This document shows positions 1 to 64,000 of a stretch of DNA of 64,000 nt, piece after piece. The stretch is from positions 14,602 to 78,601 of the forward strand of contig JBFWOK010000005.1 in assembly GCA_050250555.1 (NCBI GenBank), written 5' to 3'. The position numbers were made by a program, and so were the translations under genes. Under the pieces are notes generated by a model, which had not been told where the DNA came from, did not search any database, and saw only the letters and a program-made list of their open reading frames with translations. Each line of letters begins with the position of its first letter. The first letter of the stretch is position 1. The stretch comes from Limisphaerales bacterium (GTDB taxonomy: Bacteria > Verrucomicrobiota > Verrucomicrobiia > Limisphaerales > CAIMTB01).

Positions 1-126
1 GGCTCCAGCCTGCGCAACGAATTTTCGGAAACTCAGACCAATCCCGTCCTGCCCGATGGGACTTTCGAAGTGGTTCTGGATCCCGACGTGAAAGTCACCG
101 AACCCCTGTCCCCGAAGACCCGATGA
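1..126 (+). CDS. 3' end of unidentified upstream gene (partial, runs off left edge)
   Basis: Frame 1 is open from base 1 to TGA 124-126 (..DPDVKVTEPLSPKTR*). The stop overlaps the next ATG as ATGA, so an operon continues leftwards. Too short to name. Confidence 0.4.
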   Translation, partial: GSSLRNEFSETQTNPVLPDGTFEVVLDPDVKVTEPLSPKTR

Positions 127-599
127 CGATGAGCAGTGCCGGGCGCGAAGCCTTGGACGAGGCATTGAGCCGGCTTCCGCACGGACCGGGATTCCGATTC
201 GTCGACCGGGTGCTCACGCTGGAGCCCGGGAAACGCGGGACCGGGGAATACAAAGTTCTGGGAAGCGAACCCTTCCTGGCGGGGCACTTCCCGGGTGACC
301 CGTTGTTCCCCGGGGTTCTCCTGATCGAGGCCTGCGCCCAACTGGCCGGGGTGGTGGCCCAGAGCGACCCCGATCACGGGGCCCTTCCCAGGCTCAAGCT
401 CGCGGCCGTCCGCGGTTCAAAGATCATGGGATCGGCGAGACCCGGCGAAGTGATCACATTGCACGCCGAGGTGAGCGGACGGATGGGACACCTGATCCAG
501 GCGAAAGCTTCGGCGAGCGTCCTGGGCGCTCTCGTGCTGCAGTGCGAACTCACGCTCGCGGGTGCGCCGTCGACAAGGACCGAACCCAGGCCCGGGTGA
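123..599 (+). CDS. FabZ/FabA-like 3-hydroxyacyl-ACP dehydratase (hotdog fold)
   Basis: 158-aa ORF with the dehydratase active-site region HFPGDPLFPGVLLIEACAQLAG. The ATG overlaps the preceding stop. Confidence 0.8.
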   Translation: MTMSSAGREALDEALSRLPHGPGFRFVDRVLTLEPGKRGTGEYKVLGSEPFLAGHFPGDPLFPGVLLIEACAQLAGVVAQSDPDHGALPRLKLAAVRGSKIMGSARPGEVITLHAEVSGRMGHLIQAKASASVLGALVLQCELTLAGAPSTRTEPRPG

Positions 600-648
600 G
601 CCAAACCGTTTCCCGGTGACGCCGACCCGATGACCTCGTCGGACGTTA

Positions 649-1221
649 TTATCGAGGGCGAGTCGAACCGACCTTCTTGCCCTTGCCGGTCATGAAGACC
701 TTCCACTGGGTTCCATCGTCGGAGTATTCGAACTGATAATGGCAGCTCTTACCGTCTGGCGCGATAGTGGTCGAACTACGACAAGGATACTGCTTCCCGT
801 CCTTCTCGGAATTCCACTTCCCCGACCATGTCCTACCTTGGAGCGTCAGTATGATAGATTCGTTCTTCCAATCTTTGTGGAAGAACCCTGAGTTCTCGAA
901 AAACGTCCCCTGATACTGCTTCTTCTCATCGTCCCATCCTATGAGCCACAACCACGAAATCGGTCCCCCTGGCCCCACGCCCGCGGCTCTCTCCTCAAAG
1001 AAATAACCGTCAAGGATCATTCGGCTCTCGGTTTTTACCGACACGGTGCCAACCGGCCAAAAAGGATTCTCCGTACTCACCTCAACGAACTTCCATCTCC
1101 CGGTGAACATCTCGAGGTTCTTCTGTTCCGGGCCCGGCTTCTTAGGCGGATCTTGAGCCGGGGTGCGAGGCACAAACAGGCAGAGTGCCAGACTGGCTAT
1201 GACCAGGAGACGTGTCTTCAT
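649..1221 (-). CDS. small secreted DUF1579-like protein
   Basis: Track ORF 649..1617 trimmed to ATG 1221 (frame-checked), giving the signal peptide MKTRLLVIASLALCLFVPRTPAQ. The pattern PGPEQKNLEMFTGRWK..ILDGYFFEE..GWDDEKKQY..FEYSDDGTQWKVFMTGKGKK matches my recollection of the DUF1579 family. G+C is visibly lower than the neighbours. Confidence 0.6.
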   Translation of the reverse strand: MKTRLLVIASLALCLFVPRTPAQDPPKKPGPEQKNLEMFTGRWKFVEVSTENPFWPVGTVSVKTESRMILDGYFFEERAAGVGPGGPISWLWLIGWDDEKKQYQGTFFENSGFFHKDWKNESIILTLQGRTWSGKWNSEKDGKQYPCRSSTTIAPDGKSCHYQFEYSDDGTQWKVFMTGKGKKVGSTRPR

Positions 1222-1501
1222 TGGGTAGGTTTGTGAGTGAGGATCGATCCGGGCGCAATGGACACCTCGATTGAAGGTCAAGCCATCGCCCGGGATTGGA
1301 GTAGTCTGCAAGTAATAAACCAATAAAAGCAAGATCGTGCTGGTTTCCCGACCGCTCGAGTGGCCCACCGTTTGCTTCCCGAACGTCCGAAAACACCGAC
1401 GCCCCGGCTTTGGAATCTCCGGTTCAATTGAAAGCGACTCTTCATCGCCATCGTCGACTGCACGGTTGAGGGAAGCGCGGAGCCCGGGCAGGATCTGATC
1501 C

Positions 1502-1897
1502 ATGCGAATCGTCCGCTTTTCCGCCGGGGCTGCGTGCCTGCTGGCCGCCGGTTGCGCGAGTTCCACGTCCTCTCCCTCCGGACAGGAGCCCGGACGGGAA
1601 CGGGGCCCGGACGGCACCGTCGCCTACCTGATTGACGTCGAGGCGAGCGAACCGGATGTCCGGATCGAAGTGAACGGCGAGGACCTCGGTATGGCGCCAT
1701 TGCAGGTGAAGGTGTTCGGGGACAAGGATGGCACCTTTCACAACTTCGGCGGATTCAACTACGTCATCCGGGCGATACCGACCCAGGCGGGCCAGTACCC
1801 GCAGACGAAGACCTTCCACACCGGCGGATTCTTCACGCAGGAGGATCGGATTCCGAAGCGGGTGCATTTCCAGATGAACATGCCGACGGTTCCCTGA
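1502..1897 (+). CDS. hypothetical lipoprotein
   Basis: 131-aa ORF. N-terminus MRIVRFSAGAACLLAAGC is a signal peptide plus lipobox Cys. No other recognisable motif. Confidence 0.6.
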   Translation: MRIVRFSAGAACLLAAGCASSTSSPSGQEPGRERGPDGTVAYLIDVEASEPDVRIEVNGEDLGMAPLQVKVFGDKDGTFHNFGGFNYVIRAIPTQAGQYPQTKTFHTGGFFTQEDRIPKRVHFQMNMPTVP

Positions 1898-1933
1898 TCT
1901 CCGGAGAGGGGCGCTTGGGAGAAGGCGATCCCA

Positions 1934-2057
1934 CCACGAAGGCACGAAGGACACGAAGGAAGCACGATTCGTTCCGGCCTCGGCAATCCGCTACAGGTCA
2001 ATCCCGATCAGGGACTCGCTTCCGCCTCTCCCTTCGTGCTCTTCGTGCTCTTCGTGG
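1934..2057. repeat. long imperfect hairpin built from tandem CACGAAGG units (REP-like intergenic element)
   Basis: Left arm CCACGAAGgCACGAAGgaCACGAAGG (1934-1959) pairs with right arm CCTTCGTGctCTTCGTGctCTTCGTGG (2031-2057) as 8+7+8 bp helices around a ~70-nt loop. It lies between the lipoprotein stop and the sigma gene. A related element is at 33827-33956. Confidence 0.6.
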
Positions 2058-2201
2058 TTTCTTACGCGGGGTTTTGGGACGGTTCCGCCGGGATCCCAAT
2101 GATCGCTTCGGTCAGGTAGGGTCCGCATCCCGGGTCCTTCCACGCGTCTGGAAGCGGAATTGGGTTTGGTGATTCGCGGCCGTGGTGCTAAGCGAGGCTC
2201 G

Positions 2202-2939
2202 ATGCACACGCCAGACCCTGGACGGCAGGCGTTCCATACGACCCAGTGGAGCCTCGTCGGCACCGCGCAGTCCCAGCAACCCGCGGACCGTACCCAGGCG
2301 CGCAAGGCCCTCGAGGAGCTGTGTCGCGCCTACTGGTATCCGCTCTACGCGTTCGTCCGTAACCGGGGCCATTCGTCCGCCGACGCCCAGGACCTGACGC
2401 AAGCCTTCTTCGCGCAGTTCATCGAAGGCGGTGGATTCGCGTTGGCGAACCGTGATCGAGGCCGGTTCCGAACTTATCTCCTGGGTTCCATGAAGAACTT
2501 CCTCGCGAACGAATGGCACCGCGCGCGACGACTCAAACGCGGTGGCGGACAGGCCTTGCTCGAATGGGACGCGCTGGATCCCGAGGCTCGCTATGCCATC
2601 GAACCCCGCGGCTCCGACGATTTGGACACCTGTTTTGACCGCGAGTGGGCCCTGCGATTGACCGAAGTCGCCCTCGCGCGGTTGCGGACGGAATCCGAGG
2701 CGGAAGGAAAAGCGAACTTGTTCGAGGCCCTGCGGGGAAGCCTGACCGGCGAGGAGCCGAATCGGGCCGAGACCGCCGCCCAACTCGGCGTGAGCGAAGG
2801 CGCCTTGAAAGTGGCGATTCACCGATTCCGGAAACGCTATCGGGAACTGCTCCGCTCGGAAGTCGCGGAAACCGTCGACGATCCGTCCGCGGTGGATGAT
2901 GAGATGCGCCATCTTGTGTCCGTGCTGCGCGGCGGTTGA
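2202..2939 (+). CDS. ECF-type RNA polymerase sigma factor (STK-associated type, ECF43-like)
   Basis: Trimmed to ATG 2202. Region 2 (HTTQWSLV..YWYPLYAFVRNRGHSSADAQDLTQAFF) and region 4 HTH (ETAAQLGVSEGALKVAIHRFRKRYR) are present. No anti-sigma gene follows; a Ser/Thr kinase does. Paralog at 25875-26624. Confidence 0.85.
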   Translation: MHTPDPGRQAFHTTQWSLVGTAQSQQPADRTQARKALEELCRAYWYPLYAFVRNRGHSSADAQDLTQAFFAQFIEGGGFALANRDRGRFRTYLLGSMKNFLANEWHRARRLKRGGGQALLEWDALDPEARYAIEPRGSDDLDTCFDREWALRLTEVALARLRTESEAEGKANLFEALRGSLTGEEPNRAETAAQLGVSEGALKVAIHRFRKRYRELLRSEVAETVDDPSAVDDEMRHLVSVLRGG

Positions 2940-2958
2940 ACCGCCGGCCTGGTGGTCA

Positions 2959-2988
2959 TGTAACCAGCGCCCGGATTCCTTTCAGGAT
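2959..2988 (+). promoter_or_regulatory. bipartite motif TGTAACC-N14-TTTCAGGAT (candidate ECF-dependent promoter, copy A)
   Basis: Lies in the 91-bp gap between the sigma stop (2939) and the kinase ATG (3031). The same two boxes with the same 14-nt spacing recur at 5933-5962. Confidence 0.4.
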
Positions 2989-3009
2989 GATGGTGATGGT
3001 GATGGTGAT
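2986..3009. repeat. hexanucleotide microsatellite (GATGGT)n
   Basis: gatgatggtgatggtgatggtgat sits immediately upstream of the kinase start. It reads as His8 on the opposite strand, which explains spurious ORF 2837..3049. Confidence 0.8.
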
Positions 3010-3030
3010 TGTCGCGCGAATCCTGAACCC

Positions 3031-5709
3031 ATGAACTCCGGAAACACACCCACCTGCCCTCGCTGCGACGGAGTCATTCCGCCCGGCGCCCGGGAGAAAG
3101 TGTGCCCGGCCTGTCTGCTGTCCGCGGCCATCGATGCCGACACCACCGCCGATGAACCGGAGACCGTGGCGGCGCCCCGCGGGATGGCATCGGGCTCGCC
3201 GCCAATCCGCCCAGCCCAGTTCCCCCACGATCTCGGCGGCTACCGTCTGCGAGGAATCCTTGGACAGGGCGGGATGGGCACGGTCTATGAAGCCGAGCAC
3301 CTGGCCAGCGGACGTCGCGTCGCCCTCAAGATGCTCGATCGGGAACTGGACGCCCCGGAACTTCGGCAGCGCTTCCTTCGCGAAGGCCGGCTCGCGGCCC
3401 GGGTGAATCATCCGAACAGCCTGTACGTCTTCGGCAGCGAGGAGATCGAGGGCAATCCCGTGATCACGATGGAGATCGCGGGCGGCGGAACGCTTCAGGA
3501 CGAACTCCGGCGACGCGGACCGCTGCCGATCGCGGAGGCCGTGGACGCCATTCTCGACATCATTTCCGGCCTGGAAGCCGCCTCGGCGAGCGGAGTGTTG
3601 CACCGCGACATCAAGCCCTCGAACTGCTTTCTCACCCCGGAAGGTCCGGTCAAGGTCGGCGACTTCGGGATCTCGGTGTCCACGCTCGCACGGGCCGATA
3701 CGTTCGTCACCGGCCACGGGCGGATCCTAGGCACTCCCGCCTTCGCGGCTCCGGAACAGCTCCGCGGCGACACCGTGGATGTTCGCGCCGACATCTACTC
3801 GGTCGGTGCGACCCTGTTCACCCTGCTCACGAACCGTCCGCCTTTCGAGGGCGACAACGCGGTCCAGGTGGTGGCCAACGCCGTCAACCAAAAGCCAAAA
3901 GCCCTCGGTACCTTCCGCGACGACGTGCCGCCGACCCTGGAACGCGTCGTCGCCCGTTGTCTCGCGAAGGAACCCGCCGACAGGTTCGCGGACTATGGCC
4001 AGTTGCGGGATGCGCTGCTGCCCTTCAGCTCGCGGGAAGCCGAACCCGCCTCGATGAATACGAGGGCCGCCGCGGGCTGGATCGACTACATCATCGCGTT
4101 CTTCGTCCCGTATGTCGCGCTGTCGCTCTCGATCGGACTTGGAAGATTTCACTTCGGGCCGCTGGTCGAACGCACCCTCCCTTCGGCGAGGTATTACCTG
4201 GCCTTCCTCGCGTTCGGATTCCTCTACTTCACCATCACCGAAGGCATCTGGGGCGCGGGGCTCGGCAAGGCCGTGATGGGCTTGCGCGTCGTCCGATCCG
4301 GGAATCGCGTCCCTGGCCTGGGTCGGGCCTTTCTTCGGATCTTCGTTCCCATCGGGTTCATCGAAGCCGTCCGCGTGCCGTTCCTGCTCGCCACGGTGGC
4401 ACCCGTGGACGCCGCCAGCGTCACCGGCGTTCACGCCTTGATCTACCTCGGCGCGAGCAACGTGTGCCCCTGGCTGGCTGTCCTCCTCGCCCTGAAGGCC
4501 CGTCCCGAAAACGGATTCGCCACCGCCTGGGACCGCATCTCCGGAACCCGCGTCGTGCTGAAGCCGAAGGGTACTCCCAAGCCGTCGATGCCGTCGGCGC
4601 TCCCAGCTCCCGCGCCTGAATCACCCATCGCGACACTCGGCCCCTATCGAATGACCGGCGAAATCGCGCCGGGAACTTGGATTGCCGCGACGGATCCCGT
4701 CCTGCGCCGCGAGGTCTGGCTCTGGAGCCGGGAATCAACGGCTCCCTCGGCGGCCCGGCGAAGCGTCGCCCGGCCAGGTCGCCTTCGATGGCTCCAGAAG
4801 GTGTCCGTCGCCGGCCGCACCTGGGACGCCTTCGACGCCCCCCAGGGAATGCCTTTCAACCGCTGCGTCGAAAACGAAAAGTCCGTCCCCTGGGCCGACC
4901 TTCGACACTGGCTCCACGACCTCGCTTCGGAGCTTTGGCAAGCCGACACCGACCAGACGCTGCCCGACGAACTGAGCCTCGATCACGTCTGGATCACGGA
5001 CCAAGGACAGGCCGTCCTGCTCGACCGCCCATGGCCGTTCGTGAATCCCCCCGCGGAACGCTTCGCCGTGAAACACCTCGACGGTCAACAGCGCTTCCTG
5101 AACGCAATCGCGGAGCGCGTGGACTCCACAACGCTGCCGCTGCATGCGCGAAAGGTCCTGCAAAACCTGGCTTTCGGAAGATTCGAGAAGCTCAGCTACC
5201 TGACCGGCATCCTGCGGGGATTGCTGGACAGGCCGGTTGAGATCAGCCGGGGAGTCCGAGCCGGATCGGTGTTCATGCTGCCGATCTATGTCTGGATCAT
5301 GATGTTCCTGGCAAACCACCAGGATAAAGGGACCGACCCAACCGCGACCGGGTTGTTCACGGTCGCGCTGACCTCGCTCGGCGTGGTCCTGGCAGCCCGC
5401 ATGGGCTTTCAGTTGCTCGAGGTCCCGTTTCGCACGACGTGCAGCCATTCCATCTTCCGCCTGGTGGTCATCGACTCGACGGGACAACGCGCGAGCCGGC
5501 GTCGGCTCCTGGTCCGTTGGGCCATCGTTTGGATGCCACTCCTTCCGTCATTGATCGGCCTGTGGATTGGGCGGACCAATCCTCCGAACCACCCCGGCTT
5601 TGAGTTTTACCTGCTCCTGGCGTGGACCGCGGCCGCGCTTTACGCGGTGGTCCGTCCTCACCGCGGCCTGCAGGACCACCTGGCGCGAACCCGCGTCGTG
5701 CGGCACTGA
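3031..5709 (+). CDS. Ser/Thr protein kinase with N-terminal zinc ribbon and two RDD-type membrane domains
   Basis: Trimmed to ATG 3031. Contains CPRCDG..CPAC, then Hanks kinase motifs GQGGMGTVY, VALK, HRDIKPSN, DFG and FAAPE. An RDD-like TM block follows (WIDYIIAFFVP..ITEGIWGAGLGK). A degenerate kinase-like stretch (LSLDHVWITDQGQAVLLD) and a second TM/RDD-like block lie at the C-terminus. Confidence 0.85.
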   Translation: MNSGNTPTCPRCDGVIPPGAREKVCPACLLSAAIDADTTADEPETVAAPRGMASGSPPIRPAQFPHDLGGYRLRGILGQGGMGTVYEAEHLASGRRVALKMLDRELDAPELRQRFLREGRLAARVNHPNSLYVFGSEEIEGNPVITMEIAGGGTLQDELRRRGPLPIAEAVDAILDIISGLEAASASGVLHRDIKPSNCFLTPEGPVKVGDFGISVSTLARADTFVTGHGRILGTPAFAAPEQLRGDTVDVRADIYSVGATLFTLLTNRPPFEGDNAVQVVANAVNQKPKALGTFRDDVPPTLERVVARCLAKEPADRFADYGQLRDALLPFSSREAEPASMNTRAAAGWIDYIIAFFVPYVALSLSIGLGRFHFGPLVERTLPSARYYLAFLAFGFLYFTITEGIWGAGLGKAVMGLRVVRSGNRVPGLGRAFLRIFVPIGFIEAVRVPFLLATVAPVDAASVTGVHALIYLGASNVCPWLAVLLALKARPENGFATAWDRISGTRVVLKPKGTPKPSMPSALPAPAPESPIATLGPYRMTGEIAPGTWIAATDPVLRREVWLWSRESTAPSAARRSVARPGRLRWLQKVSVAGRTWDAFDAPQGMPFNRCVENEKSVPWADLRHWLHDLASELWQADTDQTLPDELSLDHVWITDQGQAVLLDRPWPFVNPPAERFAVKHLDGQQRFLNAIAERVDSTTLPLHARKVLQNLAFGRFEKLSYLTGILRGLLDRPVEISRGVRAGSVFMLPIYVWIMMFLANHQDKGTDPTATGLFTVALTSLGVVLAARMGFQLLEVPFRTTCSHSIFRLVVIDSTGQRASRRRLLVRWAIVWMPLLPSLIGLWIGRTNPPNHPGFEFYLLLAWTAAALYAVVRPHRGLQDHLARTRVVRH

Positions 5710-5932
5710 CCCCCCATCCCGAGTGGAACCAGTCCGGTTCCGCGACATTTCCGGTCGGCAATCCGCCAAACCGAATTTTCTGGGCCCGGAGGGCCGCCGG
5801 ACATTAGCCGGCGGCAAGCCCGCTCCGGCGGGCGCGGCCGCGGGTCCCCAACCCAGCGCCATCGCGCCCCGGCAGGCGCGGGAGACGCCGGTTGCCTACC
5901 CGAGGTACCAGTCATCGAACTCCGGGGAACCT

Positions 5933-5962
5933 TGTAACCCGGGTCGGCGCTTCTTTCAGGAT
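5933..5962 (+). promoter_or_regulatory. bipartite motif TGTAACC-N14-TTTCAGGAT (candidate ECF-dependent promoter, copy B)
   Basis: Boxes and spacing are identical to copy A. The motif ends 122 nt upstream of ATG 6084, which opens the CIA30-like/acyltransferase/cupin gene string. Confidence 0.4.
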
Positions 5963-6083
5963 AGGGAGGAGAAACGGAGAAACCTCCGAACCGCCGAAGA
6001 GAAGTACCACCAACGTGACCCACCAGGCGCCCACGCCTCCTCAGTCGGACCGTGGCCGCCGAAACGACGGACGACCCTATCTC

Positions 6084-6731
6084 ATGAAATCAACGCAATC
6101 GAATCAACGACGGTATGCATCCCTGTGGACCGCCTTTCTGCTGCTGGGCGCCATCGGGTGCGATCGCGAACACGGAACCCCAGATCAAGCCGAGACCCCG
6201 CTCAATGCAAGGTCGGCCCCCGCGCCGCTCCTGCTGGATGACTATTCGGACGCGGGACGGAATCTGAAGGGCGCCGAACGCCTGCTGTTCGACGACAAGA
6301 CCGCCGGAAGTCAATCGCGAGCGACCGTGAAATGCCGGGACGGTGTGTTGTCGATCACCGGCGATCTCATTCCCGGTCGCGGAGTCCCCGCCTTCATGAG
6401 CGCTGTGTCCCCCGTTTCACCGGATGGAACCCCGAAGGACATGAGCGCGTACGAGGGGATCCGCCTTCGCGTGAAAGGCATCTCGGGCATCCTCAGCGTT
6501 CAGATCGCCACCTCGGCGGTCACCAATTTCGACTATCACGCGAGCGCTCCAATCACCGGCGCGACGGGGGGCGATTTCCGCGAGGTGCGGATTCCCTTCA
6601 ACACCCTGAAACGCGCCTGGTCGGAGCAAACGGCCCTCGATCTCAAAACGGTCACCAGCGTCAACCTGGTCTCCTTCGCGATGTCCAAGACCGCGTTCGC
6701 CTACGAGGTGGATGAACTCGGCTTCTATTGA
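6084..6731 (+). CDS. CIA30-family (complex I intermediate-associated protein 30-like) lipoprotein
   Basis: Trimmed to ATG 6084. Lipobox LLLGAIGC. The pattern LLLDDYSD..GIRLRVKG..FREVRIPFNTL..AYEVDELGFY fits the CIA30/CBM11-like family. Confidence 0.65.
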   Translation: MKSTQSNQRRYASLWTAFLLLGAIGCDREHGTPDQAETPLNARSAPAPLLLDDYSDAGRNLKGAERLLFDDKTAGSQSRATVKCRDGVLSITGDLIPGRGVPAFMSAVSPVSPDGTPKDMSAYEGIRLRVKGISGILSVQIATSAVTNFDYHASAPITGATGGDFREVRIPFNTLKRAWSEQTALDLKTVTSVNLVSFAMSKTAFAYEVDELGFY

Positions 6732-6768
6732 ACCCTCGCTTCAGTACTACCCCAAAAGACGCGCCACC

Positions 6769-8055
6769 ATGTCGCCATCCCCTCTTTCAATCCCCTCGCC
6801 CAACCCCGCCCAGGAGGCGGCCACGACGAGACTGGATTTCCTCGACGCGACCCGCGCGTTCGCGCTCCTGCTCGGAGTGGTCTTCCACGCCGGCATGTCC
6901 TTCATGCCCGTCTTCATCGGCTGGGCCGTGCAGGACGTTTCAACCAGTCCGCTGGTGTCGATCTTCGTCGTGGTCAGCCACGCGTTCCGAATGGAGACGT
7001 TCTTCCTGCTGGCCGGTTTCTTCAGCCAACTCACTTTGCATCGCAAGGGCGCCGCCGAGTTCGTCCGTTCACGCGTGGTTCGAATTCTGGTGCCGTTCGT
7101 CGCGGGCTGGTTTCTCCTCCGCCCGCTTCTGGTCTCGGGCTGGATCATGGGAAACGCCAGCCTGCGAGGGGACGTCGATGTTTGGGCCGGCCTGCTCGGC
7201 GGCTTTCAATCCCTTTCGACCCTTCCAACCGGCATCTTCACCGGAACGCATCTTTGGTTTCTGTACTACCTGGCGTTGGTCACCGCGCTGACACTGTCGG
7301 GGCGGTGGTTGTTGGCCGCCTCCGGTTCCCTGGGTGGCGCATTCCTCCGAAAGGGTGATGCCATCGTCGCCTGGCTCGCGGCTTCCCCGTTCTCGCCGCT
7401 GATCCTCGCGATCCCCACGGCTGCCGTCCTGAGGTTCATGACCGGCTGGGGGATGGACACACCCGACCAATCGCTTTTCCCCCATTTCCCGGTTCTCGCC
7501 ATCTACGGGGGATTCTTCCTCTTTGGATGGATGCTGGGCCGGCAGCGCGAGCTGATCGGCGCTCTCGCACGGTTGACGCCGATGAGATGGGTCCTCGCGG
7601 GAATCGGCGCTGTTTTGATCCTCGCGCTGGGCCGAATCGAGGGCGATCCGGCCCACGGCCACCGCGTCGCCGCGCGCATTGCCTACTCCCTTGGGTATGC
7701 CCTGACGATGTGGTCGCTCCTGTTTCTGACCCTGGGCATCTTCAGAAACCTGTGTCGGCGGCCCAACGCCGCGGTTCGCTACGTGGCCGACTCGTCCTAC
7801 TGGATGTACCTGATCCACCTACCGATCGTGGTCTGGCTCCAGGTGGCGGTCGCCGAATTGCCCCTGAACTGGTCGCTCAAACTCGCGATCATCTCCGTCG
7901 CCACAATCGCGATCGCGCTGGCGAGCTATCATCTCCTCGTGCGCTCCACCGTCATTGGCCAGGTGCTGAACGGCCGGCGGCTCCCACGGCGCGGAGCACG
8001 GCGCGTGACGGAGCGGGTATCCGGCGCATGGCACCCCTCATCCATGACGCGATGA
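6769..8055 (+). CDS. acyltransferase family 3 integral membrane protein
   Basis: Trimmed to ATG 6769. N-terminal RLDFLDATRAFALLLGVVFHAG motif followed by about 10 predicted TM segments. Confidence 0.7.
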   Translation: MSPSPLSIPSPNPAQEAATTRLDFLDATRAFALLLGVVFHAGMSFMPVFIGWAVQDVSTSPLVSIFVVVSHAFRMETFFLLAGFFSQLTLHRKGAAEFVRSRVVRILVPFVAGWFLLRPLLVSGWIMGNASLRGDVDVWAGLLGGFQSLSTLPTGIFTGTHLWFLYYLALVTALTLSGRWLLAASGSLGGAFLRKGDAIVAWLAASPFSPLILAIPTAAVLRFMTGWGMDTPDQSLFPHFPVLAIYGGFFLFGWMLGRQRELIGALARLTPMRWVLAGIGAVLILALGRIEGDPAHGHRVAARIAYSLGYALTMWSLLFLTLGIFRNLCRRPNAAVRYVADSSYWMYLIHLPIVVWLQVAVAELPLNWSLKLAIISVATIAIALASYHLLVRSTVIGQVLNGRRLPRRGARRVTERVSGAWHPSSMTR

Positions 8056-8095
8056 CGCAGCGCAAAGAGATGGATGATCGGTTGCCAGCCGTGGG

Positions 8096-8593
8096 GTGAG
8101 CAACGAGCATTCGCCAACCGCCATGTCGCATCCCACCGACCCAAATCAAAATCCGAATCGTGAGACTGTCCTCGGTGGCCGAGTCGTCCGTTACCGGTTG
8201 CCCGTGTTTGAAGGTCGACCGGCACCAGGATCAGTGCTCCCCGATCTCAAGCGACTCCTCCTTCCGCAGGGCGAGCTGGCGCAGTTCCACAACGGCGAGC
8301 CCGGCATCCGGTATCTCGCCTGGATCGATCTCCGCGGTGGCGGCGTGCGCGGCAATCACGTGCATCGGCGCAAGGACGAATCCATCTACCTGATCGCCGG
8401 CGCAATGCGCGTGGTGGTCGAGGATCCCGCGAGCGGGGAACGCGGCGAGGTTCGTATGCAGGCCGGCGACCTGATTCGAATTCCTCCCGGGATCGCCCAC
8501 GCCCTTCAGCCCGAAGCCGACGGCCACGCCTTGGAATTCGCCCCGGACCCCTTGGATCCCGCCGACACGTTTCCCCACCGACTGATCCCGTAG
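8096..8593 (+). CDS. cupin-domain protein (sugar isomerase/epimerase-like)
   Basis: 165 aa with cupin motifs GNHVHRRKDESIYLIAG and IPPGIAHAL. GTG start at 8096; ATG at codon 10 is an alternative. Confidence 0.55.
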   Translation: MSNEHSPTAMSHPTDPNQNPNRETVLGGRVVRYRLPVFEGRPAPGSVLPDLKRLLLPQGELAQFHNGEPGIRYLAWIDLRGGGVRGNHVHRRKDESIYLIAGAMRVVVEDPASGERGEVRMQAGDLIRIPPGIAHALQPEADGHALEFAPDPLDPADTFPHRLIP

Positions 8594-8611
8594 TCCCGGG
8601 CGGGGACGGGT

Positions 8612-10375
8612 TCAGGGCTGAGTGGCCCGGTAGTAGAACGGGAAGGACGATGGCGGCGTGGGATCCTCCGCCGTGCCGTTGCCGGTGGCGTCCAGCGTGA
8701 CGGACGACGCATTCGACCAATTCGCGTTCGAACCGACCTGACCGCTTCGCTGAATGGTGTAGCGCGCCCCTGGAGTTCCGGAGATGTCGAAGGTGGGCTT
8801 CCCTCCCGGCGAAAGGCGCGGGTTCGAAAACCGCGCGGGAGCCGCGGGGGGTTCGGTGCCGCCACCACCGCCGAGCGTGCCCAACGAGAACAGCGTGTTG
8901 CGAAGGATGGATCCGGAACCGCCCATCTTGGGGATCGTGTTGGTGGACTGGTAAAAGGCGCGGGAGAATATAATGTGGCCGGTGAGCAACGCGTTGGTGG
9001 GAAAGGTCTTCGCGGGAATCACGATCGACGTGGCGGTCACGGGCAACTCAATCGGAACGCACGGATCCGGCGCCGAAAATCGGATCCTGCCGCGATCGTC
9101 GAAGATCGAGAGGGAGAGGAAATCACCCGGTCCGGCCCCTGTGAAAGCGTTCCAAGTCAGCGTGAAGTCCGCGTCGGCCCGGATTTTCTGGCCCTCGTCG
9201 AAGTTGACGATCCTGGGGACCGGGGGCGCGCCAGCGGGAAGCGTCATCGCCGCGACTGATTCCGGAAGCGTGCCGAGGGTGAACCGCAGGGTGTAGACGC
9301 CCGGCGGTGTGGCGGCGTCCTGGGCCGCCTCCGTGTCGAAATAGCGGATGTCCTGGAGGAACTGCCCCGGACTCGCCGTGAAGGCAACGCGCGTCCCGTC
9401 GGGATAGGTGAGGCTACCGGCCGTTGCGACCGGACCCAGCGCCGCCCCCTGGACGGTCGCCCCGAAGTTGAAGGATTGGGTCTCCGTCGAGGGTACGGGG
9501 TCGCCGGCGGACTCTTGCCGAAAGCTGGAGGTCTTGAAGAGGGAGTAGCTGCCCCAGTCGGGGGGAGAAACCGGCGGGTTGCACGGAATGCCGGACCCGG
9601 TGGTGAATCCACCGGCGTAGGTCCCGGACGGTACGACCAATCCAGCCGGGTTCTGGAGTTTCGAAGTCGCGCTTGCGGGATTCAGCGCCCACCGGATCTC
9701 CGTGCTCACCGGAAGATCCCCCTCGTAGTCGCAAAGAAGGCTCCGGCTGTTGGCGGACCAGGAGTAGCGAAATTTGGCGGGATCAAGGCCCTGCCCCGTC
9801 CAAGCCACGGCATCGGCAACGGGCGTGTTGGTCTTCATGGCCTGGTCGAAGTTGAACGAGATCACCGTCGCCGGATCGACGCGAATGCTGTCGTTTGCCG
9901 GGCTGCTCGACACCAACACAGGCACGGTTCCCCCGACCCCGGTCGCGAACGTCCCGCTCACGGTGTCCAGCAGGACTCCGCCCATGCTCTTGAGGGGAAA
10001 CAAGGCTCCCGGCGGATTCAGCCGCCAGGTGAACGTGGCGTAGGGGAACTGGATGGCCGGCTTGAGCGTCAGGCTCTTCTTGTCCGAGCCCCAGGTCGCG
10101 ATCAACGACTGGTTGAACCCGGGTGCGACGACTTCGAAATTCCCGACCAGAGCGTTCGGAATGGTCTGAAGGAGGAACACCGACGTGTCCATTTCCTGGT
10201 CGAAGACGAACACCACCGAAGCGGTCGTCGGCACGAGCATCGCGCCGTTCGTCGGTGACACCGACGCCAGCGTGGGCGCGGATTGGGCACGGCCGCTCGG
10301 CGCCGTCGCAAAGAGGATGGCGATGCCCATCGCGAGTATTGCGAGGCGGGGGGCTATGGAGTTTGGGCTTTTCAT
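8612..10375 (-). CDS. secreted protein with repeated Ig-like (SbsA/Big_5-type) domains
   Basis: Trimmed to ATG 10375 (MKSPNSIAPRLAILAMGIAILFATAPSGRAQS signal peptide). Contains repeated modules of the form SPxNGAxxVP..xFxFDQxM. Confidence 0.6.
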   Translation of the reverse strand: MKSPNSIAPRLAILAMGIAILFATAPSGRAQSAPTLASVSPTNGAMLVPTTASVVFVFDQEMDTSVFLLQTIPNALVGNFEVVAPGFNQSLIATWGSDKKSLTLKPAIQFPYATFTWRLNPPGALFPLKSMGGVLLDTVSGTFATGVGGTVPVLVSSSPANDSIRVDPATVISFNFDQAMKTNTPVADAVAWTGQGLDPAKFRYSWSANSRSLLCDYEGDLPVSTEIRWALNPASATSKLQNPAGLVVPSGTYAGGFTTGSGIPCNPPVSPPDWGSYSLFKTSSFRQESAGDPVPSTETQSFNFGATVQGAALGPVATAGSLTYPDGTRVAFTASPGQFLQDIRYFDTEAAQDAATPPGVYTLRFTLGTLPESVAAMTLPAGAPPVPRIVNFDEGQKIRADADFTLTWNAFTGAGPGDFLSLSIFDDRGRIRFSAPDPCVPIELPVTATSIVIPAKTFPTNALLTGHIIFSRAFYQSTNTIPKMGGSGSILRNTLFSLGTLGGGGGTEPPAAPARFSNPRLSPGGKPTFDISGTPGARYTIQRSGQVGSNANWSNASSVTLDATGNGTAEDPTPPSSFPFYYRATQP

Positions 10376-10708
10376 TGCGGTTTCGGACCTGGGTGGGTAC
10401 GCGCCCCTCACCCGAGGCCGCGGCCGGAGCATCCCGGTCGGTTTTGGGATCGGTATTGGGCGGCGAGTGCCATAGCGCCGAAACCTAACCGCTCGCCCAT
10501 TGAACGGAAGCCGGATTCCGACCCGACCCAGAAAGAAGCCCGTCCCTTTGTACTCGGGTCCTTTGGAGAGTGCGGTGCTCCGCACCGCTTTGGTGGGGCT
10601 CGCCATGGCTCGGCGATCCGCGGCGACCTCGGAGGTCGGATGCCAGACACCGGTTGATCGGCGGTTACCGCGCCAAATCCGCCACGGGACTCGACCCCCG
10701 CTCCGTCG

Positions 10709-12016
10709 TCACACACCCTTCGGTGGCTTATTCATCAGTCCGGCGGACTCCAACTCCCCGGCCAGGTAGCGCTGGCGCCAGGCGTCCCGCGAGATTTTGC
10801 CCCGGGTATTCGCCGGGATCTTCTCAACCACCTTCCATTCCCGGGGAATCTGCCACGCGGGCAGCCCTTGAAGGAGATCCGCTCGAATCCGATCGAGATC
10901 GAGTCCGGACGCCGCGTCTCCCGAGGGCGCGACGATCGCGACGATGTGCTCGTTCCGGCCGGCGACCTGCTCGGGAACACCGAAGACAAGGCAGGCCGCG
11001 ACACCGGGAATCGCGCTCACCGCGCGCTCGATCGTTTCGGGAGCCACCTTGCGGCCGGCCACGTTGATGAGATCGGTCGCCCGGCCAAGCAGCGAGACGC
11101 CGGAATGCGAGACCTCGACAAGATCATGCGAGCGATAGCGTCCGTGACCGAGGTGCAGCGTGTCGGGAGGCACATAGCCGAGCCCGACCGACGCGCCGCG
11201 CACCTCGAGGCAACCGTCCGCGCCGACCGAAAGATCGACGCCTCGCATCGGATGTCCCACCCACGTCTCGGAGGACCTGGGGACGCACCCGGAATCGTAG
11301 GCGATTCCACCGCATTCGGTGGAGCCATAGAAGTTGTGAATCTTGAGGCCATGGCGTTCGTGGATGGCGCGCTCCAGGGAGACGGCGAGCGGCGCGCCCG
11401 CGGAGATGGCGAGCCGGATGTTGGCGGGGATGGAACCGGCTTCGAACCACTGCCTCCAGAGGACGGGGACCGCGGGCAGCGTGACCTCGGGCCGGGTTCG
11501 GCAGGCGCGGCGGAGCGCTTCCGGGAGTCTGCTCTCGGCGACCACGAGCGGGATGCCATGAAGCAGGAGTGGAAGCACGAGATTCGAGTACCCATACGAA
11601 TGGGCCAGGGAGATGACCGCGACGTTGGGCCAGCCTGGCCGGAGGCCCATGGTCTCGACGATCTGGTCGGCATCGGCGGCCAGCTGGGCGGCGGTGAAAG
11701 CGACCATCCGGGAAACCCCTGTCGATGCGGAGGTGAGCTTCAGGTGGACGCATTCGCGAGGGATTTCGGGGATCGAGCCGGCGGTCTGATCGGCGTCGAG
11801 CGGACAGACGATCCGGCCGTGCCGCCAGGCCCGGAGGACATCCAGCACGAACTCGGCGCCGTTGCCGGCGGGGTGGACCACGCGTTGCGGGAGCGGGGAC
11901 GAATCGGCTTCGCGTTCGAGGTCGGCGAAGGTCCAGGAGCGCGCGGTATGGACATCCAGGATGGCGGGCGCGGTCCGCCAAGACCGCGCGACTTGAAGCC
12001 ACCGCTCGTACAGCAT
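10709..12016 (-). CDS. short AMP-dependent adenylate-forming enzyme (aryl/acyl-ACP or -CoA ligase-like)
   Basis: Trimmed to ATG 12016. ANL motifs LTSASTGVSR, FYGSTECGG, GRATDLINVAGRKVAPETIE and terminal GKISR. About 435 aa, similar in size to aryl-polyene starter ligases. Confidence 0.8.
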   Translation of the reverse strand: MLYERWLQVARSWRTAPAILDVHTARSWTFADLEREADSSPLPQRVVHPAGNGAEFVLDVLRAWRHGRIVCPLDADQTAGSIPEIPRECVHLKLTSASTGVSRMVAFTAAQLAADADQIVETMGLRPGWPNVAVISLAHSYGYSNLVLPLLLHGIPLVVAESRLPEALRRACRTRPEVTLPAVPVLWRQWFEAGSIPANIRLAISAGAPLAVSLERAIHERHGLKIHNFYGSTECGGIAYDSGCVPRSSETWVGHPMRGVDLSVGADGCLEVRGASVGLGYVPPDTLHLGHGRYRSHDLVEVSHSGVSLLGRATDLINVAGRKVAPETIERAVSAIPGVAACLVFGVPEQVAGRNEHIVAIVAPSGDAASGLDLDRIRADLLQGLPAWQIPREWKVVEKIPANTRGKISRDAWRQRYLAGELESAGLMNKPPKGV

Positions 12017-12059
12017 TGAGTGCTTCGTAGGTGATGCGTAGCGTCGGGGCAAGCGGCTT

Positions 12060-12902
12060 GTGTTTCGAGCATCCTCATTCTCATTCTCATTCTCGTTCCC
12101 AACGGTGATCCCGCCATGGATCGGGGCGCTGGGGCTGCTGCTCCTCGCGGCTTCAGGGTGCGCGCCTCGTCAGCGGGCCGCGCTCGAAACGCCCCTCTCG
12201 TTCACTTTCGGGAGCGACACCTTCGCCTTCCCGAACCAGACCTACTGGAGTTATCGCGAGAATCCCGAGACCGGAGTCATGGAGCATGAGACCCGGGTTC
12301 CGCGGGCGGACTACGCCCACCGCTGCTTCGTCCTGGTGCGGGCGGCCAAGGAATTCAAGCTGCACGCCGCCTTTCGACCAGAGCTTCCGCGCGCCTCGGC
12401 CGAATCCTATCGCCGGAAAGTGCGCGCCGTGGTCCGGCGATCGTCCCGCCGGGCGGCGTCGGAGGCCGATCGGATTGAGTTCCCGGGGTACGCGGATCTG
12501 AAAGCCTTCAGCGCCGAGCATCGCGCAATTCTCACGGAGGAGTTGGGCGGATCCTGGCAGAGCTACGCGCAGCGGGGGCACTGGCGGATTCTGTTTCCCT
12601 TTTCGAGACGCCACCAGGCGGGCGTCGCGGAGCGGCTCGAGGAGAAACTGGCGAACGGCGCGATCGCGGCGGTGCATGTCATCCGCTTTCCCGATCTCAC
12701 CATCAACCACGCGGTCCTCGCGTACGCGGCGCGCTCCGGGACCGATTCGATCCGAATCATGGCGTACGATCCGAACAACGCGGAGGAACCCATTGAACTC
12801 CTGTTCGACCGCGCGACCGGCCGGTTCACCATGCCGCGAACGCCATACTTCCTCGGGGGAGAAGTCGACGCCTACGAAGTCTATTGCTCGGCTTGGTACT
12901 GA
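12060..12902 (+). CDS. hypothetical lipoprotein with possible Cys/His/Asp (transglutaminase-like) triad
   Basis: Lipobox LLLLAASGC. Start is uncertain (GTG 12060 or GTG 12105). Candidate triad residues lie in HRCFVLVRAAKEF, INHAVLAY and AYDPNN. Confidence 0.55.
   Translation: MFRASSFSFSFSFPTVIPPWIGALGLLLLAASGCAPRQRAALETPLSFTFGSDTFAFPNQTYWSYRENPETGVMEHETRVPRADYAHRCFVLVRAAKEFKLHAAFRPELPRASAESYRRKVRAVVRRSSRRAASEADRIEFPGYADLKAFSAEHRAILTEELGGSWQSYAQRGHWRILFPFSRRHQAGVAERLEEKLANGAIAAVHVIRFPDLTINHAVLAYAARSGTDSIRIMAYDPNNAEEPIELLFDRATGRFTMPRTPYFLGGEVDAYEVYCSAWY
12075..12098. repeat. hexanucleotide microsatellite (TCATTC)3 plus one degenerate unit
   Basis: tcattctcattctcattctcgttc. On the minus strand it reads (GAATGA)n, 60-80 nt upstream of the ligase start at 12016. 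Confidence 0.75.
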
Positions 12903-13240
12903 GTCGCGCCGGTACCGGACCCGGCGGGGCTGGCCGGGTCGGCGGAGCCGATGGGGCCGGTTCCAAGGCCGGGACGAGCGCCCCGACGATAGAGCAATCC
13001 GAAGAACGCCGCTCCGCAGAGATTCACCCCAAGGGTGTACCCGAGCTTGTACGGCCGGCCCGAGTTGAAGGTGGCGTAAATGAACGTGTCGTGACCGAGG
13101 ACGAGTCCGGGAAACATGCACGGCATGGCGGCGCCATGAATCAATCCCGCGCCAAAGCCGGCCGGACGGGCACGGCGGGCCTCATGCCGGCTGATCGCGC
13201 CGGTCAACAGCCCGATCGCCGCCGCGACCCCGATTCCCAC
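12881..13240 (-). CDS. small hydrophobic membrane protein
   Basis: 119 aa with about 3 hydrophobic segments and high third-position G+C in this frame. Converges on the previous gene with a 22-bp overlap. Confidence 0.5.
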   Translation of the reverse strand: MGIGVAAAIGLLTGAISRHEARRARPAGFGAGLIHGAAMPCMFPGLVLGHDTFIYATFNSGRPYKLGYTLGVNLCGAAFFGLLYRRGARPGLGTGPIGSADPASPAGSGTGATQYQAEQ

Positions 13241-13347
13241 GAGGAGGCGAAGGGCAATTCTTGGGACGCGCCTGGAGGGTCGACGCCGGGGCGTGGTCGG
13301 GTGGCACGAAGCTTGTTCCTGGGATCGCGTTTGCGTAGGAGAAGACC

Positions 13348-14034
13348 ATGTTCCTGAGCCACCGGAGTCGCCAAGCCGAATGCTTTGACGAACCGGGACG
13401 CCCGCCCGCCGACATCGCGCGCGACTACGCGCAGCTTGGAAGGATCAACCGCCTCTTCCGTCATGCCGACCCGTTCACCCGCCGTCTGGCGCCAAGGGAA
13501 GTGGGGGAATCGTCCTGGACCCGAGCGGACGTGCTCGAAGTGGGAGCGGGCGACGGGCAATTGGCGGTCGAGTTGATGCAATGGGCGGATCGGCGCGGGT
13601 GGAAATGGGAGTTCACGTGCCTCGACCTGAACGCCACCGGGATCGAGCGGAACCCGATTCCGCGGAAACTCGTCGGCGACGCCACCAACCTGCCGTTCCC
13701 GGACGCGTCCTTCGACCTCGTGATCGCGTCGCAGATGACGCATCACCTGACCGACGACGGCGTGGTGGCGCATCTCCGGGAGGGCTGGCGGGTCGCGCGC
13801 CGGCGATTGATCGTGAGCGACCTGCATCGCAATCCGTTCCTGTACGGTCTTGTGCGGACGGTGACCCCATGGATGGGATTGGCGCCCCACCTGATCGAGG
13901 ACGGACTGATCTCGGTCCGACGCGGGTTCCGGGTTGGCGAACTCCGCGGGATGGGGCTCCGCGCGGGAATTCCGACCCCGCGCGTCACGGTCGAATTCGG
14001 CTGCCGCATCGTTCTCGACGCGGTGAAGGCCTAG
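13348..14034 (+). CDS. class I SAM-dependent methyltransferase
   Basis: Motif I VLEVGAGDGQLAVEL; post-I and motif II-like LDLN..DLVIASQMTHHL. Confidence 0.8.
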   Translation: MFLSHRSRQAECFDEPGRPPADIARDYAQLGRINRLFRHADPFTRRLAPREVGESSWTRADVLEVGAGDGQLAVELMQWADRRGWKWEFTCLDLNATGIERNPIPRKLVGDATNLPFPDASFDLVIASQMTHHLTDDGVVAHLREGWRVARRRLIVSDLHRNPFLYGLVRTVTPWMGLAPHLIEDGLISVRRGFRVGELRGMGLRAGIPTPRVTVEFGCRIVLDAVKA

Positions 14035-14070
14035 CGTTGGCGGGAAATGGGAGCGCGTCGGAGACGCGGC

Positions 14071-14865
14071 TCAATGGGGTTCCGTTCTCGAAATCCGCTC
14101 GGAACAGGCGGGCTCTTGCGACCTCGAGGGGGCGGGGACGGGGCGGACGGCGACGTGAATCCCGGAGGAACCAGGCTTTGACGTGGTGGCGCGGGCACGG
14201 ATGGCCCCCACGTACCAGCGGAGCCAGCGCAACGAATCCCGGATCGGGGCGATCTTGCTCGTCTCGACGCCGTACACCGATTGAACCGGAACAAACTCGA
14301 TCGACGCGCCAACGCGAACGCTCGCCACGATCATCTCCGATTCGACCTCGAACCTCCGCGACCCGAGATTCAGGCGTTGCCAGAGGTCGAGCCGGATGAG
14401 GCGGAATCCGCACTGGGAATCGGGAATCGCGCGGCCGACGAGGACCCCAATCCATCGGCTCAGCACCTGGTTGACGACGCGTCGGAGCCAAGGCATGCGG
14501 GGCGCGTTGGCGAACCGGTTCCCAATGATCAACCCGGCGCCGGATTCGGAGGCGGCCGTCAGGAAGACGGGGATATCGTCGGCGGAATGCTGTCCGTCGC
14601 CATCGAGGCACAGCGCCCAAGCCGCTCCCATTTCGAGCGCGTGCGACAGGCCTGTCGCCAAAGCGGCGCCTTTGCCTCGCGGGCTGGGATGCTGGAGCAC
14701 GACAGCCCCCGCGGAAGCCGCCAGGGCCGCCGTCCCGTCGGTGGACCCGTCGTCGACGACGATCACCCGGCTGATGTGCCGGCGCGCGCCCTCGACGACG
14801 TCGCCGATATGACGCGCCTCGTTCAGACAGGGGATGACGGCGAGGCCGGCACCGTCGGTGTTCAC
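14071..14865 (-). CDS. glycosyltransferase family 2
   Basis: GT-A signature LAVIPCLNEARHI..VIVVDDGSTDGT..LDGDGQH. GTG start. Confidence 0.8.
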   Translation of the reverse strand: MNTDGAGLAVIPCLNEARHIGDVVEGARRHISRVIVVDDGSTDGTAALAASAGAVVLQHPSPRGKGAALATGLSHALEMGAAWALCLDGDGQHSADDIPVFLTAASESGAGLIIGNRFANAPRMPWLRRVVNQVLSRWIGVLVGRAIPDSQCGFRLIRLDLWQRLNLGSRRFEVESEMIVASVRVGASIEFVPVQSVYGVETSKIAPIRDSLRWLRWYVGAIRARATTSKPGSSGIHVAVRPVPAPSRSQEPACSERISRTEPH

Positions 14866-14982
14866 GGCCCAAAACTACGGGTGTTGGGAACCCGAGGCGA
14901 GCGGCAGTTCCGGTGCCTGGGAGGCGGAAGGCGCATTTCGTCCACGGCTTTTGATTTGCCCCCTTCGGGATGGAACGGATTA

Positions 14983-16089
14983 ATGGGCTGGTTGAGTTCA
15001 TTCGACATTCAGCCACGCGACCAGGATTTGGACCTTCAGGGGCAGGCTCAGGACGGACTGCATGCCCGGGCGAGGACGGTGACCTCCGATGAATTCGGAC
15101 GTCGGGTGTTCGTGCGAGGGGTGGTCGAGGTTTCGAACTACTGCCGGGAGAACTGCGGCTATTGCGGGATGCGCCGCGACAACCGGGACCTGGCTCGGTT
15201 CCGCGTGGAGCCGGAACGGCTCGCGGAATTGCTGGTCGAGGCGCGGCCCGCGGCGATCACCGATCTCAACATCCAGACCGGTGAGGATCCGCGGGCGATG
15301 GACGAAGTCGTGCTTCCGCTGATCAGCCTTCTTCGCCGGCACACCTCGCTGGGAATCAGCGTCTGCCTCGGCACTTTGGACGCAGGCCGCTACAGGGCGC
15401 TTCGCGACTCGGGAGCGACGATCTACATCATGAAGTTCGAGATCTCCGATGCGGATCGATACAAGGAATTCCGGGCGCCGGGGACGCTCGAGGAGCGACT
15501 GCGTCACATTCGAATGCTGGCCGGCGACGGATGGCACGTGAGTTCCGGGTTCATTGCGGGACTGCCCGGGGAGACGGAGGCCCATCGCCTGAAGAACATC
15601 TCGCTGGCGGTGTCGTTGCCGTTGTCCGGATGCAGCGTGAGCCCGTTCATCCCCGGAGCGGAGACCTCGCTTTCGTCCGCGCCGCCAGGCGACGTCGAAC
15701 TGACTCTCAACTGCATGGCGTGGCTGCGGATTCTGCGACCGGACTGGGTGATCCCCGCCGTGAGCGCCCTGAATCTCTCCCAACCCGGGCTCGGCTACCG
15801 GCGAGGCCTGCGGGCGGGCGCGAATCTCGTCACCATGAACCTCACGCCGGAGGCTTTTCGCGGGGACTATCTCCTCTACACCCGCGACCGGTATGTCATG
15901 ACCGAGGAACGCGTGCTCACCGCGATCGCCAAGGAAGGACTCGAACCGTCGCCGGTCAGCCTCGCCGAACATTACGCCGCGAGGCCCCGGGTCTTGCCGG
16001 CCGCGGGTCCCGGGTTGGAAGCGGACGCCGGTCCTGGCGCTGGGTTGACCCCCGGGGCTTTGCCAGCGCCCGCGACCGGAATGGGCTGA
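14983..16089 (+). CDS. radical SAM enzyme, HydE/BioB/PylB-like
   Basis: Track ORF 14281..16089 trimmed to in-frame ATG 14983. The upstream part is antisense to the GT2 gene. Cluster motif NYCRENCGYCGMRR (CxxxCxxC) with a TIM-barrel-sized body. The Ala/Gly/Pro-rich tail overlaps the next gene. Confidence 0.8.
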   Translation: MGWLSSFDIQPRDQDLDLQGQAQDGLHARARTVTSDEFGRRVFVRGVVEVSNYCRENCGYCGMRRDNRDLARFRVEPERLAELLVEARPAAITDLNIQTGEDPRAMDEVVLPLISLLRRHTSLGISVCLGTLDAGRYRALRDSGATIYIMKFEISDADRYKEFRAPGTLEERLRHIRMLAGDGWHVSSGFIAGLPGETEAHRLKNISLAVSLPLSGCSVSPFIPGAETSLSSAPPGDVELTLNCMAWLRILRPDWVIPAVSALNLSQPGLGYRRGLRAGANLVTMNLTPEAFRGDYLLYTRDRYVMTEERVLTAIAKEGLEPSPVSLAEHYAARPRVLPAAGPGLEADAGPGAGLTPGALPAPATGMG

Positions 16090-17594
16090 GCCGCAACGGG
16101 GCCGCTCCGACGCCGTCCCCACGAGCGCCAGCCTTCGGTGAGTTCGAGCAGAAGCCAGCGGCCCAGCGCCGAAATCACGGGACGGGCACTCATCGGATCC
16201 AGGGAGAAACCACCGAACAGAAAGCGTTCACGGTCATTGCGTCGCCCGAAGGCGCCCCGCGCGCGCCGTGATTCCGCGATGGCGGCCAACCTCCGGTTGT
16301 AGGCGCGCATCAGATGGAACACGGGAACCGACGGGCCCGTGGAAAACACAGGCTGCAGGAGGGCGGCGTCACCCCGCTTGAAGGGCTGCGACACGATGCC
16401 GAGATAGTACAATCCGAGGTCGAGAACAAAGGCCAGGCGCATCAGTTCGAAGTCACCGAGGTACGCATACTTGTTTTCGTACACCGCTTCGAACCACCGG
16501 TCGTAGCTCCGACCGAACGTGGCGTTGTGCCGGGCGAGTACCGGCGCCAGTTCCTCGCCCCCAAGACCCCGACGGACGATGTCCACACCCGAAAACGTGG
16601 TGAACGCGAGCCAGTCCATTCCCGGACTGTAGAATGGGTCGATGAACCCCGCCGCGTCCCCAACCACGACGAACCCATCGCCCGCAATCACGCGACTGCG
16701 GTACGCGAGATGCCGCCGCCAGTGAACATCGCCTTCCTTCCACCGAGCCCGTGCGAGGATCTCGCGCGCCGCCGGATGTCGATCCAGGAAGGCCTTGAGG
16801 CGCTCGCCGACGGATCCGGTTTCGGGCCAGTGAACACGGCGCTCATCAAAGACGACGCCAACGCTCACGTCGCCGTCCTTCAGCGGAATGCACCAGGCCC
16901 ACCAACCGTCGCCCATGAAATGGTTGGTCGCGGTGCCCCGAATGCCCGGGCACGCCGCCGCCCACTCCGGATGTCGCTCCGCCAGTTCCCGGCCGTCCCA
17001 GTCGGCAACCCCTTCCCACCGGGCCCACGCCGACGAGGTGGGATGGCGGGTATTCGGCTCGAGCCAACCCTCCTGTCTCGCGAGAACGGCGCCGACTCCG
17101 GAGGCATCGACAACCCATCGCGCACGGACCTCCAACGCGACATCCTCGCGTCGGACCGTCACCGACTGAAGGCCGCCTGGTCTGAGATCCACGCGCGCGG
17201 CGCTGGCGGGACGCCAGACCGTCGCGCCCGCCGAAACGGCCAACTCGAGGACCTTCTCGTCGAGGACGGCGCGGTCGACCTGGTAGGCCGGAAGCCGAAC
17301 GAGGTATCGACCGCCGATCTCCGAACTGTCGGCCAGATTCGAAGTGCGCCCGTTCTGGAACCAGAACCGCATCCCCTGTTTGACCAAGTGGTGTTCGTTG
17401 AGGTGCCGCGTCAGACCCAGCACGCGCCCGAGGAAATAGCCGCTGATCTCGACGGTCGCCTCGCCGACCCGCCGCCGGAAAACGGGCGCCCGTTCAAGGA
17501 TCAGGACTCGAAGGTCGGGCTGTTGACGAAGCAACAGGACGGCCGCGGACGCGCCGGCGAGCGAGCCACCGAGGATGACGACATCCCAGGACAC
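15972..17594 (-). CDS. flavin-dependent halogenase-like FAD oxidoreductase
   Basis: FAD fold DVVILGGSLAGASAA; WAWCIP matches WxWxIP; GDAAGFIDPFYSPG matches FxxPxxSxG. Start is uncertain: GTG 17594 (MSWDVVILGG) is preferred and TTG 17666 is the alternative. The upstream 200+ codons of the track ORF are antisense to the KS gene. Confidence 0.75.
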   Translation of the reverse strand: MSWDVVILGGSLAGASAAVLLLRQQPDLRVLILERAPVFRRRVGEATVEISGYFLGRVLGLTRHLNEHHLVKQGMRFWFQNGRTSNLADSSEIGGRYLVRLPAYQVDRAVLDEKVLELAVSAGATVWRPASAARVDLRPGGLQSVTVRREDVALEVRARWVVDASGVGAVLARQEGWLEPNTRHPTSSAWARWEGVADWDGRELAERHPEWAAACPGIRGTATNHFMGDGWWAWCIPLKDGDVSVGVVFDERRVHWPETGSVGERLKAFLDRHPAAREILARARWKEGDVHWRRHLAYRSRVIAGDGFVVVGDAAGFIDPFYSPGMDWLAFTTFSGVDIVRRGLGGEELAPVLARHNATFGRSYDRWFEAVYENKYAYLGDFELMRLAFVLDLGLYYLGIVSQPFKRGDAALLQPVFSTGPSVPVFHLMRAYNRRLAAIAESRRARGAFGRRNDRERFLFGGFSLDPMSARPVISALGRWLLLELTEGWRSWGRRRSGPVAAQPIPVAGAGKAPGVNPAPGPASASNPGPAAGKTRGLAA

Positions 17595-17702
17595 GTCGGT
17601 CTCGGGAGGAGGGCTCCCGGCGCTGGAAGATGCGGCGCTCAGGCGGCGGAAGGATGGACGCGTCAAGGGGTGGGTGGCAATCTTCGGACGCCGACCCTGC
17701 CT

Positions 17703-18965
17703 GTGCTCTTTCCGCTGCCCATTCCCCCAACCCACCCGCCTCGCGTCGTGATCACCGGCGGAGGGATCGTCACCGCCCTCGGTTGCGGATGGACCGTCAA
17801 CGCGGAGGGATTCCGGGAAGGCAACGTGGCGTTCGGTCCGGTGCGACTGTTCGACGCCAGCCGTCAGCGCACACGTCGCGCCGCCGAGGTGGTCCTTCCC
17901 GAGACCTTCGAACGCGGCGGCCTTTCGCCCCGGCGATTGACGCGGATGGATCGCGCGGGACGGCTCCTTCTCATGGCGGCGCGGGAAGCCGCGGCCCAGG
18001 CGGATCTCGCAAGGGGGCCGTTCATCGAGCACGAAACCCTTCCCGTGGTTCTCGCCACGACCAGCGCCGGGATGAACCGCGGTCAGGAGTTCTTCCGCGC
18101 CGGCGTGACGTCCACGGCGAGCCGCCGCGGCCAGGCGACCCGCGTGTCGGACTATTTTGTCTGCCGCCAGACGCGGGACCTCGCGGACGACCTCGGGTGG
18201 CACGGGCCGGTGACGGTCATCGCGAACGCGTGCGCGTCGGGCGCCAACGCGGTGGGCCACGCCTGGGAATGGCTGCGCTCCGGTCGCGGACGGCGAGCCA
18301 TCGCGGGTGGCTACGACGCCCTCAGCGAACTGGTCTTCTCCGGATTCGACGCGCTCCAGGCACTGTCACCCACGGTGTGCCGACCGTTCGACAGGGATCG
18401 GGACGGCCTCGGACTGGGCGAAGGTGCCGCCGTGCTGGTGCTGGAAACGCTGGAGTCGGCAAGGGAACGGGGCGCAACGATCCGCGCGGAATTGATCGGC
18501 TATGGATGCTCCACCGACGTGCATCACCTGACCCAACCGCATCCGCAGGGCGTCGCCGCGGTCGCGAGCATGACCGAGGCTGCGCGAGCAGCCGGAATCA
18601 GCCCCGATGCAGTCGGCTACATCAACGCGCACGGAACCGGAACACCCCTGAACGACTCTTCCGAGGCGATCGCGATCCGAACCTGGGCCGGATCCCACGT
18701 GGACCGGCTTCCGGTCAGTTCGACGAAATCGTCCGTCGGCCATCTCCTGGGCGCGGCGGGAGCGGTCGAAGCCGCGGTTTGCGTGATGGCTTTGCAGGGC
18801 CGCTGGCTTCCCCCGACCACCACCCACCGCGAACCCGACCCCGAATGCCGATTCCCCGTGGTCACGGTTCCTACTTCCGCGCCCGACCTCGAAGTCGCGC
18901 TTTCGAATTCATTCGGTTTCGGGGGATCCAACGCGACCCTCGCATTCCGGAGGTGGCGTGAGTGA
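17703..18965 (+). CDS. beta-ketoacyl-ACP synthase (KS, FabF-like)
   Basis: Cys-His-His triad in context: ANACASGANAVG, NAHGTGTPLND, SSVGHLLGAAG. GTG 17703 chosen as start; track ORF 16314..18965 is over-extended. Confidence 0.85.
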   Translation: MLFPLPIPPTHPPRVVITGGGIVTALGCGWTVNAEGFREGNVAFGPVRLFDASRQRTRRAAEVVLPETFERGGLSPRRLTRMDRAGRLLLMAAREAAAQADLARGPFIEHETLPVVLATTSAGMNRGQEFFRAGVTSTASRRGQATRVSDYFVCRQTRDLADDLGWHGPVTVIANACASGANAVGHAWEWLRSGRGRRAIAGGYDALSELVFSGFDALQALSPTVCRPFDRDRDGLGLGEGAAVLVLETLESARERGATIRAELIGYGCSTDVHHLTQPHPQGVAAVASMTEAARAAGISPDAVGYINAHGTGTPLNDSSEAIAIRTWAGSHVDRLPVSSTKSSVGHLLGAAGAVEAAVCVMALQGRWLPPTTTHREPDPECRFPVVTVPTSAPDLEVALSNSFGFGGSNATLAFRRWRE

Positions 18966-20076
18966 CATCGTGGTCACCGGGCTGGGAGCCGTGTCGCCCG
19001 CGGGTTGGGGAGTTGAAGCGCTCATCGACGCGCTTCGAAAAGGAACCGCCCTGCCGTCGACGACGATCCAGGGACCCAAAGCCGACCATCCACTGGCGTT
19101 GCGTCGGGTGCCGGCGCCGGAGACGCGTCCGGGTTTCCTCGCCCAACCGCGGCTCCGAAGATCCAGCCCCATCTCCCATTTCTGCGTCGCAGCCGCCGCG
19201 GAAGCCTTGGGTGGAATCCCGTCGGCGCCGTCGGAATCCGCCGACACCCTCCGGCTCGGGCTCGTTTTCTGCACGATGACGGGTTCGGTGGTCTACTCGC
19301 GGCGGTTTTACGAGGAGGTGCTTCGCGAACCGGTCACCGCGAGCCCCCTGCTTTTTCCCGAGACGGTCTACAACGCTCCCGCCAGCCACCTGGCCGCGGT
19401 CCTGGGAATCCGGGGTCGCGTGCACACCGAAGTGGGAGACGCGGGTTGCCTCCTGAAGGCCCTCGCCACGGCCGCGCTTTGGCTGAACCTCGGGGTCGTG
19501 GATCGTTGCCTGGTGGTGGCCTCCGAGGAAGCGGACTGGCTCGTCGGCGAGGGTCTGCTGCTGCTGAGCCGCACCGCGGTCGGCGCCGAAGGGGCCGCGG
19601 CGCTGGTGCTCGCCCGCGCCGGAGAGGTCCGCGGGCTCGCTCGACTCGACACGATCTCGGATGCCTTCCCGTACGGCGACCAGCGTCCTCCGGATCGCGC
19701 CATCGCGGAGGCTCGCGATCAGTTGGATCCAACCCGTTGGTTCGAAGGCGGGCGAAGACCGCTCCTGGTGGACGGAATCGGTGGCGGCGGAAGACTGGAA
19801 CGCGCGGAACGCGACGCGTGGAGGAGATGGACCGGTGACCGATGGTCCGTGAAGGCCGTCCTGGGCGAAGCCTGGACCGCGGGTGCGGGCTGGCAATGCG
19901 CCGCCGCGGTGGCCGCCGTCGCTCACGGAGATGGCGGAGATGGCAACGCCGACGAGGGATCCCGGGCTTCAACCGAGACGACTTTCGACAGGGCGGTGGT
20001 GAGCGTGGTCGGCACCCAGGAGAACGCCGTCGCGGCGGTGTTCACCCGGTGCGAAGAATTGGGGGGATCGGAATGA
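18958..20076 (+). CDS. KS-like protein lacking the active-site Cys (chain-length-factor-like partner)
   Basis: Thiolase-fold N-terminus IVVTGLGAVSPAGWG, but the position aligned with the KS Cys reads FCTMTGSV. GTG start overlaps the KS stop by 8 bp. Confidence 0.7.
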   Translation: MSDIVVTGLGAVSPAGWGVEALIDALRKGTALPSTTIQGPKADHPLALRRVPAPETRPGFLAQPRLRRSSPISHFCVAAAAEALGGIPSAPSESADTLRLGLVFCTMTGSVVYSRRFYEEVLREPVTASPLLFPETVYNAPASHLAAVLGIRGRVHTEVGDAGCLLKALATAALWLNLGVVDRCLVVASEEADWLVGEGLLLLSRTAVGAEGAAALVLARAGEVRGLARLDTISDAFPYGDQRPPDRAIAEARDQLDPTRWFEGGRRPLLVDGIGGGGRLERAERDAWRRWTGDRWSVKAVLGEAWTAGAGWQCAAAVAAVAHGDGGDGNADEGSRASTETTFDRAVVSVVGTQENAVAAVFTRCEELGGSE

Positions 20077-20801
20077 AACGGGTCATCGTTGTGACAGGCG
20101 GCAACGGAGGTTTGGGCCAGGCGATCGCCAGTGCGTTTCTGGCGGAGGCGGACACTGGAACCGTGGTTTTGAACGTCAATCGCCACCGTGACCGCGCCGA
20201 CGCGCTCGCCGATTCGAGCGAGGGCCGATGCCGGGTGGAGCCGTGGGACGTGACCCAGGCCTCGGAGTGGAAACGGTCGGTGGCCGCGGTGCTCGAACGC
20301 CATGGCCAAATCGACGTGCTGGTGAACAACGCGGGGAATCACGAGGACGGCCTGCTCGCGACGCTTCCGATCGAGGCGTGGGATCGCGTCCTGGCGTTGA
20401 ACCTCGACGGGGTGTTTCACGGCTGCCAGGCGGTGATGCCCGCGATGATCAGCCAGCGAAGCGGCCGCATCGTGAACATCGCTTCGCTGAGCGCCCTCCT
20501 GCCCCCCGCCGGACAGGCGAACTACGCGGCCGCCAAAGCCGGCGTCCTCGCGCTGACGCGTTCGTTGGCGAAGGAGGTGGCCCGCATCGGGATCACGGTG
20601 AACGCGGTCTGCCCCGGGTACATCGAAACGGACGCGCTCGCCGGACTCGATGAGGCGGCGAAACGCTCCGCGCTGGCCCAGATTCCCGCCCGACGCTTCG
20701 GTCGACCCGACGAAGTCGCCGCGGCCGTCCGGTTTCTCGCTTGTTCCGACGCCTCCTATATCACAGGGTCCGTCCTCAAAATCGACGGCGGAATTCTGTG
20801 A
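20073..20801 (+). CDS. 3-oxoacyl-ACP reductase (FabG-type SDR)
   Basis: Trimmed to ATG 20073 (ATGA overlap with the previous stop). Motifs TGGNGGLGQAIA, NNAG, S..YAAAKAG. Confidence 0.85.
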   Translation: MKRVIVVTGGNGGLGQAIASAFLAEADTGTVVLNVNRHRDRADALADSSEGRCRVEPWDVTQASEWKRSVAAVLERHGQIDVLVNNAGNHEDGLLATLPIEAWDRVLALNLDGVFHGCQAVMPAMISQRSGRIVNIASLSALLPPAGQANYAAAKAGVLALTRSLAKEVARIGITVNAVCPGYIETDALAGLDEAAKRSALAQIPARRFGRPDEVAAAVRFLACSDASYITGSVLKIDGGIL

Positions 20802-20808
20802 TGCTGTG

Positions 20809-21120
20809 ATGTCCCACGAACTCGAACTCGAAGCAGGAAATCTCAGGCGGCAACTCAAGGAACTCATGGTCGAGACCCTGATGCTGCAAGTGACACCCGC
20901 CGAGATCGGGGACGATCAACCCCTTTTCGGCCCCGAAAGCCTCGGACTCGATTCCGTCGATGCGCTCCAACTCGTGGTGGCGCTGGAAAAGGGCTTCGGG
21001 TTCAGGATCGCCGATTCCGCCGCCGCGCGGGAAATCCTGCGAAGCGTCGCGACGATCGCCCAGGCGCTCGAGAAACACCGCGATCCCGGTTCCAGCATTC
21101 ATCAGCCTGGAACAGCCTAG
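20809..21120 (+). CDS. acyl carrier protein
   Basis: 103 aa from ATG 20809. Phosphopantetheine attachment site LGLDSVDALQLV. Confidence 0.8.
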   Translation: MSHELELEAGNLRRQLKELMVETLMLQVTPAEIGDDQPLFGPESLGLDSVDALQLVVALEKGFGFRIADSAAAREILRSVATIAQALEKHRDPGSSIHQPGTA

Positions 21121-22661
21121 CGGATCTTCGCGTCGGGCAGTTCCGTCTTGATCCCGGCATCGAGCGGCATCACGTCCTTGCCCGGAGTCAGGCCGGCCGC
21201 GGCCAGCGCGCCCGCCAGTTCGGCTTCAAGGCGCGCCCGGGTTTCGGAGTGCTCCGGGGACCGCGCCAGATTGCGGAGTTCACCCGGGTCGTCGACGAGG
21301 TTGTACAGTTCCGGAAGATGCCGGTCCGGCGAACCGTCGCCGTGAGGGTAACGGACATACTTCCAAGTGTCGGTCCGGATTCCCCGGATGTTGGGAGTGT
21401 AGGGAAATTGCTTCTCGTAGTTGTACTCGTAGAACCAGGAGGTGCGCCAGGCGGGGTCGCCGGAGCGCGCCAGCGTCACCCAGGACCGTCCCTGGATGCC
21501 GGGAATCGCCGGGGCGCCGCAAAGTTCGAGCAGGCTGGGGGCGATGTCCACGGTGAGGGTCTGCCCCTGGATCACCTTCCCCGAAGGCAGGCCCGGACCG
21601 CGCGCGATGATCGGGATGCGAATGCTGGGTTCATGCATGGTGCGCTTGTCGACCATTCCGTGTTCGCCTTCCAGAAGTCCGTTGTCCCCCATGAAGACGA
21701 TCACGGTGCGGTCGTACTGACCGGTCTCACGCAGGTGGGCGACCAACCGGCCAACGCTGTCGTCGATGCTCAGGATCGTCCCCCAATAGGCGTGCACCAT
21801 GTTCTCGAAGTCCCGCACCGCCTCCGGCCGGTTGTCGGGGAACACTTTCCTCCAATCGAAGAGGGGCCCGTAGATGCCGTGCCACGTGCTGAGCCGCTGG
21901 CGGATCCAATCGGGCTTCATCTCCAGCTGAAAGGCGCTGGCGGGATAAGGGACGCGAACGTTGTCAAAGGTGTGGGCGTACTTCTCCTCGGGGAAATAGA
22001 ACGAGTGGGGCGCCTTCTGACCAATGCAGAGCGCCCATGGCTTCCCGGGCTTCTGTTGCTTCAGCCAGTCGACGGCGTAGTCGGTGACCACGTGGGTGTA
22101 GTAGCCCTTCGGCGTTTCGCGACGCAGTCCGTTGACGTTCCATTCGGTGTCGAAGTACTTGCCCTGGCCCTTGTGGGTGACGAACCAGTCGAAACCGGGG
22201 CGCGGAGCGTCGTTGGTCTCGCCCATGTGCCACTTGCCAAGGTAGGCGGTGGAATACCCCTGCTCTTGAAGGCGCGCGGGCCACTGGGGAAGACGGGCCG
22301 GGAGTTCGGTGAAATTGTCGCGGACCCCATGCCGGCTGGCGTAGAGGCCGGTCAGGATGCTCGCCCGACTGGGCGAACAGAGGGACGTCGTGCAAAACGC
22401 GTTCGCGAAACGGACGCCATCGCGGGCAAGCGCGTCGATGTGCGGCGTCCTGACGTGCGCGGACCCGTAGCAGCCCACCGCGTCCGGCCGGATGTCATCA
22501 CAAAGGATGAAGAGAACGTTCGGCCGGGACCCGGACGACGCGGAATCGGCCGCCGACGCGCGGGTCGCGCACAACGCGGCGGCGGCGATCAACAGGACGA
22601 ACGCTCGAAACCATGCGGGACCGAATCGGCGGTGCGGGGATGGAAATTGGAATGGGAACAT
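21117..22661 (-). CDS. secreted sulfatase (formylglycine-dependent, N-acetylglucosamine-6-sulfatase-like)
   Basis: Signal peptide; PNVLFILCDD; formylglycine motif CSPSRASILTG. Converges on the ACP gene with a 4-bp overlap. Confidence 0.85.
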   Translation of the reverse strand: MFPFQFPSPHRRFGPAWFRAFVLLIAAAALCATRASAADSASSGSRPNVLFILCDDIRPDAVGCYGSAHVRTPHIDALARDGVRFANAFCTTSLCSPSRASILTGLYASRHGVRDNFTELPARLPQWPARLQEQGYSTAYLGKWHMGETNDAPRPGFDWFVTHKGQGKYFDTEWNVNGLRRETPKGYYTHVVTDYAVDWLKQQKPGKPWALCIGQKAPHSFYFPEEKYAHTFDNVRVPYPASAFQLEMKPDWIRQRLSTWHGIYGPLFDWRKVFPDNRPEAVRDFENMVHAYWGTILSIDDSVGRLVAHLRETGQYDRTVIVFMGDNGLLEGEHGMVDKRTMHEPSIRIPIIARGPGLPSGKVIQGQTLTVDIAPSLLELCGAPAIPGIQGRSWVTLARSGDPAWRTSWFYEYNYEKQFPYTPNIRGIRTDTWKYVRYPHGDGSPDRHLPELYNLVDDPGELRNLARSPEHSETRARLEAELAGALAAAGLTPGKDVMPLDAGIKTELPDAKIR

Positions 22662-22756
22662 GGGGGGCCAGTGCTTCCAAAGGTTGCGTGGACGCCGGTG
22701 ATCCTGCCACCGGACCCGCCCGCGTTGACAAGGCCTTTCCCCGCGCCTCCGGCATA

Positions 22757-22883
22757 GGGGTCAGTTCTTGTTATTGTCGCATCGTGCTTGAGGGATTCGT
22801 CACGGCCGGTGTCGGGTGGGGTGGGGTGGGGTGGAAAACTCCGCTACAGCGTCTGGGTGTTGTCAATAACAAGAACTGACCCC
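22757..22883. repeat. 127-bp MITE-like element with 20-bp perfect terminal inverted repeats (copy 1)
   Basis: GGGGTCAGTTCTTGTTATTG ... CAATAACAAGAACTGACCCC, with A+T-rich arms in a G+C-rich genome. Lies in the gap between the STK stop and the sulfatase start. Near-identical copy at 28212-28333. Confidence 0.8.
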
Positions 22884-22889
22884 TTTGAG

Positions 22890-25778
22890 CTACTCCGCCG
22901 TGACGGCGACCAGGAAAGGTTCCGTCTGAACCGAAGCCCAAGCGAAATCCAGCGTCCGGATTTCGACATTCGGACGGGGATTGGTCCAGGTGATCTTGTA
23001 CAGGCGCTTTCGCAACCCCAGGGAACGGGCGGATTCGTTGGATCCGTCCCACGCAATGGACATGGCCGCGGGAACCTCGTCGCTTGCGGAGGCCGTCCAG
23101 TCGGTGATCGTCCGCTCCAGCACCAGGGGGACCTCCTCGGACCCGCCATCGACGTAGTTGAGAATGTAACGTCCGACCTGGGTGCCAGGCGGATCGATTC
23201 CCCACGCGGCCCCCTGCAGGAAATGCAGTGCCACGCACTTCATTCCGATCGGGATGCCGCGGATCCTCCGCGGATAGCCGTGGAGCGAACCCAATTGGAG
23301 GATGCCGCGGATATCGAAGGGAACGCCCGCGAGGGTTCGGACGCCGGAGGGCAGTTCGCGAAGACTGTTGTCATTGTCGCCGGGTGATCCGCCCCAGTTG
23401 TCGTCGAGCGACGCCACGTAGTAGCCGGTCAAGTCGATCAATCGACGCAGTGTGTCGGCGGCTCTGGGAGGAACACGCGAGGGATCGCGCGGGGGAAGGG
23501 TGGCGGAGTAGGAAGGAACCGAGCTGTTGAACAGGCGTTCGATCTCACGAGGACTCGCCGCGTCCCAGAGGTGGATCTCGCCTCGGCGACCTCCGATCAG
23601 CGTCGAACCATCCGGCGAAAAACGGACAAACTCCGCCCCGGATCGAGGCAGGAGCGTCGCCAGTCGACGTTCGGTCGCGACGTTCCAAAGCGATACGCCT
23701 CCGTCGGCGCACGCGAGGGTCTGGCCGTCCTTGGAGAAAGCCATCCAGACGGGAAGGTCCGAGAAGAACCCATGCAGCGGCTTGCCGGAGTCGACGTCGT
23801 AGATCCGGATTTGACGGAAGTTGCCGGCCGCGACAAGCCGTCCGTCTGGGGAAAACGCAACGGGGGTCGAGCTCCCCCTTTTCTTGACGATCTGCTGCCG
23901 ATCCAAGCGTTGGAACCACAACTCGGACTCCAGCGTGATGGCGAGCACCCGGTTGTCGGGCGAAAAGGCGAGGCTCCAGACCCGTTGGTTCGCGGGGCTC
24001 AGTTCGCGGACGGAGAGTCCGTCGTCGACGCTCCTCAGTCGAAGCTTGCCGGCCGGATCGCCGGTTGCGAGCCATCGTCCATCCGTCGAGAGGCAGGCCG
24101 CGCTCACGATCTCATTGGTGGTTTCCGGGGACCACGCGCGCAGGCGCGATCCGGATCGGACATCCCAGAATTCCAGTCCTCCGAACGGGCCGGCTTCGAG
24201 GGGAAGTGGAGTCGGAATGGCGGCGGTGATGAGGATTGAACCGTCCTCCGAGAAGCCGAGTGGGTTCAGGCCCGCCGGCAGGCGGAGAACGACTTCACGG
24301 CGGCTTCGGTCCCAAAGATTCACCAAACCTCGGGCGTCGGCGTAGGCGACCAAGGACGAGTCGGGTGAGAAGACGGGAGGCGTCTGCGCGCCGACCACGG
24401 GTTCGACGGGCAGGTCGGTTTCCACGATCGGCGGCGGCGAATTCGTTGAAAGGCGATCGGCATGGGTTTCGATCCAGCTCAAACAACGTTTGGCGAAGAA
24501 CCACCATTCCCATCCGCGAAAGTCCGGTTCGCCCGGGCTTGGTTCATAGGCGAGCAGTTGATCCACGGCACGTCCGGTGTTGCCCAGGTCCAAGGCCTGT
24601 TGAATGCCGAGCATGTCGGTGGCGTAAAGTTGGTGGCGCGCGGTCAGGGCGCTGGCCTCCGCGCGTTCACGGGAAGCCTCGGCGCGCCGCCATTGCCATG
24701 TGATACCTGCGAAACCGAGCAGCCCAAGGACTCCGGCAAGGAAAGCGAGCCCGGCGAGCGCAGGCTTGCGCTGAATCCATCGGATGCACCGCTCGGTCGG
24801 GCCCGCGGGCCGGGCGAGCGTCGGCTCGCCGCGAAGGAAGCATTGAAGATCTTCGGAGAATGCCGAAGCCGAGGCGTACCTATTCCGTTCGTTCTTGGCC
24901 AGACATCGGAGGCAGACACTCGCAAGGTCGACAGGAACCTCGGCGTTCAGAAGCCGCGGAGAGACGGGTTCTTGTTCCACGACCTGACGGAGCGTTTCGC
25001 TCACGCTGGCTCCGGCGAACGGCGGTCGCCCGGTCAGAAGGTGGTAGAGGAGTGCTCCCAACGCATAGATGTCGGCGGCTGGTCCCAAGCTCTTGTGCCC
25101 CGCCGCTTGTTCCGGAGGCATGTAGCCGGGAGTCCCCAGCACCTGTCCGGTGAGAGTAAGGCTGCTCCCCTCGCCCAGCGGGCGCGCCAACCCGAAGTCG
25201 GTCACACAGGCGTTGCCGTCCGCATCGATCAGGACGTTGGACGGCTTGAGGTCCCGATGAAGGATGCCCCGCGCGTGCGCGTGCCGCACCGCATCGGCAA
25301 TCTGAACAGCCAGCAAGGCAGCCTCGCGGGCGGGTAAGGGACCGTTCCGGGTCCGTTCGGCCAGATTTCCGCCCTCGACATAGTCCATCGTGAAGTACGG
25401 CTGACCCTCGTCCTCGCCGACTTGGTGGATGGCAACGATGCGCGGATGGTCGAGCTTCGCGATCGCTTCCGCCTCGGACCGAAACCGCCGGCGTTCCTCG
25501 GCGCTGGCGAGGACCTGGTCACGCAGCACTTTGACCGCCACCTCACGATCAAGGCTTCGCTGTCGGGCCCGGTAAACAACGCCCATGCCACCGCGCGCAA
25601 TCTCTTCGAGCAAATCGTAGTCTCCGAGACGACGAAGCGGTGTCGCGGCTGGATCTTCAGAGCTGCTCGGGACGCCCCCCAGGATCAGACCCGCGAGGCA
25701 GCGTGGACACGGGCCGTCGGTGGTTTCCGTGCCGCACCTCGGGCACCGACCGTCCGCTGGATTCGCTTGGCGGGTCAT
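22890..25778 (-). CDS. Ser/Thr protein kinase with zinc ribbon, TM segment, WD40 beta-propeller and an uncharacterised C-terminal domain
   Basis: CPRCGTETTDGPCPRC; kinase motifs GGMGVVYRA, VAVK, HRDLKPSN, DFG, MPPEQ. One TM segment (ALAGLAFLAGVLGLLGFAGI) is followed by WD40-like repeats. The last ~200 aa have no motif I recognise. Confidence 0.85.
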   Translation of the reverse strand: MTRQANPADGRCPRCGTETTDGPCPRCLAGLILGGVPSSSEDPAATPLRRLGDYDLLEEIARGGMGVVYRARQRSLDREVAVKVLRDQVLASAEERRRFRSEAEAIAKLDHPRIVAIHQVGEDEGQPYFTMDYVEGGNLAERTRNGPLPAREAALLAVQIADAVRHAHARGILHRDLKPSNVLIDADGNACVTDFGLARPLGEGSSLTLTGQVLGTPGYMPPEQAAGHKSLGPAADIYALGALLYHLLTGRPPFAGASVSETLRQVVEQEPVSPRLLNAEVPVDLASVCLRCLAKNERNRYASASAFSEDLQCFLRGEPTLARPAGPTERCIRWIQRKPALAGLAFLAGVLGLLGFAGITWQWRRAEASRERAEASALTARHQLYATDMLGIQQALDLGNTGRAVDQLLAYEPSPGEPDFRGWEWWFFAKRCLSWIETHADRLSTNSPPPIVETDLPVEPVVGAQTPPVFSPDSSLVAYADARGLVNLWDRSRREVVLRLPAGLNPLGFSEDGSILITAAIPTPLPLEAGPFGGLEFWDVRSGSRLRAWSPETTNEIVSAACLSTDGRWLATGDPAGKLRLRSVDDGLSVRELSPANQRVWSLAFSPDNRVLAITLESELWFQRLDRQQIVKKRGSSTPVAFSPDGRLVAAGNFRQIRIYDVDSGKPLHGFFSDLPVWMAFSKDGQTLACADGGVSLWNVATERRLATLLPRSGAEFVRFSPDGSTLIGGRRGEIHLWDAASPREIERLFNSSVPSYSATLPPRDPSRVPPRAADTLRRLIDLTGYYVASLDDNWGGSPGDNDNSLRELPSGVRTLAGVPFDIRGILQLGSLHGYPRRIRGIPIGMKCVALHFLQGAAWGIDPPGTQVGRYILNYVDGGSEEVPLVLERTITDWTASASDEVPAAMSIAWDGSNESARSLGLRKRLYKITWTNPRPNVEIRTLDFAWASVQTEPFLVAVTAE

Positions 25779-25874
25779 GGATCGCCTCCGAAAACCGGTT
25801 CCGGGCGGGATTGCATTCTGCTCCTTGGTTTCAAGTCAAAGTGAGGACGGCCGATGGCACCCGCCCGAAAAATA

Positions 25875-26624
25875 TCAGCGCATCCAGATTTCCATGAGAT
25901 GGCGCATCTCCTCGTCGGCCTGCTCCGGCGACGCTACCGTCTGCAGGATCTCCGACCGGATCAGTTCCTGAAGTCGGAGACGAAGGCGATGAACCGTCAC
26001 AGCCACGGTTCCCTCGGCCATTCCGAGGCGCGCTCCAACCACGGCGTAGTCTCCAGGATCGGCACCGTCGAGGAATGGAGCGAGGTTCTCGAAGAGTTCC
26101 GCCTTGCCCCGCGCGCCGTAGTCCTGGCCGAGGCGGGCCATCGCCCTCGAGAGCACCGTGCGGAACCACTGACGGTCGTACGCGAGTTCGGGGCTGACCG
26201 CCGACAGATCCACCGCGCAAAGGGCTTCCGCTTCGTCGATGTGGATGGGGAGGTGCGTCTGTCCGCCACCCCGTTTCAGCGCCTTCTGGCGCTCCACTTG
26301 TTGGAGGACATGATTTCGCAGTGATACGAGGAGAAAGGTGCGGAACCGGCCCTTTTCAGGACGGACGGAACTGAGGTCGGCACGCTCCACGACTCGGCCG
26401 AGAAATCCCTGAACGAGGTCCTCGGCGTCGTGGGGGGTATGGCCTTGTCGGCGCAGGAACGCATAGAGAGGCCGCCAATAGCTCCGGCAAAGTGTGTTCA
26501 AGGCCCGGGCCGACTCGGTCGCATCCGACACGCCAGCCTTCAAAACAAGGCTCCAATGAGTCTCCGGAAACGTCCCGGCCGCCTTGTGGCGCGTACGAGT
26601 GTCGTCGGGCCCGGTCGAACTCAT
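25875..26624 (-). CDS. ECF-type RNA polymerase sigma factor (STK-associated, paralog of 2202-2939)
   Basis: Trimmed to ATG 26624 (frame-checked). ETHWSLVLKA..YWRPLYAFLRRQGHTPHDAEDLVQGF and the C-terminal ..DEEMRHLMEIW parallel the first sigma factor. Confidence 0.85.
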   Translation of the reverse strand: MSSTGPDDTRTRHKAAGTFPETHWSLVLKAGVSDATESARALNTLCRSYWRPLYAFLRRQGHTPHDAEDLVQGFLGRVVERADLSSVRPEKGRFRTFLLVSLRNHVLQQVERQKALKRGGGQTHLPIHIDEAEALCAVDLSAVSPELAYDRQWFRTVLSRAMARLGQDYGARGKAELFENLAPFLDGADPGDYAVVGARLGMAEGTVAVTVHRLRLRLQELIRSEILQTVASPEQADEEMRHLMEIWMR

Positions 26625-26925
26625 TTCAAGCCTAGATTCACGCGTTTGGGCTCGCCGTGGCAAGGCCCCGAAACGTGGCCTCGATGATCCGTGCCTTCCT
26701 TCGGGGAGGCCTGTCCTCGGGTGGATCCTTGGATGCCTTGATGTCACCATGCCGCCACGGTCCGTCGTTCGGGAGCCGGATTTTTGCTCAGAGACGTGTA
26801 ATCCTGGGAAACCATTTCGGCTTAATCCTCCGAGACGATACGTACCCTGTCGCATTTCTTGCGCTCGGGGAGGGGTCGAACCCCATCCCGGAGAATGTTC
26901 AGCGCGGATTCAACCGACGAGACCT

Positions 26926-28212
26926 ATGCAGACACGAATTCCAGTATCACTGACGGCCTGGAGGCCAATCATCGGAAGACTGGCGGCCGCCGCGTTGGCG
27001 ACCGGGCTGGCGGGCGCGGCGATCGCGCAACCGGTCGTCGAACGCGGGACGATCTCGAGCGCCGCCCTGGCGGGCAACAAGTTCGGCGACCCAACCAACC
27101 GGGCGTACGCCGTCTACCTGCCGCCGAGTTATGGCCAGGGTTCCCGCCGCTATCCAGTGGTCTTCATGCTCCACGGATGGCAGGGAACCTACGATTCCTT
27201 TCTGGACACTTTCCCGGTCGAATTCGATCGGTTGATTCGCTCCAGGCGAGCCGCCGAAATGATCGCGGTGTTCGTCGACGGAAACAACGCGGTGCGGGGC
27301 TCGTTCTATAGAAACTCCGTGGTGACGGGTGACTACGAGACGTATATCGCCAAGGACCTCGTTGGACAGATCGACACGCGGTATCGAACAATCGGCGATG
27401 TACCCAATCGCGCCATCGCCGGGTATTCCATGGGAGGGTACGGAGCGCTGCATCTGGCCATGAACTATCCCGACATCTTTTCAGTCGCCGCCTCGCACGC
27501 CGGCTACTACGACACCGGCGACTCCGTGACGGACGCCGCTTTGAAGACGATCGCTCGAACGAAACCGGTGACGGCCGGCGCCGTCGCGGGCATGAATCTC
27601 CAGGCGAGCGCCTTGTTCCCGCTGTTGCCCGCGGCCGTGCCGAACCCGGAGAAGCCGCCATTCTATTACGATTCGCCCTACACCTACGAGAACGGTGTGT
27701 ACACCCTCGACACAGACTTGGCTCGTCGTCTCCTGGAGGCGGACATCGTGCACGGCGATTTGCCTCGGTACCTCAGCCAACCGACCCGGCTGCTCGCCAT
27801 GCAGGTCGTTCACGGGACGGCGGACGGGCTTTCTCCGGTTTCCCAGGCCCGGACGCTTCGCGGGAGTCTCGTCGATGGAGGAGTAACACACGTTTACGAG
27901 GAGCACGGGGGCGGGCATGTGTTTCTCCTCGACCGACTAGCGGAGTTCCTGACGAAGAACCTCGCTGGCGCGCAATTGTACATTGATCCACCCAGACTCA
28001 CGCTCGTCGGGCGCGGCACGGGTGCGAAGATCGTTTTTTCCACCTTGGTGGGCGTTGAATACCAGGTTGAGCAAGCCGGGTTGGATCGACCGATCCGGGA
28101 GTGGACCTCGGTGGCGACGATCCAGGGAACCGGGCAAAGCGTCGAGTGGCCGATCCCTCCGCCCACCGGGGCGTTCGTTCTTCGGGTCGTCGCCTCGAAC
28201 AAATCGCCATAG
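26926..28212 (+). CDS. secreted esterase (esterase D / CE1-like alpha/beta hydrolase)
   Basis: Trimmed to ATG 26926. Signal peptide; YPVVFMLHGW; nucleophile elbow GYSMGG. Confidence 0.75.
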   Translation: MQTRIPVSLTAWRPIIGRLAAAALATGLAGAAIAQPVVERGTISSAALAGNKFGDPTNRAYAVYLPPSYGQGSRRYPVVFMLHGWQGTYDSFLDTFPVEFDRLIRSRRAAEMIAVFVDGNNAVRGSFYRNSVVTGDYETYIAKDLVGQIDTRYRTIGDVPNRAIAGYSMGGYGALHLAMNYPDIFSVAASHAGYYDTGDSVTDAALKTIARTKPVTAGAVAGMNLQASALFPLLPAAVPNPEKPPFYYDSPYTYENGVYTLDTDLARRLLEADIVHGDLPRYLSQPTRLLAMQVVHGTADGLSPVSQARTLRGSLVDGGVTHVYEEHGGGHVFLLDRLAEFLTKNLAGAQLYIDPPRLTLVGRGTGAKIVFSTLVGVEYQVEQAGLDRPIREWTSVATIQGTGQSVEWPIPPPTGAFVLRVVASNKSP

Positions 28213-28333
28213 GGGTCAGTTCTTGTTATTGTCGCATCGTCCTTGAGGGATTCGTCACGGCCGGTGTCGGGTGCGGTGGGGCGGGAAACCCCGCTCCCGC
28301 GGAAGGGTGTTGTCAATAACAAGAACTGACCCC
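28212..28333. repeat. 122-bp MITE-like element with 20-bp terminal inverted repeats (copy 2)
   Basis: Same orientation as copy 1. The first 62 nt differ at one position and the last 29 nt are identical; the centre diverges. It starts at the last base of the esterase stop codon. Confidence 0.8.
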
Positions 28334-28384
28334 TTTGCTTTTCCCCTCGGCCGGGAGCGCGGTGGTCGCTAGCGTGCGGGCCGC

Positions 28385-31249
28385 ATGCGACGATTTCCAT
28401 CCGAGCCCCGCGGAGCGCGGCCTCGCGGGAGGTCCCAAACGGCTGCGGGGCTCGCCGCGAAGGGAGCGGCCCCCCTCCTCCTCGTCCCCTGGCTCGTCAT
28501 CGTCGGCCTCGTTGGCGGAAGCCACACGGTGGCGGCGGCCGCGACAGCGCCTGGTCCAGCGGATCATCGAGCGGGGTTTCCATTGCCCGCCGGCGCGGAT
28601 GAAGGCGTGTTCCTGTTGGAGAAGCTTCACTGCGTGGCGTGCCACGGCGGGGGCGCTCTGGCGGAAACGGGCTCCGGCGCCCAGTCAGGTCCCGTCCTCG
28701 GCGACGAGGGACTCCGGCTGACGCCACAATGGATTCGTGGGTGGCTGGGCGACGCACGGGCCGCGCATGCCACGTCGTCGATGCCGGATCTTCTGCACGG
28801 AATGACCGGCCCCGCGAAGGACGAGGTGGTCGAGTCCCTGGTCCATTTTCTCGTTCAAGCACAACCCCGAGGTGAACCCGAACTCATTGGCGCTGATCCT
28901 TCGCGGCTTCGGTTGGGAAGCGATCTCTACCACACCCTGGGCTGCATCGGCTGCCACGCCCCGCAGGAGCGCGTCCCCGGCGCCGCCGACGACGGCGATT
29001 CCGGATCGGATCCCGCCTTGGTGGGTGCGGGAGTGCCCTTCGGCGACCTCGCGCGGAAGTATCCGGCGGCGGAGCTGGCCCGATTCCTCCGGGACCCCGT
29101 GAAGCATCGGCCGTCGGGTCGGATGCCGGGAATGTCGCTGAGCGCGGCCGAGTCCATTGCGATTGCGACCTACCTTTTGCGGGCGCAGGCGCCAGCTTTG
29201 ACGGATTCGCCCAGAAATCTCCGAACGATCGCGGGTCTTCGATGGGAGTATTTCGAGGGATCCTTCGAACGCTGCGCCGATCTCGATGGCGCCACGCCGG
29301 TCGCGACCGGCGAAGCGACGGAGCTGAGCCTTGCCCCGGCGCGACGCGATCAATCGTACGGACTTCGGTTCGAAGGCGTGATCGAGATCGCCACCCGGGG
29401 TGAGTACCGGTTCTGGGTGAGGTCCGACGACGGGACCACCCTCGACCTCGGCGGAACCCGCGTGGTGGACAATGACGGCATCCACGGACCCGAGGTGCGG
29501 CGTGGGACGACTGTTTTGGAACCGGGACCACATCCGTTCGAACTGCGGTTCATCCAGGGCGGAGGGGGAGCCGAGATGTCGGTGGAATGGGCGGGGCCCG
29601 GAATCCAGCGGGGCAAGATTCCCGCCGCCGTGCTGAAGCGGTTCGGGGAACCCCTCGTTCCACTCGGTTCGATGGCGTTCGAGGTCGTGCCGGATCTCGC
29701 GGCGAAGGGACGCGATTGGTTCGGGAAGCTCGGATGCGCGGCGTGCCATTCCGGAATCGAAGCCCCGGTTCGTCCCGCGCGCGATCTGCTGGAACTCGCG
29801 TCGGCGACGATGAACGGGTGTCTGGCCGACGATGTTCCCGCCTCGGCGCCGAAGTACGCGCTGACGTCCGGTGAACGGGCGGCGCTTCGGCGAACGGTGG
29901 CGGAGGGAAGTGCGCGAGGACAACCGCGAACGGCCGAGCGTCAGGTCGCTCGGATTCTGAGCCGTTTCAACTGCCTCGGCTGCCACGAGCGCGATGGCGT
30001 CGGGGGACCGGTGGCGCTCGGGCGGGACGGTTGGTTTCACACGGTTGGCGAAGTCGACCTGGGCGAGGAAGGCCGACTGCCTCCGAGTCTCAGCGGCGTC
30101 GGAGGCAAGTTGAAGGTCCCGTGGATTCGGACCGTGCTTGCCACGGGTCGGAAGGTCCGCCCCTACATGGCGACGCGGATGCCGGTGTTCGGGGAGGCGA
30201 ATGTCGGCGAATTGGCAGCGCTCCTCGAACAGGCGGACGTCCGGCCTGGCGCGCGGGTTGAACCCGAGCTGACGACGCGCGAGGCGAAATGGGGCCGGAA
30301 GCTGGTCGGGCGGGACGGCTTGACCTGCATCACCTGCCACACCTTCACCACGCATGGATCGCTTGGGGTCCCCGCGATCGGTCTGGAACATCTGTACGAT
30401 CGGATCCGGTGGGATTGGATGCGGCGCTATCTTCCCGACCCGGCCGGGCTTCGTCCGGGAACCCGGATGCCCACCTTCTGGCCGGAAGGCGTGGCCGTGA
30501 ACTCCGAGATTCTCGACGGCGACACGGAGTCGCAGATCCGGGCGATCTACGCCTGGCTGAAAGACGGCCCGAAGGCGGATGTGCCCGCGGGACTCGTTCA
30601 GTCCCGACAGGAACTCACGGTGAATGACGAAGCGGTGATCTACCGGAACTTCATTGAAGGGGGCGGTTCCCGAGCGATCGGAGTGGGATATCCGGAGAAG
30701 GCGAATCTCGCCTTCGACGCCAACGATCTTCGGCTCGCGATGATCTGGCAGGGACCGTTCATCGACACCGCGCGGCACAGCAACAACCGCGGTGTGGGAT
30801 ACGAACCGCCATTGGGGGATCACCTGGTTCGATTTCCCGACGGACCGGCCTTGGCTCCGCTGAGCGCCCCGGACGCACCTTGGCCGGCTCCGCTACCACG
30901 CGGCGAAGGGGGCCGATTTCGCGGGTACGAGCTCGATGAAGTCCGGCGCCCGACCTTCGAGTACGCGGTCGGGAATGTGCGGGTCCGGGATTCGATCCTT
31001 CCAAGGGCCGAAGGCGTCGATATCACCCTCGTGCGGACCCTGCGCCTGGATGGCGCCGCCGTGGGCGAAAGACTGTGGTTCCGAGCCGCCAAGGGAGACG
31101 TGACCCGCCTTCCCGACGGGACCTTCCGATACGGCAACGGCGTGTTCCTCCGGTTTCGAGGCGGCGGAGGAGAGCCCGTTCTTGTGGCGGATGAACTTCG
31201 GGTCCCGATCATGGTTCCCGGCGAACTCGTGGAGGAGATCACATGGTAG
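28385..31249 (+). CDS. membrane-anchored multi-haem c-type cytochrome with embedded PA14 domain
   Basis: Five CxxCH motifs (CVACH, CIGCH, CAACH, CLGCH, CITCH). PA14-like block [33 protein letters not shown] sits between the second and third haem motifs. Confidence 0.8.
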
Positions 31250-32754
31250 GACCACGTCGAAGACTTGGATGCGTCGGAACCGCTTTTCTCGGCCTCGGCC
31301 TTGTCTTCGGGACAGGCGGCCCGCTGGAGGCGGCGACGAAATCCTCGGAGGAGAACGAGTACTACCGGCTGAGCACGATCCCCGTCCCCGAGGGGATCGT
31401 GCTCGAACCGGGTGCGATCCAGGCGTTCGGGGAACGGGGTGACCGGCTGGCGGTGTCCACGCGGCTCGGCGAAATCTGGTTCGTCGACGGCGCCTTCGCG
31501 GACGTTCCCGAACCACCCGAACTGAAATTCACCATGTTTGCGTCGGGCCTTCACGAGGTCCTGGGACTGACGACGCGGGGGGATGGCTGGTGGTACGCGA
31601 CGCAGCGCGGTGAAGTCACCCGACTGAAGGACACCCACGGCGACGGAAGGGCGGACGTGTTCGAGACCTATTCCGACGGCTGGGGGATCACGGGGGATTA
31701 CCACGAGTACGCGTTCGGTTCGAAATTCGACCGGGACGGCGCCCTCTGGCTCGTCCTTTGTCTCACGGGTTCCTTCACCAGCGAGACGGAGTTCCGGGGT
31801 TGGTGTTTGCGGGTGGGTCCGGATCGGAAGGCTGTGCCCACGGTGAGCGGGATTCGGTCGCCGGGTGGCATCGCGACGAATTCCGTGGGGGACATGTTTT
31901 ACACCGACAACCAAGGGCCCTGGAACGGCACCTGTTGGTTGAAGCACCTGAAGCCGGGTGGATTCGTCGGGAATCCGACCGGGAACAGGTGGTATTCGAT
32001 CGCTCCCGAAATGGGGCCGCGTCCCAAGGATCCATCGAGCAACAGCCGGATCCTGACCGAATGGAAGAAGATGCCGGAATTCGTGCCGCCCGCGGTCGGG
32101 TTCCCGTACGGCAAGATGGGGCAGAGCGCGAGTGGGATTCAGAATGACGGGACCGGAGGCCGGTTTGGTCCGTTCACCCACCAGGTCTTCGTGGGTGACC
32201 AGACGTGGAGCACGGTCATGCGGGTCTTCCTGGAACAGGTGGACGGTGTCTATCAGGGCGCGTGTTTCCCGTTCCGCGAGGGACTCGCATCGGGGACTTT
32301 GAGCCTCGAATTCGCGCCGGACGGTTCCCTGATCTGTGGCGGGACCGATCGCGGCTGGGGATCCCGCGGCGGCAAGCCGTTCGCCCTGCAACGCCTCGTC
32401 TGGACGGGCCGGACCCCATTCGAGATCCATGAAATGCGCGCGCGCGCGGACGGCTTCGAACTCACCTTCACCGAACCGGTGGATCCCGCGACCGCGGGCC
32501 GGGTCGAATCGTACTCGGTCCAGACGTACACCTATCTCTACCGCGCTGAGTACGGATCACCCGAGGTCGATGCCACACGGCCGGAGTTGAAGTCGGCCAA
32601 AGTCGCGGCGGACGGGCGAAGCATCCGCCTCGAACTCGACTTGGTTCCGGGGCACATCCACGAACTCAAACTGCCGGGGGTGCGGTCCGCGGTGGGAGCG
32701 CCCCTTCTGCATCCCGTGGGCTACTACACCCTGAACGTGATTCCGGGGAAGTGA
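31243..32754 (+). CDS. beta-propeller dehydrogenase-like protein (glucose/sorbosone dehydrogenase / membrane-bound dehydrogenase domain)
   Basis: Signal peptide; [58 protein letters not shown]. The start overlaps the cytochrome stop by 7 bp. Confidence 0.65.
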
Positions 32755-32851
32755 GGGAAGTGGAGCCCGGCTGGGGGTCCGACTTTCAGTCGACGCCATT
32801 TTTCCTTCCGTACCAGTTGAAAAACGACGGCGATCCCGTCAGGAGAAGGGC

Positions 32852-33784
32852 ATGCGAACGGTCTGGTGTCTGATTCTGGCGTGGGCGGGATGCGTGGGGC
32901 TCGGAACCCGTGCGGGTGCGGCGGATGACAAGCCCGCTGACGGCGGCCTTCTCGCGATCGAGCGTCAGGTGACCCACGGGTACGCGACGAACAACGGAGT
33001 CCGGCTGCACTACGCGGCGATGGGTGACGGGCCATTGACCGTGATGATCCACGGGTTTCCCGATTGCTGGCTCACCTGGCGCGAGCAGATGCCGGCGCTG
33101 GCGCGCGACCGACGCGTGGTGGCGATGGATCTCCGGGGATTCAATCTCAGCGACCGCCCGGACGGGGACGAGAACTACGACGTCTCGGTCCTGATCGCCG
33201 ATGTGGCGGCGGTCATCCGCGCGAACGGCGCCGAGCGGGCCGTGGTGGTCGGACATGACTGGGGGGGCGCGATCGCGTGGAGTTTCGCGATGGCCCATCC
33301 GGAGATGACGGAGAAGCTTGCGGTGCTGAACCTGCCGCACCCTCGTGGAATTGCGCGCGAATTGGCGCGGAATCCGGAGCAACAGCGGAACAGCGCCTAC
33401 GCGCGGGGATTCCAGCAACCGGGCGCCCACACGAACCTGACCGCCGAAGGCCTGGCGTTCTGGGTCAGGGATCCGGCCGCGAAGCCGCGGTACGTCGAGG
33501 CGTTCAAGCGCTCCGACTTCAAGGCCATGCTGGCGTACTATCGGAGGAATTATCCGCGCGAACCCTACCAGGAGGACACGTCTCCCGTGGTGAAGGTCCA
33601 ATGCCCGGTCCTGCTGATCCACGGCCTGAAGGATCAGGCCCTGCTACATCCCGCCCTGAACGGCAACTGGGAGTGGGTGGACAACGACCTCACCCTCGTG
33701 ACGATTCCAAGCGCGGATCACTGGGTTCAACAGGATGCGTCCGACCTGGTCACACGCAGTCTCCTGGCGTGGTTGGGTAGGTGA
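32852..33784 (+). CDS. secreted alpha/beta hydrolase (epoxide hydrolase / haloalkane dehalogenase-like)
   Basis: Signal peptide; [10 protein letters not shown] (HGFP oxyanion motif) and [12 protein letters not shown] nucleophile motif. Confidence 0.8.
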
Positions 33785-33826
33785 ATTCCCGGAGGGCTTC
33801 TCCCTTCATCCCGGAAACGCCGGCAC

Positions 33827-33956
33827 CAACCACGGAAAGGGCGGAACACACGGAAGGGGAGCGAACCTTTGAAGGGGGCGGTGGGTTAGTCGTGCGTGCC
33901 CAGGACTCTCTCGGCACCCCGCCTTCATTCCGTGCTTTCCGAATCCTCCGTGGTTG
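33827..33956. repeat. long imperfect hairpin built from CACGGAAG-type units (same family as 1934-2057)
   Basis: CAACCACGGA (33827-36) pairs perfectly with TCCGTGGTTG (33947-56). Inner CACGGAA/TTCCGTG helix. Lies between two convergent genes. Confidence 0.55.
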
Positions 33957-33974
33957 TCGCCGCCGTTTTCGGGA

Positions 33975-35900
33975 TCATTCCGGGGCGGTCGGCCACGACT
34001 GTTTGGCGGCGAAGTTGTACGGAAGGATCTCCTGGTTGAGAACCGCGTTCGGCCATCGGCTTCGGACGATCCGGGGTCGGGGTCCGGCTTCGATGCGTTC
34101 GCGCAAAGCGACGGGAACCTCGAAGCGGAGATAGTCCGTGAAATCACCCTCGAACCGCCGAGGCCAGCCGACTCCGAGCGCGTGATCGGCCAGCCTTCGA
34201 CCCGAGCTGTTCAGCCGGCTCCAGTGGCTTCGCAAGGTGGGTGGAATCTCCGACAACCGACCGTCGGAGCCCACCGGGATGCTCCCGTGTTTTCCCCATT
34301 CGACGGCGACACGCGGCGCTTCGCCCTCCAGCGGCCGGCTGAGGATCCGGGAGTGAAAGTAGGTGTGCACGGCGACGTTCCGACCGGTGGCGGGATCGAA
34401 CTCGACCCAGATCACCTCGTGATCGCACGGATCGTTGTCCTCGGGGAAATCGAGGTCGTCCTCCCAGAACAAGTGATACCCCAGCCAGGGCCGTTCCGGA
34501 TGGATCACGACCGCGACGTCCCGAAGTCGGAAGGGTTCCTCGGGATGAATCAGAAGCACGGGCGCCAGCCGTTTCGCGCGTTCGACGTCGTCGGGAGTCC
34601 CCGGCGACGAGGGATCGAGGGCAAGCGCCCGGGCGTAATGTCCTGAGGCTTCCCCCAGGCATCGGCGCTGGTGCGCCAACTCGCCGAGGCGGACCTGAAT
34701 CGCCGGGGTCTCCAAAGCCATGGCCTCCATATCCCGGTCGGAGGACAATCCGCCCCCGGTGACCGGATTCGCGCGGGCGACATAGCCTCCCGGCAACCGC
34801 ACCAGGTAAGGGCTGAACGAAAGGTTGGGTTCCGGATAGTCCGTGCTGACGAACTGCGCGCCGCTGGCCAGGGCGCGGTCCCTCTGGGAACCGTCATTCG
34901 TCCGGGCCTGGACCGTCCCGGCGTCGGCGCGTGTCCGGACCAGGAACCCCTCGCGCACGAGTTCCTGGATCTCATCGAAGCGCCCGATCGGATCGTTGAT
35001 CTTCATCCAGGCGGCCGCCGGGTGGTCCCTGGGAACCGAGACGAACAGCGCTTTCCCGCCGAGATTCATCGCATCGCCGATGTACCGGTCCCGAACCCTG
35101 CCCTCGTTGTCGAGGGCGAAGATGAATTTCCCCAGCAGTGCCGACACCTCGGGCCAACCCCTTCCCTTCACGGCATCCCGAAGCGTGGCATGGCTTCCGC
35201 GAAGCTGGTCCGGCTCGAACCGTTGCCGAGCCGGAAGCGTCTCGCGAATCTCCCGTTCGAGCCCAGCCATCGCCTCGACGGTGAACGGCGAAACCGGTGT
35301 GAACTCCGATCCGAGCGAATCCTCCTTCAGCTCGAGCAGAACGAGGACGGGGAAATGAAAAGGGTGCGCCGCCGACCAGTCACGAAGCTCGATCAGGGCA
35401 TCCTTGAAGGTGAGATTGCGCGAGAGAAAATCGACGTCGGGAACGTGGATGATCTTCAGGCCCGGCTGCCGCAGGACGCCCTCCGGATCGTGCGGGATGG
35501 TCGGGGTCCCGGATTCCTCCAGCGCGATTTTCGGTCCCCGCGGTTCGGCGAAGCGCCCGCCGTCGGGGTCGGCGACGAGGTCGAGTTCCAGCTGCCGGAT
35601 GCCCAGCGTCCCGAGTTGTTCCCGCAGAGGCCGATGCGTGTAGGCGAGCGAGTCGGCCGTCGACGCGCTCTTCCGGCGGATCAGCGCGTCCATGACCGGC
35701 CCGGGCGCCACGTGGTAGGAATTGTGGGTGCCGATGACCTGGCACTGGTCGAGACGGACCCCGGACGTGGCCCCGGACGTGGTTCCGGTCAGTGACAGAA
35801 GCCCGATCGATCCGACCTGGAGAACGAAACGACCCAGACCACGACGGGACAAGAACGAGGGTCTCATGAGGCCCGACTGGTACCGGGTTCTATCGCCCAA
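33975..35900 (-). CDS. PI-PLC X-domain-like (Ca-dependent phosphoinositide phospholipase C-like) protein with unknown C-terminal half
   Basis: VIGTHNSYH..LELDL motif region after an RR-containing signal-like N-terminus. ATG 35867 is an alternative start. The C-terminal ~260 aa carry no recognisable motif. Confidence 0.6.
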   Translation of the reverse strand: MGDRTRYQSGLMRPSFLSRRGLGRFVLQVGSIGLLSLTGTTSGATSGVRLDQCQVIGTHNSYHVAPGPVMDALIRRKSASTADSLAYTHRPLREQLGTLGIRQLELDLVADPDGGRFAEPRGPKIALEESGTPTIPHDPEGVLRQPGLKIIHVPDVDFLSRNLTFKDALIELRDWSAAHPFHFPVLVLLELKEDSLGSEFTPVSPFTVEAMAGLEREIRETLPARQRFEPDQLRGSHATLRDAVKGRGWPEVSALLGKFIFALDNEGRVRDRYIGDAMNLGGKALFVSVPRDHPAAAWMKINDPIGRFDEIQELVREGFLVRTRADAGTVQARTNDGSQRDRALASGAQFVSTDYPEPNLSFSPYLVRLPGGYVARANPVTGGGLSSDRDMEAMALETPAIQVRLGELAHQRRCLGEASGHYARALALDPSSPGTPDDVERAKRLAPVLLIHPEEPFRLRDVAVVIHPERPWLGYHLFWEDDLDFPEDNDPCDHEVIWVEFDPATGRNVAVHTYFHSRILSRPLEGEAPRVAVEWGKHGSIPVGSDGRLSEIPPTLRSHWSRLNSSGRRLADHALGVGWPRRFEGDFTDYLRFEVPVALRERIEAGPRPRIVRSRWPNAVLNQEILPYNFAAKQSWPTAPE

Positions 35901-36071
35901 GGCGAGACACCTTCGGTCACGATCCGGCGGAGGTCAGCGCCCTGCCCTCGTTCCTCGGCGCGGAGCGCCACCGTGACCGCGAACAGCATCGTACTACGTA
36001 CGATCGATGCTCCCCTCCTTCTCAGGACCCGCGACTTTCCAAGGCAAGGGGGGGAAGGGAGGGATGGGGAA

Positions 36072-36145
36072 TGGCTGTCCGGCATGGATTCGAACCATGA
36101 CAAACTCCTCCAAAGGGAGTTGTGCTACCATTACACCACCGGACA
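36072..36145 (-). tRNA. tRNA-Gln (anticodon UUG), CCA encoded
   Basis: Hand-folded cloverleaf. Acceptor TGTCCGG/CCGGACA, D arm GTGT-AATGGTA-GCAC. Anticodon arm ACTCC-CTTTGGA-GGAGT gives anticodon TTG. T arm CATGG-TTCGAAT-CCATG, discriminator G, CCA. 74 nt in total. Confidence 0.9.
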
Positions 36146-36288
36146 AACAGAGCGGGGGTTAAGCTGAAAGGCCCGACGCATCGCGCCAAGAAAAATTTTC
36201 GGGCTTTGACGGCGCATCCAGGGAGGTCTATCTAGGCGGAGTCCGATCATCGCCTCTCCTGCCCTGACCCGCCTTTCCTCCGCACAGC

Positions 36289-37491
36289 ATGAAACCGATC
36301 ACCTTCCGGAAAAGCCTCGTGACGTTGGCGTGCGCCGCCAGCGTGTCGGCCTCGGGCGCCCTGAAACCCGAAGGGGACAAGATTGAATTCTCCCCGCCCC
36401 GCGAGGTGTTGAAGGTCGCGCCGGTCACCGGGTCCGATCTGAGCGGGCCGACGTTCAATTTCCAGCGAAGGGATCCCGGCGCTTCCGTGTCGGACGTCCC
36501 CGCGGCCGTCGCCCTTCCGGCTCCGGACCAGGTGAACCGGATGCGGGCGCTCCAGGAAATGATCGAGCAAAGGAACTCCTGGGCGCGGCCTGGCGATCTG
36601 GATTCGGAAAGAGACACCGACCTGAACAGCCTGAACAGCCGTTACCTCGGCTCGGAATCCGAGCTCTCGATCGACGATCTGTTCGACCGTCAGTCGGGGA
36701 AGCCCGGCGGAGGCCTCTCGAGGGATGGCGACAGCAGCGCATCCCCCTACGGCCGGAACCGGGAACGCGAGGAACGATTCGACGGTTCGTCGCGGGATCG
36801 GCGGGGAATGAACAACCGAAACCTCGACGACCGCAGCCGGAACCAGGATCGCGACGCGCGGGACCGGACTGGTGGCGAGAGGGATCCCCTGATCGATGGC
36901 CCTCTGTCGGTCTCCGAATCCGGGGCGGACCTATTGGAGTCCGGTCGGTATCGCAGGGACGGAAGTGGTCCCAGCGCCGATCCGAATGAACGCGATCGCG
37001 AGCGGCGCGGTGCTTCGGAAGGACTTTTCGAGTTCGGATCGAGGGACAACAAGATGGGCGACTTCCTTCGGGCCTCGACCCGCGAGAACTCCGACACACC
37101 GGAGCACCTGGATTCTTTGCGCCGCGTCCTGGGGGGATCCGCCAATTCGATCCTCGGAACTCCGAACGGAACCCGGTCTGGATTCGGGGCGGGCGCCGCC
37201 GGAGGAGGGATGTTTGGGATGCCGGGCGCGACCCCGGGAGGGAATCGCAATCTTCTGCAGACCCTCGATTCGCGGCCCGGCGCAGGCGGAGTCGTCCCCG
37301 CCGCCGAAGGGCCCGGAACAGGCGACCGCATGACCAGCCTCCCGAATCGGCCCCTCGGACTCGAACTCACGACCGGTCGGGAAGGATTCAGCAGCCGGAG
37401 CGAAAGGATGCAACTCACGGCCCCTCCCCCGTCGCCCATGGAACTGTTCCGCCGGAAGCACGATCCGCGGATCCCATCGCGCGATTTCTGA
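36289..37491 (+). CDS. secreted low-complexity (Arg/Asp/Gly/Ser-rich, probably disordered) protein
   Basis: Signal peptide MKPITFRKSLVTLACAASVSASG. The rest is compositionally biased (RDRRGMNNRNLDDRSRNQDRDARDR..). Coding status is supported only by ORF length and the signal peptide. Confidence 0.5.
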   Translation: MKPITFRKSLVTLACAASVSASGALKPEGDKIEFSPPREVLKVAPVTGSDLSGPTFNFQRRDPGASVSDVPAAVALPAPDQVNRMRALQEMIEQRNSWARPGDLDSERDTDLNSLNSRYLGSESELSIDDLFDRQSGKPGGGLSRDGDSSASPYGRNREREERFDGSSRDRRGMNNRNLDDRSRNQDRDARDRTGGERDPLIDGPLSVSESGADLLESGRYRRDGSGPSADPNERDRERRGASEGLFEFGSRDNKMGDFLRASTRENSDTPEHLDSLRRVLGGSANSILGTPNGTRSGFGAGAAGGGMFGMPGATPGGNRNLLQTLDSRPGAGGVVPAAEGPGTGDRMTSLPNRPLGLELTTGREGFSSRSERMQLTAPPPSPMELFRRKHDPRIPSRDF

Positions 37492-37549
37492 CGACGCGAC
37501 CCGACCGGATTGGGGGGTGGGTTTTGCCGGTTCCGGTTCGAACGGCTCG

Positions 37550-38821
37550 TCAGTCGATCCATTCGACTTCGACTTCGCGGCCCGTTTCCCAGGCGCTGCC
37601 AGCGGGTACATGGAGCAGCGCGTTGGCCGCCGCGAGCCCGGATTGGATGTGGGAAGCCTGCATGCCGATCGGTCGCACCGAACCTTTCGAATCCACGTGA
37701 ACCCGAAGGAGATGGAGTCGATCACCCCGGTTGGTCACCGGCTCCGACAGTCGCGCGATTCCGACACGGCCGACGAGTTCCTGATCGGCTTCGAAACGGC
37801 GTAGCGCCGGAAGCACCAGCACCTGCCAGGTGGCAAACACGGCGACGGGGTTCCCAGGCAGGCCGAACCAGTGGCAGTTTCCGAGGCGCCCCCAGGCGAA
37901 CGGCTTACCCGGTTTGACCGCGATACGCCAAAGATCCAGCCGTCCGCCCAACCGGGTGAAGGCGCTCTTCAACAGATCGGCATCGCCCACCGAAACGCCG
38001 CCGGTCGTCACCACCAGGTCGCTGGTGGCCGCGGCCTCTCCAAGAGCCCCCATGATCGCTTCGAGGTCATCCGGCACCCAGGCACCGCGGGCCACGCACG
38101 CGCCGGACCTCTCGGCGAGAGCCCGGAGGAGGAACCGATTGCTATCGGGCAGTTTTCCGGGGGGCACGTCGGCCGAGGGCTCGACCAGTTCGTTGCCCGT
38201 GGTCAGCAGGGTGATCCTCGGCCTGCGTCGGACCTTCAAGGCTCCGACTCCGGCTGCGGCGAGCAGACCCAGGTGGGCGGGACGAAGCCGTTGCCCGGCG
38301 GAAGCGAGAGGGCTCCCACGGCGGACATCCTCGCCGGCGAATCGCACCCCCTCCCACGGCGTGACAGAAGCCAGCAATGTCACCCATCCCGGGGGTTCGG
38401 CGCGGGTGTCCTCCTGCATGACCACCGCGTCCGTTCCCGGAGGCAGAGGAGCGCCTGTGAAGATCCGCGCGCAGGTTCCGTCGGGAAGGCCTTCGAGCGG
38501 AGGATCCCCGGCGGCGGCGACGCGCGAATGGACGGGAAGGCGGATCGGCCTCATCTCGGACAACGATTCCGATGATTCCGACGATTCCGAACCGGAGTCC
38601 CGCGACCGCGCCGTTGGGTCGTTCGAATGTGCGCGCAGGTCCCGGGTCCGAACGGCGTAGCCATCGACGGACGCGTTGTCGAAGCGGGGAATGTCCAGGA
38701 GCGCCTGGACCGGGGACGCCACCACGCGGCCGAGGGCCTGATCGAGGTTCACTGTCTCGACGGCCAACGGTTCGATGGCGTCGAGGATTCGCGCGCGAGC
38801 CTCCTGGAGCGAAATCATCAT
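37550..38821 (-). CDS. moeA: molybdopterin molybdenumtransferase
   Basis: MoeA N-terminus ISLQEARARIL..PRFDNASVDGYAV and the MoCF-binding region VVTTGGVSVGDADLL. Carries a Ser/Glu-rich insert encoded by a 9-bp x3 repeat (38565-38591). Confidence 0.8.
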   Translation of the reverse strand: MMISLQEARARILDAIEPLAVETVNLDQALGRVVASPVQALLDIPRFDNASVDGYAVRTRDLRAHSNDPTARSRDSGSESSESSESLSEMRPIRLPVHSRVAAAGDPPLEGLPDGTCARIFTGAPLPPGTDAVVMQEDTRAEPPGWVTLLASVTPWEGVRFAGEDVRRGSPLASAGQRLRPAHLGLLAAAGVGALKVRRRPRITLLTTGNELVEPSADVPPGKLPDSNRFLLRALAERSGACVARGAWVPDDLEAIMGALGEAAATSDLVVTTGGVSVGDADLLKSAFTRLGGRLDLWRIAVKPGKPFAWGRLGNCHWFGLPGNPVAVFATWQVLVLPALRRFEADQELVGRVGIARLSEPVTNRGDRLHLLRVHVDSKGSVRPIGMQASHIQSGLAAANALLHVPAGSAWETGREVEVEWID

Positions 38822-40038
38822 GGCATCGGGGTGGGTGGCGTGGGCCGTTGCGGGGTGCCTTCGGCAGCGACAGGCGCATCGGGCGCGGACGCAACGGACG
38901 TCACGGCCGCGACGGACGTCTCGGAAGTTCCAGAGGTCCCCGAAGGTGTCGAAGGTGTCGAAGGTGAAGGCCCGTCCTTGGAATCTTCGAGACTTTGGCG
39001 CGCGAGGAATCGGGCGCCCGCGACAAAGCCGGTCGCGAGGCTGACCCCGACAATTGCCAGCGTCACGAACGCCGTCGGAGTGATCCTCCAGCTCAGGATG
39101 ATCGACGCGACGCCGAGAAAGAGGGTGACCGTGTACAGGAAGACGGCTGCCTGACGTTGGTTGAGTCCGAGGCGCATCAGGCGGTGGTGGACGTGGTTCT
39201 TGTCCGGGGAGAACGGGTGCTGTCCGCGCCGCAGCCGGCCGATGACCACCTGGGTGGTGTCGAAGAGGGGGAGGGCGAAGAGCAGCAGGGGGATGAGGAC
39301 GAGGGTCGCGGTCGCGGCCTTGAAGAACGAGAGCGTGCTGATGCCGGCCATCATGACGCCGATGAACAGACTCCCCGAATCGCCCAGGAAAATCCGGGCG
39401 GGCGTGAAATTGAAAGGGAGGAAGCCGAGGGTGGCGCCCGCGAGCGAGAAGGTGAGGAGCGCGACGAGCACATTGCCACCGAGGATATTGATCATGGACA
39501 GGGAGAGCGCCATGACGGCGGCGACTCCGGCGACGAGCCCGTCCATGCCGTCGAGAAGGTTCGTGGCGTTGGTGATGCCGACGATCCAGAGGACGGTGAC
39601 CGGGAGCGAGAACCAGCCGAGCGGGATCGGAGCGGTGACCGGATTGCTGACCTCGCTGATTCGGAATCCCCCGAAGTACATCACGACGGCGACGGCGGCC
39701 TGGATGAGGAGCTTGGTCCGTGGATTGAGATTCAGGATGTCGTCGGCGACCCCGAGGGCGAACATGGCGAGGCCGCAGCCCACGAGGACAAAGAACGTGG
39801 TCTCCTGCTGCTGGAACATCCGGACGACCTGGTTGTCGAGCAGGTAGAGGAAGGCCCAGGGCGCGCAGAAACCAAGAAGTACGGCGATGCCGCCCGTCCG
39901 CGCGGTGGGCGCCCTATGGATCTTGCGGGGATCGGGCCGGTCCACGGCGCCGATGAGGAACGCGAGACGCTGCGCGAACGGCGTGATCAGGAACGACACG
40001 ATCGCCGCCAGCAGCAGCATGGTGAAATAAGTCCTCAT
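38818..40038 (-). CDS. polyprenyl-phosphate N-acetylhexosamine-1-phosphate transferase (MraY/WecA/TagO family, GT4 of the PNPT superfamily)
   Basis: Multi-TM protein with NATNLLDGMDGL and DSGSLFIG motifs. The Ser/Thr/Pro-rich tail includes a 9-bp x3 repeat (38941-38967). The stop overlaps the moeA ATG (ATGA). Confidence 0.8.
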   Translation of the reverse strand: MRTYFTMLLLAAIVSFLITPFAQRLAFLIGAVDRPDPRKIHRAPTARTGGIAVLLGFCAPWAFLYLLDNQVVRMFQQQETTFFVLVGCGLAMFALGVADDILNLNPRTKLLIQAAVAVVMYFGGFRISEVSNPVTAPIPLGWFSLPVTVLWIVGITNATNLLDGMDGLVAGVAAVMALSLSMINILGGNVLVALLTFSLAGATLGFLPFNFTPARIFLGDSGSLFIGVMMAGISTLSFFKAATATLVLIPLLLFALPLFDTTQVVIGRLRRGQHPFSPDKNHVHHRLMRLGLNQRQAAVFLYTVTLFLGVASIILSWRITPTAFVTLAIVGVSLATGFVAGARFLARQSLEDSKDGPSPSTPSTPSGTSGTSETSVAAVTSVASAPDAPVAAEGTPQRPTPPTPMP

Positions 40039-40085
40039 CTCATCTCATCTCATGTCATCCCTTTCCATTCCATCCCATCTCATCG
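40036..40085. repeat. degenerate pentanucleotide array (CATCY)10, read RGATG on the coding strand
   Basis: catct catct catct catgt catcc ctttc cattc catcc catct catcg. It fills the whole gap between the GT4 stop (40080-82) and the wecA-like start (40036-38) and includes both codons. Confidence 0.8.
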
Positions 40086-41204
40086 CCGCGTCGAGCCTCG
40101 AGTCAGGCTCTCGAAGAGCTTCCAATACCGCCCCACCATGACGTCGAGCGCGAATTCGGCGTGGGCCCGTTGATGCCCGTTCCGGCCCAGGCGCCGCGCC
40201 AGTTCGGGTTCGGAGGTCAGCTTGAAGATCGCCTGGGCGAGGGCGTTCGCGTCGGAGGGCGGAACGATGAGGCCGGTGATCCGGTCCTGGTTCACGAAGG
40301 GGACACCGGAACTGATCTGGCAGCTGATGACGGGTTTGCCGCAGGCCATGGCCTCGACCTGGGCCAGGCCGAACGCCTCATTGGGTGTGATCGAGGGCAG
40401 GACGAACACATCGCAGGCATGCATGAATGCCGGCAGTTCGGCGTCGGGCACCTCGCCCCAGAACCGGACCCGATCCGACACGCGCGCGACCCGCGCGACG
40501 CGTTCCAGCTCCTCACGAAGCGGTCCGTTTCCGACGATCCAGGCGACCCCCTGGGTGAAACGAAGGGCTTCGATGAGATACCGCTGGCCCTTGTATCCCA
40601 CGAGCCGGCCGAGGTTGAGCAGGATCGGCCGTCCGGCGGCTTCCGCTTGCGCGGCTTCGACCGCGGGAACGACCGGGGGAGGCCGGTCGAACCGCGTGAA
40701 ATCCAGGCCGAACGGAATGATCTCGCATCGATCCCGGTGGGGAACCAGGGCGTCGGCGTAGGTGAGCTGGGGAGGCGTGGCGACGACAATCCGATTGGCC
40801 CTCCGGAGCAGCCGGTTCATCAGCGGGGCGTACATCCGCATCGCCACTTTCTGTCGGACGATGTCGGCATGGTACGTGACCACCACCGGAGTGGTCCGAC
40901 GCCCCAGCAGAACCGCGATATCCGCGAGCGGATTCGGAAAGTGCAGGTGAATCAGGTCCGCGGGCCGTCGAGCCGCGGTGACGTACCCGGGACAGAACGG
41001 CAGCGACAGTCCGGAACCGAACCGCGCGCAGCGCTCGACCTTCACACCGCCGAGGGTCTCGTGGACGTTCCGCGGCCGATCGTTCGCGACGACGCAGGTC
41101 ACGTCGGCTCCAAGCCTCGCGAACCCTTCGCACCAGATGCGGGTCAGCGTCTCGATCCCCCCGTGGAACGGAGGGTAGTACTTGCCCAGGACCAGGATCT
41201 TCAT
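40080..41204 (-). CDS. glycosyltransferase family 4 (GT-B, retaining)
   Basis: Trimmed to ATG 41204 (MKILVLGKYYPPFHGGIE). EX7E region NEAFGLAQVEAMACGKPV. Confidence 0.8.
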   Translation of the reverse strand: MKILVLGKYYPPFHGGIETLTRIWCEGFARLGADVTCVVANDRPRNVHETLGGVKVERCARFGSGLSLPFCPGYVTAARRPADLIHLHFPNPLADIAVLLGRRTTPVVVTYHADIVRQKVAMRMYAPLMNRLLRRANRIVVATPPQLTYADALVPHRDRCEIIPFGLDFTRFDRPPPVVPAVEAAQAEAAGRPILLNLGRLVGYKGQRYLIEALRFTQGVAWIVGNGPLREELERVARVARVSDRVRFWGEVPDAELPAFMHACDVFVLPSITPNEAFGLAQVEAMACGKPVISCQISSGVPFVNQDRITGLIVPPSDANALAQAIFKLTSEPELARRLGRNGHQRAHAEFALDVMVGRYWKLFESLTRGSTRR

Positions 41205-42430
41205 GCGGCGATCGGTTGCGTCAGCGAGGTCAGTTCGGCTCCGAGGCGTTCGCAGGCCGTCAGCTGGGCGTCCCACGGGAAACGTTCACGGGCGTAGGCG
41301 GCGCAGCGCCCGCGCGAGGGCAGACCCCGCGGATTGCGCAGCGCTTCATCCAAACGCTCGGCCAGTCCGGCGACCGACGCCGGAGGAAACAGCAGGCCAC
41401 GATCGAGCGGATCGAGAATCTCCGGCGTCGCCCCCGCCCGCGAACCCAGGACCGGCGTGCCGCACGCCAACGCCTCAACGGTCACGAGCCCGAATCCCTC
41501 GAGGTCCAACGACGGCATCACCACGGCGTCGGCGGAATTCAGGAGGCCCGACACCTCGGACTCCGGCACGAATCCAAGAAGACGCGCCGACCCACCGACA
41601 CCAAGCCGCTCGATCCGCGATCGCAAGGCTCCCTCCGCGGGACCTCGGCCCGTGAGCCACAGCCGCGCGCGCGGATGTTTCACCACCACGCGCGCGAAGG
41701 CGTCGACGAGCACGTCGAGGCCCATTCGCGGATCAAGGCGCCGGAGGGCCACGAAGAGCATCTCATCCGGCGACAGTCCGAGGCGCGCGCGGACCGATCG
41801 ACGGTCGGCGTCCGACAGCGGGTGGAACTGATCGAAATCGACGCCGCCGTGGACGACCTCAATCGGAGGGAGGGGCCCGGGAAACCACGCTGGGAGTTGG
41901 GTGGCGAAATGGCGGCTCAACGTGACGATGCGCTGGGCGCGCCGCAGGCAGCGCGCCTCCACGCGGCGCATCACGCGCGGGACGACGAGATCGAGGCATT
42001 TCCGGACGATTCCCCGCCGACGGGCGGTCTGGGCGAGCCGATACTCGAGCGCCCATGGTCCGTGGAAGATGTGAAGGATCGGGATCGACCGCGGAACGCC
42101 TTCGACGGCGGGACCGAGGTACGGATGGTGCTGGATGAGAAGCGTCGGGACGCCGGGGTCGCGATTCGCGGCGAGTTGAGCCAGCAGGGCTCGGGCGGCG
42201 AGGTTCTCGTTTCGCCAGTTCGAATGGAACTGGCCCTGGCTCTGGGGGAACCGGTGGATGATGAACCCGTCGCGGGTTTCGCGTTCCGGTCCGGGAGGAT
42301 CCGTCTGGGCGGTGACCACATCGACGGAATGTCCGCGGCTCGCGAGCCCCCGGGCCTGGGCGGCCGCGACCCGCCAGGCGCCCCCGTCGATATCCGGATG
42401 CAACCCGAGGCTGACGATCAGGAATCGCAT
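41201..42430 (-). CDS. glycosyltransferase family 4
   Basis: MRFLIVSLGLHPDIDGGAWR..; LEGFGLVTVEALACGTPV. The stop overlaps the next ATG (ATGA). Confidence 0.8.
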   Translation of the reverse strand: MRFLIVSLGLHPDIDGGAWRVAAAQARGLASRGHSVDVVTAQTDPPGPERETRDGFIIHRFPQSQGQFHSNWRNENLAARALLAQLAANRDPGVPTLLIQHHPYLGPAVEGVPRSIPILHIFHGPWALEYRLAQTARRRGIVRKCLDLVVPRVMRRVEARCLRRAQRIVTLSRHFATQLPAWFPGPLPPIEVVHGGVDFDQFHPLSDADRRSVRARLGLSPDEMLFVALRRLDPRMGLDVLVDAFARVVVKHPRARLWLTGRGPAEGALRSRIERLGVGGSARLLGFVPESEVSGLLNSADAVVMPSLDLEGFGLVTVEALACGTPVLGSRAGATPEILDPLDRGLLFPPASVAGLAERLDEALRNPRGLPSRGRCAAYARERFPWDAQLTACERLGAELTSLTQPIAA

Positions 42431-42432
42431 GC

Positions 42433-43644
42433 TCAGGCGACGAGGCCGTCAAAGAGAACGTCGAAGGCGTTCTGAACCCTCGCGATCGAAAACCGGCTCC
42501 GAACGGTTTCGCGTCCAGCCGAGCGGAGGCGCGCCCGAAGCTCCGCATCCCCGACGACGCATCGGATCTGGGCCAGGTAGTCCGCCAGATCGCCGGGGCG
42601 GGCGAGCAACCCGTTCGTCCCGTGTTCGATGATTTCGGGAACGCCGCCGGCCCGCGCCCCGAGGACGGGAATCCCGATGGCCATGCCCTCGATCAGGACC
42701 CGTCCGAACGGCTCGGGTTTGAGGGAGCAATGGACCAGCAGATCGAGATCGCTGAGCACGGCCCCGATGTCGCGCTGGAAGGGGACGACGTGCACTCGTT
42801 CGCGGAGGCCGCGCAGGCGGATGAAATTCCGCAACGCCAACTCGAACCGTTGATCCTCGTTGAACGCGTGGCCGACGAGGACAAATCGTCCCGAAGGTGT
42901 CTGCCGGCACCAGGCTTCGGCGATGCGCAGGAAGAAATCCTGGCCCTTCCACGGCGTGAAACGTCCCACGACGCCGATCAGCGGTTCGTCGTCCGAGGCG
43001 GCCAGCATGTGCCGGAGGGTTCCGCGAGGCTGGGGTTCATATCGGTCGAGGGGGATTCCGTTGTGGATCGTGACGACCTCGGCCTCGGGCAGCCCCTGGT
43101 TTAGAAGCGGGCGACGCGCGAAATCGGAAACCACGACGACGCGCGAGGCGCCGCGCCGGGCCTGGGTGACGAACGCCCGGCGGGCCGCCCACGGAAAGAA
43201 ATCCGCCGAGAGGATGTCGTTGACCCACCAAACCGACGGAACCGTCGCCGCGCGGCAGGCCGGCCAGACCGCGAAATGATCCTTGTTGGTGCAGGACACG
43301 ACGAAATCGGGTCGCACCCTTTCCAGAATGGCGGCGAACGCCTCCCGGCCTCGGACGAGCGATTTGAAACTCCGGAGGACGCGGAGGACGGGAAACCGGC
43401 GGCCGACCAGCCGGAGGTTTCCGAGGCTGGGATCAAAGGCGTAGGGATGACAGGGAATCCCCCGGGCCTGAAGGGCGTCGTGGAGCGAACTCTCCGGATC
43501 GCAGGCGACCTGGATGTCCCAGGCGGTCCTCGCGGCGGAATCGCCCACGAGTTCGACGAGGTTGATCTCCGCCCCGCCCAGGATCCGGCGGACATGGTCC
43601 ACGAACAGGACTCGGCGGGCGGGTGGAGCGTTGTCGTTGTTCAT
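42433..43644 (-). CDS. glycosyltransferase family 4
   Basis: Trimmed to ATG 43644. GRFTPWKGQD..PEPFGRVLIEGMAIGIPV. Confidence 0.8.
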   Translation of the reverse strand: MNNDNAPPARRVLFVDHVRRILGGAEINLVELVGDSAARTAWDIQVACDPESSLHDALQARGIPCHPYAFDPSLGNLRLVGRRFPVLRVLRSFKSLVRGREAFAAILERVRPDFVVSCTNKDHFAVWPACRAATVPSVWWVNDILSADFFPWAARRAFVTQARRGASRVVVVSDFARRPLLNQGLPEAEVVTIHNGIPLDRYEPQPRGTLRHMLAASDDEPLIGVVGRFTPWKGQDFFLRIAEAWCRQTPSGRFVLVGHAFNEDQRFELALRNFIRLRGLRERVHVVPFQRDIGAVLSDLDLLVHCSLKPEPFGRVLIEGMAIGIPVLGARAGGVPEIIEHGTNGLLARPGDLADYLAQIRCVVGDAELRARLRSAGRETVRSRFSIARVQNAFDVLFDGLVA

Positions 43645-44564
43645 GGAGGGGTGGGTTGAACCGTCAGGCGGGGCCGTAGAATCTCCCAGACGGCGGAGAA
43701 TTCGAGCCCCGGCAGTCCCGCGTCGTCCTGAACCAGCGTGATGTGGGAACCGCGCGGGCGCCACAGAGTTGGGTTGGACGGGCCCCACAGGGCGATGCAG
43801 GGAAGGCCGACGGCGGCGGCGAGGTGGGTGATGCCCGAATCATGCCCGATGAAAAGTTCGCAGGCGCGGAGAAGCGACGCGACCGCGTCGAGTGGAAGGC
43901 TGCGGGCCACATGAACACGCCGGGAAGGGAGTTCCCCGGCCAACCGCTGAAGCCGGTCGCCCTCCGCCTCACCGCCGAGAAGGACGAGGTTCCGATCCGA
44001 ATGCTCGATCGCGGCCGCCAGAAGCCCCGCCCACCGGCGTTCGGGCCAGTTCTTGGACTCGGATCCGCTCCCCGGGTGGACGGCGATCCACCGACCCGGG
44101 CCGGGTGACGTCGGATCGGCGTCGATCCGAGGGGTCGCGTCGGCGTCGAAGATCGCAAGACGCTGAAGCGGCGAGAGGAAGGTGTCCGCGGCGTGAATGC
44201 AGGCCGATTCGTCGGGACGATGAGGTCCGACAAGAAACTGGGCGCGGGTGCAGCGCGCGACGTTCTCCTGGAAGACGCCGTCCGGATCGTAGAGATAGGA
44301 AACGATCACCGCGAACCCGGAGAAGAACGCCGCGACCGCGGGGTCCAGGGCTCCGCCCCGCGCGAAGAACTGGGCGAGGGGGCGCGCCTCGATGGGATGG
44401 ACCGCGTGGGCAACCCCTCCGAGGAGGGCCAACCGCGCGATGTGGGGATACCCGAGCACCTCGACGCGCGCGTTCGGGAACTGGGTCCGAAGGGCGGCGA
44501 GGGCGGGAAGGGTCAGAATGAAATCGCCGAGCGCGCCGCCCCGGATGACAAGGATTCGCCCCAT
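43641..44564 (-). CDS. glycosyltransferase family 9 (heptosyltransferase-like)
   Basis: RILVIRGGALGDFILTLPALAAL and ..FIGHDSGITHLAAAVGLPCIALWGP. ATGA overlap with the downstream gene. Confidence 0.75.
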   Translation of the reverse strand: MGRILVIRGGALGDFILTLPALAALRTQFPNARVEVLGYPHIARLALLGGVAHAVHPIEARPLAQFFARGGALDPAVAAFFSGFAVIVSYLYDPDGVFQENVARCTRAQFLVGPHRPDESACIHAADTFLSPLQRLAIFDADATPRIDADPTSPGPGRWIAVHPGSGSESKNWPERRWAGLLAAAIEHSDRNLVLLGGEAEGDRLQRLAGELPSRRVHVARSLPLDAVASLLRACELFIGHDSGITHLAAAVGLPCIALWGPSNPTLWRPRGSHITLVQDDAGLPGLEFSAVWEILRPRLTVQPTPP

Positions 44565-44567
44565 GGA

Positions 44568-46487
44568 TCACGGAGGCGACGGGTTGGGCAGGGCGGGCCC
44601 CCCGCCCGCTGGCGCATCCGGGTCGGGGCTTGGAAGGACGCGATCGGCGGCGGGCGCGCCGGCCGGCCGGACCGGGTCGAGTGGATCCAGCCCCTTGGGG
44701 GGCGCGATCGGAAGGGATTCCTGCCAGCGGTTGCGGTCGGCGAGCAGGACGTGATCCGGAAAGGTGGTCAGGAAGGAGGGAGCCTGTCGGAGCGGAAACC
44801 CCTTCGGAACCTCGCCCCGGGTCAGGATTTCGATGATGAACCGTCCCCATTTCCTGGCGTTGAGAACCCACCCCGACAGGAAGCGTTCGTCGAGGGTGAT
44901 GCGAGTCAGGTAGAGGCCGTCAACCGTCTTATGCCAGTCGCTGATGTCGAGGAACTCCTTGTCCGGGCTCGCCGACAACAGGACGGCGGGGCGGTTGCCG
45001 TACCAGGCGACGGCCCACGGCATGTCCGACATCATCAGTTCGGAGGGTTCGAACCACTGCGAAACCCGTTGGATGGTCGGCGGATAGTACGGCGGATAAA
45101 CAATCGGACTGGTTCGGGGCGGTCCGAAAGCGAGAGCGAGCGGAATCCAGGAGATCAGGACGACCGCCGTGAGGGCGAAGGTTCGCCACACCTCGACGCT
45201 CACCTCGAGGCTGAACACGAGCAGGGCGACCAGCGCCATGCCAAACATGAACGCCAGCGGAGTCAGAAGGACGATGAGATTCTCGGAATTGATCCGCGGC
45301 GTGTCGAGTGACAGGTGGGTGCGCGAGAGGATCTGGGCGGCGGCGACAAAAACCAAGGCGCCCACCGTGAACCAGCGCATTCGGGAGCGGACGGGATCCA
45401 CGAACGGGACGAGAAATCCAACGAGGAAGAACGCGGTCAGCCAGCTTCCCCCGAGTTGGGGCAGTTCCTCCCGGATCATGCTCGAAGCGCCGATGAAGAA
45501 CTTCCGGAGCACCTCATCGGGGGAGACCTTGGAAACGTCGGGTTCGAGCACCCGATCCAGCCAGTTGCCGCTGAAGGTGGCGGTCTCCTGGACGATGGAA
45601 TAGGGCGCGATGCCGAACGGATTGCCGCAGACCTGCCAGTTCCGGACGAGCCAGGGCGAGATGACGGCGGCGAACGCGGCGACCGCCAGGAGCGAGGGAA
45701 GCACCCGTCGGCCCGATGTGCCGGTGGCCAGGAACAGCAGGACGGGGACAATGAGAACTCCGAGCGCGTAGCGCGTGAGAAGCAGTCCCCCGGTCAGGAG
45801 TCCGGCAAGTACCGCCAGCACCAGCACGGACATGGCTCCCATGGGGGGTTCGCGGCGGCTTCCCGCATCGATGTCCGTCAGGACGTTCAGAAGCGCCGTG
45901 AAAAGGGCCAGCGCCAGCATCGTGGGCAGGCCGGAGGCGCTGAACTGCCAGAGGAGATCGCACCCGATCAGCGCGAGCGCCGTGAGCAGCGCGACCCGGT
46001 CGTCGAAGAGGCGACGCGCCAGGCGCCAGGAGAGGATGACCGCGATGAAGAAGAATCCCTGGTTGATGAACGCGATCACAAAATCGGGCTGGTGCCGGCG
46101 GAAGACCGATTCCTTCTGGGACGCGATCTCATGATTGAACAGGCCCGGGATCTTCATGAAACCCGCCAGCACCAGGGGGTACAGCGGCGGGTTGGCGAGG
46201 TCGGGGTGTTCGGTGCCCTTGATCATGGGCGACCGATCCTCCCGGTTCTGAATGAGCACTCCCATCGAGAGCGGGCGGATGCACCGCGTGGTGAATCCCC
46301 GTCCCTCGGCGAGATTCCGCGCCACCTGGGCCGCGTCCATGGCCTCCTCCGAATGGAAGTTCTTGAACTCCCTGAGATTGTACGCGACGGAGACGGTGAC
46401 GATCCCGAGGAAGATGGCGACGATCCGGAGGTACCGGGCGCCGGCGCCAACTTCGAGGGCGTGGATGAGTTCCTGTAAGCGGGGCAT
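44568..46487 (-). CDS. polytopic membrane glycosyltransferase (GT39/ArnT/PMT_2-like)
   Basis: 639 aa with more than 10 TM segments. N-terminal loop SEEAMDAAQVARNLAEGRGF resembles the DE..A..L..G motif of the ArnT/PMT family. Confidence 0.6.
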   Translation of the reverse strand: MPRLQELIHALEVGAGARYLRIVAIFLGIVTVSVAYNLREFKNFHSEEAMDAAQVARNLAEGRGFTTRCIRPLSMGVLIQNREDRSPMIKGTEHPDLANPPLYPLVLAGFMKIPGLFNHEIASQKESVFRRHQPDFVIAFINQGFFFIAVILSWRLARRLFDDRVALLTALALIGCDLLWQFSASGLPTMLALALFTALLNVLTDIDAGSRREPPMGAMSVLVLAVLAGLLTGGLLLTRYALGVLIVPVLLFLATGTSGRRVLPSLLAVAAFAAVISPWLVRNWQVCGNPFGIAPYSIVQETATFSGNWLDRVLEPDVSKVSPDEVLRKFFIGASSMIREELPQLGGSWLTAFFLVGFLVPFVDPVRSRMRWFTVGALVFVAAAQILSRTHLSLDTPRINSENLIVLLTPLAFMFGMALVALLVFSLEVSVEVWRTFALTAVVLISWIPLALAFGPPRTSPIVYPPYYPPTIQRVSQWFEPSELMMSDMPWAVAWYGNRPAVLLSASPDKEFLDISDWHKTVDGLYLTRITLDERFLSGWVLNARKWGRFIIEILTRGEVPKGFPLRQAPSFLTTFPDHVLLADRNRWQESLPIAPPKGLDPLDPVRPAGAPAADRVLPSPDPDAPAGGGPALPNPSPP

Positions 46488-46490
46488 GAT

Positions 46491-47879
46491 TCAAAAGCCT
46501 TCCAGATGGTACTCGTGGAGTTTGCGGTGAAGGGTGCGGCGGCTCATTCCGATGCGGCGCGCCGCTTCGGTCCGGTTGCCACCGGTTTCCCGGAGGGCCT
46601 CGGCGATGAGCTGGCGCTCGGCGTCGTGGATGGTCATCGGCCCTTCCTGCGGCGGGGCGCCCGACGCGGTCCCAGCCGGTCCCGAAACCGTGGTGCCCGC
46701 CCGCGGCTGGCGAACGTCCGGCGGCAGATCGCGCAGGGCCACCACCGAATCCCGCGACAGAACAACCGCCCTTTCGACGGCCGCCCGCAGTTCCCGGACG
46801 TTTCCCGGCCACGAATGCGACTGGATCGCGTCGAGGGCTTCGGCGCTGAATCCCGTGATCGATTTGCCGTTCGCCTGCGCCGATTCCGCGAGGAACGCCG
46901 CCGCCAGGAGCGGGATGTCGGTCGGTCGTTCGCGAAGCGACGGGAGCAACACCTCCACCACGCAGAGACGATAGTAGAGGTCCTTCCGGAATTGTCCCTC
47001 CCGCACCATTTCCTGGAGGTCGCGGTTCGTCGCGGTGATGAGCCGGACGTCGGCCGTGAGCGTCTTGCTCGACCCCACGCGCTCGAACGTCCGGACATCC
47101 AGGAACCGCAGGAGCTTGACCTGAAGCGTCGCGTCGATCTCCCCGATCTCGTCCAGGAACAGGGTCCCCCCCTGGGCCTGTTCGAAGCGGCCGATCCTCC
47201 GCTCGTGCGCCCCGGTGAAGGCCCCCTTCTCATGGCCGAAAAGCTCGCTCTCCAGGAGGGTTGGCGCAAGCGCGCCACCGTGGACGATGACCAGGGGGCC
47301 CTTCGACCGCGGACTCAGCTGGTGAATGGCCCGTGCGATGAGTTCCTTGCCCGTGCCGCTCTCCCCACGGATGAGGACCGTGGCCCGCGAGTCGGCGACC
47401 TGCCGCACCGTGTCAAGGACCTCCCTCATGGCCGGTGAATTCCCCACGATATGGTCGAGCCCGTACCGCGAGTCGAGCTGGCGGTGCAGCGCCGTGTTCT
47501 CCGACTCGAGCTTCCTCGAACGCAGGGCCTTCTCAATCTTCAGCTCCAGCAGGTCGATCTCCATCCGCCCCTTCGCGATGTAGTCGTCCGCGCCCCGCTT
47601 CATCGCGTCGACGATCGTCTCGTCGGAGCCGTACGCCGTCATGAGAATGCAGACGGGCGGTTTCGCGAGGGATTTGGCGCGCTCGATCAGCTTCAGGCCG
47701 TCCCCCTGCGGAAGCCGGAGATCGGTGAGCAGCACATCGAAGCGCTCCCGCTCGAGAAGATCGATGGCGGACGACGCATCGTCGGCGATGAACACATCGT
47801 AGCGATCCTCCAGCGCCAGCCGGAGTCCGTCGCGGGTCGTCCTTTCGTCGTCGACGATGAGGAGGGTGGGCTCGTTCAC
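46491..47879 (-). CDS. sigma-54-dependent response regulator (NtrC family bEBP)
   Basis: Trimmed to GTG 47879, which overlaps the kinase stop (GTGA). Receiver domain [17 protein letters not shown]; AAA+ motifs GESGTGKE and GAFTGA; C-terminal Fis-type HTH. Confidence 0.85.
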
Positions 47880-49135
47880 AGCGTCGTGGGTTCGGCAAGG
47901 AGACGGACCTGGGGCGGACCGGGAAGCCAGATCCGGAAGCGGGTTCCCCGGCCGACATGGCTCTCGACGTCGATGCGGCCGTGGTGATCCCGGACGATGC
48001 GCTGGACGATCATGAGTCCAAGCCCGGTGCCCTTCTTCTTCGTGGTGTGAAACGGTTTGAAGAGTCGGTTCATCGTCTCCTGGGGGATCCCGCCGCCGGT
48101 GTCGGCGACGCTGAACCAAAGACCTTCCGCGTGGCTCCCCGTCGCGAGCGTCAGCGTTCCCCCCCGCGTCATCGCCTGCATGGCGTTGCGGATGAGGTTG
48201 ACGAGGACCTGCTTCACCTGGTCGGGATCGAACCACCCCTGGGGCAAGGAAGAGTCGAGTTCCTCGACCTCCAGCAGCCCGCGGTTTTCGAGTTCCGGTC
48301 GCAGGAGTTCCAGCGTTTCGCGCACCGTGGCGTTCAGGTCGGCGGCCCGATGCTTCGGCGCGCTGGGTCGAAGGGCCTGAAGGAACTGGCTGACAATGTA
48401 GACGAGGCGCCCGATCTCGCCGCGGGCGACCCCCGTGAAATCCTGGAGCCGGTCCAGGCACGTGAACGCGGCCTGTTCCGCGCCCAGCTGATGCGGCCGG
48501 GGTCGGGCGGCGCGCGGACTGTGATTCCGGAGCGCGACCAGCTCGGTGCGCAGCTTGCGCAATTCACGCTCCATGAGCTGGAGATGGATGTTGAGCGCGT
48601 TGAGGGGATTTCCGATTTCGTGCGCCAGGGACGCCGCAAGAAGGGTCAGGGCCTGAAGCCGTTCGCTTTCGACGTTCTCGAACTCCTTCTGCCGGGCCTC
48701 GGTCGCGTCGTTGAGCACCAGCGCGATCCCAGCGCTGCCCGCGGTCTCGCCGTCGATGGGCGCCGCGAACAGGCGGAAAAACCGCGGGCGCGGCCAGGCC
48801 ACTTCGAATTCCTGCCGCACCACCTGGGCGCCTCCGCGACGGTCCAGGTCGCGGAGCTTCGACCAGTCGAGTTCGGGCAGGATCTGCTGAATCGACTGCC
48901 CGTCCGCGCGCGTGTTCTCCGGCAACCCGAGCAGCCGCATGGCGCCCTGGTTGAGGTAAAGCACCCGGCCATCGTCCGCGACCACCACGATGCCGTCCTC
49001 GACGATGTTGAAGACCGTCTCGAGCAGGCTCCGCTCCTCGGCCAGCCGCCGCATCAGCGCCCGCACGTTCTCGCTGTCGAGCCGGGTCAGGCGGCCGAGG
49101 ACCTTGTCGACGAAGCTGGTTTTCTGGGGCGGCAT
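47876..49135 (-). CDS. cytoplasmic PAS sensor histidine kinase (NtrB-like)
   Basis: No TM segment. PAS-like N-terminus; H box SLAHEIGNPLNAL; N box NLIRNAMQAM; G boxes DTGGGIP and GTGLGL. Confidence 0.85.
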   Translation of the reverse strand: MPPQKTSFVDKVLGRLTRLDSENVRALMRRLAEERSLLETVFNIVEDGIVVVADDGRVLYLNQGAMRLLGLPENTRADGQSIQQILPELDWSKLRDLDRRGGAQVVRQEFEVAWPRPRFFRLFAAPIDGETAGSAGIALVLNDATEARQKEFENVESERLQALTLLAASLAHEIGNPLNALNIHLQLMERELRKLRTELVALRNHSPRAARPRPHQLGAEQAAFTCLDRLQDFTGVARGEIGRLVYIVSQFLQALRPSAPKHRAADLNATVRETLELLRPELENRGLLEVEELDSSLPQGWFDPDQVKQVLVNLIRNAMQAMTRGGTLTLATGSHAEGLWFSVADTGGGIPQETMNRLFKPFHTTKKKGTGLGLMIVQRIVRDHHGRIDVESHVGRGTRFRIWLPGPPQVRLLAEPTTL

Positions 49136-49170
49136 CCGTGGGTCGCGTCAACGGGTTGGATCGAATCGGA

Positions 49171-50169
49171 TCAGAGCCAGCCCTTTCGCTTGAAATAGTA
49201 GAATGTGGCGCCGGTGGTGAGGACGGTGAGCCCGATGACGTAGGTGTATCCGAACGGGCTTTTGACCTCCGGCATGGTGTCGAAGTTCATTCCGTACCAG
49301 GTCCCGATGAGCGTGAGCGGCGTCGTCAGGATGGTGATCAGCGTCAGCAGCTTGATGACCTCCCCGGTCCGGTGGCTCGACATGTTGACGTAGACCTGGA
49401 GGAGGTTGGTGAGGGAATCCGCGTAGGCCTGGGCGCGTTCGCCGATCGTGAAGAGCGCGTCGTAGACATCGCGGAAATAGGGAACGAGATGCGCGCGAAC
49501 CAGCTTGAATTCGTTGCGCGCGAACCGAGCCAGGACTTCCCGCTGCGGCCCGATGATCTGCCGGAGATGGAGCACCTCCTTCTTGACCCTGAGAATCCGG
49601 CTGATGATCTGCCGATCCTGCCGCTCGACGACTTCCTGTTCGAGTTCCGCGATCTCAAAGGCCAACTCCTCCAACGCCGGCTTGTAGTTGTCGACGATGG
49701 CGTCGAGGAGGGTGTGCGCGACCCGGTCGGGCGCCCGCGCCACGTGGATCGTCCCCTTGCGACACCGGTCCTCGACCATCTGAACGCTTCGCATGGGCTG
49801 GTCGTGGTAGGTGACGAGGAAGTTCTTGCCCAGGAAGAAGTTCAGCTCGGTCGTCGCGAACACGCCGTCCTTGCGGCTGTAGTCCACGGCATGCACCACC
49901 ATGAACAGGTAGGGGGAGAACCGATCCTCCTCCTTCGGGAAGTACTCCTCGACCTTCGGGGACGGCGATTCGGCGACACAATCCTCGATCGAGAGCGCGT
50001 GGAAATGGAAGATCTCGCCCAGAACCATCCGGGCCTCCTCGGGAGTCGCCGCTTCGATATCGATCCAGAGGAAAAGATTCGTGTCCGAAAGGAGCGTGGG
50101 CATCAGGAACGGTGCGATGTCCTGACTGTGAAGCCCTCCTTTGGTGGTGAACGCGAACGACCGGATCAT
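49171..50169 (-). CDS. corA: CorA-family magnesium/cobalt transporter
   Basis: Trimmed to ATG 50169 (frame-checked). YGMNF signature between two C-terminal TM helices. Confidence 0.85.
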   Translation of the reverse strand: MIRSFAFTTKGGLHSQDIAPFLMPTLLSDTNLFLWIDIEAATPEEARMVLGEIFHFHALSIEDCVAESPSPKVEEYFPKEEDRFSPYLFMVVHAVDYSRKDGVFATTELNFFLGKNFLVTYHDQPMRSVQMVEDRCRKGTIHVARAPDRVAHTLLDAIVDNYKPALEELAFEIAELEQEVVERQDRQIISRILRVKKEVLHLRQIIGPQREVLARFARNEFKLVRAHLVPYFRDVYDALFTIGERAQAYADSLTNLLQVYVNMSSHRTGEVIKLLTLITILTTPLTLIGTWYGMNFDTMPEVKSPFGYTYVIGLTVLTTGATFYYFKRKGWL

Positions 50170-50194
50170 GCCATGCCGTGGACACGGCCGGACC

Positions 50195-50210
50195 TGCCGG
50201 TGGCGTGCCA
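50195..50210 (-). promoter_or_regulatory. candidate sigma-54 (-24/-12) promoter
   Basis: The minus strand reads TGGCACGCCACCGGCA, against consensus TGGCACG-N4-TTGCW. The -24 TGGCACG is perfect. The -12 GC and following A are at the correct spacing, but TT is replaced by CG. It ends 25 nt upstream of the corA ATG, and an NtrC-type activator is encoded downstream. Confidence 0.35.
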
Positions 50211-50332
50211 ATGTGGCGCGATGGTAGGGCGGACGAAGGTCATGGCAAGCGGCAACCCCCGATTCCCTCGAACTCCGCCACCAATCCGAGTCGCCGGATC
50301 CGATCTTTGACCTTCCGAGGCCACTCCCTAGG

Positions 50333-52381
50333 ATGCCGCCCATGCAATCGGCCTCGCTTCCTCCCGGTCGCCGGTACGCCCCCACCGTCTTCGCGGCCGT
50401 CGTCCTCCTGGCCACGGTGGCCGAGAGTTTCGCCACCAATCCACCCGAGCCGTTCGCGCGCGCTCCCTATCTTCAGTTCGCCGGACCGAACCTCATGCAC
50501 GTGGTGTGGAGAACGGTCGGGCCAATTCAACCCCGGGTTCGATTCGGACGGGACTCGCTCCACCTGAACCAGGAGGCGCGTCTCTCCGACATCGTGGTCC
50601 GCGCGTCCCTCGGCACGAACGGCCAGACGTTGCCCGAGCGCTGGGCCTCCCTCCGCACCGAAGCCAATCTCCTGCTCCCGAAACTGCATTCGGCACCCGT
50701 GGGAACCTTCCAGTACGAGGCCCGCATCCCGGACCTCTCCCCGTCCACGACGTATTTCTACGCGATCTACGACGGCGACCGACGGCTGACGCCGCCGGAT
50801 CCGTCCTACCAGTTCACGACCCATCCCACCCCGGGTTCGTCCGGGCCCGTCCGTGTCTGGGTCATCGGCGACGGCGGCACCGGCCGCGAGCAGCAGTCCG
50901 CCGTGCATCAAGCCATGCGGGCGACGGTGGAACGCGAGAATCATCCCCTCGACTTCTGGATTCATGTCGGGGACATGGCCTACGGCGTCGGTCGCGACAT
51001 GGAGTTTCAGAGCCGGTTCTTCGAATCCTACGACCAGACCCTCCGCCACAAGGTGTGCTGGCCCACCATGGGAAATCACGAAGGTCACACGTCCAACGGC
51101 CGCACGGGCATCGGCCCCTACTACGACGCCTATGTGGTCCCGACCCGCGGGGAATCCGGCGGCCTCGCGTCCGGCACCGAGGCCTATTACTCATTCGACT
51201 ACGCCAACATCCACTTCATCTGCCTCAACTCCCACGACCTCGACCGTCGTCCCGGCGAACCCATGGCCCGCTGGTTGAAGGCGGACCTCGAGAAAACCAA
51301 GGCCGATTGGCTGATCGCCTACTGGCACCACCCCCCGTACACCAAGGGAAGCCACGACAGCGACAAGGAGAAGGACCTCACCGAAATGCGGGAACTCGTC
51401 ATGCCAGTCATCGAACAGGGCGGCGTCGACCTCGTCCTCACCGGGCATTCACACGTCTATGAACGGTCCATGCTCATGGACGGAGCCTACGCGACCCCCA
51501 CGGTTTCGGAGAACGTCATCCTCGATGACGGCGACGGGGATCCCACGAGCGACGGCGCCTACCGCAAGAGCTCCGGAATCCACCCGCACGAGGGCACCGT
51601 CCAGGTCGTCGCCGGCAATGCCGGCGCAAGCCTGGGCTGGGTGGGAAATATCCCCGTCATGCGAAAGATCGTCGTCGAACACGGATCCGTCATCGTCGAT
51701 GTCCACGGCGACACCCTGGTCGCTCGCATGATCAACCGGGAGGGTGTCAGCCGAGACCTGTTCAGCGTCGTCAAGCGCGGGAAGGTGTCCCCGGTCCGAC
51801 TGGCGCTACCCTGGCAGCCGCCCGCCTACGTCAAACCCACCAAATCCCTGTCCAATCCGTCGACTCCCCCGGTCGATCATCGCGTCCTCATTCCCGAAGG
51901 CGCCCGGTGGCGCTACGCCTTCGATCCCCTTCCCCGCGGCTCGGACTGGACGCAACCCGAATTCGACGCCGCCAGTTGGCCCACCGGCGAAAGCGGATTC
52001 GGTTTCGGGCCTGGTCGGCACAGGACCTCCCTCGATGCAATGGCGGACAAACACGCCACGCTCTACATGCGCCGATCCTTCGAAATTTCGCAGGCCGATC
52101 GCGTCACGGAACTCGGCCTCTGGATTGACTACGACGACGCCTTCATCGCGTATTTGAACGGTCGCGAAGTCGCCCGCGTGGGCGTCGGACGCAGCAGCGG
52201 CCGCAACGCCCAGAAGATCACCGCCCGAAGCGAGAAACGCTCCGGCCGCAGATATTTCGTCCTCAAGGATTCCCACAAATACCTCCGCGACGGCTCCAAT
52301 GTCCTCGCCATCGAAGTCCACAATGAGACGCTCGACAGCGGCGATCTTCGCGCGGACCCGATCCTGATCCTCGAGGACTGA
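50333..52381 (+). CDS. secreted metallophosphoesterase (purple acid phosphatase-like) with C-terminal galactose-binding-like domain
   Basis: Motifs GDGG, GDMAY, GNHE, WHHPPY and GHSHVYER. The C-terminal block W..P.FD...W..GESGFGFG..LYMRRSF..DYDDAFIAYLNGREV is typical of a carbohydrate-binding-like jelly roll. Confidence 0.75.
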   Translation: MPPMQSASLPPGRRYAPTVFAAVVLLATVAESFATNPPEPFARAPYLQFAGPNLMHVVWRTVGPIQPRVRFGRDSLHLNQEARLSDIVVRASLGTNGQTLPERWASLRTEANLLLPKLHSAPVGTFQYEARIPDLSPSTTYFYAIYDGDRRLTPPDPSYQFTTHPTPGSSGPVRVWVIGDGGTGREQQSAVHQAMRATVERENHPLDFWIHVGDMAYGVGRDMEFQSRFFESYDQTLRHKVCWPTMGNHEGHTSNGRTGIGPYYDAYVVPTRGESGGLASGTEAYYSFDYANIHFICLNSHDLDRRPGEPMARWLKADLEKTKADWLIAYWHHPPYTKGSHDSDKEKDLTEMRELVMPVIEQGGVDLVLTGHSHVYERSMLMDGAYATPTVSENVILDDGDGDPTSDGAYRKSSGIHPHEGTVQVVAGNAGASLGWVGNIPVMRKIVVEHGSVIVDVHGDTLVARMINREGVSRDLFSVVKRGKVSPVRLALPWQPPAYVKPTKSLSNPSTPPVDHRVLIPEGARWRYAFDPLPRGSDWTQPEFDAASWPTGESGFGFGPGRHRTSLDAMADKHATLYMRRSFEISQADRVTELGLWIDYDDAFIAYLNGREVARVGVGRSSGRNAQKITARSEKRSGRRYFVLKDSHKYLRDGSNVLAIEVHNETLDSGDLRADPILILED

Positions 52382-52385
52382 CCCC

Positions 52386-53354
52386 ATGCCCCACCGCCAG
52401 CCTTCGTCCCCGTCCGCCTCGCGCCGCCGCCTTCCCGGATGGGTCCTGGGACTTTGCCTCGGATGGGCCTCCGCGGGCCCGCTCCCCTTCGAACTCCGAC
52501 TCCTCGCCCATGAGGGGCCCGAGCACGAGATCGAGGAACTCACCGCGCTGCTCAAGGCCCGCGGCGACTCCCCGGACCTGCTCATCGAACGCGCCATCGA
52601 GTACGGAGTCCTCGGCAAATACACCGAGGCGATCCACGACCTCGAACGCGCCCTCCAGCTCGATCCGAATTCGATCCACGCCTTCCGCGAACTCGGCCGT
52701 CTCCAGTCGCTCAATGGCAAGACCGACGACGCGATCGCGACCGTGTCCCGCGCGCTTCGCCTCGGGATCGAGGAACCGATCGACCGCGGAGGCTTGCTGA
52801 TCCTCAGGGCCGAATTGTTACGGTCCAAGGACCGCGACCGCCGTGCCCTCGAGGACTGCCAAGCCGCCATTGGCCTTCATCCGAGGAATCCCGAGTGGTA
52901 CCTCCTGCGGAGCGATCTCCAGCGGCGGTTGAAGCTTCACAAGGATCGGATCGCGGGACTCGAAGCCGGTCTCACCGAAACGGGAGCGGGCGTTCTCGCC
53001 ATCGAGCGGATCGAGGCCCTGCTCGACGCGAAGGAATTCGCCATCGCCTTGAAAGCCATCGAACCCGAACTGGATTCGTCGCGTCTCAAGGAAGCCTGGC
53101 TCGTTCGGCGCGGCCGCGCCCGACTGGGCCTCGGCGACCGGAAGGGCGGCGAGGAGGATCTTCGGGCCGCGCTCGCGGAGATCGGGACGCTGTTGAACCC
53201 CGCGCGTCCAGACGCCACCCTGCTTCTCGATCAGGCCACGGCGCTCGTCCTGCTCGGGGATCTCGCCGGCGCCCGGCAGGCCTACCAACTCGCCAAGGAC
53301 AAAGGGGGCGCCCCCGACCTCACCCGACGCATCCAGGCCCTGCTTCCGCCCTAG
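52386..53354 (+). CDS. TPR-repeat protein
   Basis: Signal-like N-terminus followed by repeated 34-aa A/L/Y/G-patterned helices (..AIEYGVLGKYTEAIHDLERALQLDPNS..). Confidence 0.65.
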   Translation: MPHRQPSSPSASRRRLPGWVLGLCLGWASAGPLPFELRLLAHEGPEHEIEELTALLKARGDSPDLLIERAIEYGVLGKYTEAIHDLERALQLDPNSIHAFRELGRLQSLNGKTDDAIATVSRALRLGIEEPIDRGGLLILRAELLRSKDRDRRALEDCQAAIGLHPRNPEWYLLRSDLQRRLKLHKDRIAGLEAGLTETGAGVLAIERIEALLDAKEFAIALKAIEPELDSSRLKEAWLVRRGRARLGLGDRKGGEEDLRAALAEIGTLLNPARPDATLLLDQATALVLLGDLAGARQAYQLAKDKGGAPDLTRRIQALLPP

Positions 53355-53368
53355 TCTCGGGCTCAAAG

Positions 53369-53389
53369 GGGCGGCGCTGCGCGGCGCCC
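53369..53389. terminator. GC-rich hairpin between convergent genes (weak intrinsic terminator candidate)
   Basis: GGGCG-g-CGC tgc GCG-g-CGCCC: 5+3 bp with one mismatch. It is followed by TTT only on the minus strand. Lies 15 nt after the TPR stop and about 30 nt after the PA14 stop. Confidence 0.3.
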
Positions 53390-53420
53390 AAGTGCTCCGC
53401 GGACCACGCTCTTTGTTATT

Positions 53421-56264
53421 TCAGGGAGAAATGCCCCGGAAGTATCCAGCCGCGGCTCCCGCGGGAATGGTGTAGGGAGACACGGTGCTGACTTCGGTCC
53501 ACGAGATGGGCGCCGTCAGACTCTCCGCCCGTTGCAGTCGGTAGCCGGCGGGGAATCGCACGACGAGGGCCGCCCCGTCGCGCGCAATCTCCAGAGTCGC
53601 CGCCACCGGTGCCGCCACGTGATGGGTGACCACCACGCCATACATGTTCTGGCCGGCGTTGTCCGCCTGCCTGAGTTTGAAGGTCCCAGCCGGGAATGAT
53701 TTCACATACACGGAGTACCACTGATTGATCGTACCATCGGCGCCTTCGTCGATGCCGATCTCGTCCGGCGCGGCGGGATCGCCGGTGCGGTTGGCTCCCG
53801 TCATCTTCGGAGCCCAGCCCTCGTCGAGAACCCATTGCATGCGCGTCGGACCGAAGGCCGGCGGAGTCGTGTTCGGTCCGTTGGGATCGCCCAACCGGTT
53901 GTCGACCAGCAGGTACGCGTCCACCATCTCCGACACGGTGACATCCAGGACGTACGACGCGTTGTCGCGATTGTCGTTCCCCGACAGGATGTACTCGCCG
54001 TTCCGCAGGTAGGACGGGATGGACACGGTATCGGAGGCGTTCGTGTAGCGGTGGTTGCGATCCACGAAAGCCGGGGAGTGGTTCCCAAGCCAACCCACCG
54101 TGTGCGCGGCATCCAGCGGAGTGCCCGGCAAAGGTTCGTTGGCAACCCCATTGATGAAGGTCTGACCCGTCCATTGGGCCACGATCGTGTCGGTCGCCTC
54201 GTTGTCGCCACCCGTTTCCGCCACCCGCGTGATCAGCATCGGGTGAAGCATCGCCTTCGTCGCCGCGTTGATCGCCGCTCCGCCCGAGCGCAGGTGGAAA
54301 TTAGCACCGCCATGGACGGACGGATCGGGATTGCCGGAGTGATTCACCCCCGCGGGACTGCCGTCGGGCGAGTTGTCACTCGTCCAGTCACCGTTGAAAT
54401 AGGTGATCTCGATCGGGTACAGCCCCGCCGCGCCGAAGTTGACGTTGCCGTCCACCGTGGCATCGCCATGGCTTCCGTCGTTGTTGACGACGTCGAGGCC
54501 GGCAACGGTGATCCGGGACCCATCATCCGAGGTCGTGCCAAGATTGATCGTCTGCGGTCCCGGAACGCTGACATAGCCCGAGAAACGGAAAGCGCCTTCG
54601 TCCAGGTTCCCAGCCGACCCCACAAACGAACCGGCGTCACCGCCCAGCCAGGCCGCCACGTCCGTGAGGTCATTCCCCGTGTAGGACCAACCCGTCGCCA
54701 GGAAAGTCCCCTGAGCCCTGCCAAACCGACGAATCTGACGGTCGATCCCGTTGTCCCGATTGGCCGCGCCATCGGTGAGAATCGACACCGGCGGGCGCAA
54801 CCAGTACTCGCCGGTCAGGCCTCCACCCGCGTCACCGCGCGGCCCCCGAACAGCCGCCTCGGGCGGAACCAAGGCCACCGGCGCGGTGGCATGAAACATT
54901 CCCATTCGAGCCGCGGTGACGGTCGCGCCGTCGACCCTCAGAGTGAAGTTCGCGCCACCGTGAACCGATGGATCGGGGTTTCCCGAATGGTTCACCCCTT
55001 CCGGACTGCCGTCCGGTGAGTTGTCACTCGTCCAATCCCCGTTGTAGTAGGTCACCTCGATCGGGTACAGGCCGGAGGCGCTGAAGTTCACGTTGGTATC
55101 CATGGTCTGGTCACCATGGCTGCCGTCGTTGTTGATGATGTCGATTCCGGCGATTCGGATGCGCGACCCGTCGTCCGAGATCGTCCCAAGATTGAGGGTG
55201 CCCGGACTGGTCACATTCAGGAAGCCGGTGAAGCGAAAGGCGCCGTCATCGAGGTTCCCCGCCGTGCCCGAGAAGGAGGCTCCATCCGAGGAAAGCCATG
55301 GCCCCACTTCGGTCAGATCGTTCCCCGTGTAAGCCATCTGCTTGGCCTCGAAAACCCCGGACGGCGACCCGAATCCTCTGATCTGACGGTCGACTCCGTT
55401 CTCACGGTTGACCGCTCCGTCACCCAGAATCGAATTCACGGGTCGTTGCCAATACTCGCCCCGCAGCGATCCGCCGGCCGTGGTCAGGGGCGGTAGAACG
55501 GCAAGCTCGGGTGGCACAAAGGCCACCGGAGCCGTCGTATGGAACATCCGAAGCGTCGTTGCGGTCACCGTCGCGCCGTTCACCCGCAGGTGGAAATTGG
55601 CGCCGCCATGAACGCTCGGATCCGGATTCCCGGAATGATTCACCCCTTCCGGACTGCCGTCCGGCGAGTTGTCACTGGTCCAATCCCCGTTGAAGTAGGT
55701 GACTTCGATGGGATAAAGCCCCGCCGCCTCGAAATTGACCGCGACATCCACCGTGGCGTCGCCGTGGCTGCCGTCATTGTTGACGATGTCGAGACCGCCG
55801 ATGTTGATCCGAGAACCGTCGTCCGAAGTGGTTCCCAATTGCACAGGACCCGCCGCGTTGACGTTGATATAACCGGTGAACCGAAATGCCGCGTCATCCA
55901 GGTCGCCCGCGCCGCCCTTGAACGAGCCCGCGTCGGTCGCCAACCAGTCGGCAATCGGCGTCAGATCGTTGCCCGTGTAGGTCAGACGCCCAGCCTGGAA
56001 AGTCCCCGACGGAAGACCAAAATCCCGGATCTGCCGGTCGATCCCATTGGCCCGGACCGTCGCGCCATCGGTTCCAATGGACGTGGGAGGACGCAACCAG
56101 TACTCCCCATTCAGGCCGGTTCCCACAGTTGTCACCCGGGGACTGACCGCGACCGAGGCCGGCACGGTCACGGGAGACTGCGCCACCACTGGGAGCCCCG
56201 AGAAACAGACGCTGAACGCAAGGAACGCCAGCCAACGCGAGGTTTTCGGAGAAACGCGATCCAT
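53421..56264 (-). CDS. secreted protein with three tandem PA14 domains and an unknown C-terminal domain
   Basis: Trimmed to ATG 56264 (signal peptide). Three 216-aa units each contain GEYW..YTGNDLT..FRFTG..TSDDGSRI..NNDGSHGD..GLYPIEVTYFNGDWTSDNSPDGSP. The ~330-aa C-terminal region carries no recognisable motif. Confidence 0.8.
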   Translation of the reverse strand: MDRVSPKTSRWLAFLAFSVCFSGLPVVAQSPVTVPASVAVSPRVTTVGTGLNGEYWLRPPTSIGTDGATVRANGIDRQIRDFGLPSGTFQAGRLTYTGNDLTPIADWLATDAGSFKGGAGDLDDAAFRFTGYINVNAAGPVQLGTTSDDGSRINIGGLDIVNNDGSHGDATVDVAVNFEAAGLYPIEVTYFNGDWTSDNSPDGSPEGVNHSGNPDPSVHGGANFHLRVNGATVTATTLRMFHTTAPVAFVPPELAVLPPLTTAGGSLRGEYWQRPVNSILGDGAVNRENGVDRQIRGFGSPSGVFEAKQMAYTGNDLTEVGPWLSSDGASFSGTAGNLDDGAFRFTGFLNVTSPGTLNLGTISDDGSRIRIAGIDIINNDGSHGDQTMDTNVNFSASGLYPIEVTYYNGDWTSDNSPDGSPEGVNHSGNPDPSVHGGANFTLRVDGATVTAARMGMFHATAPVALVPPEAAVRGPRGDAGGGLTGEYWLRPPVSILTDGAANRDNGIDRQIRRFGRAQGTFLATGWSYTGNDLTDVAAWLGGDAGSFVGSAGNLDEGAFRFSGYVSVPGPQTINLGTTSDDGSRITVAGLDVVNNDGSHGDATVDGNVNFGAAGLYPIEITYFNGDWTSDNSPDGSPAGVNHSGNPDPSVHGGANFHLRSGGAAINAATKAMLHPMLITRVAETGGDNEATDTIVAQWTGQTFINGVANEPLPGTPLDAAHTVGWLGNHSPAFVDRNHRYTNASDTVSIPSYLRNGEYILSGNDNRDNASYVLDVTVSEMVDAYLLVDNRLGDPNGPNTTPPAFGPTRMQWVLDEGWAPKMTGANRTGDPAAPDEIGIDEGADGTINQWYSVYVKSFPAGTFKLRQADNAGQNMYGVVVTHHVAAPVAATLEIARDGAALVVRFPAGYRLQRAESLTAPISWTEVSTVSPYTIPAGAAAGYFRGISP
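54260..56110. repeat. three in-frame tandem repeats of 648 bp (PA14 units) inside the gene
   Basis: The anchor string GAGTTGTCACT recurs at 54375, 55023 and 55671 (position of its GTCACT), exactly 648 bp apart. The array limits are approximate. Confidence 0.75.
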
Positions 56265-56670
56265 AATCGAGAATGAGGAGTTTGGGTTGAGAACACAGCG
56301 GCCTTCCACGCAACTGCCCGACCATCCGACCCACTACCGCACCGTCGACGACACCAAGTTCCGCGCCCCTTCGGTGGCCACGGGGTAGATCACAGATCAC
56401 AACGCGACCCGGGAGCCAATTTTCTACTGGGGCAGGCACGAAACATCATAACAATGTAAAATTGACAAGCTTTATGTGATGAAATTGCTTGAACCTGAAG
56501 CCGATGAGTCCCAGGAAAGCCGTCATTATCACTTCGTTGTTCGGACGCCATCGGTTGATGGATAGACGACCGGGTTCTGGCGTTCCGGTCGGGGCCCCGG
56601 CACGAGTTCCTTGACCACGGCCACCCCGCCCTTCATGACCCGCGGCCCCGCCCTCGAAGCCCACCCGCCG

Positions 56671-58467
56671 ATGCATCCATCCAGGAAGACCGCGTTGCCC
56701 CTTCTCCTTCGAGCCCGGGTTTCATGGCTCCTGCTGGGGTTGGCCCTCGCGGGTTGCGACGCCAAGCACCCACCGAAGTCTGGTTCCCCGCCGTCTCTGA
56801 CGACCCCGCCGCCCGCTGCGGACTGGCTGGAGGACATCACCGACCGATTGGGGGTCGATTTCGTCCATGCCGTCGGCCCGGTCGGGTCGTACTACATGCC
56901 CGAGTCACTGGGTTCGGGTGTCGCGATCTTCGATTTCGATTCCGACGGGCGCATGGATCTTTTCCTCCTACAGAACGCGGGCCCGGATTCAACGGCCAGG
57001 CATCAGCTCTACCATCAGGGCGACGACGGCAGCTTCCTCAACGTCAGCGAAGGCAGCGGTCTCAATCTGCCGGGACGTGGAATGGGCGTGGCCGTCGGCG
57101 ACGTCAACAACGACGGCCGACCGGATGTTCTCATCACCGAGGTCGATCGGGCGCGGCTGTTCCGCAACCTCGGTGGGGGGCGGTTCGAGGAGAGGCCCGG
57201 GGGGGCCGGCATCATCAATCCCCATTGGGGATCTTCGGTCGCATTCGTTGACTACGATCGCGACGGCTGGCTCGACTGCGTCGTCGTGAACTACATCGAC
57301 TACTCGGAGTCCAACCACTGCCACGACCCGCAGGGACGAAGGACCTACTGCGGGCCGTCCGGTTTCCCGGGAGTCGCTCCGAGGCTGTTCCGCAACCTCG
57401 GTCCGTCCGCGGAGGATGGAACCGGCTTCGTCCGTTTCGAGGACACCACGGTACGGGCGGGATTGGCGCAACTGGCCGGTCCCGGCCTCGGCGTGGTGTG
57501 CGCCGACGCGACCGGCGATCGCTGGCCGGACTTGCTGATTGCGAACGACGGGCAGATGAACTGGCTTCTGGTCAACCAACGGGATGGCACGTTCACCGAG
57601 GAGGCCGCCCGGCGGGGCGTCGCGTTCAATGAGATGGGGGGCACCCAGGCGAACATGGGCGTCGCCCTCGGCGACGTCGATGGCGACAACCTCTTCGACA
57701 TCCTGATCACCCACCTGCACACCGAGACCCACGCCCTTTGGAAGCAGGGTCCGCGAGGGTTGTTCCAGGATCGCACGAGCCAGACCAGGGTCGCGGCTTC
57801 CCGTTGGCGCGGGACAGGATTCGGCGCGGTGTTCGCCGACCTCGACAACGATGGCGCTCTCGACCTCGCGATCGCCAACGGGGCGATCAAGCGGCAGTCG
57901 ATTCCGCCGCCTCCGCGCGGCAAGGCGAACAGTGATCCCTTTTGGAACGGCTTCGAACAACGAAGCCAGATTCTACTGAACGACGGCCGAGGAACCTTCA
58001 CCGACGTGTCGGATCAACATTTGTCCTTCACCGGAACCGCCGCCGTCGCCCGTGGACTTGCCGTGGGTGACCTCGACAACGACGGCGGACCCGACCTGGT
58101 GGTCACGCGTATCGCGGCGCCGGTCCGGGTCTTTCACAACTCCGCACCCCGCGGTCACTGGCTCACGATTCATGCCCGTCTTCCCGGGCATGGCGACCGG
58201 GACGCGTACGGCGCCACGATCCGAATCGACGCCGGCGGATTCATCCGGACTGCCTGGGTGAATCCCTCCCACAGCTATCTTTGCAGCCATGATCCCCGCG
58301 TGCATTTCGGCCTTGGCTCCCTCACCCGCGTCGACTCGGTGAACGTCGTTTGGCCGGACGGCAGCGAAGAAGAGTTCGGACCCTTCGACGCCAACCAGAT
58401 CCTGACCCTGCGCCAGGCAACAGGGCGCCCCGTCCAGAATCCCGCCGACGGTACCAGCCGCCCATGA
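56671..58467 (+). CDS. CRTAC1/ASPIC-UnbV family protein with FG-GAP/VCBS repeats (lipoprotein)
   Basis: Repeated FDxDxDGxxDL motifs (FDFDSDGRMDLF, GDVNNDGRPDVL, VDYDRDGWLDCV, GDLDNDGGPDLV) and a C-terminal UnbV-like block. Lipobox LALAGC. Start is uncertain (TTG 56611, ATG 56635 or ATG 56671). Confidence 0.75.
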   Translation: MHPSRKTALPLLLRARVSWLLLGLALAGCDAKHPPKSGSPPSLTTPPPAADWLEDITDRLGVDFVHAVGPVGSYYMPESLGSGVAIFDFDSDGRMDLFLLQNAGPDSTARHQLYHQGDDGSFLNVSEGSGLNLPGRGMGVAVGDVNNDGRPDVLITEVDRARLFRNLGGGRFEERPGGAGIINPHWGSSVAFVDYDRDGWLDCVVVNYIDYSESNHCHDPQGRRTYCGPSGFPGVAPRLFRNLGPSAEDGTGFVRFEDTTVRAGLAQLAGPGLGVVCADATGDRWPDLLIANDGQMNWLLVNQRDGTFTEEAARRGVAFNEMGGTQANMGVALGDVDGDNLFDILITHLHTETHALWKQGPRGLFQDRTSQTRVAASRWRGTGFGAVFADLDNDGALDLAIANGAIKRQSIPPPPRGKANSDPFWNGFEQRSQILLNDGRGTFTDVSDQHLSFTGTAAVARGLAVGDLDNDGGPDLVVTRIAAPVRVFHNSAPRGHWLTIHARLPGHGDRDAYGATIRIDAGGFIRTAWVNPSHSYLCSHDPRVHFGLGSLTRVDSVNVVWPDGSEEEFGPFDANQILTLRQATGRPVQNPADGTSRP

Positions 58468-59834
58468 ACCCCCGTCGGAAAACGTCACGAAGCTGGGCGG
58501 GAATCCTTCTCGCCTTCGCCGCCGTGGGCATGGGAATCGCCGTCGCGGCCGCTTTCTTCTTCATCGGCCGGGAGAAGGCGCGTGATGAACCCGTCGCCGA
58601 TCCGGCGCCCCCGATCGTGGACACCACGGGCTTTGATCCCGTCATCTCGGCGGCGATCGTCGAGGCACGGCGGTCAATCCTCGCGGCGCCGGGATCCCCT
58701 GAGACCTGGGGCGATCTGGGCATGGTCCTTTTCGCCCACGAGCTATTCAATCCGGCCCTGGAATGCCTGCTCCAGGCCGAGACGCTCGCTCCCCAGGATC
58801 CTCGCTGGCCCTACGTTGCCGGGCTTGCCCGGAGCGTCGAGGACCCCGCGGGCGCGGTCGCCCAACTGCGTCGCGCCGTTGATCTCATTCCCACGCCCAC
58901 CAGCGCCGAACCGGGTGCCTGGGAAGCCACGCGGGTGAAACTCGCCGAAATCCTCTTTCAACTCGGGTCTCATGCCGAAGCCAGGACCCTTTACCAGCAA
59001 GTCCGTACCCATCGCTCCGATTCGGGTCCCGCCGCCCTCGGCCTCGGCAAGATCGCCGCCGCCGTCGGCCAACCGGACGAATCGGTGCGCCTGCTCGAGG
59101 AGGCCGGCCGCGATCCGGCAACTCGCAAGGCCGCATACCGACTGCTTCTCGCACTTCATCAGCGGCTCGATCGAGCGGCCGAAGTGGAACGTCTGACCTC
59201 GCGGTTGAACCAGTTGCCGGACGACCTCGCCTGGACCGACCCATTCAGGGAAAAGATCGATTCCCTCAAGACGGGTGAGAACACGTGGATCGATCGAGCC
59301 GACGAGTGGATCCAGGCGGGTCGAGTCGGCGACGCGGCGAAGCTCCTCGAGAAGACTCTTGGCGCCTATCCGGACTCCGATCGCGCCCGGTTTTTCCTGG
59401 GTCGCGCCCGACACCGTCTCGGCGATCTCCAAGGCGCTGAATCCGTGCTCAAGCAGGCGATCAGCCGGTCACCCGGAATGCTCGAAGCCCATATGCAACT
59501 CGGAGTGGTCTGCCTGGCGCGCGGACGGAATGCGGAGGCGCGCAACGCCTTTCAGGCCGCCCTCCGGACCAAGCCCAACCTCGCCGAAGGCTGGTACAAC
59601 CTCGGACTCAGCCTCGGGAGCGAAGACCGCGCGGCCTCGATATCGGCGTTCCGAGAGGCGATCCGGCTGAAACCCAATCTGGTCGAAGCCTACCTGGGAC
59701 TCGCCGTTGTGCTCCGCGCGGAAAACCACGCCGACGAAGCGGCGGTCGTCCTGAATCAGGCGCTTGCCCTCAACCCACGGGATCCGCTGCGTCAGCGGAT
59801 ACTGACCGCACTGAAGGCGGCACCGCCGCGATAA
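58464..59834 (+). CDS. membrane-anchored TPR-repeat protein
   Basis: Trimmed to ATG 58464 (ATGA overlap with the CRTAC1-like stop). One TM segment (WAGILLAFAAVGMGIAVAAAFFFI) followed by multiple TPR units. Confidence 0.7.
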   Translation: MNPRRKTSRSWAGILLAFAAVGMGIAVAAAFFFIGREKARDEPVADPAPPIVDTTGFDPVISAAIVEARRSILAAPGSPETWGDLGMVLFAHELFNPALECLLQAETLAPQDPRWPYVAGLARSVEDPAGAVAQLRRAVDLIPTPTSAEPGAWEATRVKLAEILFQLGSHAEARTLYQQVRTHRSDSGPAALGLGKIAAAVGQPDESVRLLEEAGRDPATRKAAYRLLLALHQRLDRAAEVERLTSRLNQLPDDLAWTDPFREKIDSLKTGENTWIDRADEWIQAGRVGDAAKLLEKTLGAYPDSDRARFFLGRARHRLGDLQGAESVLKQAISRSPGMLEAHMQLGVVCLARGRNAEARNAFQAALRTKPNLAEGWYNLGLSLGSEDRAASISAFREAIRLKPNLVEAYLGLAVVLRAENHADEAAVVLNQALALNPRDPLRQRILTALKAAPPR

Positions 59835-59867
59835 CATCGGTCCGATCAACCGCGCACCTGAGGCACA

Positions 59868-60464
59868 TCAGGCGGACGCACGACGCCAGCGACGGATCAC
59901 GATCGCTCCGCCGAAGAGCACGGCGCCCATCATCAGGCTGGTCGCTTCGAGTTCGGGAATCGCCGCCGCGGTGGTTCGTTCGTAGCTGAAGGCGCCTCCT
60001 CCGGGGCCTCCCCCAGCCTCGCCCGATGTCCAGGAGAGAAACCGGATCCCGAGGTAGATGTCCTCCGTGATCAGGTGCAGGACCGCGTCCTTACCCACCA
60101 TCGTAGGGGGCGTGTACCCGGAAAGGTCCCCCCAGGTGGTGTACGAGAGGCTGGCCCAGTCCTCCAACGACCCGTAAGCCCATTCGGTTCCAGCGGGCGA
60201 GGAGATGAACGAGTACGTCGCTTCCGAAGCGATGTTGAACAGTCCCTGGGTATCCTTTCGGGTCAACCAGATGTTGTCCGTGATCCGATCCTGATTGGCC
60301 GCCAAGGTGTAGTCGGCGTAGGCCGCCTTGGAAAAAGTGGTCGTGGGTCCGGTCCAGATGACGGCCGCCGAAGCCGACGCCATGGTCAACGCCCACGCAA
60401 GGGTCGCCAGGATGGCCGCCCGAAACCCCGAGGAAATAGGCGGATGGGTTCGATGAGCATTCAT
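59868..60464 (-). CDS. small secreted protein with PEP-CTERM-like C-terminal sorting signal
   Basis: Trimmed to ATG 60464. Signal peptide. The C-terminus IPELEATSLMMGAVLFGGAIVIRRWRRASA has a PE-motif, a hydrophobic helix and a basic tail. Confidence 0.6.
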   Translation of the reverse strand: MNAHRTHPPISSGFRAAILATLAWALTMASASAAVIWTGPTTTFSKAAYADYTLAANQDRITDNIWLTRKDTQGLFNIASEATYSFISSPAGTEWAYGSLEDWASLSYTTWGDLSGYTPPTMVGKDAVLHLITEDIYLGIRFLSWTSGEAGGGPGGGAFSYERTTAAAIPELEATSLMMGAVLFGGAIVIRRWRRASA

Positions 60465-60693
60465 GAGCTTGAATTGGATTCTGATGGCCACCTCGCGTCA
60501 GAATTCACACGGCATGACACATAGGCCTGAGTTGTGCATTGAGGTCGTTCCCCACGGCCGCTCTCCCAGCTTTTTCGGTATCCGACGTCCGCCGGGGAGT
60601 TCGAACGCGGGCCAACGCATCCCTTCTCGGGGCACCGAGTCGACCTGTCAAGATCCGTCCCGGGGTGGCCTCCCGCCCGCCGGATCCGTCGCA

Positions 60694-62133
60694 TCAGGCG
60701 GTCCATCCCTTCCTGGAAGGTCGTTGAACCCAGGCGTTGAGATCCGGCAGATTGGTCACCCGCATCCCCGGTCCGTCCCACATGACCTTCGTGCCCTGGC
60801 CCGCCTTCATCGCGAGATTGCCGAGGATGGAGAACTCCGTGAGGCGCGTCCCGTAGTCAAAGGGCACGGCGGTCTCCGTCTTGCCCGCGCGAACCGCGTC
60901 CAGGAAGTCCGCGAAGATGTTCCTGGGCCTGGGAAGCGTCTTCGGGGGCGCCGGCGTTTCCTCCATTTTGGAATACGGAACGATGTGCATTTTGTCGCCG
61001 TACGTGCCCGTGAAAATGACGCCTTTCGTGCCGACGTAGAGGGTTCCGCTGTCGCCCGAATCCAGCCCTTCATCCGGATATTGACGGCGCAGATCGAGCA
61101 GCAATGCCGGCAGGTTTCGGTCGTCCCCTTTCACGGCTCGCAGCGACCCCGAAGGCTTGCCGGTCGTCGTCGCATTCAGGCCCTCGTACCAGTAGGCCTT
61201 GAGGGCGGGCATGCCTTCGCGCGCCGGGATGTCCCATCGGACCTTGCTCCCGGTGGGGTAGCGCTCGTCGCTGCCGCCCCGCAATTGTTCGGCCTCGATG
61301 CTGGTGGGGTGATCGCATTTGAGGGCCCAGAAGACGCCGTCGAGAACGTGGCATCCCATGTTGCCGATGGAACCGTTGCCGAAGTCGTACCAGCCATGCC
61401 ACTCGTGCGGATGAAGGTCGTCGTGGAAGTCCCGGTAGGGCGCCGGTCCGATCCATTCATCCCAGTGCAGTCCGGTCGGAACGGGCGCCTTTGGTGGACG
61501 CGGCCCCTCGCCGCCGTTGGCGCGGTTCGTCCAGCTGTGGGTCTCGGTGACGTCGCCGATGACCCCGGACCACAGATACTCGCAGAGACGACGGTAGCCC
61601 TCGTCGCAATGGCCCTGATTCCCCATCTGGGTCGCCACCTTCGTCCGGGCGGCCATCGCGCGCATCGCGCGGGCTTCCCCGATGTCATGGCAGACCGGCT
61701 TCTCGCAGTACACGCTCTTTCCGAGCTGCATGGCGATCAGCGAGGGCAACGCGTGGTGGTGGTTCGGCGAGGCGATGAACACCGCGTCGATGTCCTTTCC
61801 CACCTTGTCGAACATTTTCCTGTAATCCGTGAAGACCTGGAGGTGTTCGCCCGAGCCCCCGTTGGCCTGGACCCATTTCCGGGCGGTCGCGTGACGCGCC
61901 TCGTCGACGTCGACGATCGCCACGAGGTGCTCCGCCTTCGCCGCGGGGAGATGGGCGCCAATGCCGCGGCCGCCGCAGCCAATCTGCACGAACCGGACTT
62001 TGTCGCCCGCGTTGGCGGCTGAAAGGATGTTGAATGGCGTCGTGGCGATCGCCCCCAAGGCAAGGGCGGAAGCCTTGGTGAAGGAACGACGGGACAGGGA
62101 TGGCGATGACGATGGCGATGGAAATGGCTTCAT
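60694..62133 (-). CDS. Gfo/Idh/MocA-family oxidoreductase with twin-arginine signal
   Basis: TAT-like SRRSFTKASALALGA. Rossmann motif VRFVQIGCGGRGIGAH. Size and layout are typical of periplasmic Gfo/Idh/MocA enzymes. Confidence 0.8.
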   Translation of the reverse strand: MKPFPSPSSSPSLSRRSFTKASALALGAIATTPFNILSAANAGDKVRFVQIGCGGRGIGAHLPAAKAEHLVAIVDVDEARHATARKWVQANGGSGEHLQVFTDYRKMFDKVGKDIDAVFIASPNHHHALPSLIAMQLGKSVYCEKPVCHDIGEARAMRAMAARTKVATQMGNQGHCDEGYRRLCEYLWSGVIGDVTETHSWTNRANGGEGPRPPKAPVPTGLHWDEWIGPAPYRDFHDDLHPHEWHGWYDFGNGSIGNMGCHVLDGVFWALKCDHPTSIEAEQLRGGSDERYPTGSKVRWDIPAREGMPALKAYWYEGLNATTTGKPSGSLRAVKGDDRNLPALLLDLRRQYPDEGLDSGDSGTLYVGTKGVIFTGTYGDKMHIVPYSKMEETPAPPKTLPRPRNIFADFLDAVRAGKTETAVPFDYGTRLTEFSILGNLAMKAGQGTKVMWDGPGMRVTNLPDLNAWVQRPSRKGWTA

Positions 62134-62288
62134 GGCGTCTAGGCGTATTGGCTTGGGTGCCGGTGGAACACTCCCGTGTTAGGCGACGAACGGCGGCCGT
62201 CGCGAGCCTAAAAATCAGGCACCGTGCCGCGCTCGGCGACTTTCCCCCCCGGGACTCAGGGCGCGCCGAAACCTGCCGGAAGCCGATT

Positions 62289-62306
62289 TGTGAATACTTG
62301 TTCACA
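62289..62306. promoter_or_regulatory. perfect palindrome TGTGAA-N6-TTCACA (candidate operator)
   Basis: A+T-rich 6-6-6 palindrome in a divergent intergenic region. It ends 38 nt upstream of ATG 62345. Half-sites resemble CRP/FNR-type TGTGA/TCACA but are spaced N8 rather than N6. Confidence 0.3.
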
Positions 62307-62344
62307 GGCGGGCCGCAGGACCGTCACCCGGACGCGATCAGGAT

Positions 62345-64000
62345 ATGGGGGTGAAGGTGCTCATCCTGACTGCAAGATTCGGGGATGGTCATAGCGCGGC
62401 CGCCAGAAATCTCCGCGGCGCTTTGGAAAGCCTGGCGCCCGATGGATGTCAGGTCGAAATGCTGGATCTTCTGGACGCGGTCTACGGTCGGCTGAACCAC
62501 CTCGCCCGCACCGCCTACCTGGGGCTGGTCCGCCACGCCCCCGCCCTCTGGAAGACCGTGTACAACCTGGTGGATGCCGCTCCAGGTCTGTCGGCGGCGG
62601 GATCCTGGAGCCGGCTCCGCGAAGCCCTTCGGGATATTCTCAACGAAGCCCAACCCGACGTCGTGGTCTCCACCTATCCCGTCTACGCGGACGTCGTCGC
62701 CGAGCTCTACCGCGACCACGCGGAGCGCCCCTTCCGTCTCTTCACGATCATCACCGACTCCGAATCGATCAACTCTGCGTGGTACCGAAGTCCCAGCGAC
62801 TGTTACTGCGTCGCCAACGAGGCGAGCGCGGAAGTCCTCATCCGGGCGGGGGTTTCCTCCGATCTCGTCCGAGTCACCGGGTTCCCGGTGAGCCCGGAGT
62901 TTCATGAGGAGGCCGTCCCTGAGATCGATCCTCCGGTCGGCCGCGCGAACAGGCGCCTTCTCTTCCTGGTGAACGCGGCGAGGCCCAAACTTGGGCGGAC
63001 GCTCGAGGATCTGCTGAAGCTCCCGCAGGTTCGCCTGACGGTGACGGTGGGGCGGGACAGCAGGCTGAGGGCGCGCCTCCATGAACGCCTGGAGCCGTAC
63101 GGCGACCGTGTGAGGCTGTACGGATGGACCCAACTCATGCCGAGGCTGCTTCTCACCCACCACCTGGTGATTGGCAAGGCGGGAGGCGCCACGGTGCAGG
63201 AAGCCATCGCGGCGCGCTGCCCGATGATCGTGAACCAGGCCATCCCCGGCCAGGAGGAGGGCAATGCGCGACTGATCGCCGACCAAGGGTTCGGCTGCGT
63301 CGTTGACGGTCGGCGCGAGACCGTCGAAGCCGTCAAGCGGGCGTTCAGCGACCGGGCCCTTGTCTGGAAGGACTGGCGCGAGCGCCTGAATCGGGCGAGC
63401 CGCCCCGGGGCTGTGTTCCGGATCGCCGAGATGATCCTGGCGGACGGCGCCGACACCGCGAGCCGGCCAAGCTTTCATGGCTGGGTTCCCGAACCGGACC
63501 TCGCGCCTCCCAACCTCCTTCCTTCGGCGCCCATCAAGCCGCTCCTGTGCGACTTCCACACGCACACAACCTATTCCGACGGCAAACTCACCGTGACCGA
63601 GCTCGTGGACTTCTACGGCCGACTCGGCTTCGACTGCATTTGCATCACGGATCACATCGCGGACCCCCGGCGCCTCCTCAGCCGGCTGAGCCGGCTGACA
63701 GGCTTGACCCTGAGCCCCGCCCAGGTGCCTGAGTACTTCGAGGTCATCGCGCGGGAAGCCGCGCGGGCCTGGCGCCGCTATCGGATGCTCGTCATGGCCG
63801 GTCTGGAGTTCAACAAGGACGGATGCCGCGCCCGTAGTTCGGCCCACCTTCTGGGCGTCGACCTGCGTGAGCCCATCCCCCCCGATCTCGACCTGCCGGA
63901 GACGATCTCGCGCATCCACTCCCAGGGTGCCCTCGCGGTGGCTTCCCATCCCCACGTCATGAAAAGCGAGTGGGGGAAAAACACCCTGTATCTCTGGGAG
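62345..64000 (+). CDS. GT28 (MGDG-synthase/MurG-like) glycosyltransferase fused to a PHP phosphoesterase domain (partial, runs off right edge)
   Basis: Not in the supplied track because it has no stop inside the window. I translated frame 2 by hand from ATG 62345 to about 63660 without meeting a stop; translation from there to 64000 was not re-checked codon by codon. N-terminus KVLILTARFGDGHSAAARNL; C-terminal GT-B motif VIGKAGGATVQEAIAARCPMIV..GQEEGNA. From about 63550 there are PHP motifs CDFHTHTTYSDG and ITDH. The 543-aa minus ORF 62324..63955 is its antisense shadow. Confidence 0.8.
   Translation, partial: MGVKVLILTARFGDGHSAAARNLRGALESLAPDGCQVEMLDLLDAVYGRLNHLARTAYLGLVRHAPALWKTVYNLVDAAPGLSAAGSWSRLREALRDILNEAQPDVVVSTYPVYADVVAELYRDHAERPFRLFTIITDSESINSAWYRSPSDCYCVANEASAEVLIRAGVSSDLVRVTGFPVSPEFHEEAVPEIDPPVGRANRRLLFLVNAARPKLGRTLEDLLKLPQVRLTVTVGRDSRLRARLHERLEPYGDRVRLYGWTQLMPRLLLTHHLVIGKAGGATVQEAIAARCPMIVNQAIPGQEEGNARLIADQGFGCVVDGRRETVEAVKRAFSDRALVWKDWRERLNRASRPGAVFRIAEMILADGADTASRPSFHGWVPEPDLAPPNLLPSAPIKPLLCDFHTHTTYSDGKLTVTELVDFYGRLGFDCICITDHIADPRRLLSRLSRLTGLTLSPAQVPEYFEVIAREAARAWRRYRMLVMAGLEFNKDGCRARSSAHLLGVDLREPIPPDLDLPETISRIHSQGALAVASHPHVMKSEWGKNTLYLWE

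Follow-up and report, generated by a model that had tools for sequence, protein, structure and literature searches.

Described relatives of the cluster

The aryl-polyene (Ape) cluster of Escherichia coli CFT073 (apeA-R; L084, 28727-43748), which served as our reference, has in common with the locus analyzed here a type II ketosynthase (KS) with an inactive partner, a FabG-type reductase (KR), a hot-dog dehydratase (DH), and a discrete acyl carrier protein (ACP). A short ApeH-like adenylating enzyme, an ApeJ-like GT2, a lipid-A-type acyltransferase, an MMPL exporter, and a LolA-like carrier are also common to both. Xanthomonadin clusters also include a halogenase and a methyltransferase. Anammox “cluster I” (KustE3603-3608), a candidate ladderane lipid cluster that comes, like our locus, from the PVC superphylum, comprises an ACP, FabZ, FabF2, a mutated FabF, a flavoprotein, and a radical SAM enzyme, and its KS and dead paralogue were shown to form a heterodimer resembling a KS and a chain-length factor (CLF) (10.64898/2026.05.19.726425).

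Gene content and order

The window, by which we mean the whole 64,000-nucleotide stretch of DNA that was analyzed, comes from a Limisphaerales MAG (Verrucomicrobiota). It was compared with 83 fetched loci, which were searched by tblastn and which, together with the window, made up the 84 sources for ORF clustering. Gene calls rest on Pfam and NCBIfam matches and on inspection of the sequence, and by these means all of the genes and motifs named in an earlier sequence-only reading of this DNA were recovered where that reading had placed them. Its inventory was incomplete, however, having overlooked a lipoprotein and a small membrane protein, and the genes that it called contiguous make up about five transcription units on the two strands rather than one co-directional string. 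Two long ORFs, 15972-18260 (minus strand) and 16314-18965 (plus strand), are partly spurious antisense read-through in this 66% G+C DNA.

In relatives, tblastn and ORF-family maps give the order HAL2, x18 (a small lipoprotein), MMPL::acyltransferase, LolA, FabZ/ApeI-like DH, AMP-ligase, lipoprotein, f4, methyltransferase, GT2, radical SAM, HAL1 (not always present), KS, dead KS/CLF, KR, and ACP. Dozens of species-level genomes have these genes in this order, which places the arrangement far from chance, and the synteny, whose absence would have spoken against the sequence-only reading, is kept in Pedosphaera parvula (strain Ellin514) and other genomes. The conserved genes for the lipoprotein, f4, x18, and f6 belong to no family. 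In this genome, the cluster is interrupted by an unrelated block of 10 kb (649-10606). With somewhat more confidence than doubt, we regard the span in the window as the right-hand arm of a pathway of ~16 genes kept in Limisphaerales/Pedosphaerales-type Verrucomicrobiota, most likely one for a polyunsaturated acyl chain anchored as an outer-membrane glycolipid.

The missing left arm of the same organism is carried by a contig (L090) that is 99.98% identical to the first 5.9 kb of the window and whose upstream DNA encodes HAL2, x18, MMPL::Lip_A_acyltrans, and LolA; the LolA-like and MMPL::acyltransferase genes sit just left of the window. The window itself opens with the 3′ end of the LolA-like gene (1..123, plus strand; last ~41 codons), the remainder of which lies to the left. 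The product of this fragment is 46% identical to the C terminus of the LolA-like proteins of relatives (tblastn), and the complete gene in the overlapping L090 ends at the same position. The top NCBIfam match of the LolA-like protein is flexirubin LolA2. The FabZ/ApeI-like 3-hydroxyacyl-ACP dehydratase (123..599, plus strand) matches Pfam FabA (64.8 bits), NCBIfam FabZ (86.6 bits; cutoff, 113), and E. coli ApeI (85% probability in hhalign). Its gene adjoins that of the AMP-ligase in relatives, and the distant gene at 123-599 is thus a member of the cluster, as had been supposed from the sequence. The earlier description of a type II FAS/PKS-like cluster with aryl-polyene/xanthomonadin-like parts gains from the relatives and L090 the hallmark genes of export and anchoring, namely, a LolA-like protein, an MMPL::acyltransferase, and a second halogenase, this organism having two halogenase-signature flavoenzymes (HAL1 and HAL2).

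Adenylating enzyme, methyltransferase, and GT2

The short (435 aa) ApeH-like adenylate-forming enzyme (10709..12016, minus strand; Pfam AMP-binding and AMP-binding_C) carries the motifs TSASTG (residue 95), YGSTE (230), GRATD (311), and GKISR (406). It matches E. coli ApeH with 98.7% probability (hhalign), in the PDB it comes closest to ligases of aryl acids and small acids (~60 to 67 bits), and it is presumed to be the starter acid:ACP ligase. The gene for the conserved lipoprotein-like protein (12060..12902, plus strand), in whose translation a signal peptide and Cys are seen, is always divergent from the AMP-ligase gene and lies next to it in 20 loci (tblastn); the family is present in 21 of the 84 sources (ORF clustering) and has no match in Pfam, NCBIfam, or the PDB. 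The ~120-aa membrane protein of family f4 (12881..13240, minus strand), found in 30 of the 84 sources by ORF clustering, likewise has no match in Pfam or NCBIfam. Its motif is PAGFGxGxxHGAxMP...YKLGYTxGVNxCG, with a strongly conserved core of PAGFGRG...YKLGYT.GVN.CG. The class I SAM-dependent methyltransferase (13348..14034, plus strand; Methyltransf_11/25, motif VLEVGAGDG) is syntenic in 26 loci (tblastn) and scores 118 bits against NCBIfam PRK06202, below the cutoff. Scores below the cutoff (~106 to 108 bits against NCBIfam AglJ/PpgS) were also obtained for the GT2 (14071..14865, minus strand; Pfam Glycos_transf_2), which is of the polyprenyl-phosphate-sugar synthase type.

Radical SAM enzyme and halogenase

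The radical SAM enzyme (14983..16089, plus strand; CRENCGYC at residue 54) falls in the HydE/PylB/BioB TIM-barrel group. HydE, the [FeFe]-hydrogenase maturase (Thermotoga maritima; PDB 3ciw/3iiz), PylB, and BioB have this fold group, CX3CX2C, and a GED-type SAM motif in common with it. HydE is the best-scoring characterized relative (151 bits against PDB HydE; 178.6 bits against model TIGR03956, cutoff 254.6), with PylB (103.9 bits; cutoff, 348.2) and BioB far below. M224, M291, and K309 are the HydE residues that keep the Fe(I) intermediates in place and pass on the radical (PMC11826987). By alignment to PDB HydE, the corresponding residues of the window's enzyme are G216, T284, and D302, and no hydrogenase, HydG, or HydF was found near its gene. 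A function as HydE was rejected because the score is below the family cutoff and these three residues are absent; of the earlier assignment to a HydE/BioB type, the overall similarity to HydE stands, whereas the HydE-defining features do not.

Orthologues are 60 to 78% identical, and the next matches drop to 42% or less. The clade is present in 328 species-level genomes, and the best 80 of the 328 are essentially all Verrucomicrobiota. C128, C217, and C244 are invariant in this clade only and may provide an extra metal site. The enzyme is a member of a distinct Verrucomicrobial clade and a core, clade-defining gene of the cluster. Of the 46 loci with enough flank, 30 have a KS gene no more than 7 kb downstream, and in 11 loci the radical SAM gene is directly ahead of the KS gene and co-directional with it in a single operon. 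In about one-third of the loci with full flanks, the radical SAM gene (often with GT2, f4, and the methyltransferase) has no KS operon within 10 kb, so the linkage is frequent but not obligatory. Rather than co-varying with unrelated neighbors, an outcome that would have spoken against the earlier reading, the gene is most often tied to GT2 and the KS operon.

The incomplete linkage bears on whether there are two independent modules here, with f4, the methyltransferase, GT2, and the radical SAM enzyme serving an envelope or cofactor pathway of their own (such as polyprenyl-phosphate-linked sugar modification) that merely lies beside the KS/ACP operon. GT2, a member of the PpgS/AglJ polyprenyl-phosphate type, is the commonest neighbor of the radical SAM gene (48 of the 83 loci by tblastn), and seven loci (L008, L011, L015, L031, L045, L055, and L069) have the module with no KS within 10 kb. 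We nevertheless consider such a division unlikely. Same-strand junctions from the radical SAM gene to the KS gene are only 7 bp long in L025 and L034. In L028, a single operon covers a PlsC-type acyltransferase, GT2, a deacetylase, the methyltransferase, radical SAM, KS, CLF, and ACP; in L048, one operon covers radical SAM, two B12-type radical SAM genes, a fused KS/CLF, x18, and MMPL-acyltransferase. GT2 also resembles the N-terminal domain of ApeJ, an aryl-polyene pathway enzyme (31% identity to ApeJ residues 10 to 222). Relatives that share 31 to 40% identity with the radical SAM enzyme occur as fusions with class I methyltransferases or AMP-binding enzymes, and in Burkholderia one adjoins a short AMP-binding gene. 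The settings of the outgroup fusions are different ones, namely, Dlt-like acylation systems in Omnitrophota and amino-acid ABC transporters; the fusions support work with an adenylating enzyme or methyltransferase but no specific reaction.

The flavin-dependent halogenase-like enzyme HAL1 (15972..17594, minus strand; Pfam Trp_halogenase), whose 3′ end overlaps that of the radical SAM gene by 118 nt, has WAWCIP and FIDPFYSPG motifs, and one of its Lys residues lines up with K76, the catalytic Lys of CndH. Orthologues keep this Lys as well as WxWxIP and FxxPxxSxG. The best NCBIfam match is CmlS and the best PDB matches are CmlS, CndH, and PltA, so the halogenase call of the earlier reading holds, halogenases scoring best. 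HAL1 was found by tblastn in 31 of the 83 loci; it is an optional, accessory gene of the cluster, and the radical SAM gene is a core gene.

The KS operon

The KS (17748..18965, plus strand; the start could instead be GTG 17703) is predicted to be active from its Cys-His-His motifs ACASG, HGTGT, and GHLLG, which are intact in all orthologues. Its partner (18958..20076, plus strand) matches the ketoacyl-synt N-terminal domain only weakly. Between the GTG start of the partner and the KS stop there is an overlap of 8 nt (GTGAGTGA), and the two genes are translationally coupled. This CLF-like partner is catalytically dead, with A/G/E at the three catalytic positions, and Cys, His, and His are kept in no orthologue. 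The KS scores 341.7 bits against the FabF model, under the equivalog cutoff of 493.75, and this score and the dead partner speak against a place within housekeeping FabF, an outcome that would have counted against the earlier reading. The FabG-type 3-oxoacyl-ACP reductase (20073..20801, plus strand), with an ATGA overlap with the stop of the partner, scores 251 bits against NCBIfam 3oxo_ACP_reduc and 215 bits against FlxB (FabG cutoff, 297.75) and is 34% identical to ApeQ. The discrete ACP (20809..21120, plus strand; PP-binding, motif LGLDSVD) scores 50 bits against PRK09184 and is 40% identical to ApeE.

Among PDB entries, the KS scores 264 bits against FabF, 248 against 9s5h_B (an entry for a two-chain 3-oxoacyl-ACP synthase, probably the anammox heterodimer), 200 against Iga11, and 154 to 165 against 7f27/7f28, presumably the Acinetobacter baumannii aryl-polyene KS structures. 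Both FabF and the anammox KS of the KS/dead-KS pair are nearer to the KS than ApeO/ApeR are. This proximity, which counts against an aryl-polyene-type pathway, would suit a ladderane-like or radical-cyclized lipid, whose polyunsaturated chain would come from the KS/dead-KS pair, FabZ, and ACP and then be cross-linked or rearranged by the radical SAM enzyme, as has been proposed for anammox cluster I. The same can be said of the similar parts in anammox cluster I of the sister phylum Planctomycetota (10.64898/2026.05.19.726425), namely, a FabF-derived KS and dead FabF paralogue, a dedicated ACP, FabZ, a flavoprotein, and a radical SAM enzyme, and of L048 and L082, in which a pair of B12-type radical SAM genes separates the HydE-like gene from the KS gene. 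However, ordinary FabF of Thermus and Synechocystis outscores 9s5h_B, and the match of the dead partner to 9s5h_C is marginal (E = 0.019). The anammox radical SAM enzyme is cobalamin-dependent, whereas the conserved one here is of the HydE/PylB type; the anammox flavoprotein is a phytoene-desaturase homologue, which is missing from our cluster. Anammox cluster I is without AMP-ligase, GT2, halogenase, MMPL, and LolA, whereas the present cluster has aryl-polyene-type AMP-ligase, GT2, acyltransferase, MMPL, and LolA genes as well as halogenases, and the export genes (LolA and MMPL) point to an aryl-polyene-like surface lipid. We also know of no report of ladderanes in Verrucomicrobia. The ladderane analogy drawn in the sequence-only reading therefore survives as a resemblance of parts, and a ladderane-like product is quite improbable.

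That these are housekeeping or auxiliary fatty-acid genes (FabF, FabG, AcpP, and FabZ) with unrelated neighbors is very hard to credit, since KS, KR, and DH, although they match best to FabF, FabG, and FabZ, all score below the NCBIfam equivalog cutoffs, the KS is coupled to a dead paralogue, the linkage to AMP-ligase, halogenases, MMPL-acyltransferase, and LolA is conserved, and the usual fab neighbors FabD, FabH, FabI, and PlsX are missing.

Proposed pathway

The overall logic is most likely, by analogy, that of the aryl-polyene/xanthomonadin/flexirubin type. The short ApeH-like ligase would adenylate a starter acid and load it onto the ACP, after which the KS/dead-KS heterodimer, KR, and DH would build up a conjugated polyene in repeated rounds that lack enoyl reduction. 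The cluster genes of the window, the L090 arm, and the annotated conserved neighbor families yielded no enoyl reductase, and neither did the Ape cluster. The methyltransferase and halogenase(s) could then decorate the chain, GT2 and the lipid-A-type acyltransferase domain could attach it to a sugar-lipid carrier, and the MMPL and LolA-like proteins would carry the product to the outer membrane. For the radical SAM enzyme, we tentatively suggest a role in making or remodeling the small acid activated by the ligase, or an early ACP-bound intermediate.

An aryl-polyene-like cluster that is kept in a large verrucomicrobial order and has a built-in radical SAM enzyme suggests that the product is probably an undescribed membrane lipid. 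The earlier phrase “undescribed for this phylum” calls for a qualification, in that arylpolyene and ladderane-type clusters have already been tallied in Pedosphaerales by antiSMASH surveys (PMC8692599), but we found no paper describing this cluster architecture or the radical SAM link.

Comparison with aryl-polyene clusters

Matches to the E. coli CFT073 proteins extend to ApeH, ApeJ, ApeO/R, ApeQ, ApeE, ApeL, ApeM, and ApeI. Some points weigh against the proposed pathway. The comparison detected no thioesterase and no homologues of ApeN, ApeG, or ApeA, and no sequence feature in the cluster of the window establishes an aromatic starter; the single active KS, DH, and ACP and the lack of similarity to ApeC described below weigh the same way. 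We came across no mention of a HydE/PylB-clade radical SAM enzyme, which is integral here, in papers on aryl-polyene, xanthomonadin, or flexirubin clusters; the earlier view that such an enzyme is foreign to the canonical aryl-polyene set is borne out. The Ape cluster has two active KSs (ApeO and ApeR), two DHs, and two ACPs, whereas the cluster of the window has one of each. Its dead partner is full-length with no detectable similarity to ApeC, and its methyltransferase comes from a different family than ApeB. Unlike in Ape, MMPL and acyltransferase are fused in this organism, and the lipoprotein, f4, x18, and f6 are extra in this type of cluster.

Gene content and layout of the cluster

Gene models were built from Pfam and NCBIfam matches and from direct reading of the sequence; long spurious ORFs are abundant in the window because its G+C content is 60 to 69%. 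The leftmost complete gene of the cluster encodes a FabZ-like dehydratase (DH; 123-599, plus strand), preceded by the C terminus of a LolA-like protein (1-123). The main block begins with an adenylate-forming enzyme (AMP-ligase; 10709-12016, minus), followed by a lipoprotein-like protein of no family (12060-12902, plus), a small membrane protein (f4; 12881-13240, minus), a class I methyltransferase (MT; 13348-14034, plus), a GT2 glycosyltransferase (14071-14865, minus), a radical SAM enzyme (14983-16089, plus), a halogenase-like flavoenzyme (HAL1; 15972-17594, minus), a ketosynthase (KS; 17748-18965, plus), a KS-like partner (18958-20076, plus), a FabG-type reductase (KR; 20073-20801, plus), and an acyl carrier protein (ACP; 20809-21120, plus). 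The gene overlaps GTGAGTGA and ATGA are both present.

A sequence-only reading had described this region as a type II FAS/PKS-like cluster with a halogenase and a radical SAM enzyme, and that description is essentially right: the finding is real. Direct reading recovered every motif it had quoted, namely, TSASTG, YGSTE, GRATD, and GKISR in the ligase, CRENCGYC in the radical SAM enzyme, WAWCIP and FIDPFYSPG in HAL1, ACASG/HGTGT/GHLLG in the KS, and LGLDSVD in the ACP. The genes that it named all stand, but the lipoprotein and the small membrane protein escaped it, as did the two-strand layout.

The convergent radical SAM and HAL1 genes share 118 nt at their 3' ends (15972-16089). Both proteins have Pro/Ala/Gly-rich low-complexity tails at the C-terminal end; the corresponding genes of Pedosphaera parvula do not overlap.

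Conservation and gene order

The radical SAM protein of the window is identical to one in a Limisphaerales MAG, and hundreds of orthologues occur in Verrucomicrobia at 60 to 78% identity, including one in P. parvula. When each species was represented by a single genome, 328 genomes were found to contain the clade, and the 80 best-scoring ones are essentially all Verrucomicrobiota. P. parvula and one other genome have the series MT, GT2, radical SAM, halogenase, a protein of ~200 amino acids, KS, KS-like, KR, ACP, and a second halogenase. On the basis of tblastn searches of the window proteins against the fetched loci and clustering of all ORFs in those loci, the recurrent order (minus-strand genes marked) has a left half consisting of a second halogenase (HAL2), a small lipoprotein (x18), an MMPL::lipid-A-type acyltransferase fusion, a LolA-like protein, the FabZ-like DH, the AMP-ligase (minus), and the lipoprotein. 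The right half consists of f4 (minus), MT, GT2 (minus), radical SAM, HAL1 and the secreted protein f6 (both minus and both optional), KS, KS-like, KR, and ACP.

The part of the left half that lies beyond the window was found in a public contig (L090), which is 99.98% identical to window positions 1-5944 and encodes, directly upstream of the FabZ-like gene, a 418-amino-acid halogenase, x18, MMPL::Lip_A_acyltrans (1103 amino acids), and LolA. Within the window, 10 kb (649-10606) separate the FabZ-like gene from the AMP-ligase. This block encodes a DUF1579 protein (minus), a Ser/Thr kinase with RDD domains, a CIA30-like protein, an Acyl_transf_3 membrane acyltransferase, a cupin, and a 664-amino-acid Big_5 secreted protein (minus), and it is not conserved at that site in relatives. 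Since the FabZ-like gene of relatives either adjoins the AMP-ligase or is separated from it by other variable genes, the gap looks like an insertion hot spot.

Several variants of the locus were also observed. The f6 protein, which is secreted, has ~196 to 226 amino acids, and has no family match (e.g., L001 12663-13343 and L051 9241-9831), is encoded between HAL1 (or GT2) and the KS or radical SAM gene in 25 loci and is missing from the window. In a sublineage represented by L027, L028, and L049, the usual GT2 is replaced by a different GT2 beside a polysaccharide deacetylase; in L027 and L028, a PlsC-type acyltransferase also flanks the replacement (L028 6658-9101), and in L028 all three share an operon with MT, radical SAM, KS, the dead KS partner, and ACP. 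By analogy, this gene set is reminiscent of N-deacetylation of a sugar followed by N-acylation. L048 (11016-13732) and L082 (6851-9879) have two B12-binding radical SAM genes inserted between the HydE-like radical SAM gene and KS; the KS of L048 also seems to be fused with its dead partner in a single ORF that is directly followed by x18 and the MMPL-acyltransferase fusion.

The radical SAM enzyme

The radical SAM gene is the anchor of the cluster. A KS gene lies no more than 7 kb downstream of it in 30 of the 46 loci with enough flank, and in 11 loci KS follows directly on the same strand, with gaps of 7 bp in L025 and L034. One rival explanation is that GT2 and radical SAM form an independent module that lies beside a KS operon. 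The KS gene is within that distance in most of the loci rather than in all of them, and single operons bring the genes together: one (L028) contains acyltransferase, GT2, deacetylase, MT, radical SAM, KS, KS-like, and ACP, and another (L048) contains radical SAM, two B12-type radical SAM genes, fused KS/KS-like, x18, and the MMPL-acyltransferase fusion.

The radical SAM clade is sharply bounded, with full-length members at least 54% identical and the next relatives at most 42% identical in a comparison with 1.8 billion representative proteins. In several of these outgroup proteins (loci L085 to L088), the radical SAM enzyme is fused to a class I methyltransferase (P0134, P0152, P0161, and P0196) or to an AMP-binding enzyme (P0160 and P0213), and a Burkholderia relative adjoins a short AMP-binding gene. 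Because relatives are fused or adjacent to methyltransferases or AMP-binding enzymes, this radical SAM branch is tied functionally to both of these enzyme types of the cluster.

The HydE-like fusion enzymes look like an uncharacterized family in their own right. The methyltransferase fusions adjoin Liv-type (branched-chain) amino acid ABC transporters, and in Omnitrophota the radical SAM domain is fused to adenylating enzymes beside a small carrier-like ORF, with an MBOAT and a GDSL-like gene also flanking the fusion in L086, a Dlt-like layout. No common function emerges from these outgroup contexts, which differ among Dlt-like loci in Omnitrophota, ABC transporters, the Burkholderia minicluster, and uninformative short contigs.

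Judged by its sequence, the enzyme is HydE-like in overall similarity only. Its scores lie below the cutoffs for HydE (TIGR03956; 178.6 versus 254.6 bits), PylB (103.9 versus 348.2 bits), and BioB (61.5 versus 225 bits). Of the BioB cluster ligands Cys97, Cys128, Cys188, and Arg260, only Cys128 seems, from a comparison by eye with the E. coli protein, to have a cysteine as its counterpart in the window enzyme. The Fe(I)-binding residues M224 and M291 and the relay residue K309 of HydE (PMC11826987) align with G216, T284, and D302, the first two of which are invariant in the clade and the third nearly so. Nor were the partners of HydE seen nearby: no HydG, HydF, or [FeFe]-hydrogenase was recognized among the scanned window genes or the annotated neighbor families, chiefly the more frequent ones, of 83 fetched loci. 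The scores and the missing HydE residues led us to reject identity with HydE, PylB, or BioB.

Outside the CX3CX2C motif, full-length clade members with at least 57% identity share three invariant cysteines (C128, C217, and C244); HydE carries S, V, and M at these positions, and C128 alone is frequent among the closest relatives of the clade. The alignment places C217 next to the HydE M224 position, inside the barrel, and it is a reasonable inference that the three residues form a candidate auxiliary metal site. The clade has lost the Fe-binding methionines of HydE and gained three invariant barrel cysteines. Our tentative suggestion, which we consider possible rather than probable, is that the starter acid or an ACP-bound unsaturated chain is the substrate on which these enzymes carry out radical chemistry of the C-C, C-S, or rearrangement type.

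The halogenases

The best matches of HAL1 are CmlS, CndH, and PltA. Along with WAWCIP and FIDPFYSPG, it has a lysine aligned with CndH K76 and a variant FAD motif (GGSLAG), so that all four features of flavin-dependent halogenases (WxWxIP, FxxPxxSxG, catalytic lysine, and a dinucleotide-binding motif) are represented and halogenating activity is predicted. Orthologues keep the lysine, WxWxI(P/A/Q), FxDPxYSPG, and the variant FAD motif, with some having WxWxIA or WxWxIQ. Assignment to geranylgeranyl reductases was rejected, since halogenases score best, the reductase model gives 77 against a cutoff of 158.8, and the lysine is present; the halogenase call of the sequence-only reading therefore holds. 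HAL1 is accessory, as only 31 of 83 loci have it (tblastn). HAL2 of relatives has the canonical motifs GGGPGG, WFWLIP, and FMDPIFSAG, and the organism has its own copy just left of the window (in L090; Pfam Trp_halogenase, 81.8 bits).

Other features of the window

Of two large Ser/Thr kinases (2896-5709 and 22890-25778), one carries RDD domains and the other WD40 repeats; the gene for an ECF-type sigma factor (25875-26855, minus) comes after the second. A minus-strand run of glycosyltransferases (38818-43788), comprising a GT4 family/WecA-like gene and then three GT1-type genes, is probably an envelope polysaccharide locus. MoeA (37550-38821) adjoins this run, and a sigma-54 response regulator lies further along (46491-48461). 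Two PA14-domain proteins of ~950 amino acids are encoded at 28385-31249 and 53421-56309, the first of which also has cytochrome c domains.

Proposed pathway and significance

Gene content, linkage, and catalytic residues are established from the sequence, and no enoyl reductase was found among the cluster genes. In the pathway that we propose, the ligase would load a starter acid onto the ACP, and the KS/dead-KS pair, KR, and DH would iterate to build a polyene, which MT and the halogenase(s) might then decorate. GT2 and the acyltransferase would attach the polyene to a sugar-lipid, and the MMPL and LolA-like proteins would export the product. The radical SAM enzyme may act on the starter or on an early intermediate.

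The Limisphaerales/Pedosphaerales are abundant, mostly uncultured bacteria of soil and fresh water. A surface-lipid pathway kept in more than 300 species-level genomes likely matters for their envelope biology, and the cluster provides a well-defined setting in which to test a HydE-like radical SAM enzyme that is clearly distinct from the hydrogenase maturase. If its reaction were solved, an entire branch of the BioB/HydE/PylB group that is now an orphan would gain a function. If our suggestion for the enzyme is true, this order would bear a new structural class of halogenated, radical-modified polyene lipid in the outer membrane, and the HydE branch would gain its first nonhydrogenase function, with adenylating enzymes as partners. 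Experiments are feasible because the cultured Pedosphaera parvula Ellin514 carries the cluster.

Comparison with known systems

The KS has an intact Cys-His-His triad, and its translationally coupled partner lacks all three catalytic residues in every orthologue. Among PDB entries, the KS matches Thermus FabF best (264 bits), followed by 9s5h_B (248 bits), Iga11 (200 bits), and 7f27/7f28 (154 to 165 bits), the last of which are presumably aryl-polyene KS structures of A. baumannii. The two-chain synthase entry 9s5h is probably the anammox KS/dead-KS heterodimer (10.64898/2026.05.19.726425). From sequence comparison, the condensing pair of the window looks as if it had been recruited separately from FabF, like that of anammox cluster I, and a FabF-derived pair of this kind in a PVC bacterium is something with which the still unsolved ladderane cluster of anammox bacteria can be compared.

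A ladderane-like cyclised lipid is a rival product to be weighed. However, anammox cluster I has a cobalamin-dependent radical SAM enzyme and a phytoene-desaturase homologue beside KS/dead-KS, FabZ, and ACP, whereas the radical SAM enzyme of the window has no B12-binding domain and no desaturase homologue was found; the only loci with B12-type radical SAM genes are L048 and L082. Housekeeping FAS was rejected because the KS, while FabF-like, scores below the curated cutoff (341.7 versus 493.75 bits for TIGR03150), is coupled to a dead paralogue, and lies in a specialized, syntenic cluster; housekeeping FabF would be a homodimeric enzyme encoded in a fab operon.

In antiSMASH surveys, Pedosphaerales are already listed with arylpolyene and ladderane-type clusters (PMC8692599), arylpolyene clusters are reported in other Verrucomicrobia (PMC9865893), and the celluxanthene arylpolyene alkaloids do not involve a radical SAM enzyme. 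Our literature search found no description of this architecture and no HydE-type radical SAM enzyme linked to aryl-polyene, flexirubin, or xanthomonadin clusters.

Protein-by-protein comparison was made with the fetched ape cluster of E. coli CFT073. The KS is 33% identical to ApeR and 36% to ApeO, the KR is 34% identical to ApeQ, the ACP is 40% identical to ApeE, and GT2 is 31% identical to the N-terminal domain of ApeJ, the C-terminal part of which corresponds to the acyltransferase domain. The LolA-like protein corresponds to ApeL and MMPL to ApeM. The ligase matches ApeH (hhalign, 98.7% probability over 294 columns; BLASTP, 24% identity), so an ApeH-type adenylating enzyme, putatively for the starter acid, is present. 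The DH matches ApeI (hhalign, 85%); it is entered under PF22818 (ApeI-like) in the precomputed table, with no match in our own scan even at E = 10. No Ape counterpart was detected for the KS-like partner, MT, the lipoprotein, f4, x18, or f6, with hhalign against the E. coli Ape proteins, used as single-sequence targets, giving no probability of 50% or more; the KS-like partner has no detectable homology to ApeC, and no thioesterase was found in this comparison.

The aryl-polyene family has DHs and ACPs in pairs and, besides the first KS, another that is homodimeric (ApeR type), whereas the window with L090 and the relatives have just a single active KS, a single DH, and a single ACP. The cluster does share with the aryl-polyene/xanthomonadin/flexirubin family a KS with a noncatalytic chain-length-factor partner, as well as the anchoring and export set of GT2 (in the window), a lysophospholipid/lipid-A-type acyltransferase fused to MMPL, and LolA (in L090 and relatives). 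The presence of KR and DH with no enoyl reductase found among the cluster genes fits a polyene product, possibly aryl-capped. In both its parts list and its export logic, the cluster follows the aryl-polyene family.
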